64,000 nt of DNA, taken from IMG/VR virus record IMGVR_UViG_3300036785_000370, positions 7,991 through 71,990 of that record; one strand, written 5' to 3'. Below are positions 1 through 64,000 of this stretch, piece after piece (within the stretch, counting starts at the first letter, position 1; every line of letters begins with the position of its first letter). The notes under the pieces are model-generated. The model had not been told where the DNA came from. It worked only from the letters and a program-made list of their open reading frames with translations, and searched no databases. The translations under genes were made by a program, and so were the position numbers. The DNA comes from a virus.

Positions 1-28
1 CTGGTTAGCGGCCGCTGCGGGTTTCTCT

Positions 29-1780
29 TTGACACTGGAACCGTTTAGACGGAATATCCGAGGCGTGGCTATTTCTGCTGACGCTCTGGCTCAACTCATC
101 GGCCAGCGAACGGTTCCTCAACCAGCCTACAAGATGCTCGATCGCATAGGCCAACAAACAACGCCGAGCAAAGCGGAGAGTATTATCGCGCAGCGATATC
201 AGAAGGGCGGTGTGGCGACGGACGAGAACGACAATCCATCATGGCAGCCGGCCCGAGGCGGTCGTACCGGATTAGAAGCGACGGCGCCAGAGAACGCGTA
301 TCAGGGCGGTGGCGTCGCCGCCTATAATGGTTCGCAGCTTGGGCAATACCTACCGTATCAGCGGGCAATGGCCGCACTTTACCCAACGCGACGATATCAG
401 GAAGGCGGCGTGGCGCGCAACCTGATGAGCGATCTCGGATACCAGCCTGATGAAATTCCGATGCAGCCCGAAAATCCGATGAACCAAGCCACAATGGCTT
501 ACGATCCATACAGTGATGAATACCGTTTTCGGAGGGACATCTATCCCAGACGGGAACCGATGCCGATAAGGTATCCAGAGAGAAAAGCGCCCGAGAAACA
601 ATTAAAGGGAGATTATCCAGTTTCGCTTTACGCTCAGGAGGGCGGCGTAGTCGATCCAAAGACAGGCAAAGTGGAAAGGAACTATGCCACCGAAAAAGCT
701 GGAGCGTATAACTACGTCGATCCACGCGCCAAAGGGATTCCTGCGCCGGCGTTAATGGGACAAGGCGCTGCGGCGTATGATCCGATGGCAGAGAGCAGGC
801 ACGGGTTAAGTGCTGGTGACTTAGCTTTCTTCGCGCAGCACCCCGATTTTGGGCCAGTTCACACCCCAGATGGAGTTTTTCACGTTACAGCCAACGGCCA
901 AATGGTGCCACATATACCAGAACAATCGATATCACCGGAAGATATGGCGCTGCTCAGTAGCATGGTCAGTGCCCCTTCCACCGGAGCAATGTTTAGGGGC
1001 GCCGGTGCTGGAAGTGATTATGCAGAGCCCACGCCGATCCCCGGTATGGTGCCCAAAAAGGAAACCGATAGCGGAATGGGCTTTCAGGGCGGCGGCGTGA
1101 TGCGCCCGATGGCATTTCAGGGTGGACAACGCGGCCGCGGCGGCGGCGACGATGGCATGGGGCTCGATGAGTTTGGAGCCAACAACATGCGCGAAACACC
1201 GCTATGGTTCGAGCAGGTTAGAGACATACTTAATCCTCCAAACCCCAACCAATTCCCGCCTGACATGCCTCCGATAGGTCCAGACACCAATTTGAATCCC
1301 GGAAGAAGCCGTGGCACTCCTCCGAAAACAGAGGAACACACAGGCGGCGTGATTAAGAGATATCAGGATGGCGGCGTGATTAATCCGGCCATGCTCCAAG
1401 CCATGATGAGCGGCCAGCGCGAACAGCAATCGTCTCCGGTCGCCGGCGAGCCATCCCAGAAAAAGCAAGCGCCACAGCCGTCACAGGGATCGTCAGGGAA
1501 ATACGAATTCGGCCCAGATATCTTCTATACCGCGCCCGGGATGCGAAGACTGATGGAAGAACAAGCGCAACAAGCGGCGGCCGCAACGCAGCAGAAGGGA
1601 ATGAAGGGCGGCGGCGTGGCAAAGATGCCGAAAGAATTTATGCGCTACCTGGCGAACGGCGGGATCGCGAAGGACTTTACGCCTCGCGACCATTTGATGT
1701 TTGCGCTCGGAGGGGTATATGCCCTAAGCCCGAAGCAAGCTGAGAAGACACTTCACCGCCATGATTCCCGAATTCGCTAA
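29..1780 (+). CDS. Low-complexity Pro/Gly/Gln/Met-rich protein with about 9 copies of a (Y/F)xxGGV motif; probable internal virion protein (may be 5'-truncated by the window)
   Basis: Long ORF with repeats YQKGGV, YQGGGV, YQEGGV, AQEGGV, FQGGGV, HTGGVI, YQDGGV, MKGGGV, LANGGI; start codon uncertain. Confidence 0.6.
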   Translation: MTLEPFRRNIRGVAISADALAQLIGQRTVPQPAYKMLDRIGQQTTPSKAESIIAQRYQKGGVATDENDNPSWQPARGGRTGLEATAPENAYQGGGVAAYNGSQLGQYLPYQRAMAALYPTRRYQEGGVARNLMSDLGYQPDEIPMQPENPMNQATMAYDPYSDEYRFRRDIYPRREPMPIRYPERKAPEKQLKGDYPVSLYAQEGGVVDPKTGKVERNYATEKAGAYNYVDPRAKGIPAPALMGQGAAAYDPMAESRHGLSAGDLAFFAQHPDFGPVHTPDGVFHVTANGQMVPHIPEQSISPEDMALLSSMVSAPSTGAMFRGAGAGSDYAEPTPIPGMVPKKETDSGMGFQGGGVMRPMAFQGGQRGRGGGDDGMGLDEFGANNMRETPLWFEQVRDILNPPNPNQFPPDMPPIGPDTNLNPGRSRGTPPKTEEHTGGVIKRYQDGGVINPAMLQAMMSGQREQQSSPVAGEPSQKKQAPQPSQGSSGKYEFGPDIFYTAPGMRRLMEEQAQQAAAATQQKGMKGGGVAKMPKEFMRYLANGGIAKDFTPRDHLMFALGGVYALSPKQAEKTLHRHDSRIR

Positions 1781-2216
1781 TCCCAGCGAGGAATTCAAAA
1801 GGCGCAACCCGCACATATTCCCGAAAGACATGCATTTTGGGAACGTGATGTGTTTTGATCCCAACCCTCCTCGCGAGCACGAGCCGACCAAAGCAGATCT
1901 CAAACTCGAGAAGCAGTTGCAGGATCAGATCGCCGGGCATCTTGAGATTAATGGCACGGTGGTGATCCGCTCGAGGATGGACAGAAAAACAACGACCCGC
2001 GTCGGGACGCCGGATCTTTTGTTCGCGCTCAAGGGCCGCGCGATCGCGATCGAGGTGAAGCGGCCGGGCCACAAGCCGAGCAAGGAGCAGCTCGAAATGA
2101 TGCGGCAGATGACCGCGAACGGGTGGCGCTGTTTCGTAATCGACGACTACGACGAAGCGGTAAAGACCATCAATAAATTATTTTTGGAATTCACTGTTGA
2201 CGCGACCGCGTCCTGA
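1761..2216 (+). CDS. VRR-NUC / PD-(D/E)XK nuclease (resolvase-like)
   Basis: E..LQ..I, GTPDL, IEVKRPG..PS.EQ and W...VI motifs typical of single-domain VRR-NUC proteins. Confidence 0.85.
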   Translation: MIPEFANPSEEFKRRNPHIFPKDMHFGNVMCFDPNPPREHEPTKADLKLEKQLQDQIAGHLEINGTVVIRSRMDRKTTTRVGTPDLLFALKGRAIAIEVKRPGHKPSKEQLEMMRQMTANGWRCFVIDDYDEAVKTINKLFLEFTVDATAS

Positions 2217-2244
2217 TGTATACGACTTGTTAAACGTATACATC
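2197..2244 (+). promoter_or_regulatory. Putative promoter with overlapping operator (10-bp perfect inverted repeat)
   Basis: TTGACG (2197) N16 TATACG (2219); GATGTATACG (2215-2224) N10 CGTATACATC (2235-2244), 3 nt before ATG 2248. Confidence 0.6.
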
Positions 2245-2247
2245 TCA

Positions 2248-2424
2248 ATGGCAAAACGAACCACTGTCGAGGTCCACCCGGTCGTTCTGAAGGCGATCCA
2301 GCTCATCGCCAAACGGCAGGATAGCAAAGTTAAAGCCGTATCAGACACGCTGCTGCGGTTCGCAATTCCTTACGAGAAACTGTTGTTCCCACCAATGAGC
2401 AAGAGGAGAGACGACGGCAAATAA
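2248..2424 (+). CDS. Small ribbon-helix-helix-like DNA-binding protein
   Basis: MAKRTTVEV (alternating beta strand) followed by two amphipathic helices; directly after an operator-like inverted repeat. Confidence 0.55.
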   Translation: MAKRTTVEVHPVVLKAIQLIAKRQDSKVKAVSDTLLRFAIPYEKLLFPPMSKRRDDGK

Positions 2425-2427
2425 TTT

Positions 2428-2700
2428 ATGATAAAAAAAGCAACAACAATAGCGGTCGCACTGGCCGCGGTAATCAGTGCAGCCTTCGGGCAAGGCTATC
2501 CACACACAATGCCTTACCAGGTCCGTCCCGACCAATTCGGTCGCGGATGGAACGTTTATCGGAACAATGATCCTGTGCCTTATCAGACGATTAGGCCGGA
2601 TCCATTCAGCCGCGGGTATGACGTTTATCACAACGGCATGCGCACGCAGACAATTCGTCCGAGCCAATTCAACCAAGGCTGGGACATTCAGAGTTACTAA
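2428..2700 (+). CDS. Small secreted protein with three internal repeats
   Basis: Signal peptide MIKK + hydrophobic stretch; three Q(V/TI)RPxxFxxG(W/Y)x(V/I) units. Confidence 0.65.
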   Translation: MIKKATTIAVALAAVISAAFGQGYPHTMPYQVRPDQFGRGWNVYRNNDPVPYQTIRPDPFSRGYDVYHNGMRTQTIRPSQFNQGWDIQSY

Positions 2701-2704
2701 CCAC

Positions 2705-3190
2705 ATGAGCAAACAAACATTCAAAAAACCACACGTCCCTGGGAGCCGCGCACTTGTAATCGTGCAAGGACATTTCCCGATGGTGGCCTCGGTCGAAGAT
2801 GCGACCGAGGATTTAACCATCGTTGTCACGGCCGCCGATTGCCGCAAAGGCATTGCTAAAAACCACACGCAATGTCCCGGCGCATTGGCAGCAGGTAGAG
2901 GCGCCGATGGCGCTATCATCTCTAAGCGGAGCGCTTACGTGATCAAAGGTCGCAAAGCGATCCGCTACAGAGTGCCGGAGCGCCTGACACGAGAAGAAGT
3001 CGCGGTCGACCGCGGCGGCTCGTTCCAGCCTGGAACATACGTTCTGAGTCATCCACACAAGGGTGAGAGATTAACCGAGCGCAAGACAGGCAAGACTCAC
3101 AATAAAAGCAACCGGACGAGCCCATCGTTCACACCGCATCTGACAGAAGGGATGCGAACTACGCTGGGGGGTCGCGTCCACATCAGCTAA
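2705..3190 (+). CDS. Hypothetical protein
   Basis: ORF from ATG 2705, just after the previous stop codon. Confidence 0.55.
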   Translation: MSKQTFKKPHVPGSRALVIVQGHFPMVASVEDATEDLTIVVTAADCRKGIAKNHTQCPGALAAGRGADGAIISKRSAYVIKGRKAIRYRVPERLTREEVAVDRGGSFQPGTYVLSHPHKGERLTERKTGKTHNKSNRTSPSFTPHLTEGMRTTLGGRVHIS

Positions 3191-3198
3191 AGACAAAA

Positions 3199-3233
3199 CC
3201 GGCGCGAGGTGAAAAAGCAAAACCTCGCGCCGG
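3199..3233. terminator. 12-bp GC-rich hairpin (terminator or RNA processing stem)
   Basis: CCGGCGCGAGGT N11 ACCTCGCGCCGG; a short U-tract follows only on the minus strand. Confidence 0.4.
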
Positions 3234-3273
3234 CCCGTCATGTCAACAACCACAAGAAAGGGATATTTATCAG

Positions 3274-4221
3274 ATGAACACTGAAAGAGCAATCGTAAAA
3301 CAAGAGGGGCCGGTGCTTTCGCCGGCGCTCCAACAACTGGCCGAATCGATTTCTCGATCGACCATCATACCGAAGGAATTCGCCGGCAGCCCGAGCAACT
3401 GCTTAATCGCATTGGAAATGGCGCACAGGATTGGCGCCGGCATTTTGCAGGTGATGCAATCGCTTTACATCGTGCATGGCAAGCCGAGTTGGAGCGGGCA
3501 ATTCATTATCGCGGCCGTAAACGCGACGAAGCGATTTTCGACGCTGCGATTCCATTTCAACGAGGATAAGACCGAGTGCTACGCATTCGCGAAAGATCAC
3601 GATGGCAACGAACTGAAAGGCCCGGCGGTCACCCACGCTATGGCAAAGGCGGAGGGCTGGTGGCAACGGAACGAGAAATGGCGCAACATGACCGAGTTGA
3701 TGATGACGTATCGCGCCGGAACCTTCTTCGGCCGCGTGTATGCGCCGGATGTTCTGATGGGTATGCGTGAGCAATACGAGGTGCTGGAGGCCGAGGTCAC
3801 GACCACAATTGAAGAGCCCAAGATTCCAAGCCAGACGACCAAGGACATGGTGGCGGAGGCTGGCGCCGGAAACGATCAGAAGCCAGCGGAAGAGAAGCCA
3901 AAAGCAGCGGCTGAACCTCCAAAACGCGGTGCCAAAAAAAAGCTCGAAGTAAAACCCAAAAAGACGGCAGAAGCTCCGCCGCTGGAAAGCAAGGTCATCG
4001 GCCCGAATCGACAGGCGCTGCGTGAGCGGCTGGCTGTGGGCGGTTACACCGAGGACAATTTCTTGCCGGTGGCCAATTACCAGGAATGGCTTGGGAAAGG
4101 CAAAGTATGGCAATCGATGGACGACGTTCCCGATGGGATGTTCGAACTGTTCCTAAATCCGGATGAATGGACGATTGTCCAAGAGCAACTGGAAGCGCAG
4201 CCTCGGCATACCAAAGATTAA
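3274..4221 (+). CDS. RecT-like single-strand annealing recombinase
   Basis: S.IIPK.F.G.P.NCLIALEMA.RIG...LQVMQSLYIVHGKPSW...W..M.ELM..YRA..FFGR.YAPD.LMG; a Cas4-like exonuclease lies two genes downstream. Confidence 0.8.
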   Translation: MNTERAIVKQEGPVLSPALQQLAESISRSTIIPKEFAGSPSNCLIALEMAHRIGAGILQVMQSLYIVHGKPSWSGQFIIAAVNATKRFSTLRFHFNEDKTECYAFAKDHDGNELKGPAVTHAMAKAEGWWQRNEKWRNMTELMMTYRAGTFFGRVYAPDVLMGMREQYEVLEAEVTTTIEEPKIPSQTTKDMVAEAGAGNDQKPAEEKPKAAAEPPKRGAKKKLEVKPKKTAEAPPLESKVIGPNRQALRERLAVGGYTEDNFLPVANYQEWLGKGKVWQSMDDVPDGMFELFLNPDEWTIVQEQLEAQPRHTKD

Positions 4222-4314
4222 AATGACGCCGCACCAGGCCGACGTCGTAATCTACCAGATCTACATGATCCTTTTTACATTGGGGATCATTGTGGGAATC
4301 CTGCTGAAGAAATT

Positions 4315-4740
4315 ATGAAGCTGTCCGACATGGAGAAAAAGCTCTTGATGTTGGCACTGGATAAGTCAGCAACGGACGACGAGGTCGCGGCCGCAGCAAA
4401 GAAATTTATCCGCTCGCTGCGGGAGCGATTCCCGTCTGGAGTTGAATTGATCAAGTCTCTTGAAACGGGCTTCGGAGATCCTCTGCCCGATGACATCGTC
4501 TTTGCTACCCGGGAGGCGGCTCAAGCAGCGGCGGACGCTATGAATCGTGGTTTCGGCGGCACTGTTTGGGGCGACATACTGAGAGAGGCTGCTGCGATGG
4601 GACGAAAGATGAAGGCGCAGCAAGCGGCCCAGCAAGCGGCCTACGGCGCACAGCAGACAGCTTTCCAGCAGCAGCAGAGAGCCCAGCAGGAGAGTTGGAC
4701 GGAGTACCTCCGTCGCCAAATGAAAAAGGATAAAAAATGA
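4315..4740 (+). CDS. Hypothetical protein
   Basis: ORF in operon, ATGA overlap with the next gene. Confidence 0.55.
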   Translation: MKLSDMEKKLLMLALDKSATDDEVAAAAKKFIRSLRERFPSGVELIKSLETGFGDPLPDDIVFATREAAQAAADAMNRGFGGTVWGDILREAAAMGRKMKAQQAAQQAAYGAQQTAFQQQQRAQQESWTEYLRRQMKKDKK

Positions 4741-5843
4741 GGGCAAGTAACGCGCGCCAGTGCCAGCTGTGCCCGGGCTCCGTGCGGATGCAGAAAGGGC
4801 TCCCTGATATCGTGACCAAGGAGAGCGAGCAGGGCGACAGGCTGCACGATTACAGCGCCCACCCAGAATACGAGCGCAAACTACTCTCCCCAGAGGAGCA
4901 GGATCTGTTGCGGATCGCGGATTGGTTAGAGAAGCAGGCATTCGATGCCATTGGAATCAAAGGCGCTTCTTATATCGAAAAGCGCGAGGCCGAAATGCAA
5001 GACGGTTCGCTTAGTGGTCACCCAGATCTAATGCGGATCTATGGCCACGGGCTGCTCGACACTCCACGCGACTCTGTGACCGTCATCACTGACAGAAAAT
5101 TCGGGTGGGCACCGGTTGCCCGGGCCGACGTCAATTTACAGATGCGGGTGTATGCGCTCTTGGCAACGACCCCAGACGTTTACGTATCGATCCTGCAACC
5201 GCGAGCGGCGTTGGCAGACAGGGTCACGATTGCGAAATACAACCCTGACAACAAAACCGATGCCCGATGGGAGATCGATGCCATCGTGAAAGCCACTGAA
5301 GCTCCTGATGCGCCGCTGGTCGCCGGGGAAGAACAATGTCGCTATTGCCGGGCGCGAGCGATCTGTCCGGCGTTGCGGGAGGCGATCTCGAAAGAGCTGG
5401 TGGTGTTCGACGATGATATGTCGCCAGAGCTGTCGAAGCGCGCTAAGTTAAGTCGAGTAGAAGCGCGCCTCGCGCAGGCGAAAGACGAGCAACTGGGGGC
5501 TCTGTTATCAGCCTGCGCGCTGGCGCGTCTTGTCAATGACCCTCTGGGGGACGAGATCCGAAGCCGGATCGCAGCTGGCCAGATGGAAGGCTACACGGTC
5601 GGCAAGGAGAGCGAAGTCCGCGTGATCACCAACGTCAGAAAAGCGGTATCACTGATTGTCCTAAACAGGATGCTTCCCCGGGATCGGGTATTAGAGCGAT
5701 GCGAGCTGTCGATTGGCGGCATCGAAGAAGAGTATCGAAAGGCCACCAAAGTCTCCGAGAAACAGGCTAAGGCGGACGTCAATAAAGTGTTAGCCGACGT
5801 GATCGTGATCGAGAATCGGAGAGGGCGGATTTTGAAAAAGTGA
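4737..5843 (+). CDS. Cas4-like / DUF2800-type PD-(D/E)XK exonuclease
   Basis: N-terminal CPGS, G..LH, GHPD...TDRKFG, Q...YA and C-terminal CRYC...ICP cysteine cluster. Confidence 0.8.
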   Translation: MRASNARQCQLCPGSVRMQKGLPDIVTKESEQGDRLHDYSAHPEYERKLLSPEEQDLLRIADWLEKQAFDAIGIKGASYIEKREAEMQDGSLSGHPDLMRIYGHGLLDTPRDSVTVITDRKFGWAPVARADVNLQMRVYALLATTPDVYVSILQPRAALADRVTIAKYNPDNKTDARWEIDAIVKATEAPDAPLVAGEEQCRYCRARAICPALREAISKELVVFDDDMSPELSKRAKLSRVEARLAQAKDEQLGALLSACALARLVNDPLGDEIRSRIAAGQMEGYTVGKESEVRVITNVRKAVSLIVLNRMLPRDRVLERCELSIGGIEEEYRKATKVSEKQAKADVNKVLADVIVIENRRGRILKK

Positions 5844-6073
5844 GCGAAAAAGCTAAATGCCGATCATGCCGGGCACCTATGGTATGGGTGCAAACCGAAG
5901 CTGGCAAACGGACGCCTATCGATCCGGAACCAGTGGCCGGTGGCAATATCATAATAAAAGATCGGACGCAGGATCCGCCTGTGGTCGCATACGTCAAACC
6001 TGATCAAAAAATCAAACGCTTCGTATCGCATTTCTCGACGTGCCCGCAAAGCAAAAGTTGGAGGAAGAAATGA
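5840..6073 (+). CDS. Small zinc-binding protein
   Basis: CRSC...HFSTCP. Confidence 0.6.
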   Translation: MSEKAKCRSCRAPMVWVQTEAGKRTPIDPEPVAGGNIIIKDRTQDPPVVAYVKPDQKIKRFVSHFSTCPQSKSWRKK

Positions 6074-6289
6074 GCGTGCCCACGCGAGCAGAGCATCTCG
6101 AATGGTGCAAGAAAAGAGCGCTGGAGTATGTCGATATTGGAGACCTCCAACAAGCCTTTAACAGCATGGCGAGCGACCTTGGCAAGCACCCAGAAACAGA
6201 AGGGGCGCGCAAAGTATGCGGTGAACTCGGGATACCAATGCTCATGGCAGGGCATCTCGATACCCCAGAGGAGATGAGGAAATTCATCA

Positions 6290-6568
6290 ATGGCTTTAGA
6301 TAGCACAAAGATACCAACGCAACGCTGTTGGAAATGCGGTTACAAGATGGATCGCACTACCGAGGCTTATAGCAATGCAAAGCCCAAGCCTGGCGATGTA
6401 TCGCTCTGCCTTAACTGCGGCACCCTGTGCATATTCACGGAGACTTTCATGCTGCGTAAACCAACACCAGAGGAGAAAGAAAAGATGGAGCGAGAGCCTT
6501 CGGTCATAGAAGCACAGATGGCCCGCGCCTACATCGTAGCCGGCAGAAAACTGAAAGGACAAGAATGA
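6290..6568 (+). CDS. Zinc-ribbon hypothetical protein
   Basis: CWKCG...CLNCG. Confidence 0.55.
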   Translation: MALDSTKIPTQRCWKCGYKMDRTTEAYSNAKPKPGDVSLCLNCGTLCIFTETFMLRKPTPEEKEKMEREPSVIEAQMARAYIVAGRKLKGQE

Positions 6569-7056
6569 GTCACGTAACACCAGAGTATAACAGAGGATGC
6601 CCCGAATGCGGGGCACATGAAGGTCATTACATGATGTGTAGCTCCAACCCGCTGCACGAACATTTAAACGGAGAAGGAGGTGATGTCTTGTGCCCGACGA
6701 CGATGAAAATGTCGGTGGATGACGGCGCGGCGACCGTTCAACCCGTAGTCGCGCTGATAAATGAAGGCGAAGTCCTATTGGACAAACATATGCATGACAT
6801 GTTGCCAGTTTCGGTCAGGAGAGAGGATATCCCACGAGAGGTCACAGAGGCGGCCGAGCTGGTTAATGACTGGATGGTCCGCAACGGTCTTGAGCATTGG
6901 CAACTGGGGCCAGTGGCCGATCGCAAGCTGGTTCATAAGCTGGAACAGCGCATCAAGATTTTGGAACTACAAACGACGACGACGCCAGACGACGTTATCA
7001 AGTGGATTCGCGAACACCCAACCCGTGTAGGCTACGTGCTGCAAGCAGCCCAATAA
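6565..7056 (+). CDS. Hypothetical protein
   Basis: ORF with coupled start/stop overlaps on both sides. Confidence 0.5.
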   Translation: MSHVTPEYNRGCPECGAHEGHYMMCSSNPLHEHLNGEGGDVLCPTTMKMSVDDGAATVQPVVALINEGEVLLDKHMHDMLPVSVRREDIPREVTEAAELVNDWMVRNGLEHWQLGPVADRKLVHKLEQRIKILELQTTTTPDDVIKWIREHPTRVGYVLQAAQ

Positions 7057-7511
7057 TGTTTCTCAAGAACTACACCTCTGACGTCCCAGTGCACCTGACC
7101 ATCGGGCGCATCGAACAGGTGCTGCTCCAGTGCGGGGTGAACGGCATAATGAAAGAGTATGGGCCAGACGCCAAGATCACCGCGATCACGTTTCGGTTGC
7201 CCGGGCCTGACGGGAAACCGCTGCATATCCGGTTACCTGCCGATGAAGATCAAGCGACTGAGGCGCTCTGGCGCGATTACTGCGGGAAGGTTAAACGGCC
7301 ACATAAAAAGAAAGAGGACTTTGCCGATCAGGGTGCGCGAACCGCGTGGCGGCTGGTGAAAGATTGGGTGGAGATCGAGATGTCTCGGCTCCAGCTGGGG
7401 CAGGCCGACATCGTGGAGATCTTCCTGTCCTACGTTCACGATGGTCGCCAGACGTTCTATGAGGCACTCAAGGAACAAAAATACGCGGGACTGCTAAAGG
7501 ATTCGAAATGA
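7056..7511 (+). CDS. Phage hypothetical protein (KNYTS... type)
   Basis: TAATG overlap start; KNYTS.V....TI..IE..L...G, AWR.VKDWVE. Confidence 0.65.
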   Translation: MFLKNYTSDVPVHLTIGRIEQVLLQCGVNGIMKEYGPDAKITAITFRLPGPDGKPLHIRLPADEDQATEALWRDYCGKVKRPHKKKEDFADQGARTAWRLVKDWVEIEMSRLQLGQADIVEIFLSYVHDGRQTFYEALKEQKYAGLLKDSK

Positions 7512-8540
7512 CCACCAATGACAAGATCAACGCCAAACTGGACGAATGGGAAACGCGCCAAGGGTCAGCTTCATCAATCAGGGGACTTGACCAAAGTGAA
7601 TCATTGTCTCTCATCGCCGCCCTACGAATTGCGCTGGAAGCATTGCAACGTTGCGAGAAGCGCACGCTTCACGCCAAGAACGGCATCTTCGCCATAGCCG
7701 AGAAACTGGGAGTTAAGCCATGACCACACCACAACCACGCGCTGATGAATTAAGGCATGAGTGCATGAAATGTCTTCTATGCCTTTACCTCGCCGCAGAT
7801 AAAAGCGTTGCCGACGACGTGAACAAAAAAGTGAAGGAGTATATCAATTATCTTGAGACAAGAAACACCCAACTAGGGAAACTCGAATGAATAGTGATGT
7901 TAATGAGGCTAATAAATTCTACCATGAACTTCATAATGTCGTTAAACGATGGATGAACGAAGGCGATGTTTTGACGACGTTTGAGATCATTGGGGCTCTT
8001 GAAGCGGTTAAGGGTGATGTAGTTGACAGTCTAATAAAATGGAACCGGAATAAAGACGATGCCCTTACCTGAAAAAACGGTTGATAACCCCGGGAGTGAG
8101 ACCATGACACCACAACCACACGCTGATGATGATTTCCTGATGACTGAATTGGCGCGGAGGGGCTATACCTCGAAAGACGTTCGTGATTTGGCTGATAAGA
8201 TTGAAGCTAAGGTTAAATCCTTAAAGCCATGTAAATCAAAAATACGATTTCGCGGTGAAACTCTCGAATGCATGGACTACGAAGGACACAAAGCTTGTCA
8301 TTACCATCTGAACGTCGCATGGCCATTATGACCACCCCACAACCACACGACAAGATCAACGCCAAACTGGATTACTGGGAGAAACACTTCGCTTGCGAAC
8401 CTAGAACCAGAAGCCTAATCGCCGCGCTGCGAATTGCGCTGGAATACATGAATGATCCTACACCGATCATCTACGCATCGAGAAGTCAAATATTGTGCCG
8501 CATAGCCGAGAAACTGGGAGTTGAGCCATGACATCACAAC
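7508..8540 (+). repeat. Cluster of small ORFs sharing repeated 5' and 3' DNA segments
   Basis: 23-nt identity 7520-7542 / 8349-8371; 22-nt identity 7693-7714 / 8501-8522; related ATGAC..CACAAC starts at 7720, 8104, 8328, 8528. Confidence 0.8.
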
Positions 8541-9220
8541 AGGCAACTGAACTACTTCAATTAGGCCACCAGATTCACTTGTTGCTTTATATCATGCTGG
8601 CATGTCTTGGGCTGCTTATCGGAATAAGTTTAGCCAAATGACCCCACAATTACGCGCTAACGTTTGGATGCGATGTTACAACGTTTGGGATTGGCTATAT
8701 AACCATCTTTGGCATCACCGATGGTGGGGTCAAAAGTTAATCATGTGGAAATTACGACGACGATGGAGGAGTGATGAAGGACACTGAGCTACTCGATTTC
8801 ATACAGCGCAACGGCATCCAGATCTGGCCAGTGCGTTCAAGCAGATATTCGCCTGTGGTCGCGTGGTACGCGCAAAACGTTCTGCCGTTCATACAGGCAC
8901 AAGGAGCGACAGTGCGCGAGGCTCTGACCAATTTAAAGAAAGGGATCGATGAAAATACACACGCATGACGGTAGGATGGTATTACTGCCGACTAACGAGG
9001 TGGATCGGAAAGAACTTCGGAGAATACAAAAGGACTTAGATAGCCAAAAGGCAGTGTATCTTATTGAGTACAAACAACGCAAAATAAGGTCGCTAGCTGT
9101 TTGGTTGCGACAAATTGCAGGAGATCCATGCGATGAGCGAACTGACATTTGAGGACGAACTAAACGCGGGAAGTAGGTCGTCTTTCACTAAATTCCCGCA
9201 AAAACTGAAAGGAAAAAGTT

Positions 9221-10111
9221 ATGGGTTTCGGCTCATTTGATCCAAACGCCTACCGTGCATTCGCTGCAAGCACGTCGGGAAAATCAACGCAGCAAATCTA
9301 TACATCGACCAAGCTCGATGATTACCTCAACCCGAAAGGAGTGAAGATCAGAGAATCTCGTGACAGCGACGATCATCCAAAGTCAACGCCACTCATCGTG
9401 GCTCTGGATGTCACCGGCAGCATGGGAATATTGGCAGACACCATTGCCAGGAAGGGACTGGGTGTGCTGTTCAACGATGTGATCGACCATGAACCAATCA
9501 CCGATCCACAGATCATGTTCATGGGTATCGGCGATGCGCGATGCGACCAGTCGCCGTTACAAGTCTCGCAATTCGAGAGTGACAACCGGGTTGTGGAGCA
9601 GCTGACGAAGCTGTACCTGGAGCATGGCGGCGGAGGGAACGCCGGCGAAAGTTACGATCTCTCGTGGTATTTCGCGGCGCGTCATACAGAGCACGACAGC
9701 CACGTGAAACGCGGGAAACGCGGGTATTTGTTCACAGTAGGAGACGAACCAGCGCCGCCGGGGTTAACAGTGGATCAGATCGCGGAGTTTATCGGGGACA
9801 AGATCGAAGTGAACCTTACGGCCAAGGAGCTGCTGAATGAAGCGCAGCGCACCTACAACGTGTTTCACATCGTGGTGGAGGAGGGCGGTGGCAAGAGTTA
9901 TCCGAACACGCTTGGATCATGGACTGATCTATTGGATGAGCGCGTGATTCGTCTACCGGATCACACGCAGCTTGGAGAAACAATCGTTGCCGCGCTATTG
10001 ATGGCCGAGGGCGCCGACAAACAGCGCGTAGCCACGAAATACGGGCAACTTGTTGGGAACGCGGTCGGCCATCTCCCGCGTGCTCGTCAGCCACGTTTAC
10101 TGCCAGCGTGA
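9221..10111 (+). CDS. von Willebrand factor A (vWA) domain protein
   Basis: MIDAS-like LDVTGSM, GIGD, GGGGN.GESY, FTVGDE. Confidence 0.85.
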   Translation: MGFGSFDPNAYRAFAASTSGKSTQQIYTSTKLDDYLNPKGVKIRESRDSDDHPKSTPLIVALDVTGSMGILADTIARKGLGVLFNDVIDHEPITDPQIMFMGIGDARCDQSPLQVSQFESDNRVVEQLTKLYLEHGGGGNAGESYDLSWYFAARHTEHDSHVKRGKRGYLFTVGDEPAPPGLTVDQIAEFIGDKIEVNLTAKELLNEAQRTYNVFHIVVEEGGGKSYPNTLGSWTDLLDERVIRLPDHTQLGETIVAALLMAEGADKQRVATKYGQLVGNAVGHLPRARQPRLLPA

Positions 10112-11169
10112 AGCGGGCTCGCGTCGTAATTGGAGCGAACTTCGGCGACGAAGGTAAAGGGCTCCTCGTAGATTACCTTTGCATGGATGGCGCAGAGGCC
10201 GTTGTTCGCTTCAATGGCGGCGCAAACGCCGGGCACACCGTTGTTCTACCCGACGGTGTCAGGCATGTTCATCGCCATTTTGGATCTGGCACGCTTCGGG
10301 GGATACCGACTTACTTGTCTGAGTTTTTTGTGTGTAACCCGATTCTTTTCTTCAATGAGTTAAAGGAGTTGCAGACGTTAGGTCTGAAGCCAGTTGTGTT
10401 TGCTCACCCCGATTGCTTGGTCACCACCTTCATCGACATGATTATTAATCAGGAGAAGGAGACAAGACGAGGAGCAAAGCGGCACGGTAGTTGCGGGGTT
10501 GGGCTATGGGAAACTGTGATCAGATCGAAGATTCCTGAATTAAAAATTACCTATGCCGATTTGATGTTTAACCGACACACTCTGGAAGCCAAGCTGTTGA
10601 GGATCTGCGGAAAATGGTCGCAATATCGCATTGGCCGAAAGATTCAGGAGCCAGAAGCAATCGAACACTTTCTGAAATGTTGCGAAGCGTTCCAGTGGTA
10701 TGTTGAGCCCGGTGGAATAGGCCGGTTCAACGACGTCATCATGGAAGGAGCGCAAGGGTTGCTGCTTGATCAAGATAACAAGCAGATGCAGCCGCATGTG
10801 ACCGGGTCGTCGACGGGAATGACAAATCCCGAGATCTTGTTTCAGCGCGGTGATTTTAATGAGGTGGAAGCTTATTACGTTTCCAGAACCTATCTTACCC
10901 GGCACGGTGCTGGATTATTGCCAGGCGAGGATTCGCAGTTGAGCTACGTGGATGACACGAATATCGATGGGCCGTGGCAGGGGCGGCTGCGTTTTGCTCC
11001 ATTGGATGACGCACTGAAGCTTCGCATTGCAGCAGATGCGGCTGGGGTTCCACACGAACTGGTTCTTACTCATTGTGATCAACTGACTCCGCCAACTATC
11101 GCTGACCTCTATTCATCGGGTTCAACGCATCTGGATGTGAGTCAAGCTGCTGAGACCATAATGGTATGA
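10108..11169 (+). CDS. purA: Adenylosuccinate synthetase-like protein (short PurA-like form)
   Basis: GANFGDEGKG P-loop, RFNGGANAGHT, EGAQGLLLD, PHVT.S.TG, TRHGAG. Confidence 0.8.
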   Translation: MKRARVVIGANFGDEGKGLLVDYLCMDGAEAVVRFNGGANAGHTVVLPDGVRHVHRHFGSGTLRGIPTYLSEFFVCNPILFFNELKELQTLGLKPVVFAHPDCLVTTFIDMIINQEKETRRGAKRHGSCGVGLWETVIRSKIPELKITYADLMFNRHTLEAKLLRICGKWSQYRIGRKIQEPEAIEHFLKCCEAFQWYVEPGGIGRFNDVIMEGAQGLLLDQDNKQMQPHVTGSSTGMTNPEILFQRGDFNEVEAYYVSRTYLTRHGAGLLPGEDSQLSYVDDTNIDGPWQGRLRFAPLDDALKLRIAADAAGVPHELVLTHCDQLTPPTIADLYSSGSTHLDVSQAAETIMV

Positions 11170-11420
11170 AAGGGAAACGCACATTCGCAAGAGACGCTAC
11201 GGAGCTACGAAGAGCGCTCATCGCTGAGATAAAGAAGCGGCCGCATATCGACGGCCGGGTGGGCGTCATCGTTCTGCAAGACATGGCTTACGAGGCCGCT
11301 GTGATCGTCCACGGCAAAGAAGGCGCCATCGATTTTATAAGTGGGCTGATCAATATGCGGGCAAGCAACCCGATCAAATATCCGTGAATTTTTCCCCCAG
11401 GACGCAACAACCAACCACAT

Positions 11421-12020
11421 ATGAAAGAAAAACAAAAAGGCATGGAAGTAAAGATAACGTTCAAAGAGGAAATCCTCGGGACCGCCTCCGGCGATCCCAA
11501 GATCCACACTGAATTCGTTATCAGCAAAGCACCCGATGCTAAGACCCTCGAAGAGGAAGTCGCGGCGATCGGCGTTGAAGGAGTAGTGGAAAAATCGAAA
11601 TCGATATTTCCGAAGGAGAACGGGAAACCGTTTCTTTATGATTACCAAATTAAAGGGTTTTTCAAGGGAGCTTGCAGCGCGCTCGCCAGGGTGCCTGACA
11701 CCTTGAGCAGCAAGCTGAAGGCATACAAGAAGGTGATAGACGGGACCATCTTCGTGTTTCCTCGGAAGATATTCTTCAATGAGATCCATGACATTGGAGA
11801 ATGCCAGAGGCCGCTGCGAGTTCAGACGCCACAAGGTGAAAGAGTCGCACTGGCCAACAGCGAAACGCAACCGTCGGGAAACTCGATTACCTTTAGTGTG
11901 CTGTGTCTTAACAAAGACAACATCGCGCTGGTGGAAGAGTGGCTCGACTACGGTGAGCTCTCTGGGATCGGTCAATGGCGCAATAGCGGCAAAGGCCGGT
12001 TCACCTGGGAAAAATGCTAG
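11421..12020 (+). CDS. Stand-alone RAMP / Cas7-like RNA-binding protein
   Basis: N-terminal strand MEVKITFKEEILGT, YQIKGFFK (RAMP IKG helix), thumb-like RPLRVQTPQGERVALANSE, C-terminal glycine-rich loop GIGQWRNSGKGRF; no CRISPR-type cas operon around it. Confidence 0.75.
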   Translation: MKEKQKGMEVKITFKEEILGTASGDPKIHTEFVISKAPDAKTLEEEVAAIGVEGVVEKSKSIFPKENGKPFLYDYQIKGFFKGACSALARVPDTLSSKLKAYKKVIDGTIFVFPRKIFFNEIHDIGECQRPLRVQTPQGERVALANSETQPSGNSITFSVLCLNKDNIALVEEWLDYGELSGIGQWRNSGKGRFTWEKC

Positions 12021-12709
12021 GGCAAGGGAGCGTCCGGCAGTGCGGTGTAAAGGCGTAGCACAGTGTGGCGTTGTAAGGCGTAGCAAAGGCGTAGCTATGA
12101 GCAGCGATGCCAAGGCAGGGCGCCGAGCGGAGCGGCTTCGAACAGACTAGCAATGGGCAAGGCAAAGATGCGTAGGGTGCGTAGGGCGATGCGACGCAAA
12201 GGCAATGCGTATCCCAGCAAGGTTCAGCATAGCAAGGGCAAGGCTAAGGCCAGCACGGCAACAACAATGCAACGGACAGCACTGCGGAGCTGCGGGCAGG
12301 GCGACGAAGATTGTGGCTCGGCCGAGCAATGCGGTGCATTGGCACTGCTCAGAAGCTCAATGATCGGTCCCGCGCGGCAAAGCAAAGGCAAAGCCAAGTT
12401 AGCAGCGCGCCGCGCAGCCCAGCAAAGGCAAAGCATGGCAAGGCGGCGAGACGACGGGCACAGCAAAGGCTCGGCCCAGCTTAGTAGCGCGACGCGACGC
12501 AAAGGCAAAGCCCAGCTAAGTAACGCGCAGCGAAGGCAAGGCCCAGATTGTTGGCGACGCAAAGCGAAGCTGTGTCAAGCAAAGGAAAAGCGAAGACTAG
12601 AACCGACGAGCACAGCAAAGGCGCGCCAGGGCGCTGCGAGGTGGTGCGGGGCACTGCAAAGCGAAGGCACCGAACAGCACTACGGAGAACTGCGAAGCAC
12701 AGCAAAAGG
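12021..12709 (+). ncRNA. Pentamer-periodic array (NNNG[C/A/T])n punctuated by AAAGGC-like hexamers; putative guide-RNA array for the RAMP protein
   Basis: 12049 AAAGGC GTAGC ACAGT GTGGC GTTGT AAGGC GTAGC AAAGGC; 12465 AAAGGC TCGGC CCAGC TTAGT AGCGC GACGC GACGC AAAGGC. The periodicity is directly visible; RNA function is inferred. Confidence 0.7.
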
Positions 12710-12723
12710 GGACACACCTTCCA

Positions 12724-12990
12724 GTGAGATGGATCTTCACATCAACAGTTGATCCGACGAAACTGGAAGGTGTTGTCTCGAGCCGATGCGGCCGTTTCGT
12801 CGCTTACTCGCGTTCGTTACGCAAGTGGTTCATGGTCTACCCGGGTGGCGAGACGCCGATCGCCGAGCCCGAAATGATCCTGGTGGACGAGGACTGGGCC
12901 CGAGCCAACAGGAATTTAAGCAAAGTGGTAAAATTCGAAAAGCCGCGGGGCCGCCGGCGGAAAAGTCAGCAACTTATATTGGATCTATGA
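12724..12990 (+). CDS. Hypothetical protein
   Basis: ORF resuming just after the array; ATGA overlap with a downstream small ORF ending at 13184. Confidence 0.5.
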   Translation: MRWIFTSTVDPTKLEGVVSSRCGRFVAYSRSLRKWFMVYPGGETPIAEPEMILVDEDWARANRNLSKVVKFEKPRGRRRKSQQLILDL

Positions 12991-13246
12991 GTGGAATCAA
13001 AATTAGAAGCCTTCGGCGCGAGCGCATCCACAAGGAGAAAGTGATCGCTAAATTGGAAAAGCTCCGGATGCTAAAAGCTAATCTGGACACCTGGGAGTCG
13101 ATGCCAAATCCTGATTACGATTACCTCCGAGAACTGAGGGCACGAATTAGGTCGGTCGAGACGCAATACAACGCGATGGCGTGAAATTTTTTGGCTGCAA
13201 TGCATTTTCCTTTTGACAGCGCCGTATACATCCGCTCAATGTCTTT

Positions 13247-13352
13247 TGTGCGTTTCAAACGATGCAACTCTACACACCAAATCTCTGGTCGGCGGTCGGG
13301 TAGGAAACGCACACCTCGGGTCTCATACCCGGCGCTCGACTGTCGATCAGAG
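13247..13352 (+). ncRNA. Structured RNA (three-way junction) whose loop is complementary to an upstream site; C4/CI antisense-like
   Basis: 18-bp stem 13283-13300 / 13335-13352 with 4 G-U pairs, enclosing hairpins 13302-13316 and 13317-13331; GAAACGCACA (13304-13313) is the reverse complement of TGTGCGTTTC (13247-13256). Confidence 0.6.
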
Positions 13353-13373
13353 GCTTGGTAGGTAGGCGCACCA

Positions 13374-15089
13374 GTGTCGATTCTGAAGGTTAAACCACCG
13401 GCATCTTCGGGGCCGAAACTTCAGGTCAAAGACACCCCTTATAAACCGCCGGCGCCGCGCGAGGATACCCCACAAACTGAGGTCCCAGCACCCAGGGGCA
13501 ATGAACTAGCACGAGAACTCCAGAACGATATTAAGACCGCTGCGGCCGCAGGAAGCAAATCGCGAAAATCTAAGCAGCAGGAATCACTCGAGGGGCTACA
13601 ATCCCAAGAATCCGAACAGGGTGTCATCGGTTCGATGCTCACTGAGCCAGAGGTCGCGATCCCAGTCGTCTTGAACAGGCGTATTTCCAAATGGGAATTC
13701 TTCAACCCGATTCATCAGACACTCTTTGTGGCATTGATCGATATGTGGGAAAGCGCCGTTAAAGTCGATCTGGTAACGTTCACGCAGTATCTGCGCGACC
13801 AGAAGATCCTCGATCAAGTCGGCGGTGCGGGGAATATCACGCAGTTTTTCGCGTTCGTGCCGACGGCAGCCAACGTTGATTATTACATCGACACCCTGTT
13901 CGAGAAAAAGGTGCGCCGGGACCTCTATAACCTGAGCAACCGGATGGGCCGGGCCGCGATCGGTGTCACCGAAGAAAGTTCCGACGAACTGCTGACCAAA
14001 TTTGCCGGCCAATATGAGCGCATGTTTAGGTTTACCAAGAACTCGGGGTTCGAGGACGCAGCGCATCTGCTCAACGGGGATAAACCGGTGCCCCCGATCC
14101 AGATCGTGCGCAAAATTGTGCACCGCGGCAGTAAGCTGATCTTGGGCGGCGGATCTAAAACGCAAAAGACCTGGGCCTTGATGGCGCTCGCGCTCTCGGT
14201 GTCCACTGGGAGTGACTGGTGGGGATTTCACACGCATCGAAGCCGAGTTTGTTACATTAATCTTGAGCTCCAAGACTGGTCATTCCACGAACGGCTCGTC
14301 GCAGTCGCTTCCAAGATGGACGTTAAACCGGAGGAGGGCTGGCTCCAGGTGCTTAACCTCCGCGGGCACGCGCAATCGATCGAAGATTTGCGCCGGCACT
14401 TTGCCATGATGCTCAAGAGCGGGTTTTTCGCCCTGGTGATAATCGATCCTGTTTACAAAGTTCTTGGCGGCCGCGACGAGAACAAGGCCGGCGACGTCGC
14501 GACGCTCCTCAACGAGGTGGATCGCATTACGGTCGAGGTCAACGCCGCGGTGGCTATGGCGGCGCATTTCAGTAAAGGCAACCAGGCCGCGAAAGAGTCG
14601 CTGGATCGAATCGGCGGCTCTGGGGTGTTCTCTCGTGATCCAGACTCTATCCTAACCATGACGCCGCACGAGGACTCCGACTGCTTTACTGTCGAATCAA
14701 CGTTACGTAATTTGCCGCCCATATCGCAGTTCGTGGTGCATTGGGATTACCCAGTCTTTATTCGCGAAGAGGAAAAGAATCCAGGTCGCCTGAAAGGCAC
14801 CCCTGGAGCCAAGCCACAATGGTCCGAGAGCCATATAATTGAGCAGATGAGCATCATTAACGGCTGGGCAACGGCGAAGTTGGCGAAGCGCTTGGCTGAC
14901 GAAAAAGGGATGTCCCGGGCGACCTTCTACCGGTTACTAACCAAGCTCGAGGACAACGGCAAAATTCAACGGCAAGAAGACGGCTTATGGTATAAAGTTT
15001 CTCAGGTCTCACAATCCGCTGAAAACAAATCTGAGAATAGTGAGACAAATCAGTCTCAAGATGTCAAAAACGAATCTGAGACATTATGA
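13374..15089 (+). CDS. Replicative helicase: DnaB N-terminal domain fused to RepA/AAA_25-type ATPase, with C-terminal HTH-like region
   Basis: EQGVIGSML...HQTLF...DLVT...VGG...VPTAANV.YY (DnaB-N); Walker A-like GGSKTQKT; Walker B LVIIDP; AHFSK, GSGVF; C-terminal SRATFYR. Confidence 0.8.
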   Translation: MSILKVKPPASSGPKLQVKDTPYKPPAPREDTPQTEVPAPRGNELARELQNDIKTAAAAGSKSRKSKQQESLEGLQSQESEQGVIGSMLTEPEVAIPVVLNRRISKWEFFNPIHQTLFVALIDMWESAVKVDLVTFTQYLRDQKILDQVGGAGNITQFFAFVPTAANVDYYIDTLFEKKVRRDLYNLSNRMGRAAIGVTEESSDELLTKFAGQYERMFRFTKNSGFEDAAHLLNGDKPVPPIQIVRKIVHRGSKLILGGGSKTQKTWALMALALSVSTGSDWWGFHTHRSRVCYINLELQDWSFHERLVAVASKMDVKPEEGWLQVLNLRGHAQSIEDLRRHFAMMLKSGFFALVIIDPVYKVLGGRDENKAGDVATLLNEVDRITVEVNAAVAMAAHFSKGNQAAKESLDRIGGSGVFSRDPDSILTMTPHEDSDCFTVESTLRNLPPISQFVVHWDYPVFIREEEKNPGRLKGTPGAKPQWSESHIIEQMSIINGWATAKLAKRLADEKGMSRATFYRLLTKLEDNGKIQRQEDGLWYKVSQVSQSAENKSENSETNQSQDVKNESETL

Positions 15090-15254
15090 GATCATTTTAC
15101 GTTTTTCGCGTTGTCTCAACCCCTTCTAAAGAAAAGAGTGAGATGAGACTAAAATATCTCATGTCTCACATCTCAATCTCATCTGTCTTCAGTCTGTCTG
15201 TCTCAGTCTCACAGACTCTATCCCATTGGGGAGCCCTTTCTATGAGACTGAGAC
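15006..15254. repeat. Iteron-like (G/A)TCTCA repeat cluster, candidate replication origin
   Basis: 16 copies of RTCTCA or its complement TGAGAY counted in about 250 bp at the helicase 3' end. Confidence 0.7.
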
Positions 15255-15298
15255 AGACTGAAGAGGAGAGAAGAAAATAACCCCCTACCCCCTTCTTT

Positions 15299-15781
15299 AT
15301 GGCCCGGCAATTTCAACTCGACCCGATGCGCGGATTCGATCCGTCCAAAGAAATCGCGCCGCCGCCGCCGCCGTCTCGGATTCGACCGCCCCCTCGGCCT
15401 GCGGACTGGGACGACGCATTGCACGATTACGACGAGGTCGGCGACGTTAACATCCTCGGCGTGTCGTTCGATGTGGACTGGGATTATCTGTTTGCGCGCC
15501 TGGACTTCACCAAAGGCAAATGGTGGCTGATCGTGCGCGACGCTGACGCAAATGGCGACGAGCGCATCCGCGTGCAAGAACTGCCTAACAGTATAATCAA
15601 CGCAGTCTTGGAAGACTTCGTCGACCTATGCGATGACTTCGATCGGGCCCGGCTGGAGCGGACCTGGTTGAAGCGAATGTTTCGGCGTCGCGATGAAAAG
15701 TCGTATCGTTTCGGTAAAGTCCCCTGGCGCGAGGAACAGCCACCGCCAGAGTCACCGAACCCGCAGCTGGAACTTTTATGA
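15299..15781 (+). CDS. Hypothetical protein
   Basis: ORF, ATGA overlap with the next gene. Confidence 0.5.
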   Translation: MARQFQLDPMRGFDPSKEIAPPPPPSRIRPPPRPADWDDALHDYDEVGDVNILGVSFDVDWDYLFARLDFTKGKWWLIVRDADANGDERIRVQELPNSIINAVLEDFVDLCDDFDRARLERTWLKRMFRRRDEKSYRFGKVPWREEQPPPESPNPQLELL

Positions 15782-16185
15782 GCTACGATGATGACCAGTT
15801 CGATTTGTTCGAGCGAACCCATACCCATTCGCCCGGTCTTGAAACTGAGACTTTAGCTGCGGCCAAGACGTTGCTATCGGTGGCTTCGATGCGAAACCGC
15901 ATCATGCAGGAATTGTCCGAAGCTGGGGAATGGGGATTGACGCCGGACGAATACGCCAAAAGACACGAGAGCCTGATCAACACCGTCCGCCGGCGCTTCA
16001 CCGATCTGTGGAAGGACGGCCTCATTCGTCATCACCCAGATGGCAGAACGCGCCTTAACAGCGATCTCAACGAGTGCATCGTGTGGGTGACAGGGTGCGA
16101 TCCAGGTGCCTCTGGGATGACCGAAAGCAGGATTGCTCGGCTTCGGGCGCAACTCAGGGAACACGGCATTCAACCATGTTGTTGA
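15778..16185 (+). CDS. Winged-helix DNA-binding protein
   Basis: GLTPDE...INTVRRRFTDL...G.I...G..R.N......VW. Confidence 0.6.
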   Translation: MSYDDDQFDLFERTHTHSPGLETETLAAAKTLLSVASMRNRIMQELSEAGEWGLTPDEYAKRHESLINTVRRRFTDLWKDGLIRHHPDGRTRLNSDLNECIVWVTGCDPGASGMTESRIARLRAQLREHGIQPCC

Positions 16186-16741
16186 CAATTTATGAGTGGA
16201 ACAAAAAGCATCATCGACAAAATCAGAGATTGCGAGTTTGAGCCTTGGATGTTTGAACCTGTAAAACCAATGAATGAACCAGAAACAAAAAGCGAATCGC
16301 CGCAGCTTAATGAAATCGCGGCGATAATTTTGGGCGGCCTGCTGGCCAGTGGCGATTACACCGAAGGAGCGGAACATTTCAAGCCGTACGGCGGCGAGCG
16401 GCAATCGCCCCGGCCGCGTTACCGGCCCGAAGCGGTGACCGACGCGCTGGAACTGGCGCGGGAGTTTATCGACAAGACGAGCGCCAAAGGCCCGCCAAAC
16501 GCGTCCTGAGCGATTTCCGCGCTCCGGAGTCGAGAACTGGATAAAACGCAGCTGTAGGCCGCAGGGCGGCTGCGCTTTGGTCGTTTAAATAAACCTTTGG
16601 CCTGTTAAAATGGACCAGATATTCGCGGAGCCCTTTGATCCTGATCTGGACGTGCGGGCCGCGGCTGCGCAGCGTTTGCAGTTCGCACTGGAAATTGTGG
16701 GCCCGGGCGAGCTCGACGACGTAATCTTGCGGCGTCATAAA

Positions 16742-17419
16742 TTATTCCCGTTGGAAAACGAAGAGCCCCGGCCGCGACTCGAGACCGATCCAGCCGAAGC
16801 TATCTTTCCAAAACTTGGCCATCGGGATCTGGGCCCGATCTTGAATCACATGTCGGAACCGGAGGTCGAATGCCGTTCCGAAGTTCTCCAGCTGCTTGAA
16901 TGTCGGCGTCTCGTAAAAGAGCGTTTCGCGCAAATTGCGGGTGCCTTCGAAGAGATCGTAAACGAGGATCTTCCCCCAGGGCGCGCAATTACTAAGCGCG
17001 CTCACAAGCGTCTGCTGCACGTTGACGTGCCCGAGCATGTAGCACAGGACCACCAGATCAAACGGAGCTTGCGCGCTGCGGTAGGTCTCCGCATTGGCGG
17101 CGACACGATTGCCTTTGCAGATGCAGCGCGCCAGCTGCGCCTTGGATATGTTGACCAGCTCGAAGCGTAGCTCTGGCCGCAGCGCCCGCCAATAGCGTTC
17201 CATGCCGCCGATCCCGCACCCGAGCGACAACACCCGCTCCGCCTTTTGCTCTGGATCGGCGACTGACAGGAGCCAGGCCGAATGGTCCGCCTCATTGAAA
17301 GGTTTCTGGAAGAGCTGGAATACGGTCTCCCCTTGGGCCATGAGCTCGTCGGTGAGCCGGCCGCAGAGCTCGTTATCCTCGCTCCAGTAAAGCGGATGCT
17401 CAGTGAAATGCGCTTTCAC
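16742..17419 (-). CDS. Class I SAM-dependent methyltransferase
   Basis: VLSLGCGIGG motif I, VNIS..QL, FDLVV...LGH, G.ILVYD. Confidence 0.8.
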   Translation of the reverse strand: MKAHFTEHPLYWSEDNELCGRLTDELMAQGETVFQLFQKPFNEADHSAWLLSVADPEQKAERVLSLGCGIGGMERYWRALRPELRFELVNISKAQLARCICKGNRVAANAETYRSAQAPFDLVVLCYMLGHVNVQQTLVSALSNCAPWGKILVYDLFEGTRNLRETLFYETPTFKQLENFGTAFDLRFRHVIQDRAQIPMAKFWKDSFGWIGLESRPGLFVFQRE

Positions 17420-17696
17420 TCGCCGTTATTCCCGATCGCCGCGTCCAATTCCTTTTTGAATTGCGCTTCGGAAATTTCTTCTCGGTAGGCTTCCACGGCC
17501 AGGCCGTAATCCCACTGATACTCGATCTCGCCATCTGGGGTTCGCCGGTCAATATATCGGACAACGACCTTCTCGGTTTTCTGTTCGATCAGGTAATTGA
17601 TCATGGTTTGCAGATCGGTAGCGACCTGGATCCAGCCTTCGAGGCTATTGTCCAGAGGGAAAACGATGAACGGCTTGGCCGACTGGCGGTATTGGC

Positions 17697-17924
17697 TCAT
17701 TTGAATCCGATCGCCGGCATTTCGGGAGCTCCCGGTTTGCGAACGAAAATTTTCTTCAGCTCTTTTTTCTCAGCAGCCTTGGCCTTTTTGACCCTGGCCC
17801 AACGTATATTGATGGCCCGACGCATTAACTCGCGTCTCTCTGGTTTGCCTTTGCCGGCTTTGCCACCCATCGCGCCGATGCGTCGATACCAGCGGCGAAC
17901 TGATTCTGGAATTTCTTTAGCCAT
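17697..17924 (-). CDS. Small basic protein (GG-K type), possibly DNA-binding
   Basis: RRIGAMGGKAGKG..RRE..RRA...RW; preceded by the shared promoter motif. Confidence 0.55.
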   Translation of the reverse strand: MAKEIPESVRRWYRRIGAMGGKAGKGKPERRELMRRAINIRWARVKKAKAAEKKELKKIFVRKPGAPEMPAIGFK

Positions 17925-17956
17925 AAAAATTTAGATAACACAGCAGGTATGTTTGT

Positions 17957-18637
17957 TCAATGACTCAGTAACCAATCAACGTAATCCTCATCTTTATCAG
18001 GCTGACCGGGCGGCTCCGTTCTAAAAATCCCGTCCCGGCCCTTGAACAGTTTCACCTTCAGATCAGGCACAGTAGATTTCGTGCACTCCGATTGCATCTG
18101 ATAGCGAATCTTACTCAGCGCGATATCAATTATTTGCCGAACACGCTCTTTGCCACATCCATGCTTACGACCGACGTCCTCGAGTGTCAGGTTATCGACA
18201 AATCGCATGGACATCATGCTCTGCTCGCGTTCAGTAAGTAAGTCCTTGAATGCCTCCAGAGCTTCTTTTGAGTTGATCGAATCCTCTGGGAGCGGAGCCT
18301 GAGCGTCTTCTAAAAGAAGTTGCTGGTGGGTCGCGAAATCTTCGAGCTGTTTTTGGTCTAGATCTGCGAACTGGAGATGCTTGACGCTCTGCCCGAATCC
18401 GATATACGCGTCTGGGAACATTTCCGCGACGTCTGCGAATTCGCCTACCTCGGCGAAGGCTTTTTGTATGGCATCAATGGTCGCCATAGACGGGCGGTTA
18501 TGCATGTTGATTGCACATGAAACACTGTGGATGCTAATCCCAGCTCTTCTAGCCAACTCGGCTTGAGACCAGTTATGCTTCTTTAGTAACTGGTAGAGAC
18601 CGCCGTGCTTGAATCGTGTTATAGCTGCAATTTTCAT
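17957..18637 (-). CDS. XRE-type HTH fused to sigma-70 region-4-like domain
   Basis: WSQAELARRAGIS...S at the N-terminus; LTERE...MRF....TLEDVG...G..KERVRQI...AL.K.R at the C-terminus; start taken at the ATGA overlap (18637). Confidence 0.8.
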   Translation of the reverse strand: MKIAAITRFKHGGLYQLLKKHNWSQAELARRAGISIHSVSCAINMHNRPSMATIDAIQKAFAEVGEFADVAEMFPDAYIGFGQSVKHLQFADLDQKQLEDFATHQQLLLEDAQAPLPEDSINSKEALEAFKDLLTEREQSMMSMRFVDNLTLEDVGRKHGCGKERVRQIIDIALSKIRYQMQSECTKSTVPDLKVKLFKGRDGIFRTEPPGQPDKDEDYVDWLLSH

Positions 18638-19152
18638 TCTGGGATCGTATCCGACTTGATATAGGCGAGCCATGCGCTGCCCAGGATCTTGTTATAATGC
18701 GCGGTTACAAGTGCCCAGCCGTTGCCGTGATCAATGACCTCGAAACTGATAATGTCATCGATGTCGATCATGCGCTCTTTGATACGTGAATAAACCCAGT
18801 CGGCCGGGATAACGCTCAGGCTTCGATAAGGCTGCTGAAGGCCGGTGATCAGGCAGAACGGCGAGATGGTTAGTCTGCCGACTTTCTTGATGAGTAGACG
18901 GTCGGCCGCATGAGAATCGTAGCTCCAGGGCCGCGTATTCTCGAAGCATTCCTTGAACGTTGTGACATGCGGCTGCGCTATCGGCTTGGCCAAGCCTTCC
19001 AGCTCTGGCCGGCTCTCTTCTTCCTCTGGATCGCAGATGCATTCATCATCCCAGTGGGAACATTTCGAACACCAGTGCTCGCCTTGCGGCGGATTGCTTG
19101 GATCGTAGCCGCCGTGATATTTGGCTGATTCGGGTGCCTCGTAGTAGTTCAT
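18634..19152 (-). CDS. Hypothetical protein
   Basis: ORF coupled to both neighbours. Confidence 0.5.
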   Translation of the reverse strand: MNYYEAPESAKYHGGYDPSNPPQGEHWCSKCSHWDDECICDPEEEESRPELEGLAKPIAQPHVTTFKECFENTRPWSYDSHAADRLLIKKVGRLTISPFCLITGLQQPYRSLSVIPADWVYSRIKERMIDIDDIISFEVIDHGNGWALVTAHYNKILGSAWLAYIKSDTIPE

Positions 19153-19431
19153 ACCGGGTAACCTCCGGTGCCGCGCAGGACTTCGTCCAGTAACAGCATG
19201 AGCAGACGGTTCTGGTCGCGCTCGTTCAGTTCGAGGCCGGCGGCGCGCGTGTTTGTGTATTTCTCCATCAGTTCATTAAGCCCGTTGTGATCGCGGCGGC
19301 TTTCGCGTTCGACGATCAACAGCATGGCTTCCCTTTGTGTTGGCGTAAGATTGCCCCGCAGGACGATCAACGCTTGGTCTTTTAATTTCATACGACGATA
19401 GACAGATGCTGTCAATGAACGTTCAAAAGTT

Positions 19432-19743
19432 TCAGGGAATATCCTCCGCGATCTCGCTGGTGAACTGGATCAGCCACCGGCCGTCTTTGAGCTGCTTGAC
19501 CTTTGGCTTGTAATTTACCAGCAGGTAGGTGTAAGAGGGATCGAAGCCTTTGCCTAACGGGTCCTGCGTGTTAGCCCGGCCGACGATCAGCCAGACCCCA
19601 GAGACGCCGCCTTTGACCTCGATCCGGCTTGGCTGGCCGTCCAGCGGCCGGGTGACGTCGAAAGGGACACTGGTCTGGGCCAGGAGAAGCTTCGCCAGAA
19701 TAACGCCGATCAGCGCCGCGAGTGAACATTGCAGTAGCTTCAT
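19432..19743 (-). CDS. Small exported or membrane-anchored protein
   Basis: N-terminal hydrophobic signal-like segment. Confidence 0.5.
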   Translation of the reverse strand: MKLLQCSLAALIGVILAKLLLAQTSVPFDVTRPLDGQPSRIEVKGGVSGVWLIVGRANTQDPLGKGFDPSYTYLLVNYKPKVKQLKDGRWLIQFTSEIAEDIP

Positions 19744-20351
19744 ACCGCCATCTCCTTCTGTGCACGTTCACCTTTGCGGACCACCTTGACCAGAGTCATC
19801 CCGCGTTTCTCGAGATCCTCGAGCTTCTCGTTGCTGTCGCCCTTCTTAACGATGTATTCGATCCGCTGCGGCCGGAAGACATGGAAGATGGCCGACTTGT
19901 AGGTAGGCTCTTCTCCAAGCTTAAATACGCTCTCTATCGCTTTGCGGTGCGCCAGAGCCACCCAGGTCTCGCCAACGACGAATCCGCGAGGCACAGCCTG
20001 AATGCGGCGCGAGATGCCCATGCTGCCGGCTTCCTTCGCAAACGCCGCCGGCGTCTTGTAGAACTGTTCGCCCACCCAGAGCAGACCGCACTGCTGGATT
20101 TTGGCATCGGCTATCGGACAATTGCCGCAACCGCCTTCCCGGGAGCAGCCGCGGACAGCGGCCAGAGCGGAGAGATCGATCCAGGTCCAGCCGCGGGAGG
20201 GCTTGATGCCGTGGTGACATGTCGGACAGACTTCCAGCTCGATCGGGAGGGCGCCGCAATATCGGCCGAGCCCTTCACTGACCAGATACAGTCCGCCTTC
20301 CTTGCGATAGCCGCAGCCGCGTTTGCCTTCGATTTGTGTTAGTATGTTCAT
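19740..20351 (-). CDS. Cys-rich phage hypothetical protein
   Basis: RGCGYRKEGGLYL, CPTC, LLWVGE.FY.TP..F..EA..MGISRRI. Confidence 0.65.
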   Translation of the reverse strand: MNILTQIEGKRGCGYRKEGGLYLVSEGLGRYCGALPIELEVCPTCHHGIKPSRGWTWIDLSALAAVRGCSREGGCGNCPIADAKIQQCGLLWVGEQFYKTPAAFAKEAGSMGISRRIQAVPRGFVVGETWVALAHRKAIESVFKLGEEPTYKSAIFHVFRPQRIEYIVKKGDSNEKLEDLEKRGMTLVKVVRKGERAQKEMAV

Positions 20352-23235
20352 TGGTTCTCCTCCATGACCCAGAGTAAGTGTATTCCAGCCTGATCCTTCG
20401 TTTCCCAGAGCATTTCGATGACCCTTTTGTCCTCGCTGAGGCTCCCTGTGGAACTCACCGTGTGGATGTCCGTAGGATAGCCCTGTGGACCGTAGGTCAC
20501 TTGAAACAGGCCATTAAGTAACGCTGCTAACGCGATCAATAGTTGCCTTAGTTGCCTCATAGCGCCACCTCCTTGTTCTGTTGCTGTGCCTTAAAGATCT
20601 CGAGGATCTGGCGGCCAGCTTCCTTGGCGACGCAGACCAGAGTGGATTTGGTCACGCTATCGCCAGCTTCTTTGAGCTGGTCTTCGACGAGCCAGCGTAT
20701 GTGATGGCCTACGGAGTCCCACCAGAGCAACGGGATGTCGTTGAAGTGTTCGTCGGTAGAATCTTTCAGCGGGCCGAAGCCGATCTGTCTCTCGACGATC
20801 TGCCTGATCTCTTGCGTGACGAATTGCGCGTAATATTCGCGGTGCACCGCCATCCCTTGCGTGAGTCGGCGCGGATCGTTCATGTAATCTTGTCGTTTAA
20901 TCATTGGCTGACTTGTCTCCCAGTGAGGAATGTTTGCGGCGTTCGAATACCCCGAGGTGGAGCTGGAATTGCCCTTCCTCGACGATCCCGTAGCCATAGG
21001 TTTTGTCGGAGCGTTGTAGCTCGATCAGTTTCTTAACCAGCTGGCGAACGCTCATGGCTGGCTCGTCATCGGCTCCCCACCCAGAGCTATCGACAAAGAG
21101 TGTGTCGACCAGCTCCCAGCCTTTCGGCCGGTGATCGCCCAGATTGGGGAACGGGAAAGGCGGATAGGTTTTGATCTCGTCCTCGTGCAGCGGGACGTAT
21201 GGTTGAAAGTAAAGCCGGCTGGCTTGTTTTGTTACTTTGCGCGTCTCGGCGCGTATGGATTCTAGTGACATCATGGTTGTGGTTCTTTCTTGGTTATTGG
21301 CCAGTAGGCCGTTGGGTATTGGAATCGGCTGGGCACATCGCCCAGGCGAAAGTTTGGCAGCGTCTCGATCTGAGAGAGCTGATAAGTGCAGCCTGGGCCG
21401 ACGATCATCGCCGTGCGTGCGCCGAACTGGCTGCTGCACATGTCGAGGTTCTCCATGCAGACCACGGCTTCGACGCCGGGTTTGGCTGCGTTACGCCGGA
21501 TGGCTTCGTGCACCTCTGTATCGAACAGAGCGAGAAACTCTGGCCCGGTTAACTCTCGGACTTCGCCGCTGACTTTGTGTTTGATCATAGGTTATTCAAT
21601 CAGGTTTTTGGTTTCTTCGATCTCGATCCCGAGCATCGAAATTTCGTCTGAGTTTTGATAGGCCCATTCAGTAACGGGCTCTGGGAACAATTTTGAATTT
21701 TCTCCGTCCATCCCCTTGTAGCCGTAGGATTCGCCGGCGGCGCCGAGGAACGACAAAAGGGACGCGAATCCCTCCTGCAAATCACCGCCCTGGCAGCCGC
21801 TGCGAAGATCAGTGATCTCGTGTTCGCTGCCATCTGGTAGATCGATAAAAACGCCGTATTGCGTGCGGCCTTCTGAATTGCGCTGGCCTTGGCCCATGCT
21901 GATATAGCCTCCGCCGATCTTTAAGCCGGCCATCAGGCGAGCTGTAATGATGAATGGTGCGTGTAGTTTCATGTTACCAGTTGAGCCCTTCGGCTTTGAT
22001 CCACTCAAGGAGGTCCGCGGCCGGCCGGTGGTCGACGACCAGGCTCGGGCCCATCCATTGCCAACCTTCGGTGTCACAGCGATCTAGGAACGCTTTGGCG
22101 GCGCCTGTGAGCGGTGTGAACACGATGACTGAGCCTTCGTTTGTTATTCTGAAATCCATTAGTTCTCTGGCCTCCCCTCGATCTCGGTAGCTTTCGCGTC
22201 TGGGCTCGGATTCGTGACGTCGCGAGTCAGCTCGTAGACGCCTGGTTGTAATTGGTTGTTGTTCATGTTGGTTAGCCTTTCAATGTTAGGGCCGCGATGC
22301 CGATCTGCTTGGCGATTGCGTCCAAGCGATCTGCCATCTTGTGAAGGTCATACTCATAGGTTGAGTTTTTGACCGCCAGATCGCGCACAGTGTCGCGAGC
22401 TGCCATCAATTCCTGCATCTTTTGTTTTGCTTCTTCAATGTTGTTCATGGTTAGATAGACAGCTGCTATGTAGTTTCGTTGAATATTCGTTGAAACTTTT
22501 TTTTTACCACCGGCTTTGGCCAGTTGCTTGCGTAAGAGTGGGTCAGGCCGCAGAGGCAGCATTCGACGACCGTTTTACGTGAGCCGTTCTGGATGATTCC
22601 CACCGGCTGTAGCCGGCGCATCCGCGGGTTTTGTTTTCTAGCTTCTTCGAACGTCATGGTATTAGCTCCATTGAATCCAGCTGGTTGAGCGCGTTGGTCG
22701 CGAGTTCATACAGGTGATGGAATCGATCCGAGTTATTGTAAGGCTGGCGCAGCTCGTCGCAGACTCGCGTCAGAATCTCGATCGTGAGCTGCTGCTTTTT
22801 GATGTGGATGCGAAGTGTCTTAATCGTGTCGGTTTCGTGTTTCATTGGTCTTTGCCTTTCTTGGCCGGCGGGTAGTAACCGCGGTCTGTTGCTTTGCGTA
22901 ATACGCAGCCCTGGGTGCGGGGGGCACCCAGGACGCTGTATCGCTTTCCTGTTTCGCGTTGCCTCATAATGAGAGCAATCCGCGCTTTAAAGTCTGGTGT
23001 GGTTTCGATGGTGGTCATTGTGCCAATGGCTCTGCGATTGTTTTGCCCATCGTGATGACGTCCTGCAATCTGACCGCCATCGCGTAGGCGGAGCGATCGG
23101 TGTCGTCTTTGCAGTCGCGAACCGAATAGGCGACGTAAGAGGTGGTTTCCTCGGCCTGGTTTCCCAGGTTTGAAATTTTCACTCGGTATGTTTTCATGGT
23201 GATAAGATAGACAGTAGCTGTGTAGTAATGTTCAA

Positions 23236-23733
23236 TCAAGCCCGAAATTTTTCTTGGCCGATGTAAGTCACTTTCCAGGCGTGCTTGATCAGGGTCCGCG
23301 CGCCGTTGCGCTGCCAATCGCGCGCTTTGCCGTTCACGATCGCGAACGCGTGCCGGCGTTTGAGGACCAGGTAGCGGCCGGCCGGATGCTCGCGTATGAA
23401 GCGCTTCATAGTCACGCGCCAGGGCACCTCGGATTTAGGCCCAAGTTCGACTGGATACTCCCAGGCCAGTGCGTGCTCGCGTTTGGCTTTAGCTTCGGCT
23501 CTGGCGTGTTGCCGGCACAGGTGGATCCGCTCGAACCGGAACTCTGGCAGCTTACCTTGCTCGATCGTCGGCTTAAGGCTGATCCCGCGGTTATTCTTTC
23601 GGCCGGCCCGAGCCAGCGCTCTGTGCGCGATCAGCCAGGGCACGCCCGCGGCTATCGAGAGCGCGTTGACAGTGCAGGCGTTGCGCTCCTTGTTTCCCTC
23701 TGGCGCGTTGCTGGTGAACTGGAATTCGATCAT
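23236..23733 (-). CDS. Phage hypothetical protein
   Basis: ERNACTVNALSIAAGVPW..AH...GRKNNRG, HAFAIVNG. Confidence 0.6.
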   Translation of the reverse strand: MIEFQFTSNAPEGNKERNACTVNALSIAAGVPWLIAHRALARAGRKNNRGISLKPTIEQGKLPEFRFERIHLCRQHARAEAKAKREHALAWEYPVELGPKSEVPWRVTMKRFIREHPAGRYLVLKRRHAFAIVNGKARDWQRNGARTLIKHAWKVTYIGQEKFRA

Positions 23734-24030
23734 GCGGCCTCCTTCAACGCGCCGAGGAGGCGCGCTTCCCATTCCACTGCGGACAGCTGGTAGCTTTTTC
23801 CTTTGTGATGGGAACCAATCGCCGCCAACTCGTTGATGTCTTGGACCGCGTCGAGCGAGTAGGTGGTGGTGGCTTGCTGCTTGCCATCGTAGCTGACAGT
23901 TACAACTTCAACGCGAGGCACTGCGCCCTCGCCCATTTGGTTTGATGTGTTATTCATGTTTAGATAGACACCTGCTGTGTATGGTTGTTCAATCTGGGAT
24001 TAAATTTGTTCGAATTTATTTCCGGCCGGA

Positions 24031-24831
24031 TTACATGTTCCAGGCACCGTTCATCGCCGGCACTTCTTCGCCGGCCGCGATCGCCTGCTGGATCGACTCG
24101 ATCGAGCGGCCGTTCTGAAACGTGTGGCCGATCTCGCGCTCCACATCGACGTATTTCTGAAGCATCTCGGGGTTGTGTTTCCCGGCGATCATCAACGCCG
24201 CTTTGGGAGCGAAAATACAAAACATGCAGCTCAGTCTGGGCATTCCCAGAGCGTAAGCGCTGTGGTAAGGGACCCCGCTCGCTTTGATATCGGCCCAGAC
24301 TTGCGCTTCGGTCCAGGTGTGGATCGGGAGCCATTCCATCACGGTGCGCGTCTTGGTGCAAAGTTTGTCCAGCTTCGCGAACACCGGCGCCTTGGCGCGA
24401 GCTGGGCTCTCCTCGGCGCGGAAGCCTTTGATGTAGAGGACATCGCCCGCGGCTTCGCGGGAGAGCATTGTGACGACCCTGTGGCCCGGTGTGCGCTTCA
24501 TATCGGAGGTGCAATAGCGCTGGCCGCTCGAAGGCCACATCCCGCGGGCGCGCACTTTGTCGAGCAAGCTCATCTCGACGCCTTCGCGATTGCGCTGCTT
24601 ACTGATCTCGAACCGGAGCCCGTAGAAATCTGCCTGTTGGCGAGCCAGTTCCGAGGTGCCTTTCCATTCGGCTTCGCCCAAGCACTGGTGGCTCACAACG
24701 ATCCGATCCCGGCTGATCGAGAGCGCATCGCACTGGTTAACTACGAAGCGCAGCGCGGTCTGGGAATCTTTACCCCCAGAGCTGTTCACTACGATCCAAC
24801 GATAATCTGAAAGGTTTGGTGTCTCGTTCAT
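24031..24831 (-). CDS. PAPS reductase family protein (PP-loop, Cys cluster)
   Basis: SSGGKDS PP-loop, RYCTSDMK, GFRAEES..RA, PI..W, RLSCMFC; start placed just after the shared promoter motif. Confidence 0.85.
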   Translation of the reverse strand: MNETPNLSDYRWIVVNSSGGKDSQTALRFVVNQCDALSISRDRIVVSHQCLGEAEWKGTSELARQQADFYGLRFEISKQRNREGVEMSLLDKVRARGMWPSSGQRYCTSDMKRTPGHRVVTMLSREAAGDVLYIKGFRAEESPARAKAPVFAKLDKLCTKTRTVMEWLPIHTWTEAQVWADIKASGVPYHSAYALGMPRLSCMFCIFAPKAALMIAGKHNPEMLQKYVDVEREIGHTFQNGRSIESIQQAIAAGEEVPAMNGAWNM

Positions 24832-26616
24832 ATTGGTATAAAGATAGACACCTGCTGTGTATAAACGTTCACTCTTTCTCAAGATTATTTTTGACACCCA
24901 GAGCGACCTCGTGATATCCCCTCTTTATGCCTCTGCGCGAGAGTGCCCGTATCAAATCAAAGGAGAAACCTCGCCCCACTTATCCGGCCGATCACGAGCC
25001 GGCTATGCAGGTCCCGCGCGGCGGCTCTTCCTGCGCCACCTGCGAGTATGTCACTCGCGACCGGGCCCATTGTTCCAACTCTCATTACCAAGCCTGGCAC
25101 GGTAACCCTAAGCTCGATTATCCGGCCGAAGAGTTCTGTAGCGATTGGTACGAGCCAGCCAAAGGCGCTCTCTCACCCAAGGCAGCATGAACCTATGCAA
25201 TACCAGATCGTTCAATCAGAATCCCTAGAGGATCTCTCCTCCCGCGTTAACGCTCTCCTTGCCCAAGATTGGATCCCAGCTGGCGGCGCTTTCACTTTCC
25301 ACGAGGACACTGGCGATCCCGTTACCTTCGCTCAAACCCTCCTCGCTTACGGATCCAGCGATCAAAAGCATTTCCAAAAAGCATCCGGCTCTTCCCCTCT
25401 ATGAAACGCCCCATCAAACTCCCGCCCCCAGACGTCCTTATCATTATCATCCTCGTCGCCATCGTCCTCATCATCGTTCTCCTTCGCTCCTGAAAGATGT
25501 CCCTCAAAACCGTCATCCTCTCTTTCGGCTTCGATAAAGATGGTCACCCAGATTTCGCTGTCTCAGGTCTCATTACCTCTCTCTCTTACGATAAAATGAA
25601 CGAGCTCCGCGCCATTATCCCCGTCGGCATCGGCACCGCAGAAGATCTCTTCAAACGCGAAGTCCAACGTCGCTTCCCAGCTTCCCAGGCCAAACGTATT
25701 CCCACAACTTGAGAATGCCTTCTGACGCCATCTTATCCCTCCTCGGCTGCTCCGACCCTCTTCTCCTCGAAAAGCTCCGTAACGGCTCCGCCACTGACCA
25801 AGATAAAGCTCTCCTGCGCGATATCGCTTCCTCCTGGCTCAATCACGAGTTCAAACAACTCTCTTCCAAACGCTCTCTCATCGACCGCTGGATCAAACTC
25901 TGGATCGATGCCGCTAATTGCCACGATGACTCAAAATGAACAACGATGACCTATCCCTCGACCAACTCGCCGCAGAGTTCATCTCCGTCTTCTGCCCTCA
26001 TCTCACCACCGACAACACTACCGTCATCAAAGTCCAAGATGGTTCTATTCAACCGGTCCCTCCCACAATCGAAACCGCTCTCGCTTGCAATTCCATCAAG
26101 GCTATCAAAATGGCCTCAAAATGAGTCCACCTATACTCTTTTCCCCTGGCCTCGTTTTGATACACACCCGCGTGGACCGCGCGAGCCTCGATGGATTAGG
26201 CCGGCGAATCGAGCGATCGGCCGCGGATCCGGTTCTTACGCTGGTCGCGGAAGCCGGTGTCAAGCGTCAGAATGTCCCGAATTGCCATAGGCGCTGCCTA
26301 TGGGGGGTCTGAAACACCGGTTTTGGCGCAGGATCGCACAGCCGCGGAGAGTCCCAGGCGAACTAAAGCGTTACGCGAGAGCGCGTTACGCGACATTGTC
26401 CGGACCTCGAGGATTTCATCTTACAAATCTTGTCTGATGTTATGGGTTTTGCCTGGCGCGACGCGCACTTGACAGGTCCGCGGCCGGAGGGTCGTTTTGG
26501 CGCGACCGCGGCGGGCTGGCCCCCACCCCCCACCCCCCGCCTCGACCCGACCCGTCGATCCCCGCGCGCGCTCAGTGTTCTTATAGGGAATTTTATAAAA
26601 AATCTGGTATAAAAAA

Positions 26617-26853
26617 ATGAAAAAAGGTGTATGCGGGATCTACATATTAAGTGATTGCGGGATAGTAGTTTACGTAGGGGCGTCGAAGAATGTGAGGGGG
26701 CGATTATATAAGCACAGGGGTGAGGGAGTAGAATTCACTGAGGTATTGGTGGAGGAATGCCTGGAGGAAGAATTTCCGGATAAGGAGGCGGCGGCGATAA
26801 AGAAGTATAGGCCGAGATTGAACGAGCAGAACGCGACAATATGGGTGGAATGA
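26617..26853 (+). CDS. Small GIY-YIG nuclease
   Basis: GIY...YVGAS.N...R...H...E...I..Y.P.LN. Confidence 0.75.
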   Translation: MKKGVCGIYILSDCGIVVYVGASKNVRGRLYKHRGEGVEFTEVLVEECLEEEFPDKEAAAIKKYRPRLNEQNATIWVE

Positions 26854-26945
26854 TTCAGAATGAGGCCAATATTTTTGGGATAGAGGGATCAAAATGAGAC
26901 AATGAGGTTGACAGAGGGAAAAGTGGGTAGTAAGAAGCGAGGCGG

Positions 26946-27407
26946 ATGAGATCTAGATCCGCGCTACCACCGAGTCCGTATGGTAGTCCGCCGATATATT
27001 TACCGTTTTCGGCGGTAGAGGGGCCACTGCAGCAGGCGCCGTCGAGTTTTGTTGGGAGTGCTGGGTATTACTGGAACTGGTATCCGTATGCGCCGGTAGT
27101 GGACGCAGGGTGGAACGAATGTTTGCACGCGGTGATACCTGTGACGAACGATCCGTATCACGAGTTGATACAGTACAGTATGCCGGCTGGGGTGCAGGAC
27201 ATGATAATCCCGTTCCAGGTGGAGAAGGTGAGTCCGGCGCTGTTGTTGAGTGGTCCGATGATAGTGAACGTGGTGGATGCGGAACCGTTGACGGGACTCT
27301 CTTTCACGGTGACGAATTTGTCGACTTCTTTGTTGGCGATACAACTGAACGCGTTGTTAGACAGTGCGAATTATGTGTTCAACGCGCTGGTGACGGTGGT
27401 GAAGTGA
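26946..27407 (+). CDS. Hypothetical structural protein
   Basis: Beta-rich ORF at the start of the virion gene block. Confidence 0.5.
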   Translation: MRSRSALPPSPYGSPPIYLPFSAVEGPLQQAPSSFVGSAGYYWNWYPYAPVVDAGWNECLHAVIPVTNDPYHELIQYSMPAGVQDMIIPFQVEKVSPALLLSGPMIVNVVDAEPLTGLSFTVTNLSTSLLAIQLNALLDSANYVFNALVTVVK

Positions 27408-29707
27408 GGACTGATGAATTTTACTTTGTAGAGGACACGTTTATGGGGAGGACGGCGTTACTGGATGCGTTTGCACAGAGTGATCTGGACATGCAGGGGC
27501 ACCACATAATTAACTGTCCGGATCTGACAGGAGGAGGAGGAGGTATGCCGAACAATTTTCCGCCGGTAGCGCATGAGTGGATAAACCAGTATAACTCTGG
27601 GAACGGTAATTTTGGGGCAAGTCGGCCGTTGACGACGGATCTGGGGGACTGGCCGAATCCGGTAGGGAACGTAGGGAGAGTGCTGACGGTGCTGGGGGCG
27701 ACGGGGACGGATCCGGACGTGAGCGCGACGTATGGATGGGTAACGCCGGCGATAAGCGTGGGGATAGTGAATGTAAGGTTAACGGGATTATCGAGCGGGA
27801 ACGCGGTTGGGGACGGTGTGCACGATGACACGTTGGCGATCCAGGGGGCGATAAACACGGTGGCGTCGGCTGGTTACACTTTGTATTTCCCGGCTGGTCA
27901 CTACCGGGTGACGGCGAAACTGACGGTGCCCGCGGGAGCGAAATTCACGATGCTTGGGGACAGTCCGTGGACGAGTCTGATAATAATGGATCTGTTAGTG
28001 ACGCCGGCTGGGGCGATACTGGATTTGAGCGGCTCGAGCGGGGTGCTGGTGAGTCGGATGGGATTTGACGGGATACTGAACACGGCTGCGACAGGGCAAG
28101 TGGTGCCGCAGAGGCACGGGATACTGGCGATAGGAGCAAACGCGGTGATTATAGACACGTGCGTGATCGCCTACTGTTCTGGGTACGGGATAATCATTGA
28201 ACAGAGTTTCGAGGCGCGAGTGCAGGACACCTTTGTTGGGGTGATGGGAGTTGGCGGGATAATATTGGTTTTTTGTCCGCAGAGTCTGGTGCGCGGGAAC
28301 GTAGTGAGCGACGCGATGGAAGGCGGGATATGGGTGTTAAACAGTCCATCGTGCACGATAGCGAGTAACCAGATTTACTCGTGTGCGGCGAACACGGCTG
28401 GGCTGTACGCGATTGACAGTGACAACTCGGCTATAACAGGGAACGTGGTGCAGCAATGCGCGGTTGGCGCGCTGATAGGGGTAAGCTCGACGCGGGCGCA
28501 GGGCTCGAGTTGGGATCAGAATGTTTCTTACGGGTATGCGTTTGTTGGGAACACAATAAGCCGAAATTATTTTGGCGGGGTAAACGTGTTTAACGCGCAC
28601 GGGTTCAAGATCACTGGGAACGTGATAACGGACAACGGGGCTGGGGCGAGCGACGGGACGACAGGGTACACGATAGAGCCTGGGATGATGGTGCTGGGCA
28701 CCCCGAGCAATGGCGCTGGATATCAATTGGGCGACGTGGTGACGTTGGACCCGGCAAACGGTGTATCGACAAGGGTAGCAAAAGCGGTGGTGACCGGGAT
28801 AGGCAACGGCGGGACGATATTGCCAGAGGGACTGACAGTAATTGATTACGGCGCTTACACGACGTTCCCGACAAACCCGGTGCTGTTGACTGGCGGTCAC
28901 GCGACGACGGCTGCGAAATGTTACTTTACCGATTCGCGGATAGCCAATGGCGGGAGCGGCTACATGGTTGGGCAAGTGCTATTCCACGCTGCGCCGATAT
29001 ATCCGACGGCGCACGGGGCGTATAACCCGGTACGTGTGATGGTGAACGCGGTCGGGGCCGGTGGGGCGGTAACGAGCTACGTGGTGCTGGATGGCGGTGG
29101 ATACACGGACACAAGTTTCGGGACGTTGCCGATGAGCCAGGACGCATTTGCGCCTATGGACGGGCCGATAGACGTGGTGCCGGGGCTATTGAGTGATCCG
29201 AGCGTGAGTACAGGCGCCGGGCCTTTGGCGGGGATGGATCGCGCGGATCTGCCGCCGACTGGGAGTGGTTTTGTGATCGCTCCGTGCTGGGGGCGGCGGT
29301 ATTCGGTTTTAAACAGTCCAGCTGGCGCGGGGGCGACGTATAATCTGGAGACATACCACTGGATCAACAGTGGAGTGGTCAGCGGGAACATCATAAGCCG
29401 TTGCCGGACTGGGAACGGATATCTGAATTTGGGGACGGTGAATCCTAGCCCGGGATGGACGACTGTTCCTGGGAGCGACAGAGCGGGCTACATAGTGTTC
29501 ACTGGGAACAGCATGGTAGGGAACGCGACGCCGTTCAGCGGCGGGTTCGCGGTGCCGGGAGGTCATGTGACGCGCGACAGCTATTACAACGTCGCGGCGA
29601 CGCCGACTGGGACTGGGAAAAGCTCGATCTTCGACGCGGAGGTTTACGATTTCAGTAGTCCAACCCGGGTATTAATAGGCAATGCTGCATTGAACATGAT
29701 CGAGTAA
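27404..29707 (+). CDS. Tail spike / depolymerase with right-handed parallel beta-helix
   Basis: GDGVHDDTLAIQGAIN..LYFPAG.Y (pectate lyase 3-like), repeated I.GN.I and G.GI rungs, G.GY..G repeats; start GTG 27404 or ATG 27443. Confidence 0.8.
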   Translation: MRTDEFYFVEDTFMGRTALLDAFAQSDLDMQGHHIINCPDLTGGGGGMPNNFPPVAHEWINQYNSGNGNFGASRPLTTDLGDWPNPVGNVGRVLTVLGATGTDPDVSATYGWVTPAISVGIVNVRLTGLSSGNAVGDGVHDDTLAIQGAINTVASAGYTLYFPAGHYRVTAKLTVPAGAKFTMLGDSPWTSLIIMDLLVTPAGAILDLSGSSGVLVSRMGFDGILNTAATGQVVPQRHGILAIGANAVIIDTCVIAYCSGYGIIIEQSFEARVQDTFVGVMGVGGIILVFCPQSLVRGNVVSDAMEGGIWVLNSPSCTIASNQIYSCAANTAGLYAIDSDNSAITGNVVQQCAVGALIGVSSTRAQGSSWDQNVSYGYAFVGNTISRNYFGGVNVFNAHGFKITGNVITDNGAGASDGTTGYTIEPGMMVLGTPSNGAGYQLGDVVTLDPANGVSTRVAKAVVTGIGNGGTILPEGLTVIDYGAYTTFPTNPVLLTGGHATTAAKCYFTDSRIANGGSGYMVGQVLFHAAPIYPTAHGAYNPVRVMVNAVGAGGAVTSYVVLDGGGYTDTSFGTLPMSQDAFAPMDGPIDVVPGLLSDPSVSTGAGPLAGMDRADLPPTGSGFVIAPCWGRRYSVLNSPAGAGATYNLETYHWINSGVVSGNIISRCRTGNGYLNLGTVNPSPGWTTVPGSDRAGYIVFTGNSMVGNATPFSGGFAVPGGHVTRDSYYNVAATPTGTGKSSIFDAEVYDFSSPTRVLIGNAALNMIE

Positions 29708-29720
29708 GAGGAGGAAAAAG

Positions 29721-30158
29721 ATGAAAAAAGGTTATCAGGAAGGCGGGGTTCCGCCGGCCGCAGGAGACGGAGATGGCGGCGGCGGCGACATAGATTTGGG
29801 GCAGCAGCCGGAGGGATTGGGGCCAGGGATGGCGGACATGCCTACTGGGGGCGGGGTCGGCGGTGGGCCGGCGGCGATGCAATATCCGAGTGTGATGTTG
29901 CAGGGGGACGAGGGCTTGTCGAAGATCCCTGACAGCGGGCGCTCGATAATTCATCACGCGGTGGTGAGCCGGAGGGTGCACACGCCGCAGCACGGGAAGC
30001 ACAAGGGGAAACAGCGGCACGAGGTGGAGATCCATCTGAAATCGATCCGGCCGATTCGCGGGTATAAGAAGGCGGAGTCCAAGAGCAAGCCATCGGATGA
30101 TGAGAGAGCGATGAAAAAACTGATGGGCGATCAGGATGACGAGGGCGAAGAGGAGTAG
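29721..30158 (+). CDS. Low-complexity protein beginning with the YQEGGV motif
   Basis: Strong RBS (GAGGAGG); MKKGYQEGGV. Confidence 0.6.
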   Translation: MKKGYQEGGVPPAAGDGDGGGGDIDLGQQPEGLGPGMADMPTGGGVGGGPAAMQYPSVMLQGDEGLSKIPDSGRSIIHHAVVSRRVHTPQHGKHKGKQRHEVEIHLKSIRPIRGYKKAESKSKPSDDERAMKKLMGDQDDEGEEE

Positions 30159-30162
30159 ATGA

Positions 30163-32625
30163 ATGCGTGTCGCCGATATCTATCCCGAAGCCAGCGAGTA
30201 TCTGGGGACGAACGACCAGCCGCATGTGTTTCGGCATTGCACGCGCGCGGCTGAATATCTAGCGGCCAAAGGCGACTGGGACATACTGAAAGGGTATGTC
30301 GATCTGCCGATCCAGAACCAGAACCTGGTGGTGTTGCCGTGGCAGGTTGAAACGCCGCTCAAATTCACCGTCGACAGTATCCCGGCGTTTTCGAAGGACA
30401 GGCTTTTTGAATTTTCGCTGAACGGTTTTGGGAGCAACCCTGGAAGCGATCGGGTTGACTATGCGTGGGAAGACCGCGGGTTCGTGCCGACGTCGATAAT
30501 CCCGCCGGAGGACGGCTTCAGGGTGGCGATTGGGCCGTCAACGGTTAACGCTGGGAAACGGATTTTCCTGCAAGGGGCGACGGTAAACAAGATCGAGGTC
30601 ACCGAGACGATGACTATCGATGCGACCAACTGGTTCATTTCAAGCCATCACTTCGGGAAACTGACAGAGGTAAACAAGGAGATAACGACAGGCGCAGTCA
30701 GCCTTTACTACGTCGCGCCGCCGCCGGCGAACGACAATTTCGCGAGCGCGCAGCTAATAAGCGGAGCCAATCAAGATCCGGCGAATCTTGTGATCGGGAC
30801 GACGGTGAACGCGACCGTGGAAGCTGGGGAGCCGGATACGGGAGGGTCTGGCGGCTCTCCCGATGTCATAGTCGCGGTGAACACGGTCTGGTTTAAATGG
30901 GTAGGAATCAACAGCGCGTTGAATGCGAATTTTTGGACTCGCGGCGATCACGCGATAGACGTCTTCACTGGGACAGGGTTAACGGTTTTGAATCTGGTGG
31001 TGCGCTCAACGGTCGCTTCCAACGGATTTGCGGTGGCAACGTTTCTACAGACTTTTGGGACGACATACTATATTAGAGTGCGGCCGCTGACGGCTGGTCA
31101 AGCGGGTCTATATAGTCTTGGTTGGAGTTCGTCGCCGCCGCCGCCGCCGCACGGGCCGCCGCTTCCGCCGCAACCTGTGGATCCGAGTGTTGGAGTGCCG
31201 GACGCGTTACCGATCCCGGTGCCGCCAGATCCAGATCCGAATGCGCCTGGGCCGCCGTTGCCGCCGACGCCAGATCCGCCCACTGGCCTGACGTTGATCG
31301 CGCAATATTATCCGAACGAGACCAACCCGCATTACAGACTTATCAGATTAAGCAAGACCGGGGTGACGGCGCGGTTCCTGTTCCGTCGGAAGATCTTCAA
31401 GATCTATTCGCTGGACGATTTCATCCCGATCCAGAGTGAGCTCGGATTCCTGACGATGTTGCAGGCGATCCAGGCGTTGCGCCGGAAAGATCTGACAAAC
31501 GCAAAAGCGCTCGCGGACGCCGCGGTAGAGATAACGACGGACGCGCAGCGGGCGACGACAGGATTTATAGAGCTGGCGAACAACACCGAGGTGCAATCCG
31601 CTCGGGATTACAACATTTACAACCGGGATTCGGTGATAATGCTCGATGTGTTCGATGATATCGCCAAAATTCTTGGGAACGTAGGGCAATTCAACATTTT
31701 TGACGTCACAACGAACGCGTTAGAGGCGCTTTGCAACAAGGGGCATTACGACGGACTGACTGGCTACGTCGATATTCAGACTGACGGATGGCGATACGCC
31801 ACGTTGCCGCGGTTCGTGGATCAGCCGATAGCGATATCGATAAACGGTCAGCCGGCTTACATGCGAAACAAATGGAGTGAATTCCATTTGAACGGGCCCG
31901 GGTCGGATGAGTATGGCGGTCAATGGATGGGCGGCTCGTTCTACGGCCACAGCGGGAGCGGTCGCTGGGGCCAGATCCGAGCGTGGGATACGATCGGCCA
32001 GGTGGTGACGATAAAGCCGTTGCAGGCGGTGTCGCAGTTGGTGGCGATTCCCGATTCGACCAATGATGACGGAAAAACGATGCGGATCTACGGATACGAC
32101 GACACCGGGAAACGGATCCTCGGCGCGGACGGTCAGGACGGGTTTGTGGTGACTGTGGATCACAATAAGATCGTCCCGAACATCAACACTGATCAGAAGG
32201 TTGCGCGGATCGACCGGATAACGCGCCAGGCCACGAGCAATTTCGTGAGGCTTTACGCGTTCGACAACGTGACGCAGACCACCTCGGTGCTGCTGGGATA
32301 TTATTATCCGGACGAGACCGAGCCGCAGTATTTCAGGATCAAGCTGCCGTTTGACGCGTATTGGATCCGGTTGCGGTATAGGAAGAGGACTTACAAGATC
32401 ACGAGTGTGTGGCAGCCGCTGCATCTGTTTTCGAAGCTAGCGATCGTCACAATGGTTCGCTCGGTGAGTATTCTCGATGGCGGCGACGCCGGCGCGGCAC
32501 AGGTGATGGAGGACAAGGCGGTGAAATATCTGGATGACGATCAGAAGGCGCGCAATCCCGGGGAAACCTTCCAGCTCCAGTTCAATGAAGACGCAGGTTG
32601 GAATAGCGGATTTGTACTCTCGTGA
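30163..32625 (+). CDS. Putative head-tail adaptor (tubular protein A-like), tandemly duplicated with an inserted beta-sandwich domain
   Basis: Two homologous halves (KG..D.L.GYVD, EF.LNG.GS, YYP.ET.P.Y); NDNFASA...VWFKW...YYIRV insert flanked by Pro-rich linkers; located before the nozzle-like gene. Confidence 0.55.
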   Translation: MRVADIYPEASEYLGTNDQPHVFRHCTRAAEYLAAKGDWDILKGYVDLPIQNQNLVVLPWQVETPLKFTVDSIPAFSKDRLFEFSLNGFGSNPGSDRVDYAWEDRGFVPTSIIPPEDGFRVAIGPSTVNAGKRIFLQGATVNKIEVTETMTIDATNWFISSHHFGKLTEVNKEITTGAVSLYYVAPPPANDNFASAQLISGANQDPANLVIGTTVNATVEAGEPDTGGSGGSPDVIVAVNTVWFKWVGINSALNANFWTRGDHAIDVFTGTGLTVLNLVVRSTVASNGFAVATFLQTFGTTYYIRVRPLTAGQAGLYSLGWSSSPPPPPHGPPLPPQPVDPSVGVPDALPIPVPPDPDPNAPGPPLPPTPDPPTGLTLIAQYYPNETNPHYRLIRLSKTGVTARFLFRRKIFKIYSLDDFIPIQSELGFLTMLQAIQALRRKDLTNAKALADAAVEITTDAQRATTGFIELANNTEVQSARDYNIYNRDSVIMLDVFDDIAKILGNVGQFNIFDVTTNALEALCNKGHYDGLTGYVDIQTDGWRYATLPRFVDQPIAISINGQPAYMRNKWSEFHLNGPGSDEYGGQWMGGSFYGHSGSGRWGQIRAWDTIGQVVTIKPLQAVSQLVAIPDSTNDDGKTMRIYGYDDTGKRILGADGQDGFVVTVDHNKIVPNINTDQKVARIDRITRQATSNFVRLYAFDNVTQTTSVLLGYYYPDETEPQYFRIKLPFDAYWIRLRYRKRTYKITSVWQPLHLFSKLAIVTMVRSVSILDGGDAGAAQVMEDKAVKYLDDDQKARNPGETFQLQFNEDAGWNSGFVLS

Positions 32626-32628
32626 TTT

Positions 32629-33036
32629 ATGATTACCTGTGGCCACAATCATCATTTAAACACTGAGGAGAAGTGTTACACCTGCTACAGCAGGGATTAC
32701 TACCACAAGCATAATCAAAAGCTTCGCGCCGCAGCCAGACAGCGATACAAGAAAAGCGATAAAGAGAGGTTTCGATTTGCTCATGCCAAATGCAGGCATG
32801 GCGTGACGCCTAAAGAGTGGAAGAAAATCCAGAGCATTAAATCATGTCAGATTTGCGGGAGGAAGTTTCCAACTCCGAGATCTAAGCAGATCGACCACGA
32901 TCACATCGACAATCACATTCGCGGAGTCCTGTGCAACAAATGTAACTCGGCGCTCGGAACCTTCGGCGACACCATAGAAGGATTACAACGAGCTATGGAC
33001 TACTTGTTGCTGGATTTAACACAGATAGTCTCTTAG
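32629..33036 (+). CDS. Endonuclease VII-like HNH endonuclease
   Basis: CQICG...IDHDH....RGVLC..CN.ALG. Confidence 0.85.
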   Translation: MITCGHNHHLNTEEKCYTCYSRDYYHKHNQKLRAAARQRYKKSDKERFRFAHAKCRHGVTPKEWKKIQSIKSCQICGRKFPTPRSKQIDHDHIDNHIRGVLCNKCNSALGTFGDTIEGLQRAMDYLLLDLTQIVS

Positions 33037-33040
33037 GGCC

Positions 33041-35026
33041 ATGCCAGAGCAGCAACAGAGCCCACTGCTTCCGCCGGTTGAAGACGGCCCGTGGTCAAGA
33101 GGCGCTGATAGTTACAACGAAGCGACGCAGGTTCAGAAAACTTTTTTTCGGTGGGGTGTCAACGTGACTAACCGTGGCGGGATAGTAAGAACGCGACCTG
33201 GGATGAGTGTTCTTCCTGTGAACTGGAGAGGTGTTCCACGTGGAATAACAATATTCACGGACAAGAGAGGCCACACGTTTCTGGTAGTCGCCGTAAATAA
33301 CAACATCCTTTACCTGAGATATCCATTTCATCCTGCTGTTGGTTGGAAAAGGATTTCCCAGTTATCATTCATCGGACATGGTCCAGTGGTGTTTACTCCA
33401 TGCGTCCAGAGCGTGACTGAAGCAGCTGACGGCACCCTGACCGACATCGATCCGGTGCCGATGATACTCATTCAGGACGGCGTTTCTCGAGCTGCGTATT
33501 GGGATGGGACGACCGGCCGGCATCTCGACCCGGCCAAGAAAGTTCCTTTCGGCGGCCCGAGCGAAACGCCGATCGGACTTTGGGCGGCATGGAGCGGAAA
33601 TCGTTACTGGGTGTCAGACGGGAACCGATTGAGGGCATCGAATCTTCTCAATCCGATAAAATTCACTGAGGAAGATCTGCTGGAGGAAGGCGGGTTTTTG
33701 GTGTTCCCGACTCAGATTACCGCGGTAAGCAACACACGGGATTTTCGAGATCTGCTCGTGTTTACGGATCAGGATACGACCTCGGTGATGAGTTCGTTGA
33801 TCGACAGAACGCAATGGTCGCAGACGCAGGGCTTTCAGACGGTGATAATTAATGGGATCGGGTGCGTCGGCGGCAACGCCATAACGACTCAATGGGGATT
33901 AAAATGGTGGTATAGCCATGACGGTCTTGTAAGGCTCGATGAAGGCTTGCAGGCTTACCAGAGCAACAAGGTCACGTATCGCGATCGCGAGATGCAATGG
34001 AGCAAGGGGAACATCTCAAAAGATTTCAAGAGATTCATCGCGCTGGGGTCATTCGAGAACCTGCTCATGGTGAGTGTGCCGAGCGGCGACATTTACAATT
34101 CGCACACGTGGGTCATGGATGAAGCGCCACTGGATAACCTGACCTACTGGGGATATTTCGGGTTGCCGGCGTGGAGCAGTATATGGGAGGGGATAAGACC
34201 GGTAGCGTGGATAACAGGTGCGATCGACGGGGTGAACAGGACATTTTGCATCAGCAATGATTACATCACCGATCAGAACAACGTCTGGGAATGCGTCACC
34301 GGCGCGCGGGTTGACGAATCTGTAGACAATCAGTTTAAGACGCTGATACGGGAGATCACCTGCTCACTGGAAACGAAGCTGATCGGATACGACGGCAACT
34401 ACAAGTTTTTCCGGTTCGCAGAGATCTACCTGGATAACGTTGAAGGAGAAGTCGATTTAACGGTGAGCTACGCTCCGCGGCGCGGCGGCTACAAGGTCAT
34501 CCTGCAAAAGCATATCATCTCGAGCGACTGGATAATCCAGAACCCGAGGACACAGATCGTGACGCCGGGGGACCCAGACAATCCGCCGTTCATATTCGAT
34601 GCCACGCGGCCGCAGACTCGCACGGTGAGGACGATATCCGAAGCGAAGAGTTACACCGGGCCGAACACCGGCGACGACATTTACCAGGGTGTGCAGACAA
34701 GCGCGAACGTGCCGTTCCCGCGCCAGAAAGACAAGGGATTTTCGCTTCTGCTGCAATGGACAGGGCGCATGTCGATCTCGAGTGCGTGCGCTTATTTCGA
34801 TGCTGAGGAACAAGAGATTGAAGGAATCGCGGAAGTGGACGAGACGAGTGACAGATTCGTGGACATGGCTGGGTTCAACAAGATCACGCCGGCGCCACAG
34901 ACACCGTATATCATCGATCCTCTATCGATGGATTTTATGAGCAACGTTATCACGGGCACCGCGGCGCTGTGGGCCGATGTGAATCCAACCACGGGAACAG
35001 CGCCTCTTTATAGATCCACCGGCTAA
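33041..35026 (+). CDS. Putative tail nozzle / tubular protein B (beta-propeller-like)
   Basis: N.TNRGG.VRTRPG start, Trp-rich beta composition, 661 aa, position in the tail block. Confidence 0.6.
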   Translation: MPEQQQSPLLPPVEDGPWSRGADSYNEATQVQKTFFRWGVNVTNRGGIVRTRPGMSVLPVNWRGVPRGITIFTDKRGHTFLVVAVNNNILYLRYPFHPAVGWKRISQLSFIGHGPVVFTPCVQSVTEAADGTLTDIDPVPMILIQDGVSRAAYWDGTTGRHLDPAKKVPFGGPSETPIGLWAAWSGNRYWVSDGNRLRASNLLNPIKFTEEDLLEEGGFLVFPTQITAVSNTRDFRDLLVFTDQDTTSVMSSLIDRTQWSQTQGFQTVIINGIGCVGGNAITTQWGLKWWYSHDGLVRLDEGLQAYQSNKVTYRDREMQWSKGNISKDFKRFIALGSFENLLMVSVPSGDIYNSHTWVMDEAPLDNLTYWGYFGLPAWSSIWEGIRPVAWITGAIDGVNRTFCISNDYITDQNNVWECVTGARVDESVDNQFKTLIREITCSLETKLIGYDGNYKFFRFAEIYLDNVEGEVDLTVSYAPRRGGYKVILQKHIISSDWIIQNPRTQIVTPGDPDNPPFIFDATRPQTRTVRTISEAKSYTGPNTGDDIYQGVQTSANVPFPRQKDKGFSLLLQWTGRMSISSACAYFDAEEQEIEGIAEVDETSDRFVDMAGFNKITPAPQTPYIIDPLSMDFMSNVITGTAALWADVNPTTGTAPLYRSTG

Positions 35027-35031
35027 AAAGT

Positions 35032-36168
35032 ATGAATATCACTCAAGATTTCCCGATCAAGCTTAAGTCTGGGACGCTTCCGGCCGGCGCGGTCTACAAC
35101 GCGCAGACATATTTTGACGCCATCGTGGCGCGAATGACTGCCACGGTATCCGCGGATAACGTCATTTGGGGACAATTGGGCGGCACTGAACCACCTGGGG
35201 AATTAGACGGGGTCAACGACCAAGCTGGTCTGTGGTTTGGGAATCCAGATACCGACGGGATGGGCTACTGGAATGACTGGAACACTGACGCTAAGAAATA
35301 TCTGCCTATTCCCCTGGTCTGTGGGCAATACACTGGCGGTAACCTGCGAACGACAGAGTTCGTTTGCGGCGCGGTGACGGCTGACACTACGATCACCACG
35401 CCAGACGGCAGCGGGACGCTCGCGCTCCAGAGTGACCTCATTCAGGCATTGGGGATACAGACCTTCAGCAACATGCCAGCGACGATGAACATCGACTGGA
35501 GCAATCGTGCGCCTGTCTACATCCTGATGAACGGCAACCTGACCATTAACGCCACGAATGATAAGGATGGTCTGGTAATGGATTTTTACTTGGAGAATCC
35601 CACTGGCGCGGTGCAAGCTACGACATGGACGGTGACGATGCCCGGCGTCGTTTGGCCTATAGTAACGACAGGTACTCAAGATCCCGCTTTGAGTCAGGGG
35701 GCACTTACTTTTCGGGTAATAGACCACATCCGAGTCTACCGCGCTGGAGGAGTGAAATTCGGTCAGGTAGTTGCAAGGAACTACAGGATTGCACTCGGTA
35801 GCGATCACATCATACCGACGCCAACTGGTGCTACAGGAACTGGGAATAGGATTGACGTAGAATTCAATGGTCCTCTCGCGGGCGGCTCGTATCCGACAGC
35901 TGATCTGGGTGATTTCACGGTTCTGGTTACTGGAACCGCAGACAATGTCACCAGTGCCATCTATTCAGGTAATACGCTGACGGTGAACCTGACTAAGGCA
36001 ATGAAGAACACTGACACGGTCACCATCGCTTACGCTGGCTCAGATCTGAAGGCGTTAAACGGCAACACGATCGCTCATTGGGCTGCGCTTAACGTTGATC
36101 TGACCGAGAACGGCGGCATACATAACGCCAGAACAGGCCCGACAGGCCAGCCGACATCACCACCATGA
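35032..36168 (+). CDS. Tail fibre / receptor-binding protein
   Basis: Thr/Gly/Asn-rich; T.PD.SGTLAL fibre motif; C-terminal Ig-like segment. Confidence 0.55.
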   Translation: MNITQDFPIKLKSGTLPAGAVYNAQTYFDAIVARMTATVSADNVIWGQLGGTEPPGELDGVNDQAGLWFGNPDTDGMGYWNDWNTDAKKYLPIPLVCGQYTGGNLRTTEFVCGAVTADTTITTPDGSGTLALQSDLIQALGIQTFSNMPATMNIDWSNRAPVYILMNGNLTINATNDKDGLVMDFYLENPTGAVQATTWTVTMPGVVWPIVTTGTQDPALSQGALTFRVIDHIRVYRAGGVKFGQVVARNYRIALGSDHIIPTPTGATGTGNRIDVEFNGPLAGGSYPTADLGDFTVLVTGTADNVTSAIYSGNTLTVNLTKAMKNTDTVTIAYAGSDLKALNGNTIAHWAALNVDLTENGGIHNARTGPTGQPTSPP

Positions 36169-36563
36169 CCAGAGAGCACATCAAATTCGGAATAATACGA
36201 ACGCAAGAAGAGCTGCAGTCACTAGCGGCGTTCGCGAAATCGTTTGATCACAACGTAGGACTCGATTCGATCCGGCCTATCTTCACTATAGAGCGTGGGG
36301 ATCAGATGATCGGCTACTTCAACGTGCTGCTGTATCCGATTGTAGCGCCTTCTTTGCATCCTGCCATTTGTACTCCTCGGGATTTCAACGACGCCCTCGC
36401 GGCCATGAGGAATCATTACTGTTTTTTGTCTATCGGCGAGCAGTTTCCGTATGGAACGTCTTTTATGGCGGTGCCAACGAACACTGAGATCGAAAACAGC
36501 GTGTTCGAGAGAAACGGGTTCGTGAACACGAAAAAAGAGATCTGGCAGTGCATACCTAAATAA
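36165..36563 (+). CDS. Hypothetical protein, possibly GNAT-like tail assembly protein
   Basis: Size, terminal FERNGF motif, position before the ejection-like genes. Confidence 0.35.
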   Translation: MTREHIKFGIIRTQEELQSLAAFAKSFDHNVGLDSIRPIFTIERGDQMIGYFNVLLYPIVAPSLHPAICTPRDFNDALAAMRNHYCFLSIGEQFPYGTSFMAVPTNTEIENSVFERNGFVNTKKEIWQCIPK

Positions 36564-36570
36564 AACAGAT

Positions 36571-37194
36571 ATGGGCAGCGTGTTTGGAGGCGGCGGGAAC
36601 GTGAAAGCGCCCAACCCGCCTAAACCTCTTCAGATTGATTTGAATCAGATGCAGAACGACGCAGTCGCTGGCGACCAGGCGGCTTGGGCCGCCGGCGACC
36701 AGTATATGTCGCAATATTACCCACAGCTGACGCAGGCCCGCGATAGCATGATCGGTCAGGCTTACGGCGCGCTGACGGGTCCGGTTGATCCGAGTCTCGA
36801 GAACGCTTTCGTGAATTCGTCCAACGTTGGATCGATAAATGCGCTCGGGAGCGGCGACCAGGGGTTTGGATTGTCGACAGGCAGCCTGGGGCGGAATGCG
36901 TCAGAAGCAAAGGTCGCGCAAGACGTACAAGGCTACCAGGATTACAACCGATCGTTCTTCGAAAATCTCAATAGCACGTTCGCTCCGCGCTCGTTTGGGC
37001 TGACGCCGGAAGATGCCGCGAACATCTTCACGTTTAACACGACCCAGATGAACAATTATCTGCAACAGAAATTCGGCGCCCAGACCCAAGCCTATTATCA
37101 GAACCAAGGGCAGTCGGCGGCAGCAGGTGGTGCTCTATTTGGAGCAGGGGCGAGCATCATCAGTGCAGTAATACCCGCGCTCATTGCCGCATGA
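36571..37194 (+). CDS. Putative ejection (pilot) protein
   Basis: MG..FGGGG...AP start, Gln/Asn/Ala-rich, hydrophobic Gly-Ala C-terminus. Confidence 0.55.
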   Translation: MGSVFGGGGNVKAPNPPKPLQIDLNQMQNDAVAGDQAAWAAGDQYMSQYYPQLTQARDSMIGQAYGALTGPVDPSLENAFVNSSNVGSINALGSGDQGFGLSTGSLGRNASEAKVAQDVQGYQDYNRSFFENLNSTFAPRSFGLTPEDAANIFTFNTTQMNNYLQQKFGAQTQAYYQNQGQSAAAGGALFGAGASIISAVIPALIAA

Positions 37195-37982
37195 TGACCA
37201 AACTCGATAGCACAGTTGGCAGGTTGGAAGAATGGTTCAATAAATTCGACCAGCCAGTAATGATGTCGTCCTTCGGGAAGGATTCGATGGTGATGTTATT
37301 CATCGTTTTCAGGATCATGCGTAAGAGGATTCCAGTGATCTATCACGGGAGCCCGTGGAAACCGTGGAAGAACGATTTCGCTCAAGGCGTCATCAAAGCA
37401 TATCAGCTTGAAGTCTACGATTACCTGCCGACCGCGAGCGGGATCAAGGTCAAGCCAGAACGGCTGGAGATCGTTAACGTTTATCAGATGGGCAAGGAGC
37501 CGCATCACGCAATCCAGCTTCCAGTAAACATCCTGCCGCCAGATAAAAACTTCCTGTGCGGATTGCGAATGCTTGCGCGGCCAAAGGGAGGGATCTTATA
37601 TCAGTGGAATCTGACCCTGATCGGCCATAAATCATGCGACGTAGACCAGTTCGAAGGTCACATGCCTCTGAAGTCTGATCTGGTTGAAATAGAAGGGATG
37701 CCTGCCGTTGGATTCCCGCTTAAAGACTGGTCTGAGGAAGAACTGTGGGAGTTTATCGAGCAGAGGCGTGTACCAGTGCAATACGGGACGCGATACAAGG
37801 AGCGCAAAGAGATCGAGGACAAAGATTTCAATAATGATTACATCGAGGCGTGCACGGCGTGCATCGATCCGCGAAACCCAGAGACGGTCTATTGTCCGCT
37901 GGTCAACCGCGAGATCCCCAACGTGTCGGCCAACATTCTGAAATTTGAAGGCAAACCTAGTTACATAGAAGGCGAGACTTAA
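37191..37982 (+). CDS. Second PAPS reductase-like (PP-loop) protein, within the virion module
   Basis: SFGKDS PP-loop, G.K..D, PL.DWSEEELW.FI, C..C...CP. Confidence 0.7.
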   Translation: MMTKLDSTVGRLEEWFNKFDQPVMMSSFGKDSMVMLFIVFRIMRKRIPVIYHGSPWKPWKNDFAQGVIKAYQLEVYDYLPTASGIKVKPERLEIVNVYQMGKEPHHAIQLPVNILPPDKNFLCGLRMLARPKGGILYQWNLTLIGHKSCDVDQFEGHMPLKSDLVEIEGMPAVGFPLKDWSEEELWEFIEQRRVPVQYGTRYKERKEIEDKDFNNDYIEACTACIDPRNPETVYCPLVNREIPNVSANILKFEGKPSYIEGET

Positions 37983-37983
37983 T

Positions 37984-38778
37984 ATGGGCGGCGCATTTGG
38001 AGGCGGCGGTGGTAGTGCACCAACAGCTCCAACACTTAAACAGGTAGATACGAGCCTGACCGGCGACCTTTACAAAACTTCGTCCCAGATCGGAGACGAG
38101 TGGGCGAACCTGATGCGCGGGAGCTATGGGCTTGGTCAAAGCACCGGGCCGGCTACGCCCTGGATGCAACCGCTCGGACACGGCGCGCTGGCGATGATGG
38201 GACAGGCAAATCTGCCGTGGGAAGGAAAGCAAGATCCGCAGGTGGTGGGGACACTGGGAAAAGCCTTCGGCCCAGGGGCCGTCGGCGCGCTCGGGGAAGG
38301 CGTCTGGCAAAATCCGTTCCTGATGGCGCGGCAACTCGGTGAAGCGCCACTGACTGAATTACAGCGGAACCAACAATTCACGAGCAGCCTGGCAAACCAA
38401 TGGAAGCCGCCCGACTTGAGATTGACCGGCACGGATCTGCTCAACGTTAAGATGCAGCAGATGACACAGAACGCGCAGGCGCAGCAGGCCGCATTTGAGG
38501 CTGCTTTACAGGGGTCAAGCGCAGCATCGGCAGCGCAGTCCGCGGCGCAATCGGCCGCGATAAGCGGGATCGGGAAAGTAGCTGGAGCAGGCATTCAGGG
38601 ATTCTTCGGTAACAGCCCGTCGCTTAATTCAACTGGTTATTACCAGACTCCGCTGGGACTCGCCTTTTCACCCGGTGGCACGCCGGGAGGAACTGGTGGA
38701 ACGGATTATTCGGCGCCGCCAACGGACGTGAATCCCGGCGGCGGCCTCGTATCAAACACTTCAGGATTTGGGAGCTAA
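37984..38778 (+). CDS. Putative ejection protein
   Basis: MGGAFGGGGG.AP start resembling 36571; Gln/Ala-rich. Confidence 0.55.
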   Translation: MGGAFGGGGGSAPTAPTLKQVDTSLTGDLYKTSSQIGDEWANLMRGSYGLGQSTGPATPWMQPLGHGALAMMGQANLPWEGKQDPQVVGTLGKAFGPGAVGALGEGVWQNPFLMARQLGEAPLTELQRNQQFTSSLANQWKPPDLRLTGTDLLNVKMQQMTQNAQAQQAAFEAALQGSSAASAAQSAAQSAAISGIGKVAGAGIQGFFGNSPSLNSTGYYQTPLGLAFSPGGTPGGTGGTDYSAPPTDVNPGGGLVSNTSGFGS

Positions 38779-38781
38779 CTT

Positions 38782-39489
38782 ATGGCATTCGATAGCGCAG
38801 CAGCAGGACGCAGCGTTCAGTTCGCGGAACTACCGCATCACAATATTCAGATCCCCGGGGTGCAGTTTTACCATCCGCCGTGGCAGCTCGCTCAGATGGC
38901 GGTCGAAGCCAGGCAGAAGATGTACGCGATGATGTTGCAGGGATTGGACAGCGTTCTTGGCGCTACTGATCCAGTGAACATCGCCAAGAGACGCGCGGCG
39001 ATTGCGAACGCCAATTTTGAAATAGGGTCGCTGCCATACAAACAACAGGAATTACAATATAATACGATGATGCTTAAGGCGAAATCCGACTGGTATAGTG
39101 ATCCAGCTAACAGGGGGAAACCGTTCCCCTGGCCCGCCACCTACTCCGAGGCTAATCAGGCGCTGACTTTTAACCAGAGGTCAGCTGATCAAGCAAGGGG
39201 CCAAGCTGCTAATACTGATCCAACGAAAGGCGGAAATGTGCCTCCGAACAAAATCGTGCCTTCTGTTAACACGCCGACGGTGGTTCCGACGCCGCAGAAA
39301 ACCACTTACGAAGAGAACGTGCAGAAATTCGGGCCGCTTCCCGGCAACTTGACTGACGACTGGTGGAATAAGAATAACGCGCAGCCCGCTGCACAGCCTG
39401 CACTCATTGGCCCTCCGATGGAAACTGAAACCAGCGATACCGACACTGACACTGGAGGCACTTCCACGGCGGGGCCGCGGGATGTATAG
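38782..39489 (+). CDS. Putative internal virion protein
   Basis: Position and composition. Confidence 0.45.
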   Translation: MAFDSAAAGRSVQFAELPHHNIQIPGVQFYHPPWQLAQMAVEARQKMYAMMLQGLDSVLGATDPVNIAKRRAAIANANFEIGSLPYKQQELQYNTMMLKAKSDWYSDPANRGKPFPWPATYSEANQALTFNQRSADQARGQAANTDPTKGGNVPPNKIVPSVNTPTVVPTPQKTTYEENVQKFGPLPGNLTDDWWNKNNAQPAAQPALIGPPMETETSDTDTDTGGTSTAGPRDV

Positions 39490-39498
39490 GAGGACACA

Positions 39499-41466
39499 AT
39501 GAATGGTGACGATCCCAATGCTGCTCTAACTCTCCGAGGGCTACCTCCAACGGCGGAGGCACAACCAGAGGAAGAAGAAGCGCCGCCGACGGCGCCAGGC
39601 ACCGTATCTGTTCAAGACGCGCCTGAACACATGCCGTTGCCGCCTGAGACAATGGTGGTTCGCGGGATGTATTACGGAAAAAATTTCAAGGAATTCAACC
39701 ACGATGCTAACTACGGGCCGGAAGGTCAGGAATTGCAGGATGACGACGTCGCCTTAAGCCCAAACGTAGCAGATCGGCTGGGATTGACACGCGGCGACAA
39801 GGTCTGGGTCGGCAACCAGTTGCATACCTACAACGACGTTAGTGCCTACACGCCGACGCACATGACGACCGATTCGGTCGAGGTCCGGAATTATCCATTG
39901 GACGGCAAAATACAGATCCGAAAAGCTCTACCAGAAGAGGTGCAGCGGCAGTCCGGCCGCGATTTGCGTCAAATGCCGGACGCGCGGCAGGCATCGTACA
40001 TGACCGGGCTCGATCCATCGCAGATTACCGCCCAGAGCGTTAACGCATTTCTTCAACCACAGATCGAGCGGCAGCGCGGACTGATTGCTGGCAACGTCAC
40101 AGGGGCATCCACTGAAGATTGGAACCTGGATCAGCTGAACCAACAGAACGAGGTCGCAGCATCTGCATCGGCCGACTCATCTGGCGAGGTTACACCTGAG
40201 AGCATGGGGTTGGAGCCCAGCTTGTCGTCCCAGCTCGGTGCCGCCGGCAATGTAACAGAGAGCGCTCCAGGCCAAGGAATGCCAGTTCCCGACATGAGCG
40301 GGGCGCACATTGTTGAAAGGCCGTCAAACGGCGACCTGGTTTGGAGCAATGGCGTAGTCGGGCATCCCCAGAATGGTTCAGTCTCATATACAGTCGGGCC
40401 GCAAACAGTCGTATGGTATCCGAACGGGAAAACCAAGAGTTACGACACCATCAGTGTCTACCGTGATCCGGCCACGGGTTATACGTATAACAAGAACGCG
40501 CCTGGGATGCCGCGTCTACACCTCGAAGGACAGATCGAAGATCTCAAGCCCTTACCCAACGGACAGCTACCAACTGGAGAAGCAGCACTGGACGGCCTTA
40601 CCGAACCGCAAAAGAGCATCATCAAGATGATCGCCAATTACCAGATGGTGTTGCCGCCAGGGGCGATGAGGAGCCCGGCGTTCTTGCCGTATCTGGCACG
40701 AGTAAGTGCTTACGATCCTGACTATTCAATGATGAAAGCTGCCGGCAGACAGCAGATGATTAAAAGCATCGCCAGCATGAATCCCAACAGTGCCGGATAC
40801 ATGATCCAGTCGGCCAACACTATGCTTGAGCATCTACGAGATCTTTACGAAGACTCCCAAAAGCTGCCTCTGCACGATTGGAAGACGGGCAACAAATTTG
40901 AAAATTTCCTTAAAGACAACGCTGGTTCTCCAACGGTAAGCAACTTCCAATTCGACAAGACCGCGCTATTGACCGAGCTAACCAAAACGTTGAAGGGCGG
41001 AGTCGCAGATGACAGTGACATGCGGCGATGGGAACAGTCATTAAATGCGGCCGATTCCGCGGCTCAGATGAACGACATAATCAAGAAAGATTTCCCGAAC
41101 ATCTTGGCTGGGCGACTCAATGGATTCAGGACGCTGTATCAGGACGTGATGGATCATCCGTTTGAAAAGACCGATCGCAAGACAGGTGTGAGAACCACGC
41201 TCGTATCACCTCAGAACTCGGCGTGGCTGAAGAGCATCGGTTACGACGGCAACATTGACGCCGGCGATCCTGTCCCGCAACCGACGAAGGAAACCCAGAA
41301 CGTTCAAGCTGGTCTTCCTCCCAAAGGCACTATTGATACGCAGGGAGCAATGCTTTGGCTGGCTCGGAACCCTGACGCTCCAGGTAGTGCAGAGGTAAGG
41401 GATAGGCTACAGAGGATGGGGGCTTTAACGACACCGTCTCCACCGCCAGCCACGGCATCGAAATAA
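39499..41466 (+). CDS. Putative ejection protein with N-terminal 3D/double-psi-barrel-like segment
   Basis: DDVALSPNVADRLGL..GD.V...YND; helical C-terminal half. Confidence 0.5.
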   Translation: MNGDDPNAALTLRGLPPTAEAQPEEEEAPPTAPGTVSVQDAPEHMPLPPETMVVRGMYYGKNFKEFNHDANYGPEGQELQDDDVALSPNVADRLGLTRGDKVWVGNQLHTYNDVSAYTPTHMTTDSVEVRNYPLDGKIQIRKALPEEVQRQSGRDLRQMPDARQASYMTGLDPSQITAQSVNAFLQPQIERQRGLIAGNVTGASTEDWNLDQLNQQNEVAASASADSSGEVTPESMGLEPSLSSQLGAAGNVTESAPGQGMPVPDMSGAHIVERPSNGDLVWSNGVVGHPQNGSVSYTVGPQTVVWYPNGKTKSYDTISVYRDPATGYTYNKNAPGMPRLHLEGQIEDLKPLPNGQLPTGEAALDGLTEPQKSIIKMIANYQMVLPPGAMRSPAFLPYLARVSAYDPDYSMMKAAGRQQMIKSIASMNPNSAGYMIQSANTMLEHLRDLYEDSQKLPLHDWKTGNKFENFLKDNAGSPTVSNFQFDKTALLTELTKTLKGGVADDSDMRRWEQSLNAADSAAQMNDIIKKDFPNILAGRLNGFRTLYQDVMDHPFEKTDRKTGVRTTLVSPQNSAWLKSIGYDGNIDAGDPVPQPTKETQNVQAGLPPKGTIDTQGAMLWLARNPDAPGSAEVRDRLQRMGALTTPSPPPATASK

Positions 41467-41467
41467 A

Positions 41468-44400
41468 ATGCCAGAGAGTACGATCACTCTCGGAGGTCCG
41501 CCAATTCAAGCTTCGCTTGGTGGGCCTCCCCAGCCGCAGCCGACCGCAACGCCGTTTGATCCAAACGCGTTCCTTAAAGCTACTCAGGATCAGCAAAACG
41601 TTCAGGAGGATTTTGATCCTAAAACCTTTATTCAACAGGCGGACCAGGCCGAATCGTCATTTAACCCTGACGAATTTGTGAAGAAGGTGGACGAAAGCGC
41701 CCCTTCGATGGTGATTAACGCCGCACTACAGGGCGACGCCAATGTGCATCCAGCGCAGATCGCCACGGCCGAGTCGGCTCAATTCGCCGATCAAAGTCCA
41801 CAGGAAAAGTTGTGGAACGGTATGCTCGGCATGTGGCAGCAAGTGCCGGACTGGCACCACCTTTTAGGCTCTTTTGAGGACGGCGCAAAGAAGATCTGGA
41901 ATCTTCCTCTGGAATGGAACCAGCAGCTTATGCAGCCGACGACCCATCCACTTGGGCCGCCTATGCAGGACACCAGTAACGCGTATTTGTATGCGAAAAC
42001 TGGTGACCCGAAGTATGGGCCGTGGGGTGTAGGGCTGAAGCCAGCTACTGGACCCGAGGAGATAACGGAATTACCTGCGTCGGCGTTAAAAGTGGGAGAG
42101 CAGGTAGCGGGATTAGCTGGCAAAGAAGCAGAACTTTCGACGCCATATCCTGGTGGGCCGAAAAGTTTCTGGGCGCAGGCGGTGTCGCAAGCAGTGCCTG
42201 GGATTGGACCGTTCATGGCTCCCGAGATCGGAAAGAAAGTCGCGGAGGCAACCGGGGAAGCCACAGAAGCTACCAAGCAGCAATATAACAAAGAGCTTAC
42301 CGCCGTCGCCGAGGGCTCGGACATCGTTCGACAACAGGCGATGGAATGGGCGAATGCCTACCAGAAATACATGGACATCGATCCCAACTCGTTGGCCGCG
42401 CAGATTGCCGATAACGGGATCTGGTTTTTAGCTCCTGCTATCGGGCCAGAGGCAGAAATCGCTGAACTAATAAGTAACATGGTCGCCAAGAGCGCCAGAT
42501 ACACAGTGGGCACGCTCGGGTTGGGTGCATCATACGCTCTTCCTGCTGGGCTTAGGATCGCTGGGGCCGCTACCGTCGATACTGCTTTAAGAAAATATTT
42601 CAATTTGCCAGAGGGCACAGCGGCAGTGCTGACTGCTGCTGGAGTTTTGCCAGCAGAACTAGCAGCCAAAGGAGGCATGGGCAGGTTTTTGTCCAACCAA
42701 TTGCATAAAGCGATTTTGGGCTCATCACAGGAAGATTTCAGGGACGGCATGAAAGCACTTTTGGCGCATGGCGATCTCAATGTAGTGGACTCGCTCCAGT
42801 ATAAGACGGCTCAAGAACTCAACGAAGCGCGGCAGGACGTAGCAGATCTCACAGCAGCCGGGAAGGATACCTCAAAGGCCGACAAGCTGGTTAAAGATCT
42901 AGAGATCAAACATGACAGCATCTTAAATCAGAGATGGACTCAACAGTTCATGGAAGACTGGTCGAACAGGGCGGCGACCGCGGCCGTGAACACTGGGGTG
43001 GGTGCTATGGCGGGAGCGACATTCGGATATGGTGCTGCGCCAACAGGGGAAGAAGCGCCTTACATGGCCAGTGGCGCAGCCGGAGGCGCAGCGATTGTGC
43101 TTCCATTTGCGGTCCACGGCGCGTGGCGTTCACAACTGAGGAACCGAGCCAATTATGGCGCACGCGTTTTTGAAGGGGTATCAAAAGACGCAGGTTTCGA
43201 TCCAGACTATGGCCCTTACGTTGGAGCAGCAAAGAGAGCTGAGACCGCTCAAACTAACGGGTTAATCAGACTTAGCACACGAGGAAGCCCTGATGGAGAG
43301 AAACAGCTTTTTGTTAAACGCGGCTGGGATTTGTTGAACGCCGCGCGCGAACAATTACCGGACTTCAAAGAACCATCGTGGCCAGAAGAAGCGCCGCAGC
43401 CGGTGCAGCAACCAGGGACGCTCATAGCGACTCCACAGGGTTTGGCTCCGGCCCCACCGCCGGTTCCGCGTGAATTGCGGCCGATGCCGAAATCGGTTCT
43501 TGATCAATTGCCAGATGGCTTCGTGGGCAAGGATGGAAACGCCTACAGCAACGGAGACAGAATCAACAATGGCGTCGCGCTTCACGAGTCGCGGCACATA
43601 TCGCAGATGATAGGCGGCATCCTGCGCGCGGCCAAACCGGAATTGATGGAGCGGTTTGGCAACACTTATGATGCTTTGCGCGGCATACCACAGCCTGGCG
43701 CACGCGGGTTCACTCTGATGCCGGAAACCCGATCGACACCTGAGTATCTTCGAGCGGAGCGGGATGCAGACATCGGTAGACTAGTTCTCAAAGACAAGCC
43801 GATTGGATTGCTTTACGGAGGTGAACGTCCCGGTGACGTTGCGTCCCGCTGGGCGAGACAGCTCCTCTACAAATTCATGCCTGAGAAACTCCTGCCCGGT
43901 CCCAAGTTCGATCCGTTATTGGGTACTCCTTCAACAGGACAGGATCGCGTGGAAATGTTGCGCCAGCTATACCGTGATGGCGCGCTCGCGCAGAAGAACA
44001 GATTTTTGCGCGAGCCAGTCGCACCGAGCGCACAACCTCCAGCAGCAGGCGGCGCGGCCGCACCGCCGGCGCATCCGTTTGATCCTTTCTCGCCGGACGA
44101 ACAGGCGGTGGGGCACGATGTGATGCGAATTGCGACCGATCCAAAAACCAAAGGAACGCCGATCGGCGTAAAATTCACGCCTGAGAATGTAGCTGCAGCG
44201 ATCCAAGAAGCCAAAGACAACGGCGTCGAGGTTAACTTTCAGAACATCGCCGATCGGGTGATAGCAGGTCCGAGTCAACGGCCGCCAGTGCCGCAAGGTC
44301 CAGTCGTTGTCCCGCAGCCGAAACCCGAGCCACAGGGCCCAGTCGTAGCTCCGCAGCCGCCGCAACCGGAGCCTCAAGGTCCAGGTGTTGTTCCAGCGGC

Positions 44401-47400
44401 TCCGCATCCGGCTGACGGTTATGAATCGGCACGGATCCGCGGCGAGGACGCGATGCGGCAGAAGCTAATTAATTCCAAGCGTGCGGACAAGGAAGCCGTG
44501 ATCGCGCGTGCAGGGATAGAAGAAGCAGCTAAAGACCACGCCAAAGTGGTCGGGCCGGACTCAGATTTGATCACGTGGCGCACCAATAAATACAACAAAT
44601 CATCCATCTGGGGTACTCGAACCGATGCGAACGATCCGTTTCACCAGATGATAATGAAGCGGGCGAACCTGTCTGATGAAGCGTCTAAGAATCTGGCCGA
44701 CATCGAGGCAAACATGGGTAAGCCCATAACGGTGGATTACGAGCACGCGCCCGGCGAAGGCGGTGAGACTGAGACCGATCGTGCTGAACGGGAAGCTGCT
44801 CGCCGGAAAGCCGGCGCTCCGCAGCGTGTGGCAGGTGAAGGCGAGCGAGAAATACTGACAAAATCGTTCGTGCCAACTTCGATCGAATATTTCCCGCTGG
44901 CCAACGTATTCCAAGCGCATGGGTTTAGCCCAGACAAATTCACTAAGAACGCTCAGATCGTCATAGGCGAAGCCAAGAGGATGGGTTACAAGACCGCGGC
45001 TGAAGTCGCGGCTGATCCTGAAAAGCTCAAGGGTAGCAAGCTCACTTTTGATGGCGTGCACGATCCGTTGATCGTCCAGTATTTCCACCAAACGACCGAG
45101 AATTACCAGAATGGTTACTCGGCGAGCGGCGATCCGATCAAAGGCGCAACCGAAATTAAAGGTGGCAAAACTGTGCCGGTCGTCCCGAACCCAGATTACA
45201 CTCCGCATGTAATCCCGCGGGATTATCGCGACCAGATCAACGCGATGATGGGGAACACTTCGGCCAAGACTGGACAGAAAGCTCTGGCAAAAGCAGCGAA
45301 GACTGGCGAAAAACCTGTCCCGAGTCCAGAGCAGGCCGCAAAGCAAGAGCTAGCAAAACAGAATTACAAGGCACAACCATATTTTAATCCTGAGACAGGC
45401 GAAGTGAACAAATTCCGCAAGGACATGGGTGCGGACGCAGCAGCGAAACTTTCGCCAGTCGCAACCGAAAATCTTGATCCTAATCTGATCAAAGGCGATG
45501 TGCGCGAGGGCGCGGCACTCAACGATTACGAAACGCTTCGGCCGAGCGGATATAATGGCGACCGAGGACAGTTCGCGGCGAAAGGAGTGCCGAAATCGGA
45601 GTATGTGGCCTCTGCGCTCATGCCATCGACGGCTCAAGAAGGTGAGTTCAGGCCGACGCCAGAGGAGATCGAGCAAGGCCGTGCACGCGGCCGCATTGGA
45701 TCGCCTGGGCTCTGGGACACGGCGCAGACCGCCGGGCACGCCGACGAATTGGCAGCGCAACTAGGCGTCGATCCGAAGAAACGTTTCTGGGAACAGAAGC
45801 CCGAGAACCGCCAGAAGATCCAAGATTATTACAAGTGGACTGGCCAGGCGCAATACATGCCGGCCACAGCTGGCTACGATCCTGCATTTAAGCAGCCAGA
45901 GCCAGTGTCAGACGACGTTCTGCGCGCCGCTCTCTCGAGCAATAAAGTTCCGTTTGTAGGCACCAATCGTGATCTTCCAGCAGGCACTCCTATCAGTTCG
46001 CGCATCGATATCCCGTCTTTCCTGCGCTCTGGGATTTACGCGCAAACGATTCACGCGCCGAAGATCGGAAAGAACCTCGGATACGATTCGATCGTTCGCA
46101 TGAAAGGTCCGGTTACTTTCACCGTGCGAGAATCGACGGCCGAGAAGATCAAGAACAGGGAGATGAACAAGGCGCCGATCGCTGCGACAGAAGGGAAATA
46201 CGATCCTGATCGCACGCTGCCGGCTGACATCAACGACTTGAGTAAATGGACGCCTCTGGGCTTCGATCCAATGGAGCACAGTTATTTTTATGATAAGACC
46301 AGCGGCGAGCCGGTGATACGTGCGGATGAGGCGATCCACATCGGTAACACGGTCTACGTCAAGAACCCAGTTTACGGGCAGTCCGCCAATTTCAGATACA
46401 TGCCGTCGACAGCCCCACAATCAGAAGAGTTCAATAGATGGAGCCGCGGCGCACCGGTTGTTCTTGATTCCGCGCCGTTTGATCCAGGGATGTTTTCCAG
46501 TGGTCTGCATCTGCGTGTTGTTGAATCGGGAGTGTCAATTGTAGATAGGGACGGGAACGTAGTTCGAACCATAAGAGACGCACCAGGGACGTCCGCTATG
46601 GGTAGAGCGTCTTACGTGCTGGGACGGTTGGCCGAAGAAGCGCGTTTGAAGGCGGCGCAAGAACATGCCGCGTCCACGTATCAGACAGGCAGGTCAGTAG
46701 TCGTAGGCGCTTACCACGGCACGCCTAACAAAGACTTCACTGTATTTGAACCTGCCATGATGGGTAGCTACACCGGAGCGCCTTCAGCTGAAGAGGGATT
46801 CTTTTTTGCTGGCAAACCTGACACCGCACAAGCTTACACAATCCCGAGATCCGAGAGTTATAGGCATTCCGTTGAGGAATATTACGACAGATACGGTAAG
46901 ATGAAATGGAGGGTGCATGATCCTTACGATAATGTGGTTGCTGATGGATTTCAGAGCGAACCTGAAGCGGTTGATACAGCAATGGCTCTCCAAAGCGCAA
47001 CTAGAGCAAGTATGCCACGAGGCTTGCACGAAGTTTTCGTAAGGTTCGAAAACCCGTTAGTTCACGATTTCGGCGGAGATGAATACCGCGAGAAAAGCTA
47101 TTACACCCTAATTAAGCAGGCCAAGGACGAAGGTCGCGACGGGGCTATCTTCACTAACACATACGATGGCGGCGGCCAGCCAGATAACATCTTTGTTACT
47201 TTCAGGAGTAACGACATCAAATCTACCGCGAACATGGCTCCCACGGAGCATCCTGATATTCATTTAATGCCATCCACGGCGCGTCCCGAACGATTGGATC
47301 GGCCGGCGATCATGCGGAAAGAAGACGAAAAAGTATTTCCAGCTGTCAGGGCGGGAATGCACGCTGAGATTCCGGATGAGTATCCAATCGACCTGGCGGA

Positions 47401-49933
47401 CTACTTCAGTCCGGAAGGTTACAAGAGATACGTAGACGGTTACGTTGATCAAAAAGGCGTGTTCCACAGCAAGGAAGGAGGCTACGATGTGGCTCAGACC
47501 ACCGGCCAGATCGTAAAGCCAACTCTGTATGGGGGAGAGGTGCAATCAAATGAGCTTGCGCTTCGGAGAGCGTTGCAGCAGGGCCACATTTTTGCTTCGC
47601 CTAACGAAAAGGACGTTCTCACCTGGGAGGAGGCGCTAGAAAACTACAATGGCCCGAGCCAGGATTTCGTGAATCATATCGGTCGCTCTATCGATCAGAT
47701 GCTCGGGTTAGACTCGCTTCATCACGACGCGATTGGTGACACCAAAACATACGGCACTGAGAACACCGTCGTATCCGACATCAACAACGTCAGGGATTTT
47801 GACGAATTGCGTTACGCAGCTGCGCTGCGGGGGCGGGCGCTAAATCAAAAATCGGTGCTCGCGTTCTGGGACGATAAAGGCGGTAAAAACGCCATGTATT
47901 ACATGATGGTTCCGGAGGCGAATCTGCCGAAAATCAGAGGACAGCTCGACGACGCGGGCTTGGAATTCAGGACGTTGCGGCCGCACGAAAATCAGACACT
48001 GGTGCAGATTTACGCCAAAGATCCGGAGGCTGATCTTGCCGCTTTACATAAGCTGGCAAGTGTATACAGTGCGCAGGGTCATGACATCACAATTCAACGA
48101 GTCAGAGGAACAGGCGAATTCGTCGGAGAAGCAGACACCCGAGAAGAAGCTCAAAGGAATTACGCCAAAATCATCTCCGATTACGAAGGGGACTATCCGG
48201 ATCGTCGACGTGGAACCGCGGAAGGGGCACGGGGTGCTGATACCGGGGCCGCTGCGCAGCAGGGAGTAGAGGGACCAGCTCCTCCAGGTGGGCCGCTCAT
48301 GCCGTCGACGGCAAGGCCGGCGCAAACGATAGAGCAAGCGCGAGCAGACCTCGAGAGTCGCGGAGGCAAGAACTATCCCGAGTATCGGATCAGCACTCGT
48401 TTTCCGCAGGGTCGCGACGCAACGGAAGATTTCCGAACGCAGCAGACCGATCTGGACGTAGAGAGCATCTACAGGGATAAGGCATACTCGCGTAAAATAG
48501 CGAACGACGTACGCGAGTTTCTACCAAAGGAACTGCAACAGAGGGATTGGTATCAGAATCCCATAAAGCAGATCGAGAGCGCGATAGAGTTTTTCAAGGA
48601 AAACAAACAAGCGCACTACGAGATGATGCAGCAATACCCGTGGGCGCAGCGGGCGATTAAGCAATACGAAGGTTACAACATCTGGGCGCATCAACTGGCG
48701 GAAAAATATGGTTATGAGATCTGGCAGGTATTAGGTGGCGAATCCGCGATAAGCCCACAGACGCCGCCTGATCAGAGTTTCGCAATGATTGAGCGGTTGA
48801 TGCGGGTAAAGAATGAGGGCGCCAATGTGCCGTGGGACGAACGGTTCGATAAGACCATCCAAGATAAACGCATCCCAAAGATTTCCGACGAAGATCTCCA
48901 GCAACTTCAGGGAAAGACTTTCAACGATCTCGATAGTCTGCCGGCGGGGAAGGAGCGCGACCTACTCCGAGCGAAATGGGCTCGGGTTTATGATCAGACA
49001 TTCCATGATCCCGAGTATCACGTAATCACTCCGGAAGGCGCGCAGGGCGATCTGGCAATGACAACGGGCAAGAATCCTCGTCCCGTGAAAAGTGCATGGC
49101 GAAGTTATGGTCAAATCGCCAGGGGGCTCAAGGGATTGGAAGCTCCGACACACGCGGACCTGGCAGACATCCTTACAAAGGCGAAAGTCTCCAGTTATTA
49201 TAATTCCAAGATGGCGCCTAACGAAATGCTTCCAGACTACGTTGTGGACACCCATGACATTGGAAGTAGCTGGCTGCACCCTGTGCCAAAAGTGCCAGAC
49301 ATCGACAAGGCGACCGGCAAGCAAAAGGTCGATGAGAACGGAAAACCGAAAGTCATAGAAAATCCGAGGGTAGCGCAGGCTTTCAATGGGCCATCCAATA
49401 AAGGACTCGGTCATCACGGCGTATCCGCGCTGCACGCCGAAGCGGGGCGACGGGCTGCTGCGGAGTATGGACTTGTGCCAAGCGATTTCCAAGCAGGCAT
49501 CTGGAGCCATCAGCAAGGGGCTCTTTCGGCGGATGTTTTGCCTCTCAAAACCATTGCCGAAATCGACAAAGTATGGAAGGATGCTAGTCGTGGAAAATAC
49601 ACAGCACAACAGGCCAGAGAAAAGGCTTTCGAAACTGCGAGGGATGCCCTCAACCAAAAGTTTGGGTCGCCCAACGCAAGGAGTCCGACTTGGGCCAGAG
49701 AGCTTGAAGGACCCAGTGGTGCAATACATGCTGGCGCGGGGAATCCCAGTGACGCGGAAGAACTACCTGGAGGAATCGGCGCAGGTGCAGCCGCTGGGAG
49801 CGGAGGAGGAGGGTATGCTTCCGGAGGAGTTGCAGGAACACCCGTAATTTCAACTGGACTCCGCGGTCTGGGGGCGTATAAACGCAGTCAAAACAACCAA
49901 CCACTAGGAGGAATAAAAACCCATGCTCTATGA
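41468..49933 (+). CDS. Giant polyvalent internal virion protein (HExxH peptidase-like, ART-like and glycosylase-like domains)
   Basis: 2821 aa; HESRH at 43583; YHGT...F..F......G.FFA; SAISPQ...KV.SYY...VVDTH...QA.IW; five MP(S/A)TA linkers. Confidence 0.7.
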   Translation: MPESTITLGGPPIQASLGGPPQPQPTATPFDPNAFLKATQDQQNVQEDFDPKTFIQQADQAESSFNPDEFVKKVDESAPSMVINAALQGDANVHPAQIATAESAQFADQSPQEKLWNGMLGMWQQVPDWHHLLGSFEDGAKKIWNLPLEWNQQLMQPTTHPLGPPMQDTSNAYLYAKTGDPKYGPWGVGLKPATGPEEITELPASALKVGEQVAGLAGKEAELSTPYPGGPKSFWAQAVSQAVPGIGPFMAPEIGKKVAEATGEATEATKQQYNKELTAVAEGSDIVRQQAMEWANAYQKYMDIDPNSLAAQIADNGIWFLAPAIGPEAEIAELISNMVAKSARYTVGTLGLGASYALPAGLRIAGAATVDTALRKYFNLPEGTAAVLTAAGVLPAELAAKGGMGRFLSNQLHKAILGSSQEDFRDGMKALLAHGDLNVVDSLQYKTAQELNEARQDVADLTAAGKDTSKADKLVKDLEIKHDSILNQRWTQQFMEDWSNRAATAAVNTGVGAMAGATFGYGAAPTGEEAPYMASGAAGGAAIVLPFAVHGAWRSQLRNRANYGARVFEGVSKDAGFDPDYGPYVGAAKRAETAQTNGLIRLSTRGSPDGEKQLFVKRGWDLLNAAREQLPDFKEPSWPEEAPQPVQQPGTLIATPQGLAPAPPPVPRELRPMPKSVLDQLPDGFVGKDGNAYSNGDRINNGVALHESRHISQMIGGILRAAKPELMERFGNTYDALRGIPQPGARGFTLMPETRSTPEYLRAERDADIGRLVLKDKPIGLLYGGERPGDVASRWARQLLYKFMPEKLLPGPKFDPLLGTPSTGQDRVEMLRQLYRDGALAQKNRFLREPVAPSAQPPAAGGAAAPPAHPFDPFSPDEQAVGHDVMRIATDPKTKGTPIGVKFTPENVAAAIQEAKDNGVEVNFQNIADRVIAGPSQRPPVPQGPVVVPQPKPEPQGPVVAPQPPQPEPQGPGVVPAAPHPADGYESARIRGEDAMRQKLINSKRADKEAVIARAGIEEAAKDHAKVVGPDSDLITWRTNKYNKSSIWGTRTDANDPFHQMIMKRANLSDEASKNLADIEANMGKPITVDYEHAPGEGGETETDRAEREAARRKAGAPQRVAGEGEREILTKSFVPTSIEYFPLANVFQAHGFSPDKFTKNAQIVIGEAKRMGYKTAAEVAADPEKLKGSKLTFDGVHDPLIVQYFHQTTENYQNGYSASGDPIKGATEIKGGKTVPVVPNPDYTPHVIPRDYRDQINAMMGNTSAKTGQKALAKAAKTGEKPVPSPEQAAKQELAKQNYKAQPYFNPETGEVNKFRKDMGADAAAKLSPVATENLDPNLIKGDVREGAALNDYETLRPSGYNGDRGQFAAKGVPKSEYVASALMPSTAQEGEFRPTPEEIEQGRARGRIGSPGLWDTAQTAGHADELAAQLGVDPKKRFWEQKPENRQKIQDYYKWTGQAQYMPATAGYDPAFKQPEPVSDDVLRAALSSNKVPFVGTNRDLPAGTPISSRIDIPSFLRSGIYAQTIHAPKIGKNLGYDSIVRMKGPVTFTVRESTAEKIKNREMNKAPIAATEGKYDPDRTLPADINDLSKWTPLGFDPMEHSYFYDKTSGEPVIRADEAIHIGNTVYVKNPVYGQSANFRYMPSTAPQSEEFNRWSRGAPVVLDSAPFDPGMFSSGLHLRVVESGVSIVDRDGNVVRTIRDAPGTSAMGRASYVLGRLAEEARLKAAQEHAASTYQTGRSVVVGAYHGTPNKDFTVFEPAMMGSYTGAPSAEEGFFFAGKPDTAQAYTIPRSESYRHSVEEYYDRYGKMKWRVHDPYDNVVADGFQSEPEAVDTAMALQSATRASMPRGLHEVFVRFENPLVHDFGGDEYREKSYYTLIKQAKDEGRDGAIFTNTYDGGGQPDNIFVTFRSNDIKSTANMAPTEHPDIHLMPSTARPERLDRPAIMRKEDEKVFPAVRAGMHAEIPDEYPIDLADYFSPEGYKRYVDGYVDQKGVFHSKEGGYDVAQTTGQIVKPTLYGGEVQSNELALRRALQQGHIFASPNEKDVLTWEEALENYNGPSQDFVNHIGRSIDQMLGLDSLHHDAIGDTKTYGTENTVVSDINNVRDFDELRYAAALRGRALNQKSVLAFWDDKGGKNAMYYMMVPEANLPKIRGQLDDAGLEFRTLRPHENQTLVQIYAKDPEADLAALHKLASVYSAQGHDITIQRVRGTGEFVGEADTREEAQRNYAKIISDYEGDYPDRRRGTAEGARGADTGAAAQQGVEGPAPPGGPLMPSTARPAQTIEQARADLESRGGKNYPEYRISTRFPQGRDATEDFRTQQTDLDVESIYRDKAYSRKIANDVREFLPKELQQRDWYQNPIKQIESAIEFFKENKQAHYEMMQQYPWAQRAIKQYEGYNIWAHQLAEKYGYEIWQVLGGESAISPQTPPDQSFAMIERLMRVKNEGANVPWDERFDKTIQDKRIPKISDEDLQQLQGKTFNDLDSLPAGKERDLLRAKWARVYDQTFHDPEYHVITPEGAQGDLAMTTGKNPRPVKSAWRSYGQIARGLKGLEAPTHADLADILTKAKVSSYYNSKMAPNEMLPDYVVDTHDIGSSWLHPVPKVPDIDKATGKQKVDENGKPKVIENPRVAQAFNGPSNKGLGHHGVSALHAEAGRRAAAEYGLVPSDFQAGIWSHQQGALSADVLPLKTIAEIDKVWKDASRGKYTAQQAREKAFETARDALNQKFGSPNARSPTWARELEGPSGAIHAGAGNPSDAEELPGGIGAGAAAGSGGGGYASGGVAGTPVISTGLRGLGAYKRSQNNQPLGGIKTHAL

Positions 49934-50379
49934 AGTAGCGATATTGGAAACCCCCACAAAAAAAGAATCAGAAGATGGAAAGACTGAGAGGCTGGTATTC
50001 GGCCCGAAAGCGGTCATCGCCAATGATCCGCAGAGCGCAGGCATCGCCGCCGTGCTGGACGGTCATAACGGAGACAAGATCGAGGTGGATCGCGCCCGCA
50101 TGAAAGTGCTTGTGCGCCCTTTTGCGTAGCCCCAGCCGCTGATCGTCCACCTGATGAAGATCGAGGGCACGTTCGAATCAGGGAGCCGCTGGGGGGACAA
50201 GTGTGGGGCGGAGCTGCTGAATCGGCTATCGCCGAGAGACAATATCAAGATGCGATTCACGACAGTCTTGGTGTTCCCTCGATGCAAAATGCAATGTATG
50301 TCACCACTGCTGCACCGATTGGTGCGATGAGTTACACAGCACAAAATCTCGGTCTACACTAAAAAGAAAGGAACAAACT

Positions 50380-50538
50380 ATGGGACTGCTCACAATCATC
50401 TACTGGATTCTGCTGGTGCTGATATTCCTCGGGATGTTTGCCGCTCCATCGTGGACATGGTATCCACGAGCTAACTCGGCGGTAACGTTCGCGTTGTTTG
50501 TCATCATCGGCATCAAGATCCTTAAACCCACTTGGTAG
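50380..50538 (+). CDS. 52-aa protein with two hydrophobic segments (holin-like candidate)
   Basis: MGLLTIIYWILLVLIFLGMFAAPSWTWYPRANSAVTFALFVIIGIKILKPTW; AAGGA RBS; too short for the ORF track. Confidence 0.5.
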   Translation: MGLLTIIYWILLVLIFLGMFAAPSWTWYPRANSAVTFALFVIIGIKILKPTW

Positions 50539-50539
50539 C

Positions 50540-51052
50540 ATGGGCGGTAAAAGAGATTCAGCTGGTAGGAACAAGGAGATTGCAAGGATCCGGAAACGGA
50601 TGGCCAGGAAGCTGGATCTTTACGGCGTTTTCGCTGATATCAGTCCCGAGCTCAACAAGAGGTTAAATGAGGCTACCGAATACAGCGACTTCAGGCGCGT
50701 AGAAAACGAGCGGCAGCTTGAAGCCATAAAATCGGTGCTGGCGGGCTACATATTCAACGAGAACGTGGTAGTCCAGGCGGTCGTCCCTGACAAAAATGGT
50801 ATTCGCGTGGTTGCTATTGATCATTTCGAAGCCATGCAAAGAGCCACCAATCTGTTTCTGGCCGCGATGAACATGCAGAATAAGATGTGGGGGCTCTACT
50901 CGGTGGAGCAGGGCGGCGGAGGCGGCGCCGGCGGCGGTGACTCAAATACCCTTACAGCCAAACTGGTGCACGAGATCCAGCGCATTGCCCAGCAGGGGCG
51001 CACACGTATGCTTCCGCCTGTGACCGCGAAGATCGTTGAAAACGGCAAGTGA
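50540..51052 (+). CDS. Candidate terminase small subunit
   Basis: Helical 170-aa ORF upstream of the large subunit; positional evidence only. Confidence 0.4.
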   Translation: MGGKRDSAGRNKEIARIRKRMARKLDLYGVFADISPELNKRLNEATEYSDFRRVENERQLEAIKSVLAGYIFNENVVVQAVVPDKNGIRVVAIDHFEAMQRATNLFLAAMNMQNKMWGLYSVEQGGGGGAGGGDSNTLTAKLVHEIQRIAQQGRTRMLPPVTAKIVENGK

Positions 51053-51456
51053 CTAAACGACGTTGGGTTTCAACTGCTCGCGTACGCGCGAATAATCGCG
51101 ATGCTGTTCGTCGTTATCGGGCGCGAAACCTTGAGAAGGTTCGTGCGAAAGCGCGATCATATTCCAGAAGACATCCTGAAATTGTCCGCTCTCAATATCT
51201 GAAGCGTGCCTATGGAATGAGTCAGTCAGAATTCGAACAGCTTCTGTCGAATCAAAACAACTGCTGTGCTGTATGTCACGAACCTCTCAGGACGGGGAAA
51301 GATCGCCATGTGGATCATTGCCACGATAGCGGCGAGGTCTGCGGTATCTTGTGCTCAGGATGTAATCAGGCTTTGGGTCTAATCAAACACTCGGCGGGAA
51401 TAGCCATCTCGATGGCTGAATACATAAATCGAACAAGGAGGGGCCATCTCCTTTGA
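51049..51456 (+). CDS. Endonuclease VII-like HNH endonuclease
   Basis: YG....F..L...Q...CAVC...VDHCH.SG.V.GILC..CN.ALG. Confidence 0.85.
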   Translation: MTKRRWVSTARVRANNRDAVRRYRARNLEKVRAKARSYSRRHPEIVRSQYLKRAYGMSQSEFEQLLSNQNNCCAVCHEPLRTGKDRHVDHCHDSGEVCGILCSGCNQALGLIKHSAGIAISMAEYINRTRRGHLL

Positions 51457-53321
51457 CACATGAGCAGCTAATCGTCGCGCATGACATGCTGACTCACGAC
51501 GAAGAGTCACGTGTCGAATGCCTCAATTACATCTATAGCGAATCAGGATCGACGGAGAGAGTTAAAAATCCTGCGCTGGCTCTGCGGACGTTATTCGTTT
51601 ATGTCGTTTCGCTGATCGGAGAAGGAGATCTGGTCGGCGCATCGCTGTTCCTCTGGGGGACCACGGTATTCGACGTCCGGCCGAAGAGCGTGAAACGCAT
51701 CTGGGATGCGCTCGACGTTTACCCGAAATTGCTTTGCATGGGCGCCGGGGTCCAGGGGAAGACATACACTCCGACCGTCAAATTCTTTCTGCGCTGGTTG
51801 GAAGATGCGGCCAATACATCCATCAAGGTGGTATCGACGACCGCCGGCCACGCGCGCAGCAACGCATTCGCTGGGTTCAAACGGTTGCATACCGAGGCAG
51901 CGATCCCGCTGCCTGGGATATTGCGCTACGATTTCATCGGCCTTAACACTGACGCGCGCTACGCGTCGATCGAGCAGGTGGCCATCAAGCCGGGCGAGGA
52001 CGGCCGAGCAGCTCTCCGCGGATTCCATCCGATCCCGCGCCGGCATCCGCACCCGAAATACGGCACTCTGTCGGTGGTGATATTGATGTTGGATGAGTCC
52101 GACGACGTCCCGAGCGGCGCTTGGACCGGTGTTGATAACATCGTCAGCGGTCAGACCGCGCAAGGAAATGTGCAGGCATACGCGGCCACGAACCCGATCA
52201 AGCCATCGAGTGAATTTGCGATGCGCGCTACGCCTAAAGGCGGCTGGGAGATCGTAGACGATAATAAAACCTTCGAATGGGAAGGCAAAGAGGGATGGCA
52301 CGTCATCAGGCTCGATGCGCGCCAGAGCGAGAATTACAAGGAGCGCCGCGAGGTCTACAAAGGGCTGATGACGTATGAGGCCGCAAAAGGGTATGAGGCC
52401 AAAGGCATCAATCATCCTGATTACCAGACGTTCGTGTTGGGACTGTATCCCAAGCAGTCATCGATGTATTACATCGTCCCTCCATATCTGTTAAAGGACG
52501 CTGTTGGCACGTATCATTTCGTTAGGCCACCGTTTGATCTCGCGGTGGAAGATCCGGCGTTCGCCGAGGGCGGAGACAAAGCTGTCTTCACATCGGCGCG
52601 CTACGGGTTAGCCGATGGATGGACTGACGAACAAGGCACGTTCAGAGAAATGCCGCGGCGCTGGTGCATCCAGTTGGATCAACAATTCGAGATGCCGAAG
52701 CGCAACACGATCGACATGGGCAATGACATCATCGAGCTGTGCACAAAGCTGCATATCCGGCCGGAATGGTTTGGCGGTGATGCCACGGGCATGGGACATG
52801 GGTTATTTGATTACCTCTTAAAACGTTTCGGTGATGTTCTGGCGGTCCAATGGGGAGAGGCTGCGACTGACACAAAGATATTGGATGAAGATACCGATGT
52901 CGCCTCAGAGCGTTACGACGGACTGGTCACAGAGATGTGGTTCTCCTTCGCGCGTTGGCTCGAGTTTGGTTATCTGAAGATCTCGCCGTCGGTGCACAAG
53001 AGGGAATTGTTTCACGAACTGAGCACGCGTCTTTACCGCCAGGCCAGTAAGACAAAATCGCGCGCATCCAGCAAAGCGGAATACAAATCGGCCAACTCCG
53101 GCCGGAGCCCAGACTACGCTGACAGCGCGATTATGATTGTGCACCTGGTGCGGATGCGCGGACAGGATCGAGCAGCGATGCTCCCAGAGTCACAAGAGTA
53201 TAAAGAGCCGCAAGCGATAGACATCTTCAGTCCATTCGACGAGTTTCGCAAAAAACAGGGTGAAGGAGTATCTTCCTTGAACCTGATCGACTTTCTGGAC
53301 TTCGATAAACTGGACGAATGA
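51453..53321 (+). CDS. terL: Terminase large subunit
   Basis: Walker A GAGVQGKT, Walker B LMLDE, motif III TNP, RNase H-like EDPA...GGD, DATGMG, SPDYADS. Confidence 0.85.
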   Translation: MTHEQLIVAHDMLTHDEESRVECLNYIYSESGSTERVKNPALALRTLFVYVVSLIGEGDLVGASLFLWGTTVFDVRPKSVKRIWDALDVYPKLLCMGAGVQGKTYTPTVKFFLRWLEDAANTSIKVVSTTAGHARSNAFAGFKRLHTEAAIPLPGILRYDFIGLNTDARYASIEQVAIKPGEDGRAALRGFHPIPRRHPHPKYGTLSVVILMLDESDDVPSGAWTGVDNIVSGQTAQGNVQAYAATNPIKPSSEFAMRATPKGGWEIVDDNKTFEWEGKEGWHVIRLDARQSENYKERREVYKGLMTYEAAKGYEAKGINHPDYQTFVLGLYPKQSSMYYIVPPYLLKDAVGTYHFVRPPFDLAVEDPAFAEGGDKAVFTSARYGLADGWTDEQGTFREMPRRWCIQLDQQFEMPKRNTIDMGNDIIELCTKLHIRPEWFGGDATGMGHGLFDYLLKRFGDVLAVQWGEAATDTKILDEDTDVASERYDGLVTEMWFSFARWLEFGYLKISPSVHKRELFHELSTRLYRQASKTKSRASSKAEYKSANSGRSPDYADSAIMIVHLVRMRGQDRAAMLPESQEYKEPQAIDIFSPFDEFRKKQGEGVSSLNLIDFLDFDKLDE

Positions 53322-53532
53322 AAACCGCAGCTGCCTTGGATCATATTGAACGTTTCGGAGGATCATTCGCCAACCGAAATCCTCACTGGTGGATTGGTAA
53401 GGACGGTGATGGTTTCTGGTGCGACTACTCCTACTGTAACGATCCCGATTGCAGCTGTTACCAACACGATCCGCAGCAAAGCAGGGAGGAACTCCTGAAG
53501 CAATTTCCTGATGACGAATGGGACAAGAGCAC

Positions 53533-54186
53533 ATGATCGATATCAAATCCACAGCGGTCATGGTGGGCGTGATCATGCCGGGCGGCTATCACTACGATGA
53601 GAAAGGCAAGACGATCATCGATGACGCGGAAAGCTACGTCGATCTGGTAAACAAGCTGGCTGAATACCGAGGGTTTTGCGGGTTAGCTCTGGGAGATCCA
53701 CAGGGCGACGTCGATAGATTCATTTGCACTACCTATCCGAACATGTGCGGCCGCTATCCCGCGGCGGAACCGGAAGGTGTAGACACGGTGGAACTTTCCT
53801 ACGGGGTGCCGGTAAAGAAAACGCCGCGCGAACGGGTGATGCAATGGGCGGCCAACAGGATGCAAAAGGTCGGCCAGATAGAATTCGTCGATTCCGAGGA
53901 AGCTGAGAGACGCGCTGAGATCTGCGCCGGATGTCCGCATCAGGTGCAATGGAACGAGCCCATTGAGGGATGCCCCGGTTGTCAGGTGTATGTTCAGGAG
54001 GCCGAAGCGATGTTGGTCAAACTCCGCGCGAATAAGCAGCTCGCAGAAAACCGGATTGCGGGACAGTCATGCACCGTAGCTGGGCATGATCTGCAAACGG
54101 CTTGCTGGTTGGAGGAGCCCGCATTGCGGCATCGGCGAAATTACACTGGACAACTCCCAGAGTTTTGTTGGATGAATGGGTTATGA
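53533..54186 (+). CDS. Cys-rich hypothetical protein
   Basis: R..IC..CP, CPGC, C.V.G...C. Confidence 0.55.
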   Translation: MIDIKSTAVMVGVIMPGGYHYDEKGKTIIDDAESYVDLVNKLAEYRGFCGLALGDPQGDVDRFICTTYPNMCGRYPAAEPEGVDTVELSYGVPVKKTPRERVMQWAANRMQKVGQIEFVDSEEAERRAEICAGCPHQVQWNEPIEGCPGCQVYVQEAEAMLVKLRANKQLAENRIAGQSCTVAGHDLQTACWLEEPALRHRRNYTGQLPEFCWMNGL

Positions 54187-54761
54187 ACCGTCGGCGTTTT
54201 ATTGCTTGCCTGCTGGCATTCGCTGCTTGTCCACAGATCAAACCGACGCCGATGCCGATGATTAATCCCGCATGGGTAAGCGCGCCTTACGAGTGCGAGT
54301 TTCTGTTCTGCAGTGGAGCGTTAGCGAGTTGTTACCCGGGGGTGAGCTTCGGGATTGATCCTAATCCGTTGAGAATCCAGCTATGACGTTTCAGGAAATA
54401 GCGCATGAAGATGCTCGACGGCTTATCGAAGTGTTAAGTGAAGAGGCCGCATGGAGGGAGGCCAATGATCTGCCTCCTATGTGGTTTGAGCGACTCTTTG
54501 GGTTTGACGTAAAATTGTGGAGATCAATATCAAATGAGTAGGCTACACGGTTGGAAGCCCAAACCTAAGTTCACCTGTGGACTCAACGTCTCGCAGGCGC
54601 AGTGGGACAAAATATTTGGCAAAAAATCGGAGAACGAGGAACTGCCGAGCGCGTCTCTGGTTTACCCTTGGTTCCTTCCAAAAGATCATCCCTGCTACAG
54701 TCCTAGACCTAAACACTTGACGAACCCAGAGGAACAGAGTAAGAAAAATTCCTGAGCGGCC

Positions 54762-55454
54762 ATGCCTATCAGCCCAATGCCTCCTAATCAAGGAGGTGCG
54801 GCATCTCAAGGCGCACCGCAACCGCAGTCGCCGCAGCAGCAATTTACTGATTTCCTGCATCAAAACGCTTACATTCCAGTCTGGCTGCATCCGCATCTTG
54901 CTGCTGGTGTGATAAGGCATTTTGGGAAGGACGGATCCGCGATTATTCATCCTCATCCGACGACGTTGATGGACAACACTACTGCTGCCTCGATGGCCGG
55001 CGGCGGAGTGGCGCAGTCTCCTGTTACGCCAGTGGCGCCCGGCGGTGCAATGCAGCGAATTCAGCCAGGACCGGCGTCACGGCCCGCAGCCGCGGCCGCA
55101 GCGGTTAATGCTTCTCGTCTAGCGCCCTTATCTGGAATCCCTGGTGGTCTAGGTGCTCCAGGCACAGCAGGGCGATCGATTTTTGGCGGCGGCCCAGTAG
55201 GTGCAGGCGGTGCGATGCAGCAAGAACCGGTGTTCGCACGGAAAGGAGCGGCGTTAGACGCGACAGGCGGCGGCAAAGTGCCTGGCAAAGACCTCGGACA
55301 CGATTCCGTCAGCGCCATGTTGGAGCCGGGGGAGGCTGTGTTCAATAAAAAGCAGTTGGCCGGCATCAAGCCTAAACCTGGCAAGGAACATCTTCTGAGG
55401 GGCGACCAGAAGAAGGCTATGAGAAAGGCTTCAAACCGTGCCGGCCGTAAGTAA
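54762..55454 (+). CDS. Low-complexity protein with GG.V.G...DSV.AML.PGE.V motif
   Basis: TGGGKVPGKDLGHDSVSAMLEPGEAVFN. Confidence 0.6.
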   Translation: MPISPMPPNQGGAASQGAPQPQSPQQQFTDFLHQNAYIPVWLHPHLAAGVIRHFGKDGSAIIHPHPTTLMDNTTAASMAGGGVAQSPVTPVAPGGAMQRIQPGPASRPAAAAAAVNASRLAPLSGIPGGLGAPGTAGRSIFGGGPVGAGGAMQQEPVFARKGAALDATGGGKVPGKDLGHDSVSAMLEPGEAVFNKKQLAGIKPKPGKEHLLRGDQKKAMRKASNRAGRK

Positions 55455-55658
55455 AAGCCAGCGCCGATTGATGGGCGCGTGCGAGCATGGCGCTGATTAC
55501 GCCAGTTGCCCCAAGGACATGACCAAAGCGCAGATGCACGATTTCGCGGTTACGAAAGACAAAGGGCTCCCGAATCGAGTAAAGAAAAAGTTCAGCAGCG
55601 GCGGCGCAGTGATCGGTAAACCGAAGGATCATATGACCTTCGAACAATTGGGGATCAA

Positions 55659-56048
55659 ATGACCGAGGCCGACACAAGATATAACCACAGTGCTGCTGGC
55701 AGAGCCGCACAGGCTCGATATCTCCAGAGTGGAAAAGGCCGAGAAAAGGCGCGTCGCTGGAGAGAAAGGAATCACGAAGTTGCTTGCGAACGTGATCGTG
55801 CTTGGAGGGAAAATAATCCTGAACGCTTTAGAGTGTCCCTGTTGAAGTATCGGGCGGCAAACCAAGAGAAACGAACTGCACAAAGTAAGGTTCAACACGC
55901 GCTGAAAATGGGGATTTTAATCCGTCATCCTTGCGAGACTTGTGGAAGCCCTGACGCGCAAGCGCATCACCCTGATTACTCACAACCTTTAGTAGTGAAG
56001 TGGCTCTGTCTCATCTGCCACAAATTGTTACACAGAAAGGCGGCATAA
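55659..56048 (+). CDS. HNH-like endonuclease
   Basis: PCETCG...AHHPDYSQPL.V.WLC..CH. Confidence 0.75.
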   Translation: MTEADTRYNHSAAGRAAQARYLQSGKGREKARRWRERNHEVACERDRAWRENNPERFRVSLLKYRAANQEKRTAQSKVQHALKMGILIRHPCETCGSPDAQAHHPDYSQPLVVKWLCLICHKLLHRKAA

Positions 56049-56051
56049 AAT

Positions 56052-56693
56052 ATGGCACGACTATCAATGGCAGCTAGGAAAAAGCTGCCCTCAAAATCGT
56101 TCGCTTTACCCGGCAAGGGCACAGGAAAGGGCGGTAAAGGGTCTGGATCGTACCCGATACCTGATCCCAGCCACGGCAGAAACGCGCTCGCCAGAGTGTC
56201 GCAGCACGGCACACCAGAGGAGAAAAAAATCGTGAGAGCAAAAGTACACGCAAAATTTCCCAACATCGGCAAGAAACAGATGGGCGGCGTGATCGGTGGT
56301 GGGCGTCCGCCGCGAGCGGGCGGCGCGCCAAGCATCGGAGGTCCACCGCGTGGTAGATTTGGGCCACCGCGTCCGAGGATTGGTGCCGGTGTTCCTGCGA
56401 CTCCACGAGCTCCAAAGCCGGTAGCTGCGGCGCCTGCGCCCGCGGGTGTGCCACAGCTCGGAGGCGCCTTTAAACGTGGTGGCGTAGCTTCGTTTCCTAA
56501 ACCGCACACCTACGAAGGCGGCGGCGTCACCGACCGGGTAGGCAAAGAAATGTTGACTGGCAAAAGAGAGATGCTGCCGAAGTTTAAGGAGGGCGGCGTG
56601 GTAGGAAGTCGTTCAGGGGATCAATCGCCCGCGGCGTGCGGCAATCAAAAGGGGCATAGCGGTTTCGCCGCGTTTGGAATCAAGAAAGGATAA
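56052..56693 (+). CDS. Basic Gly/Pro-rich protein with GGV motifs
   Basis: RKKLP.K.FALP...YPIPD.SH.RNALAR; QMGGV, FKRGGV, YEGGGV, FKEGGV. Confidence 0.6.
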   Translation: MARLSMAARKKLPSKSFALPGKGTGKGGKGSGSYPIPDPSHGRNALARVSQHGTPEEKKIVRAKVHAKFPNIGKKQMGGVIGGGRPPRAGGAPSIGGPPRGRFGPPRPRIGAGVPATPRAPKPVAAAPAPAGVPQLGGAFKRGGVASFPKPHTYEGGGVTDRVGKEMLTGKREMLPKFKEGGVVGSRSGDQSPAACGNQKGHSGFAAFGIKKG

Positions 56694-56987
56694 ACAATGG
56701 CTAAAGCACTAGTTGGAGTTCATTATGGAAAGCTCACTTCGGAGCCAAAGCCGAGGCGTCACACGCGCGGCCGTGCCAAGATGACCGGTCGGAGCGGGCC
56801 GCCGATGGTAGACGTCGGCAGCAAGAAAGAGCGCAGAGGCACGGCGAAAACTGTGCGCGATACCTCTTTCCGATTCGCTAAGACTGGATCGGTGTCGGAA
56901 CGGAACAGTCATTCAGGGCCGTCGGATCATCCGACCATCGGCGGTCAGAAAAACCGAAGCGGCTCGGTCGGCCCATACAAATAGAGT

Positions 56988-59429
56988 GTGGCAGCGGATT
57001 TCACCAGTCTTGTCCAGAGCCCGGGTACGCCCGAGGTTAAAGGCACTGGAGTCAATGTTCCGAACATCGATAAGGAAACACTCGAGGTTCGCAACCCAGC
57101 GATTCTGGACGGTGCTCAAGCTTGGAGTGTTTATGTATCGCTGGAAACTTCCAACCGGAATCGCACCAGTGTTAACTCCGAACTGGACGCTCGTTATTTC
57201 GGAAAGCAGCCGCACGACCAGGAGGCGCTAAGGTCAGCCAATCAAGGTTGGCGCAGCAATTTCCCCACACTGGCGTTGGCGGGGATGGTTAATCAGGTAG
57301 TCGGCCGGCTCGTGTCGGTAGTAGACAACCTTCGCACGCTGACGAATTCCAAGCTCCGCTACGGCGACGAAAAGGTTAAAGCGGATTTGGAAGAGAAGAC
57401 GCGCAAATTTCAGGACGGCGTCACCCAAACCATACGGCGTTGGCGCGGGTGGCGCGCACTGGTCACATCGATCTGCAAAGAGACGGTCCTGATCGGATAC
57501 TCATGCCCAGCATCGGTAGACCAATACGAATGGCGACCTCGCTTTTATCGCAGTGACAACGCGTTTCTGGCCGAAGGCAGCGCACAATATCCCGACAGCG
57601 TGCAAACGGCTGGGTTCAAGCAATCGGTGTTGATCCACGAGCAGTTCGATTATATCAGCAAAAGCCGAGACAAGGACGGCGACGTTAAGGAGCAAGAATC
57701 TCGGGAAATAGCTAAGGTCGCTGGGTGGAATGTTGAAGCGGTGGTGGACGCGCTCAACACCAGTATGCCCAAGCAACCGACGAGGGATGCGAATGCGAAC
57801 GCGGCTCGCGTTTACCAGGATATGGCGCGCGAGATCAATCTTGGGATGAGCTACCAGACTGGCTCCAAGGTGGTAGATTGGGCAATCCTGCTCGCGCAGG
57901 AGACAGACACCGGCAAGGTCAGCAAGTTCGTCATCAATAGGAACCAATCGCACCAGACGCTGTTCGAGCGCCACAGTCTGTTCGACAGCATGGCAGATTG
58001 TCTTCACCCGTTCACGCTGGAACCTGGCAACCTGGCTTACTATGGATCCAAGGGATTGGGCAGGACGCTGGTCAACATCACGACCGCGATGGACGTCGCC
58101 GCAAATGACGCAGTGGATGCATTTCGGCTGAGTGGTCTCAAGACGCTGATCGCCGATGCCAAGGGCGGCATCAACGCGCAAATCAAGGTCACAAATCCGT
58201 TCGTGCAAGTGACCACGGACGCGGTTCTGGGCGAGCAGAATTTCACGTTTAACGCCGAAGCGTTCACGATGCTCTACAGCAAACTCGGCGATATCGCGCA
58301 GCTCGCGGGCGGCGAATATTTGCCCAATCAATTATCGAAGACCGAGCCCGGCAAAGATCGCACTGCTACCGAGGAACAGATCGACCGGCAACGCGAGTTG
58401 GAAGCGCAACAGGCATTCGTGGCACGGTTCTTGGGCCAGTTCTACGACATGATATTCGCGATGCAGCGGCGCATGTGTGATCCGGACACGCCGGACGAGG
58501 AAGCGCAGGAACTGCAAAAGATGCTCATGAAAGAAGGGCTGTCTCGGGCAGAGATCGAGGAGCTCCGACAAACGCCCACTGTAGAATCGATTCAGGATCT
58601 GGCGCAGGTAGCGTGGCAGGCGATCAGTTCGCTCTACATGATCTACAAAGGCAATCCATTCGTCGATCAAGTCAAGCTGACCAAGAAAGATATGGCCGCT
58701 CGCAGTTCGCCGCAGATCGCCGACGAACTCGTGTTGCCAGATGCGGTAGATCCGACGAGCGCGGACGAGAATCGCAACAAGCAGCTCATGGAATCCGCGG
58801 TGATGCAGCTGGGTGATTACATCGGGATCAGTCCGCGCGACATGGACAAGATCCATCTGGATGTGATTGGAGCGCAGATACAGCAGGCGATGCCTGGTAT
58901 CGCCCAAAAAGCACAAACAGGGGCGCCGGATCTGGAAGGGATTTTGAGCAATCTGCAATTGGTGTCTCGTCACATAGACGAGCATCTCCAATCATGGGAG
59001 ATGAAGGTTGGCAAGGAGGGGCTACCTCAAATAATGCCCTACAAGGCCAAGCAGCAACAGTTTACGAACATCTTGAAACAAGGCTCGGCCGAACTGCAAC
59101 GTATGAGGACGAAACAGGCCGCAGCGATGCAGCAACAGCAAGCGCAAATGCAACAGCAGATGCAGCCGCAATTACCGCCTGGGATCACCCCGCAGGATAT
59201 GCAGGGAGCACCGCCCGGGGTGTCGCCGCACATGCTGAAGATCGCGACGTCGATCGATTACAAGAGCGCGCCCGATGATATCAAACGACAGATAGAAAAA
59301 GCCGCAGGATTCGTCCCTAGCCGTACTGGCAATGCTACGGCCACAGCGTCACCGCAGATGCCTCCAATAGGATTCCAGTCGCCGCCAATGGGCGCGCAGC
59401 CGACACCAGCCGCTCCGGTTCCGGCATAA
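56988..59429 (+). CDS. Portal protein
   Basis: 813 aa, between terminase and scaffold/capsid; YGSKG.G and RTATEE motifs; long Gln/Pro C-terminal tail. Confidence 0.75.
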   Translation: MAADFTSLVQSPGTPEVKGTGVNVPNIDKETLEVRNPAILDGAQAWSVYVSLETSNRNRTSVNSELDARYFGKQPHDQEALRSANQGWRSNFPTLALAGMVNQVVGRLVSVVDNLRTLTNSKLRYGDEKVKADLEEKTRKFQDGVTQTIRRWRGWRALVTSICKETVLIGYSCPASVDQYEWRPRFYRSDNAFLAEGSAQYPDSVQTAGFKQSVLIHEQFDYISKSRDKDGDVKEQESREIAKVAGWNVEAVVDALNTSMPKQPTRDANANAARVYQDMAREINLGMSYQTGSKVVDWAILLAQETDTGKVSKFVINRNQSHQTLFERHSLFDSMADCLHPFTLEPGNLAYYGSKGLGRTLVNITTAMDVAANDAVDAFRLSGLKTLIADAKGGINAQIKVTNPFVQVTTDAVLGEQNFTFNAEAFTMLYSKLGDIAQLAGGEYLPNQLSKTEPGKDRTATEEQIDRQRELEAQQAFVARFLGQFYDMIFAMQRRMCDPDTPDEEAQELQKMLMKEGLSRAEIEELRQTPTVESIQDLAQVAWQAISSLYMIYKGNPFVDQVKLTKKDMAARSSPQIADELVLPDAVDPTSADENRNKQLMESAVMQLGDYIGISPRDMDKIHLDVIGAQIQQAMPGIAQKAQTGAPDLEGILSNLQLVSRHIDEHLQSWEMKVGKEGLPQIMPYKAKQQQFTNILKQGSAELQRMRTKQAAAMQQQQAQMQQQMQPQLPPGITPQDMQGAPPGVSPHMLKIATSIDYKSAPDDIKRQIEKAAGFVPSRTGNATATASPQMPPIGFQSPPMGAQPTPAAPVPA

Positions 59430-59474
59430 TGTGTTTGACCAGCTGAAAAAGACGCTCAAACTGGAGAAATAAGT

Positions 59475-59753
59475 ATGGCCCCACCCCAACCAACAACAAC
59501 CGAGACTGAAGGCGAAATCCCGTGGGACGTTATAGCTGACAAGCAGCTACGAAAAGATATCGATCAGTCGCTGCAAAATTTGAAACAACTCACGCCTTCA
59601 CGGGAGCGGGCACTGGCGATCACAAAATTGCAGGAAGCAATCATGTGGTTAGGCATGGATCTGAAAAGGCTCAACGAGCCGAATCCTTACCCGCACGGCT
59701 ACGATCCCACGAGTCCGCGGATCGACCCCGTCGCCGACGGTCTCAAGCTATGA
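59475..59753 (+). CDS. Small helical-hairpin protein, Acb2/Tad1-like candidate
   Basis: SRERALAITKLQEAIMWL. Confidence 0.45.
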   Translation: MAPPQPTTTETEGEIPWDVIADKQLRKDIDQSLQNLKQLTPSRERALAITKLQEAIMWLGMDLKRLNEPNPYPHGYDPTSPRIDPVADGLKL

Positions 59754-60281
59754 TGGCACCTGAACAATGCGCGAGTCTACACGGATTCGTGTTAGCCATC
59801 CCGCTGATCGATACTCTCCACGAGATGCGGCCATCTCTGGGCGGCAATAGCATGGAAGAGTCAGCGTTATCGGCCAAGAAACGGGAGGGTTACGAGGAAT
59901 GCATGGCCAACATTCTCTCATTAGCAAATCGCGGAACGACCGCCAAAATCACTTCGCCTTTCGTTGACATATTAGTTCACGATCAACCTGTATCGGAGGT
60001 GGCATGATCGCAGAGGAAGCTGAGTTAGGACTGACTGGAAAAGGCGTTGCGCCGGTGCAGATCGAGGAGATCGACAAACTGGTCGAGAAATACATCCGCC
60101 GAAAAGAGGCGAGCGCGGCCGCAGACAAATCTGAAAGCGAAGCCAAAGGGAAACTGGTAGACGCGATGCATGGCTACGCAGATCAGTTACGTGAGCCAGA
60201 TGGCGCTTTGGTATACAGATTAGGTGAGACGGTTGTATCGCTAGTCGCCGGCGCCGAGAAGTTGAAAATCGAAGGGGTTAC

Positions 60282-61604
60282 ATGAAATTAACCACTGAAC
60301 AGGAAGAAGCCGAAGCCGCGCGCGCCGCAGAGACAGACGCGGCCGCAATGGAAAAGCTGTTATCGGAGACGCCAGCGGACGAGCCAGAGCCCACGCCGAC
60401 GCCGGAACCAGAGCCTGCTGCGCCGCCGCCGGCGGACGAACCGAAACCTCCACCGGCCGACAAGCCACCGCCAGAGCCAGCCGCAGAGATCAAGCCGAAG
60501 GATACGTCTCTGGAGCCGGACGACTTCGAGAAAGACCTCCAGAGCGACAAATACGAGCCTCCAGCTGGAACAACGCGTCATTCGCGCGACATCATCAAGG
60601 CGGTAAAAGACCATGCCACACGGGAGCATCGACTGTATCGCGAGACTGCGGTCGCGAAGGAAGCACTGGAGAAGCAACAGCAGGAGTTGCAAAAGCAGAT
60701 TGCCGCGGGCGCAGCGGATCGCGCGGAGCTCGATCGTCTCCGGCCGATCGTAGAGACGTTCGCGATAGAACGGGATCCGCGCCTCAACGAACGTTTTGGC
60801 ACTGAGATGTCGAAGATAGATCATCGGATCATAGTCAATCTTGTTAACCACGGGCTATCAAAGGAGACGGCTGAATACATAATGAAACACGGCGGCCCGA
60901 CGCAATTCAGCAGGGATTCGGTTTCCCAGGTTGAAGCCGAGGCGGAACACGCCGGCGGAACGCCCGTCCAGATGAGCCACAAGCAATTCTGGGATGAGCG
61001 CGTGGTGAAACAACTCTCTGAAGAAGGTCATCGCCCTGTCAAACTTGCTTTCGACGATGAGACACGGCTTAAAGAATGGCGCGATGGTGAGCTGCGCTCC
61101 AGGCTTTCCAATCGCGAGCAATACTTCAAGGATCTCCAAGAGGAATCAAAAAGGAACGAGGAAGGGTTCAAGGCTGAGTGCAAGAAAGAATTGGACTTAC
61201 AGCTCAAAGATCTGGGTGACCTGGCAAAGCCAAAGACGATCCCGGCAGATGCGACGCCTGAACAAAAGAAGAGGCTAGAGACCTACAATCAAATGGTGTC
61301 AGACGCCACGGCAAAATTCGACACGACATTCTTCGATACTTCCCCAAGGGCGCTGGTCAAAAAGAATCTCGGCTACCTAATGTTAGAGAGCCTGAAAATA
61401 TTCGTGGAGATGAAGGACGCCGAGATCGCGGAAGAGAGGTCCGCTCGAGAGGCGATACAGAAAAAGTGGGATGCCAGTTTGAAAGCGGCTAACACATCGC
61501 ACAGGCAATCGGTGCAACAGCAACCAAAGCCGATTGAGGGTGTGCAGGCGGAGAAAAACGACGGCCGGCGAATGGAAATGATGTTGGAGCAACTGCCGGG
61601 ATGA
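60282..61604 (+). CDS. Capsid scaffolding protein
   Basis: Acidic Pro-rich N-terminus and coiled-coil-like body, upstream of the capsid gene. Confidence 0.6.
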   Translation: MKLTTEQEEAEAARAAETDAAAMEKLLSETPADEPEPTPTPEPEPAAPPPADEPKPPPADKPPPEPAAEIKPKDTSLEPDDFEKDLQSDKYEPPAGTTRHSRDIIKAVKDHATREHRLYRETAVAKEALEKQQQELQKQIAAGAADRAELDRLRPIVETFAIERDPRLNERFGTEMSKIDHRIIVNLVNHGLSKETAEYIMKHGGPTQFSRDSVSQVEAEAEHAGGTPVQMSHKQFWDERVVKQLSEEGHRPVKLAFDDETRLKEWRDGELRSRLSNREQYFKDLQEESKRNEEGFKAECKKELDLQLKDLGDLAKPKTIPADATPEQKKRLETYNQMVSDATAKFDTTFFDTSPRALVKKNLGYLMLESLKIFVEMKDAEIAEERSAREAIQKKWDASLKAANTSHRQSVQQQPKPIEGVQAEKNDGRRMEMMLEQLPG

Positions 61605-61839
61605 GCGATTTAAAAGACAGGAAGCTCTTTATAGTCACGTTTCGTGTTGATGAAGTGCTTCAAAATGGTCAGCAGCCGCGGGTGCTGCACATTCCTGCTT
61701 TAGTTCTGGATTTCAATTCCGCAGAAAGCGCAGGCTTAGACTTCATCGCGGATTTTAAAAACAAACCTGAAGCACGACAGCTTCCACCGGATGCGAAGCT
61801 GGAGATTCAATCCATCATTGCGGGAGGGACAATATTACT

Positions 61840-62532
61840 ATGATCGATCAATACAAAAAGCTCGTAAGAGACGCACTCAAAAAATGGGGTGACGATGCAC
61901 CAGCGCATTTTGGCATCCAGAAGGGAAGGCTGGAGGGCTACATTAAACGAGGCAATTACCCTCCGAGCCTGATGGGACAGATCATCGCTGAGGAGGGTCT
62001 TCCCAGAGCAGCAGAAGAACAGCCGACACCGCAGCCCGAACCACAGCCGCCGCCACCACCGCCAATGTACCCGCCAACGGGACAATACGAGTGGCCTGTG
62101 GAACCAGTGGCTCCTCCAGTGCCGCCTCAAGGGGTTCAATACGAGCTTATGGCAACCAATAAGCGCGTGGGAGACATCGTTTCTTACATCCAAAACACGA
62201 TCGATCTTTACATCAAGCAGTTCGCCGCTCGTATCGCGATGCTTGAACGGCAATTTTCCGCCGTGCGTACCGAACAATTGCGCGCTGCCGGGGCGGTTAG
62301 AGCGCGTCCTGATCAAGGTGTGCCAGTGGACCAGGTGTTCACCACGAGTCCGTTGGGAAACGCTCTAGACACTGGGATTGCGCCAACGCGCGAACAAGTG
62401 GAAGCGCAGGCAAACATGACGATCATCGAAGGCGTGCCGGTGCCAGGCGGCCAGCTGGCGCGGCCAGCGGAGTTTATTCCGAATCAACCTTCGTTTGGCT
62501 TCAACTGGAACATTCCTCGGCCACGCAAATAA
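61840..62532 (+). CDS. Hypothetical Pro-rich protein
   Basis: ORF coupled to the upstream gene. Confidence 0.5.
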   Translation: MIDQYKKLVRDALKKWGDDAPAHFGIQKGRLEGYIKRGNYPPSLMGQIIAEEGLPRAAEEQPTPQPEPQPPPPPPMYPPTGQYEWPVEPVAPPVPPQGVQYELMATNKRVGDIVSYIQNTIDLYIKQFAARIAMLERQFSAVRTEQLRAAGAVRARPDQGVPVDQVFTTSPLGNALDTGIAPTREQVEAQANMTIIEGVPVPGGQLARPAEFIPNQPSFGFNWNIPRPRK

Positions 62533-62536
62533 ATTG

Positions 62537-62566
62537 TTGACAGATTTCGGTAGCAGGGCGTAACTT
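62537..62566 (+). promoter_or_regulatory. Sigma70-like promoter for the capsid gene
   Basis: TTGACA N18 TAACTT. Confidence 0.5.
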
Positions 62567-62732
62567 CGCGTCCAGCCAGCTCGGAGATCGATCCGAGGAA
62601 TAGATCGGCAGCTAACATGGCGGCAGCTGGAGCCCTAGACTCGCGGGCGTCGAAAGCCAGTTAAGGCTTAAGGGGAAACGGGAGGCAATGCCTCGTCACC
62701 CTTAAATTTCTAAACCTTAACAAGGAAAAACA

Positions 62733-63959
62733 ATGGCTTATCCAACCGATATGATTACGCCGAGCCAGGTAGTCGATTTGGCAAATAAAGACGCCAATCG
62801 GCTCGTCGGCCCGGTCGCCGAGTTTGTTGTTAGGCGTGAGCCTTACTCGAACACGGTGTCCTCTGGGACGTTGCCGAATGTGTCCACGCTGGTTCGCAGC
62901 GTCGTCGCAGAACGTGCGTTGCCAGCTGCAAGTTTAGCGCGGCCAGTGTTTGTCCCAGACGAACAGATCTGCGGACAGGCCGGCGGAACCACGCAAGTGG
63001 GAACCACTGAGTTTCAATATCAATTGAAGACTTTGAGGGAGCGTGGACCAAAAGTTTGCGTCAAGACAACTCGAACCGCGTGGGCCAGCTCCTACCCCGC
63101 GATCATCAATTCCCTCAAAGAAGCGATCAAAGAGGTCACCGGATCCGACATCCGAGCGACCTACCTCGACCAGGGCGGCTGCAAACTTGTGGCCGATTCC
63201 ACGGGACCCTTCACGGGTTCGCCTGGTGACTTTGCCGGCGATGTGAACGCGGTGGGCACCTTGTTTCCCAATCGGATTCCCGATTCCCCGATGAGTTTCA
63301 GGGGTCTGGAATACACGGCGACCTACATGCGCGAGACGCTTCAGGTCGATCCCTACGACGGCGAAGAAAGCGAAGGCGGAATGCTCACCATCGCGTCACA
63401 GGATGCGATCCAGCTGTTCCGCGACGAGCTGGACATCCGAGAGGATATCCGCGCATTGACGACCGGTCGCTACGCACTCGGCCAAGAGACCATCCAGGGA
63501 TACAAATTCCAAGGTCCATACCACGGTATCGGCTGGGGAATTGATCCGCGGCCGTTGCGCTGCACGACTCTGAACACGCAGGTAGTGGGCGGTGTGACTT
63601 ACTTGAGCCCAGTGCTGCTCGAGCCTTACATCGCGGTCCAGGTGTCGACGGGCTTTGCGGCGCGTCCGAATCCAGCATGGATCGGTGCGATGTATGAGTT
63701 CATGTTCCTGATCGGCAAGAACGGGTTCAGGCGCTTGACGCCCGAATCCTACAAGATCCCGGGATTTGATTTCTCGGCGCCCATCAGCAACAACGGACTG
63801 CAATTTAGGCAGTTAATCGATGCGGACGCCAATTTTTGGGGCGATTTTGGCCAGCATATTTACGAGATCGCACGAGCCTACAAACCAGAGCATCCGCACG
63901 CGATCTGCGCGATCATCTACAAGCGGCCGACGGCCTCCTTGGCACTGACACCAGGCTAA
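62733..63959 (+). CDS. Major capsid protein
   Basis: 408 aa, AAGGA RBS, own promoter, downstream of portal and scaffold; called mainly on position and size. Confidence 0.7.
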   Translation: MAYPTDMITPSQVVDLANKDANRLVGPVAEFVVRREPYSNTVSSGTLPNVSTLVRSVVAERALPAASLARPVFVPDEQICGQAGGTTQVGTTEFQYQLKTLRERGPKVCVKTTRTAWASSYPAIINSLKEAIKEVTGSDIRATYLDQGGCKLVADSTGPFTGSPGDFAGDVNAVGTLFPNRIPDSPMSFRGLEYTATYMRETLQVDPYDGEESEGGMLTIASQDAIQLFRDELDIREDIRALTTGRYALGQETIQGYKFQGPYHGIGWGIDPRPLRCTTLNTQVVGGVTYLSPVLLEPYIAVQVSTGFAARPNPAWIGAMYEFMFLIGKNGFRRLTPESYKIPGFDFSAPISNNGLQFRQLIDADANFWGDFGQHIYEIARAYKPEHPHAICAIIYKRPTASLALTPG

Positions 63960-64000
63960 CCCTCTATTGAAGGAAAGGAGACAAAACATTATGGCTAATA

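What the first reader, a model, noticed from the sequence alone, without database searches (positions are those of the whole stretch)
11421..12709. Solo RAMP/Cas7-like gene plus pentamer-lattice RNA array: candidate minimal RNA-guided system in a phage
Seen: a 199-aa ORF with RAMP hallmarks (IKG helix motif, thumb-like hairpin, terminal GxGxxRxxGxGRF loop). Its stop codon is followed directly by about 690 nt with strong 5-nt periodicity. There is no CRISPR array and no cas1/2/3/5/6/8/10 in the window. Known: Cas7-group RAMPs polymerise along guide RNA with a fixed number of nucleotides per subunit. Inference: one subunit binds each pentamer through the invariant G(C), the variable bases are displayed, and the result is a discontinuous targeting code. 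With no associated nuclease, a likely role is repression of host or rival-phage genes, or anti-CRISPR action. I recall reports of phage RAMP plus short-period repeat RNA systems (VIPR-like, GGY/NN); I cannot verify that here, and this array's consensus differs (NNNGC with hexamer punctuation).
Basis: partly seen in the sequence, partly recalled or inferred. Interest (0 to 1): 0.97.

Follow-up and report, generated by a model that had tools for sequence, protein, structure and literature searches.

The report
Phage VIPR system with GY-NNN guides
A soil phage carries a small Cas7-like protein gene followed directly by an array of five-letter repeats, a further example, with an unusual repeat grammar, of the VIPR RNA-guided systems first described in 2026 preprints.

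Summary
ORF 11421-12020 (+, 199 aa) is followed from its stop codon by about 690 nt with 5-nt periodicity (lag-5 identity 0.447; 1000 shuffles give at most 0.335). This is the only such tract in the window.

The protein folds as a Cas7/Csm3-type RAMP (VIA Z 12.3; Foldseek 3e-8). It aligns full-length, weakly, to the solved SUSP1 Vipr protein (hhalign E 2e-5). In 157 of 160 homologue loci a same-strand pentamer tract touches the gene, and no other neighbour is conserved. The 72-kb virus record has no Cas1, Cas2, Cas3-HD or CRISPR array.

So this is a VIPR-type system (Vipr plus vrRNA array), a class already in print in four 2026 bioRxiv preprints and noted in at least 466 other genomes by this scan, including this protein family.

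It differs from the characterised type II:
- Pentamers are G-Y-N-N-N, with one fixed G instead of GGY.
- About 17 short units of 4-9 pentamers end in GCAAN plus one extra G, so spacing is 5n+1.
- There are no inter-unit tails and no vap gene.

YNNNG repeats and staggered arrays are named in the first preprint. I could not decode the targeting rule or find targets. I rate it a new member of a known kind, of moderate-to-low interest.

The parts
11421..12020 (+). vipr-like gene: 199-aa solo Cas7/Csm3-type RAMP. An alternative start lies at M8 (11442).
   Evidence: ORF. AF2 model has pLDDT 79.6 and pTM 0.73, with beta1, a two-helix insertion, helix-1 (74-88), a thumb hairpin (126-150) and a G-loop (178-193). 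Foldseek matches type VII Cas7 8z4j_J at E 3.2e-8. VIA gives Z 12.3 to 8yhd_A and Z 11.8 to Csm3 6ae2_B. hhalign of family profile A2 against SUSP1 Vipr gives prob 76%, E 2.3e-5 over the full length. It is the only copy in the 72-kb record.
12021..12709 (+). vrRNA-like array: about 137 G-Y-N-N-N repeats in about 17 units. It starts directly after the stop codon, on the gene strand.
   Evidence: Lag-5 identity 0.447. Parse gives 114 pentamers and 16 hexamers, G 94%, C 72%. There are 17 clean runs holding 101 pentamers. There is no period 3 (lag-3 identity 0.255). The tract is not more folded than shuffles (z +0.43). Rfam gives no match. No + strand terminator-like site was found between 11633 and the array end.
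12428..12467 (+). Example guide unit: 8 pentamers ending in GCACA GCAAA, followed by the extra G at 12468.
   Evidence: Parse. Boundary motif GCAANGG at 12422 and 12463, spacing 41 = 5x8+1.
12469..12503 (+). Example guide unit: 7 pentamers ending in GCAAA, followed by the extra G at 12504.
   Evidence: Boundary motifs at 12463 and 12499, spacing 36 = 5x7+1.
12505..12534 (+). Example guide unit: 6 pentamers, followed by an extra G.
12709..12779 (+). Strong hairpin directly after the last repeat. It may be a 3' end, a cap or a terminator-like element. No T-run follows it.
   Evidence: Fold of 12695-12800 gives -41 kcal/mol, z -3.77; 1 of 200 shuffles folds as well. No common distal element was seen in the 15 relatives inspected, so its role is inferred.

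Best explanation
This is a VIPR-type RNA-guided system of a soil phage.

**Inferred mechanism, by analogy with SUSP1.**
- The vipr-like gene and the array are transcribed together on the + strand.
- The RAMP protein polymerises on the RNA, one protomer per five nucleotides.
- Each protomer sequesters the fixed G-Y of a repeat, through the conserved G-loop Trp186 and Arg187.
- The bases between the fixed pairs are displayed and specify a DNA target in a gapped register.
- Binding represses a competing phage, satellite or prophage gene. No nuclease gene is conserved beside it.

**Grammar specific to this clade.**
- The first G of the canonical GGY is free, so the repeat is G-Y-N-N-N.
- Guides are short, 4-9 repeats, and are chained head to tail.
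- Each unit ends in GCAAN plus one extra G. This creates a canonical GGC at each junction and shifts the register by +1.
- I infer that this shift delimits separate filaments or processing sites.

**Shown here:** the fold, the array, its grammar, the conserved gene-array linkage, the viral context, and the absence of the four cas families searched (Cas1, Cas2, Cas3_HD, Pfam RAMPs) and of a CRISPR array.

**Inferred:** transcription, RNA binding, DNA rather than RNA targeting, repression, and how many of the three variable bases are read.
For: **Fold.**
- The AF2 model matches Cas7 and Csm3 over its whole length. Foldseek gives 175 PDB matches at E<=1e-3, with type VII Cas7 and Csm3 at the top. 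VIA gives Z 12.3, 11.8 and 11.7, and 33 chains at Z>=8.
- A model of a SUSP1-type Vipr (pLDDT 95.4) has the same order of secondary-structure elements. Its nearest PDB neighbours are also Csm3 and type VII Cas7.

**Homology to Vipr.**
- hhalign of family profile A2 against SUSP1 Vipr gives prob 76%, E 2.3e-5, columns 7-205 against residues 2-192.
- A2 against the SUSP1-family profile A3 gives prob 78%, E 1.8e-5 over 47 G-loop columns.
- In that alignment SUSP1 W178 and R179, which the structure preprint (section 5) reports as contacts of G2 and Y3, align to the near-invariant W186 and R187. The G1 contacts H17 and D177 align to T21 and Q185. This fits an array that keeps only one G.

**Linkage of gene and array.**
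- 79 of 80 viral loci and 79 of 80 genome loci have a lag-5 tract.
- In 157 of 160 loci the tract is within 400 nt of the gene: 101 downstream, 41 upstream, 15 on both sides.
- 172 of 173 adjacent tracts are G-rich on the gene strand.
- None of 8 neighbouring window ORFs recurs in the 80 viral loci. No neighbour family is shared by more than 39 of 81 loci.

**Grammar across the family.** Of 858 spacings between GCAANGG motifs, 580 are 1 mod 5. The commonest spacings are 31, 26, 36 and 41 nt.

**Guide content.** No window of three pentamers from this array recurs in any other locus.

**Context.** The genome is an IMG/VR virus record with CheckV completeness 100%. The neighbours are RecT, an exonuclease, a PurZ-like gene and a DnaB/primase.

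**Published mechanism.** bioRxiv 10.64898/2026.04.26.720920 (Results, Discussion, sections 18 and 20) and 10.64898/2026.04.26.720927 (sections 5 and 6).
Against: - Sequence similarity to the characterised Vipr is weak. tblastn of the window protein does not reach SUSP1 (4 records hit, none SUSP1). An HMM of the family finds nothing in the SUSP1 genome at E<=10.
- Against PDB sequences the family profile hits type VII Cas7 (5.8e-6) and Csm4 (3e-4), but not the deposited SUSP1 Vipr 36pp. By sequence the G-loop therefore looks more CRISPR-like than SUSP1-like.
- No vap gene, no inter-unit 3' tail and no pseudoknot were found, unlike type II.
- Three of 160 homologue loci lack an adjacent tract: L058, L113 and L158.
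- No target, and no preference for any skip rule, emerged over shuffled controls.
- I could not see the preprints' supplementary tables or figures. I therefore cannot say whether this clade is one of the seven published types.
Confidence: 0.88

Rival explanations
1. The architecture is the same (RAMP filament on a pentamer RNA), but the complex recognises RNA transcripts rather than double-stranded DNA. This would resemble its nearest solved structural neighbours, Csm3 and type VII Cas7.
For: The top structural matches are RNA-targeting Cas7 proteins. The family profile hits type VII Cas7 and Csm4 G-loops but not SUSP1 Vipr in PDB sequences.
Against: The DNA-binding SUSP1-type Vipr has the same PDB neighbours, so neighbours do not discriminate between the two. 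The residue after beta1 that is Asp in the window (D25) is not conserved; the family consensus there is LGTASANP. That a conserved Asp is the Csm3 cleavage residue is recalled, not tested. No partner nuclease is conserved.
Confidence: 0.08
2. The tract is a DNA-level element, such as iterons, a replication origin or curved DNA next to the DnaB/primase gene. Its position beside the RAMP gene would then be incidental in this phage.
For: It lies about 660 nt upstream of the DnaB/primase gene at 13374-15089. Lag-10 identity is also raised, at 0.386.
Against: The tract follows the RAMP gene, not the helicase. The linkage holds in 157 of 160 loci with unrelated neighbours. Strand asymmetry holds in 172 of 173 tracts. 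The +1 punctuation has no meaning for a duplex-DNA site.
Confidence: 0.02
3. The tract encodes a low-complexity basic protein, the 199-aa ORF at 12153-12752 (+).
For: An open frame covers most of the tract.
Against: There is no period 3: lag-3 identity is 0.255 against 0.447 at lag 5. T makes up only 71 of 689 bases, so stop codons are rare by composition. The product has no PHROG family. The 16 one-base insertions would break any conserved frame.
Confidence: 0.01

Closest known systems
VIPR type II of Escherichia phage SUSP1 (Vipr, vap1, four vrRNAs; PDB 36pp; bioRxiv 10.64898/2026.04.26.720920, .720927 and 10.64898/2026.10.15.759431)
   Same: - A solo RAMP of about 195-200 aa with the same order of structural elements.
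- G-loop Trp-Arg conserved.
- A pentamer array on the gene strand next to the gene; in SUSP1, lag-5 tracts flank genes 28031-29061.
- Phage-borne, with none of the four cas families searched and no CRISPR array.
   Different: - GY/NNN here, against GGY/NN in SUSP1.
- Units of 4-9 repeats joined directly with a +1 step, against 9-16 repeats followed by a structured tail of tens of nucleotides.
- No vap1.
- The G1-contact residues are replaced (H17 to T21, D177 to Q185), and the residues aligned to the Y3-pocket residues E71/M72 are F80/F81.
- Sequence similarity is detectable only at profile level.
Other published VIPR types and non-canonical arrays
   Same: The first preprint lists 'NNNGG, YNNNG and NNNNG repeats' (section 20) and 'staggered arrays with overlapping vrRNAs' (Results and the legend of fig. 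S18). YNNNG read in tandem is the same as G-Y-N-N-N. A 1-nt overlap between successive vrRNAs may be the same thing as the 5n+1 spacing seen here. bioRxiv 10.64898/2026.10.21.760802 (passages and section 33 read) reports 21 period-5 clusters with non-GGY cores, such as WGT/NN and TGH/NN, next to Vipr-like folds.
   Different: I could not see figs S16-S18, data S4 or fig. S10. Identity with a named type is therefore not established. No targeting rule for any non-GGY/NN array is given in the text I read.
CRISPR class 1 backbone subunits: Csm3/Cmr4 (type III) and type VII Cas7
   Same: Best structural matches: Z 12.3 to 8yhd_A and Z 11.8 to 6ae2_B. The profile hits the type VII Cas7 G-loop at E 5.8e-6. 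These proteins polymerise on guide RNA with a fixed step.
   Different: There is no CRISPR array, and none of the four cas families searched. The RNA step implied here is 5 nt. That CRISPR backbones use a 6-nt step is taken from the first preprint's Results, not tested here. The guide is a repeat lattice, not a spacer.

Membership tests
VIPR system (Vipr + vrRNA) | Minimal RAMP protein with an RRM core, thumb hairpin and glycine-rich loop | tested here: met
   AF2 model. Foldseek and VIA matches to Cas7/Csm3 cover residues 1-199. G-loop GIGQWRNSGKGRF is at 182-194.
VIPR system (Vipr + vrRNA) | Sequence homology to described Vipr proteins | tested here: inconclusive
   hhalign gives E 2.3e-5, prob 76%, over the full length against SUSP1 Vipr. 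Profile against profile gives E 1.8e-5 over the G-loop only. tblastn, a family HMM on the SUSP1 genome and hmmsearch against PDB 36pp find nothing.
VIPR system (Vipr + vrRNA) | Adjacent tandem pentanucleotide repeats with fixed scaffold bases alternating with hypervariable bases | tested here: met
   The scaffold is G-Y (G 94%, C 72%) rather than GGY. This is the YNNNG variant named in section 20 of the first preprint.
VIPR system (Vipr + vrRNA) | Gene-array linkage conserved among homologues | tested here: met
   157 of 160 loci, from two independent collections.
VIPR system (Vipr + vrRNA) | Non-CRISPR context, mostly viral or proviral | tested here: met
   Virus record with CheckV completeness 100%. 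No Cas1, Cas2, Cas3_HD or Pfam RAMPs matches. No CRISPR-like repeats. Other cas families were not searched.
VIPR system (Vipr + vrRNA) | Accessory vap gene ('typically' present; six vap genes for seven types) | tested here: not met
   None of 8 window neighbours recurs in the 80 viral loci. No neighbour cluster is near-universal. The preprint does not treat vap as obligatory.
VIPR system (Vipr + vrRNA) | Invariable structured 3' tail after each repeat tract (type II) | tested here: not met
   Units abut directly. Only one hairpin follows the whole array. No common distal element was seen in 15 relatives.
VIPR system (Vipr + vrRNA) | vrRNAs expressed and co-purifying with Vipr | not testable with these tools
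   This needs small-RNA sequencing and pull-down of the expressed locus.
VIPR system (Vipr + vrRNA) | Gapped recognition of dsDNA (1-nt skip rule) leading to repression | tested here: inconclusive
   Searches of up to 1744 unique runs against 2.9 Mb of flanking DNA under target periods 3-6, reading 2, 3 or 4 bases per repeat, gave no excess over shuffled guides. No self-target stood out.
CRISPR-Cas class 1 effector (Cas7 as part of a cas operon) | CRISPR repeat-spacer array and partner cas genes | tested here: not met

The most novel reading that the evidence does not exclude
This QIKGFFK...GQWRNSGKGRF clade may be a large, mostly metagenomic branch of VIPR that uses a different code from the solved one.
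- It holds 7220 protein clusters at 90% identity and 1661 at 50%. Its members lie in phages and prophages of gut Clostridia and Coriobacteriia and in soil.
- Only G-Y is sequestered. The former G1 position is free and may be read, giving 3 of 5 guide bases per protomer and a target step that is still unknown.
- Guides are minimal, 20-45 nt with no tail, and are chained by a one-base register shift at a GGC junction.
- Its G-loop is closer in sequence to CRISPR Cas7 and Csm4 than to SUSP1 Vipr. It could therefore lie nearer the Vipr-to-CRISPR transition than the characterised type.
Probability: 0.25. Interest if true: 0.6.

Novelty: new member of a known kind. Interest (0 to 1): 0.35.

Why it matters
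It adds a complete soil-phage example to a class that is only months old.

The useful residue is the grammar. It is a two-letter scaffold with three free positions, short tail-less units, and a +1 junction that recreates GGC. This goes with replacement of the two protein residues that hold the first G in the solved SUSP1 complex. That pairing of protein change and repeat change is a concrete, testable structure-code covariation.

If the third free base is read, the clade would offer a denser and shorter guide format than type II. It would also show that the VIPR code is evolvable.

The clade is abundant: 7220 clusters at 90% identity, and 133 confirmed stretches from a scan of one genome for each of 185,579 species. 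Its rule and targets would therefore explain a lot of phage-phage conflict in gut Firmicutes.

Tried and rejected
**Targeting rule and targets**
- I parsed the arrays of 160 homologue loci and the window into 2081 clean runs, 1744 of them unique.
- I searched their variable bases against the array-masked flanks (2.93 Mb, both strands). I tried reading 3 bases with target period 3, 4, 5 or 6, reading 2 bases with period 3 or 4, and reading 4 bases with period 4, 5 or 6.
- Exact seeds showed no clear excess. For 15-nt windows at period 3, 17 of 2902 distinct windows hit, against 11.0 +/- 3.5 in 20 order-shuffles and 7 when reversed. Periods 4, 5 and 6 gave 6, 18 and 15.
- The first excess at period 5 was unmasked array remnants.
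- Allowing up to 2 mismatches over whole units of at least 6 repeats (665 units), period 3 gave 1/0/36 hits at 0/1/2 mismatches, against 0/1/28 shuffled. Period 4 gave 0/0/13 against 0/1/27.
- Single matches are at chance level and I do not claim them. They are the window unit at 12089 matching 15/15 inside a 314-aa ORF of two gut-phage loci, L103 to L156 at 18/18, and L053/L080 to an 83-aa ORF in L095.
- There is no self-target. The best match fractions of 12 window units equal those of shuffled units.
- Two exact-match scans of IMG/VR with 21-nt strings under the contiguous-triplet rule found 0 stretches each.

**Indirect tests of which bases are read**
- Sense stop triplets in positions 3-5 are depleted (339 observed, 478 expected). 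Most of this is TAG together with its complement CTA, which fits general TAG avoidance.
- Among 322 near-identical unit pairs, differences fall 109, 66, 67 and 91 at positions 2 to 5. This weakly suggests that positions 3 and 4 are more constrained.
- Codon-position composition mapping favoured 'sense, in frame' in 27 of 59 loci. However, all three positions track GC alike and best resemble codon position 2. All of this is inconclusive.

**Other negative or blank results**
- Expression: no RNA holder is listed. One DNA run, a soil metagenome and possibly the source, holds the stretch. I did not lay reads.
- Self-association of the protein: complex prediction with 2 copies returned no verdict.
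- Rfam at E<=1 on 11000-13400 gave 0 matches, so there is no hammerhead between units.
- No conserved accessory gene was found.
- I inspected the 110 nt after the last parsed run in the window genome and 15 relatives. Four relatives show strong hairpins (z -3.3 to -8.5), one of them a clear intrinsic terminator (L088), but there is no common element.
- Pfam and PHROGs do not know the protein. phmmer against PDB gave only E 0.31 to type VII Cas7.
- The fold library (entries to 8 April 2026) does not hold a Vipr structure. A SUSP1-type model did not retrieve one. The lack of a Vipr hit for the window model therefore says nothing.
- P0312, a marine-sediment protein in the SUSP1 clade, is X0TDZ5, not the preprint's seed X1U2U4. 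The three NCBI members of the window's family that I looked up carry no accession.
- Supplementary files of the preprints were not opened. Figs S16-S18 and data S3/S4 may already assign this clade to a type.
Full report
**Observation**

The ORF at 11421-12020 (+) encodes 199 aa. It contains YQIKGFFKG and ends with the loop GIGQWRNSGKGRF.

From the base after its TAG stop to about 12709 the sequence has a marked 5-nt period. Identity is 0.447 at lag 5, 0.386 at lag 10 and 0.374 at lag 15, against 0.215-0.255 at lags 1-4. Over 1000 mononucleotide shuffles the maximum is 0.335 (z 10.1), and over 200 doublet-preserving shuffles it is 0.329.

The 16 best-scoring 300-nt windows of the whole 64 kb all start at 11851-12601. 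Nothing else in the window comes close.

There is no period 3. The 199-aa frame at 12153-12752 is explained by T-poverty, since T makes up 71 of 689 bases. Its product matches no PHROG family.

**Anatomy of the array**

- A five-state parse with re-estimated emissions gives 114 pentamers, 16 hexamers, 5 tetramers and 2 heptamers.
- Position 1 is G in 94% and position 2 is C in 72% (A 13%, T 12%). Positions 3-5 are variable and A-rich.
- The hexamers are not random. They are nearly all GGCNNN and follow a GCAAN pentamer.
- The motif GCAANGG occurs 12 times in the tract, with spacings 61, 67, 46, 36, 37, 113, 40, 41, 36, 80 and 36 nt, mostly 5n+1.
- The tract is therefore a chain of about 17 units of 4-9 G-Y-N-N-N repeats (excluding the run at 12765 that lies outside the array). 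Each unit ends in GCAAN, with one extra G that creates a canonical GGC at the junction and moves the register by +1. There are 17 clean runs holding 101 pentamers.
- As RNA the tract is no more structured than shuffles (z +0.43).
- A strong hairpin follows it at 12709-12779 (-41 kcal/mol, z -3.77).
- No terminator-like site on the + strand separates the gene from the array.
- Rfam finds nothing.

**The protein**

- Pfam and PHROGs have no model for it.
- The AF2 model from a 48-sequence alignment has pLDDT 79.6 and pTM 0.73. It shows beta1, a poorly predicted two-helix insertion (31-58), helix-1 (74-88), a long beta-hairpin (126-150) and a C-terminal loop (178-193) before the last strand.
- Foldseek against the PDB gives 175 matches at E<=1e-3. 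The top matches are type VII Cas7 (8z4j_J, 3.2e-8) and Csm3.
- An independent all-against-representatives alignment gives Z 12.3 (8yhd_A), 11.8 (Csm3 6ae2_B) and 11.7, with 33 chains at Z>=8. All 32 of the top-ranked rows are CRISPR RAMPs; the first non-RAMP chain is at rank 33.

**Is it a Vipr?**

VIPR systems are in print. The first preprint (bioRxiv 10.64898/2026.04.26.720920) describes a solo RAMP (Vipr) with vrRNAs of YNNGG repeats. It also describes a 1-nt-skip rule on double-stranded DNA, transcriptional silencing of rival phages and satellites, and seven types. I read its Results, Discussion and sections 18 and 20, plus figure legends by search. The second (10.64898/2026.04.26.720927, sections 5 and 6 read) gives the filament structures.

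I fetched phage SUSP1 (KT454805.2). Its vipr gene (28474-29061, minus strand) and vap1 are flanked by lag-5 tracts. Its protein is PDB 36pp.

Direct sequence searches do not connect the two proteins:
- tblastn of the window protein against 50,697 phage records hits 4 unannotated 'Bacteriophage sp.' records, and not SUSP1.
- A 92-sequence family HMM finds nothing in the SUSP1 genome.
- The same profile against PDB sequences hits type VII Cas7 (5.8e-6) and Csm4 (3e-4) but not 36pp.

Profile methods do connect them:
- hhalign of the family against SUSP1 Vipr gives prob 76%, E 2.3e-5, collinear over the whole length.
- Family against SUSP1-family gives prob 78%, E 1.8e-5 over the G-loop.

A model of a SUSP1-type Vipr (pLDDT 95.4) has the same succession of elements. 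It has the same nearest PDB neighbours, and it retrieves no Vipr entry. This shows that the fold library simply lacks one.

I conclude that the protein is a remote relative with the same architecture. Whether the preprint's PSI-BLAST set and its seven types include this clade I cannot tell without the supplement.

**A covariation worth noting**

The structure preprint (section 5) gives these contacts in SUSP1:
- G1 of GGY is read by H17 and D177.
- G2 is held by thumb R138 and stacked on W178.
- Y3 sits in a pocket made by E71, M72 and R179.

In the hhalign alignment, W178 and R179 align to W186 and R187, which are invariant or near-invariant in this family. H17 and D177 align to T21 and Q185. 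E71 and M72 align to F80 and F81.

The array has lost exactly the first G, so GGY-NN has become N-G-Y-N-N. This is inference from an alignment, not a structure, but it is directly testable. The equivalent of thumb R138 is unresolved; the hairpin has invariant R130, R133 and R141.

**Linkage in relatives**

- The family is large. There are 7220 clusters (90% identity) at E<=1e-3 among 7470 candidates; all 120 listed lack a Pfam domain, and any source name is 'hypothetical protein'. There are 1661 clusters at 50% identity.
- In IMG/VR, 535 of 578 candidate stretches encode a relative.
- In a scan of one genome for each of 185,579 species, 133 of 143 candidate stretches do. Most lie in MAG contigs of Clostridia (Oscillospiraceae, Lachnospiraceae and others) and Coriobacteriia.
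- Of the 80 + 80 loci kept, 79 + 79 have a lag-5 tract.
- In 157 of 160 the tract lies within 400 nt of the gene: 101 downstream, 41 upstream, 15 on both sides. L058, L113 and L158 are the exceptions.
- 172 of 173 adjacent tracts are G-rich on the gene strand.
- The +1 punctuation is a family trait. 580 of 858 motif spacings are 1 mod 5, and the modes are 31, 26, 36 and 41 nt.
- Nothing else is conserved around the gene. None of 8 window neighbours recurs. The commonest neighbour cluster is a small ORF that looks like an XRE-type HTH by eye (not tested); it occurs in 39 of 81 loci, about 1.35 kb upstream.
- The array content is unique to this phage.

**Context**

The window is 7991-71990 of a 71,990-bp IMG/VR virus record with CheckV completeness 100%. 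The module sits in a + strand early or DNA-metabolism block:
- an endonuclease/resolvase-like gene, RecT and an exonuclease;
- a PurZ-like adenylosuccinate-synthetase homologue directly upstream;
- a DnaB/primase gene downstream.

Cas1, Cas2, Cas3_HD and Pfam RAMPs are absent. There are no CRISPR-like repeats.

**What I could not establish**

The rule and the targets remain open. Local searches under periods 3-6, reading 2, 3 or 4 bases per repeat, showed no excess over shuffled guides. There was no self-target, and two exact IMG/VR scans were empty. Indirect tests of whether the third free base is read were inconclusive. Expression could not be addressed with the data on hand.

**Comparison and verdict**

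This locus works like a VIPR, and by fold, array and linkage it belongs with VIPR. It differs from the characterised type II in scaffold (GY against GGY), unit length, absence of tails and absence of vap.

The first preprint names YNNNG repeats and staggered, 1-nt-overlapping arrays. A fourth preprint (10.64898/2026.10.21.760802; passages and section 33 read) reports non-GGY period-5 arrays next to Vipr-like folds. A third (10.64898/2026.10.15.759431; abstract and passages read) deals only with type II.

This scan has also noted VIPR-like loci in at least 466 genomes, including this protein family.

I therefore rate it a new member of a known kind. The boldest reading still open is that this abundant clade uses a different, denser code and lies closer to CRISPR Cas7.

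Noticed in passing
window 10108-11169 (+): This is an adenylosuccinate-synthetase homologue of 353 aa (Pfam PF00709, E 1.7e-37). Its best PHROG is phrog_1211, annotated '2-aminooxy adenylosuccinate synthetase' (E 1.6e-51), so it is PurZ-like. The phage may replace adenine by 2-aminoadenine in its DNA. I did not look for datZ, mazZ or dpoZ.
   Followed up: partly
window 1761-5843 (+): A recombination block lies upstream: an endonuclease/resolvase-like ORF (phrog_93), RecT-like (phrog_561, E 3e-53) and an exonuclease (phrog_69).
   Followed up: partly
window 12709-12779 (+): A 71-nt hairpin with a 17-bp outer stem lies directly after the array (z -3.77). No T-run follows it. No common distal element was seen in 15 relatives.
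   Followed up: partly
L007:1314-1640 and 38 other loci, about 1.35 kb upstream of vipr, mostly opposite strand: A small ORF that looks like an XRE/cI-type HTH repressor by eye recurs in 39 of 81 loci. In many gut phages this vipr clade therefore sits next to the lysogeny-control region. I did not test the ORF against Pfam.
   Followed up: no
family profile A2 against PDB sequences: The clade's G-loop (GxGQWRNSGKGRF) scores against type VII Cas7 (5.8e-6) and Csm4 (3e-4), but not against the deposited SUSP1 Vipr 36pp. This may bear on where the clade sits between Vipr and CRISPR RAMPs. I built no tree.
   Followed up: partly
L088, about 7273-7320: A textbook intrinsic terminator (GC-rich stem followed by a T-run) sits on the gene strand right after the array of this relative (z -8.5). 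This fits transcription of the arrays in the gene's direction.
   Followed up: no
L095:2933-2947: The complete variable part of a unit shared by L053 and L080 matches 15 of 15 inside an 83-aa ORF. The ORF looks like a Cro/cI-type HTH by eye (not tested) and lies on a Clostridia MAG contig that also carries a vipr locus. The match is at chance level on the counts, so it is only a lead.
   Followed up: partly

Follow-up and report, generated by a model that had tools for sequence, protein, structure and literature searches.

What kind of element is a repetitive, T-poor tract that starts within the stop codon of a small phage gene and repeats with a period of five nucleotides, although its units differ from one another? 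We analyzed this question in a window of 64,000 nt, which denotes here the whole stretch of viral DNA under study. The locus is very probably of the VIPR type (Viral Interference Programmable Repeat, a CRISPR-like silencing system according to the discovery preprint, 10.64898/2026.04.26.720920), that is, a vipr-like gene followed by a vrRNA array on the same strand, and the array is most likely a further example of a kind reported in preprints of 2026. This reading draws on the Cas7-like fold predicted for the protein, its alignment with the Vipr of Escherichia phage SUSP1, the linkage between gene and array, the YNNNG grammar and the tail-less staggered arrangement of the units. VIPR is known from the 2026 preprints only, and in-depth study has been limited to the SUSP1 and P. 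fulva type. The features of the locus are as follows.

11421..12020, + strand: vipr-like gene encoding P0001, a 199-aa minimal RAMP (Cas7-like) protein
12018..12709, + strand: the pentamer array
12049..12151, + strand: clean units 1–3 (36, 26 and 41 nt), all beginning with AAAGGC or CAAGGC
12384..12703, + strand: eight consecutive units, with hexamers at 12384, 12424, 12465, 12501, 12532, 12581, 12617 and 12663
12709..12780, + strand: strong stem-loop directly after the last unit

The array contains approximately 130 NNNGC pentamers (equivalently YNNNG) in approximately 15–17 units, and an AAAGGC-type hexamer breaks the pentamer run every 4–8 pentamers. We computed the identity of the sequence with itself at each lag and obtained 0.443–0.45 at lag 5 (12021–12720 and 12049–12709), compared with ~0.25 at adjacent lags; in 1000 dinucleotide-preserving shuffles, the lag-5 value was 0.283 ± 0.0175 with a maximum of 0.343 (z = 9.5 for the observed value). 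When the whole 64 kb was scanned in 200-nt windows with a step of 50, the lag-5 signal exceeded the mean by more than 3 sd only in 13 windows spanning 12001–12800 (z up to 7.1). Independently of any parsing, the identity peak shifted from 5n to 5n+1 at longer lags (0.372 at lag 26 vs 0.321 at lag 25, 0.371 at 31 vs 0.273 at 30, and 0.386 at 36 vs 0.271 at 35). Two further segments of the genome with weak periodicity (G000 6771–6920 and 23571–23720) were rejected as arrays: 9 and 13 of their ~36–38 units were off-length, and of their pentamers, 16 of 27 and 20 of 25, respectively, had G at position 4.

Parsing of positions 12030–12710 yielded 110 pentamers, 16 hexamers, 5 tetramers, 2 trimers and 1 heptamer. 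Position 4 of the pentamer was G in 106 of the 110, position 5 was C in 77 (A 18, T 11, G 4) and position 3 was A in 48 (G 24, T 19, C 19), which bears out the initial annotation of this DNA, where these positions had been described as nearly always G, mostly C and A-biased. The first two positions, which it had called free, are indeed variable, yet rich in A and poor in T. The composition of 700 nt of the array is G 246, A 202, C 179 and T 73.

The pattern [AGC]AAGG[CA] occurred 16 times in 12049–12709, compared with 4.3 ± 1.9 times in shuffled sequences (maximum 11), and 8 of the 15 gaps between these hexamers were equal to 1 modulo 5 (mean 0.67 and maximum 4 in shuffles). The claim that pentamers and hexamers form a grammar with mostly 5n+1 spacing is thus real by both the lag-5 and the hexamer statistics. 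Of the 14 hexamer starts listed at that time, 12 were exact; the hexamer at 12234 reads AAGGGC, with the stated pattern beginning at 12239, the letters at 12704 are AAAAGG, and three in-phase matches (12158, 12439 and 12537) had been missed. The units, 21–46 nt in length, are arranged head to tail without tails between them. In the run of eight, the gaps are 40, 41, 36, 31, 49, 36 and 46 nt, and irregular stretches lie at 12152–12197 and 12260–12337. Tandem Repeats Finder (TRF) reported 12462–12542 (period 36, 2.2 copies, 75% matches), where units 12465–12500 and 12501–12531 are diverged duplicates of each other, in agreement with the duplication and divergence suspected earlier within 12471–12531.

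The predicted RNA of the array folded no better than its shuffles (z = +0.55), and such an unstructured RNA is in line with a protein-coated guide. Directly downstream, the fold of 12695–12800 reached –41 kcal/mol vs –27.5 ± 3.6 in shuffles (z = –3.8). The stem-loop at 12709–12780 has no U-tract and was not called by a consensus terminator scan; it is possibly the 3' cap or terminator of a predicted array transcript. No sigma-70-like promoter was called on the + strand of 11000–13400, Rfam gave no match at E ≤ 1 within 11000–14000, and a blastn search of 9000–16000 against phage records matched nothing. The units are unique to the phage studied, the nearest unit of the same length elsewhere differing at ≥23% of positions.

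We then compared the protein with known folds. P0001 had no Pfam, PHROG or NCBIfam match, and the same databases gave nothing of use for the small ORFs that flank it. Its AF2 model (mean pLDDT 86.8, pTM 0.80) comprises an RRM core, helices at 28–58, a long beta-hairpin at 126–150 and a C-terminal Gly-rich loop. A Vipr is expected to be a small RAMP of ~20 kDa that combines one RRM core with a glycine-rich loop, a thumb and a helical bundle, and the model agrees with this description. The best Foldseek matches of this model were type VII Cas7 and type III-A Csm3 (E 2e-8 to 1e-5, TM 0.5–0.58, top probability 1.00), and a PDB profile search with the P0001 family retrieved Cas7 (E 4.8e-5) and Csm4 (E 0.0037). 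An hhalign comparison of 40 homologues with SUSP1 Vipr gave 89% probability, short of 95% (E 2.2e-6, 172 columns). In sequence, P0001 resembles the experimentally tested Vipr weakly: BLASTP aligned a C-terminal stretch of 35 residues that contains G-[VI]-G-[DQ]-W-R...G-R-F (E 0.002), and the W-R pair of the G-loop is common to both proteins. SUSP1 was not reached by tblastn of P0001 against 50,697 phage records at E ≤ 0.01, and although the PDB set contains the SUSP1 Vipr chain (36pp), an HMM of the 40 homologues failed to recover it at E ≤ 1.

Among the 40 homologues, W186 is present in 40 and R187 in 38, and Q185 and T21 occur in 37 and 30, respectively. The SUSP1 counterparts of the latter two residues are D177 and H17, which are described in the structural preprint as reading the first scaffold G (10.64898/2026.04.26.720927). 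A loose motif search found Gln at this G-loop position in 95 of 119 related loci, 20 loci being without a motif match; for a homologue with Glu at this position (P0230), no viral locus was found. In favour of self-association, a three-copy model of P0001 scored 0.47, vs 0.00 for the best of 3 controls. Of 30 proteins solved as same-chain pairs, 20 attain this mark, against 1 of 23 single-chain proteins; these counts hold only roughly here because three copies and a custom alignment were used. The runs shared ≥26% of their contacts with a partner pLDDT of ≥67, and the modelled interface is asymmetric (74–75, 101–115 and 161–166 of one copy against 86–92, 180–181 and 189–190 of the next). The score may reflect resemblance to solved Cas7 filaments.

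How does the locus compare with known systems? SUSP1 carries a Type II VIPR, reported as Vipr, vap1 and four vrRNAs (10.64898/2026.04.26.720920, 10.64898/2026.04.26.720927, 10.64898/2026.10.15.759431). As a positive control, we recovered GGYNN runs on the vipr strand of the SUSP1 locus, adjoining the 195-aa gene. Both systems are phage-borne minimal cassettes in which same-strand pentanucleotide repeats, with a fixed scaffold and hypervariable other positions, directly flank the gene for a single-RRM RAMP of ~200 aa, and both proteins share the W-R pair of the G-loop, a thumb hairpin and a helical insertion, as far as the model of P0001 indicates. They differ in that the scaffold is NGY here (G and Y fixed) and GGY in SUSP1; the repeat unit of the window array is thus not the canonical GGY/NN, and GG is kept only in the unit-opening hexamer. 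Moreover, Gln replaces Asp177 and Thr or Ser replaces His17, a unit holds 5–9 repeats rather than 9–16, approximately 15–17 units are packed into 690 nt as opposed to four vrRNAs of ~100 nt, and neither a vap1-like gene nor any other conserved partner accompanies the cassette. The ~40-nt pseudoknot tail that follows each guide in type II VIPR is likewise absent, with one hairpin after the last unit, and the similarity of the proteins was detected at profile level only.

The discovery preprint, in which 667 VIPR systems are described, also lists repeats of the alternative forms YNNNG, NNNGG and NNNNG, 'staggered arrays' that lack tails, and stand-alone vipr genes (10.64898/2026.04.26.720920; fig. 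S18 legend for the arrays). The array studied here has the relaxed repeat scaffold in common with these, and going by that figure legend, the 5n+1 grammar may correspond to the staggered arrays. Small-RNA sequencing is said there to have confirmed the ribozyme-interspersed and single-vrRNA architectures, with no such statement on staggered arrays (10.64898/2026.04.26.720920). VIPR-like arrays found by entropy periodicity also combine a 5-nt period, non-GGY scaffolds and adjoining Vipr-like folds; the motifs named for them have three defined scaffold positions (GAC/NN, CAC/NN, WGT/NN, TGH/NN), with 10 repeats according to that preprint, whereas the window array has two fixed positions and short, hexamer-delimited units (10.64898/2026.10.21.760802). 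With the Class 1 CRISPR backbone (Cas7 or Csm3 on crRNA), the predicted protein shares fold, G-loop and thumb, and filament formation with periodic base flipping would be a further likeness. The period, however, is 5 nt with a sequence-specific scaffold here and 6 nt without sequence periodicity there, and CRISPR repeats, other cas genes and adaptation genes are absent from this locus.

To describe the grammar beyond one phage, we assembled 47 non-redundant arrays (19.7 kb) of the family. G occupied position 4 in 2816 of their 3139 pentamers, and the base before this fixed G was itself G in 820 of the 3139. The 547 hexamers define a boundary motif, GC|AANGG(C/A)A, in which the GG is invariant and the preceding GC is stricter than elsewhere. 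Spacing between hexamers peaked at 31 nt (144), 26 nt (97) and 36 nt (65), so that 306 of the 443 distances from one hexamer to the next have one of these three values. When homologous units were grouped into 96 clusters, the changes in each column were 0.26, 0.27 and 0.30 at positions 1–3, 0.05 at G4 and 0.17 at position 5, compared with 0.03 and 0 at the GG of the hexamer. Among loci L005–L024, deletions and replacements were unit-precise, with breakpoints at hexamers; turnover is modular, whole units being gained and lost at hexamers among relatives. For a clade that carries the least-characterized array architecture of VIPR, and of which the window is a clean natural example, comparative rules can be given for the boundary motif, the unit sizes (26, 31 and 36 nt) and the unit-wise turnover.

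The conserved boundary motif and the gain and loss of units at hexamers argue, indirectly, that each hexamer-bounded unit is a separate putative guide, which we regard as somewhat the better bet. The idea of a guide array, already put forward in the initial annotation, fits the adjoining Vipr-like RAMP gene and the published pentanucleotide grammar of vrRNAs. Alternatively, the array might form a single uninterrupted Vipr-RNA filament, or act as an RNA scaffold or sponge for protein, with the hexamers as tolerated register slips that mark no boundary. Natural vrRNAs are reported to reach up to 30 repeats (10.64898/2026.04.26.720927), guides of 5–9 repeats would read few bases, and our target scans (below) gave no clear signal over controls, all of which would suit a long filament. 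However, tolerated slips would account poorly for a conserved hexamer motif with invariant GG and a stricter preceding GC, for the narrow spacing of the hexamers and for the exchange and deletion of whole units at them, and an insertion of one base clashes with a strict lattice of one protomer per 5 nt. We consider this alternative improbable, though deserving of some weight.

We further analyzed the genomic setting across 119 related loci, which come from viral contigs and from MAGs of gut Clostridia. A periodic 5-nt segment adjoined the P0001 homologue in 117 of them (downstream in 79, upstream in 10 and on both sides in 28), and just 13 such segments lay >1.5 kb from a homologue in 723 kb. 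The hexamer motif was on the strand of the gene in 145 of 145 arrays adjoining a homologue. None of the 13 window genes neighbouring the cassette, the helicase gene included, was present in any of the 119 loci, and hence the cassette appears to move alone. No conserved accessory (vap) gene was found; the commonest flanking ORF family was seen at 50 of 120 loci, with no constant strand, and is absent from the window. Of 7470 candidates, 7220 were P0001 homologues at E ≤ 0.001; the clade has 1661 cluster representatives at 50% identity, and a relative is encoded on 557 viral stretches. A single-protein query found 39 related loci on gut MAG contigs, and tblastn matched P0001 in 4 uncultured phage records from human faecal samples. 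The clade is very large and is seated in gut phages of Clostridia. Carriage is mainly by phages and proviruses, and the source of the window is itself a virus record of 71,990 bp.

These data also bear on the possibility of an element that acts at the DNA level and is bound in double-stranded form, for instance a replication origin, an array of iterons or an array of partition sites. The array lies just upstream of a DnaB-like helicase/primase gene (13374–15089), in a region of replication and nucleotide metabolism with a PurZ-like gene on one side and the helicase on the other, and spacings of 26, 31 and 36 bp correspond to ~10.3–10.4 bp per two pentamers, which is near the helical repeat of DNA. 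Nevertheless, it is the RAMP gene and not the helicase that accompanies the arrays across loci, the arrays keep to the strand of that gene with strong (T-poor) strand asymmetry, and the partner protein is predicted to have an RNA-binding fold. Iterons are normally near-identical, whereas the units of the array are hypervariable. We therefore judge a DNA-level element very unlikely.

Could the region instead encode protein? There is an ORF of 199 codons (12153–12752, + strand), and overlapping ORFs might be considered as well. Stop codons are few as a consequence of the T-poor composition, however, and neither Pfam nor PHROG searches matched this ORF. The identity peak lies at lag 5 rather than lag 3, and indels of 26, 31 or 36 nt in relatives would mostly shift the frame. 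Codon-type conservation among relatives had been named in the initial annotation as evidence against guides; the constraint we found has period 5, not 3. A coding function has next to no probability. Equally hard to credit are a slippage satellite, a repeat RNA of a type III toxin-antitoxin system and a CRISPR array with Cas6-like processing: the array is repetitive and on the strand of an adjoining small RAMP-like gene, but TRF detected short local duplications only, the units are mutually different, no repeat-spacer structure with repeats of 25–40 nt and no other adjoining cas or ToxN-like gene was found, and the modelled fold of P0001 is nearest to Cas7/Csm3 backbone subunits and not to Cas6. 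Early ideas of a TRAP-like NAG-repeat RNA, a CsrA sponge, a primase-site array and a ToxI-like antitoxin were dropped.

For a VIPR-type locus with guides delimited by hexamers, the following mechanism can be proposed. By homology with SUSP1, gene and array would be co-transcribed, and each pentamer would be bound by one Vipr protomer, whose G-loop residues Trp186 and Arg187 would grip the fixed G at position 4 and the pyrimidine at position 5. This would keep the variable bases exposed, and they could pair with double-stranded DNA in a gapped register of two bases read and one skipped, and binding may silence genes of competing mobile elements. The hexamer AANGG(C/A) that opens each unit adds one base and would thereby break the 5-nt register of the protein filament, so that one transcript might give approximately 15–17 short filaments of 5–9 protomers each; the mode in the family, 6 protomers (31 nt), would equal one turn of the published six-subunit helix.

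Under the published rule, 5–9 repeats per unit correspond to 10–18 read bases, a small number if recognition is to be specific. In this clade the first base of the scaffold varies (NGY vs GGY), and this would go together with Gln185 and Thr21 in the places of SUSP1 Asp177 and His17. With both first-G-reading residues replaced (Asp to Gln, His to Thr), each repeat has three variable bases. It is therefore conceivable, although we hold it only tentatively and think it rather unlikely, that the clade uses a code and a way of making guides unlike those of SUSP1, in which the third base pairs under a three-read rule and the hexamer is a built-in mark that nucleates and terminates filaments, dividing one transcript into ~17 filaments of a single turn with no need for tails, ribozymes or a processing enzyme. 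If the third base does pair, a three-read rule would replace the two-read, one-skip rule and offset the shortness of the guides. The correlation between Gln185/Thr21 and a free first scaffold base is testable in protein and RNA, and together with the comparative rules above it could steer experimental work on the reading and processing of arrays that lack tails.

To search for candidate targets, we drew 468 clean guides from the full set of arrays and compared them with both strands of 1.74 Mb of sequence that had not been masked, with 20 global shuffles as controls. With skip 1, 8 exact 7-unit matches were obtained, compared with 3.8 ± 1.9 for shuffled guides, and the other skips gave 3–5; no pairing rule stood out among those scored. 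An excess for the three-read rule with skip 2 (15 vs 1.6) was rejected, the matches being period-5 self-type matches to unmasked array remnants. Ten exact 7-unit matches lay mostly in purine-rich, low-complexity sequence. A guide common to loci L044 and L053 matched 16 of 16 read bases where an L064 gene has its ribosome binding site and start codon, which is suggestive but alone not significant.

In IMG/VR, two 8-unit guides of the window had 35 and 25 exact matches, compared with 13 for one reversed-order control, and the matches of the two guides had no contig in common. For the first guide, 13 matches were antisense to the signature-motif region of an SbcC/gp46-like ATPase of ~600 aa, with the skipped base at the wobble position; no homologue of this ATPase was found in the phage studied or in the related loci. 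Twelve further matches came from near-identical contigs. The excess is attributable to a single abundant protein family together with this one group of near-identical contigs.

The cassette shares its phage with the PurZ-like gene mentioned above. If this phage makes 2-aminoadenine DNA, the locus would raise the question of how gapped recognition between RNA and DNA handles modified genomes.

On the plus strand, the sequence is poor in T from the stop codon of the open reading frame at 11421-12020 to approximately position 12709 (G 246, A 202, C 179 and T 73 in 700 nt). Identity at a lag of 5 nt was 0.44-0.45 in this array, compared with approximately 0.25 at adjacent lags and 0.283 ± 0.0175 in 1000 dinucleotide-preserving shuffles (z 9.5). 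Across the whole 64 kb, this value exceeded the mean by more than 3 standard deviations in just 13 of the 200-nt windows, which cover 12001-12800. A dynamic-programming parse divided positions 12030-12710 into 110 pentamers, 16 hexamers and 8 units of other lengths; position 4 of the pentamer was G in 106 of 110 cases and position 5 was C in 77 of 110. The initial annotation had described such pentamers, interrupted by AAAGGC-type hexamers mostly at spacings of 5n+1, and both elements were borne out: the hexamer pattern occurred 16 times (4.3 ± 1.9 in shuffles), 8 of 15 hexamer gaps were 1 mod 5 (compared with 0.67 expected), and the autocorrelation, which requires no parse, shifted at longer lags from 5n to 5n+1 (26 > 25, 31 > 30, 36 > 35). 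Twelve of the 14 hexamer positions that it listed were exact, two were slightly off, and three in-phase matches had been omitted. The pentamer array is thus real, and it is non-coding; the reading frame at 12153-12752 is open because stop codons are few in T-poor sequence, and a coding role was excluded by 26-, 31- or 36-nt indels and by the period-5 constraint. Small local duplications were also present at 12169-12186 and 12038-12095, in or near irregular stretches (9 nt in 2 copies, 100% identical; 11 nt in 1.9 copies; 25 nt in 2 copies), and look as if short duplications give rise to new units. The array RNA showed no structure beyond that of shuffled sequences (fold z +0.55). The array and its surroundings are as follows:

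9221-10111: gene preceding the PurZ-like gene; PHROG 2971, of unknown function, is its sole match
10108-11169 (+): gene for a PurZ-like adenylosuccinate synthetase (Pfam PF00709, E 1.7e-37; PHROG 1211, '2-aminooxy adenylosuccinate synthetase', E 1.6e-51)
Upstream of the array: 73-aa open reading frame
11421-12020 (+): 199-aa open reading frame upstream of the array, encoding P0001
12709-12780: strong hairpin directly 3' of the array (-41 kcal/mol, z -3.8)
12724-12990 and 12786-13184 (+): two open reading frames that overlap in different frames (88 and 132 aa), located after the array and before the helicase gene
13374-15089: DnaB-like helicase/primase gene downstream of the array

P0001 matched no family in Pfam, PHROG or NCBIfam, and neither did the two overlapping frames, either of which may be a gene or a vap-like partner; the first begins within the hairpin 3' of the array. 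The PurZ-like gene suggests that adenine may be replaced by 2-aminoadenine in the DNA of this phage.

Of 7470 candidates, 7220 were homologues of P0001 at E ≤ 0.001, and the family has 1661 representatives when clustered at 50% identity. Candidate stretches of viral contigs carried a relative in 557 of 568 cases; relatives were also present at 39 loci in bins of bacterial genomes, for the most part gut Clostridia (Oscillospiraceae, Ruminococcaceae and Lachnospiraceae), and in four uncultured phage records from human faecal samples. Among 119 related loci (80 viral and 39 genomic), a 5-nt-periodic segment abutted the homologue in 117 (79 downstream only, 10 upstream only and 28 on both sides), and one of the two remaining loci is a contig that ends 3 nt past the match. 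Only 13 such segments lay more than 1.5 kb from the gene in 723 kb, and the hexamer motif occurred on the strand of the gene in all 145 arrays abutting a homologue. None of 13 other genes of the window had a homologue in the 119 loci, and no family of flanking reading frames occurred in more than 50 of 120 loci. Given this near-universal linkage to an array and the lack of shared neighbours, gene and array form a self-contained cassette, which moves between phages that are otherwise unrelated.

The grammar of the array is common to the family, and unit content is not shared. In 47 non-redundant arrays (19.7 kb), position 4 was G in 2816 of 3139 pentamers, and position 5 was C in 1783, A in 844, T in 385 and G in 127. 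Distances between consecutive hexamers (547 in total) peaked at 31 (144), 26 (97), 36 (65), 41 (37) and 21 (22) nt. The unit boundary had a logo of its own, in which a pentamer closing with G (0.96) C (0.87) is followed by the hexamer A (0.67) A (0.76) N G (0.86) G (0.99) C/A (0.59/0.33) and then by A (0.63). The units of the window were unique, the nearest same-length unit elsewhere differing at 23% of positions or more, and blastn gave one marginal match of 59 nt.

The AF2 model of P0001, obtained from a 40-sequence alignment (mean pLDDT 86.8, pTM 0.80), comprises an RRM-like core, a helical insertion (28-58), a long beta-hairpin (126-150) and a C-terminal glycine-rich loop. The best Foldseek matches in the PDB were type VII Cas7 and type III-A Csm3 (E 2e-8 to 1e-5, TM 0.5-0.58), and a profile search of PDB sequences matched the G-loop region to the same Cas7 (E 4.8e-5) and to Csm4 (E 0.0037). 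A three-copy complex prediction scored 0.47, compared with 0.00 for the best of three controls, and passed its mark, as did 20 of 30 proteins solved as one-chain pairs and 1 of 23 solved as single chains; this calibration is only rough for P0001, for which a custom alignment and three copies were used. Contact agreement between runs was at least 26% and partner pLDDT at least 67, and the predicted interface is asymmetric and head-to-tail. Resemblance to solved Cas7 filaments may account for this pass.

These features are best explained by a locus of VIPR, a CRISPR-like silencing system, of the YNNNG, tail-less 'staggered' kind, and hence by a further member of a kind known from the 2026 preprints, not one new in kind. 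Vipr is described as a minimal RAMP protein of approximately 20 kDa found mainly in phages and proviruses; its guide RNA (vrRNA) comprises 9-16 YNNGG repeats (GGY scaffold, NN guide) and a conserved 3' tail, and targets double-stranded DNA with two bases read and one skipped (10.64898/2026.04.26.720920). Seven types and the alternative repeats NNNGG, YNNNG and NNNNG are distinguished, and in the available text sRNA-seq confirmation is given for two other array architectures and not for the staggered one (10.64898/2026.04.26.720920). In the SUSP1-type ribonucleoprotein, named after an Escherichia phage, one protomer binds each repeat, with six subunits per turn in the binary filament; the residues that read the scaffold are H17 and D177 for G1, R138 and W178 for G2, and R179 and its neighbours for Y3 (10.64898/2026.04.26.720927).

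The SUSP1 protein is given, in the available text of 10.64898/2026.10.15.759431, solely as RefSeq YP_009199429.1; we selected from the GenBank record a 195-aa gene with flanking GGYNN runs, and PDB entry 36pp ('SUSP1 Vipr protein', residues 1-195) confirmed this choice. Comparison of the 40-sequence P0001 alignment with SUSP1 Vipr by hhalign gave 89% probability (E 2.2e-6, 172 columns), and BLASTP aligned the G-loop region (E 0.002). However, tblastn with P0001 did not reach SUSP1, and a P0001-family HMM did not retrieve chain 36pp at E ≤ 1, although it was in the PDB copy searched; these misses weigh against homology. SUSP1 W178 and R179 correspond to P0001 W186 (40/40 homologues) and R187 (38/40), whereas the first-G readers D177 and H17 correspond to Q185 (37/40) and T21 (T in 30 and S in 7 of 40). 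In the P0001 clade, the second G and the pyrimidine of the scaffold are fixed and the first base varies as much as the guide positions do, in contrast to the GGY of the SUSP1 type. The difference in first-G readers matches the free first scaffold base in the RNA.

We propose that gene and array would be co-transcribed, since no terminator-like site was found between them on the plus strand, and that, with one protomer per pentamer, the guide would pair with DNA in a gapped manner and competitors would be silenced. Each hexamer would supply a complete GG(C/A) scaffold at the start of a unit together with one extra base, which would break the 5-nt lattice and delimit filaments 5-9 protomers long, most often six, which equals one turn of the published helix. 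This proposal agrees with the 'phase mark' suggested in the initial annotation and with a preprint legend on staggered arrays.

We compared 295 homologous units in 96 clusters and counted minimal changes per column: positions 1-3 scored 0.26, 0.27 and 0.30, G4 0.05 and position 5 0.17, compared with 0.03 and 0 for the two G positions of the hexamer. In a set of close relatives with two arrays (L005-L024; e.g. L010 5591-5920 and 6511-6870), the array upstream of vipr was almost unchanged, with the same seven units in most loci, whereas the downstream array was a mosaic that differed between near-identical phages; selection seems to act differently on the two. Turnover involved whole units, which had been lost, replaced or swapped; the breakpoints lie at hexamers or immediately past them, and in one case a three-unit deletion left the hexamer of a unit fused to the body of a different one. 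The analysis adds the grammar of a very large gut-phage clade in quantitative form, evidence that units turn over as wholes at hexamers and a testable residue-to-base correlation, although the clade may already be covered in the supplements of the VIPR preprints.

In a local target search of 1.74 Mb, 468 guides showed no clear enrichment under any read/skip rule; with one base skipped and seven units, 8 matches were found, compared with 3.8 ± 1.9 in shuffles. Under the rule of two bases read and one skipped, all 16 read bases of an 8-repeat guide (L044 6859, L053 4669) matched L064 7578-7600 in a related phage, a site spanning the Shine-Dalgarno sequence and ATG of a gene approximately 1 kb downstream of the vipr array, although this site is purine-rich and the match may be due to chance. 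Exact scans of IMG/VR, in which some tens of chance matches are expected for 16 read bases, gave 35 and 25 matches for two 8-unit guides of the window, compared with 13 for one reversed-order control. The excess came from two sources, 12 near-identical contigs and 13 matches of one guide (L123, L128, L130, L135, L140-L143, L145-L148 and L151), antisense to the signature-motif region of an SbcC/gp46-like ATPase of approximately 600 aa, which had no homologue in the phage of the window or the related loci. At these 13 sites the skipped bases fall at wobble positions, and it is only there that the sites differ between contigs.

Elsewhere in the genome (source record, 71,990 bp), positions 60301-60500 (+), within the reading frame at 60282-61604, are extremely poor in T (9 T in 200 nt, with C 73 and G 65) and showed no 5-nt periodicity. 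The structural part contains a very long open reading frame of 2821 aa at 41468-49933 (+).
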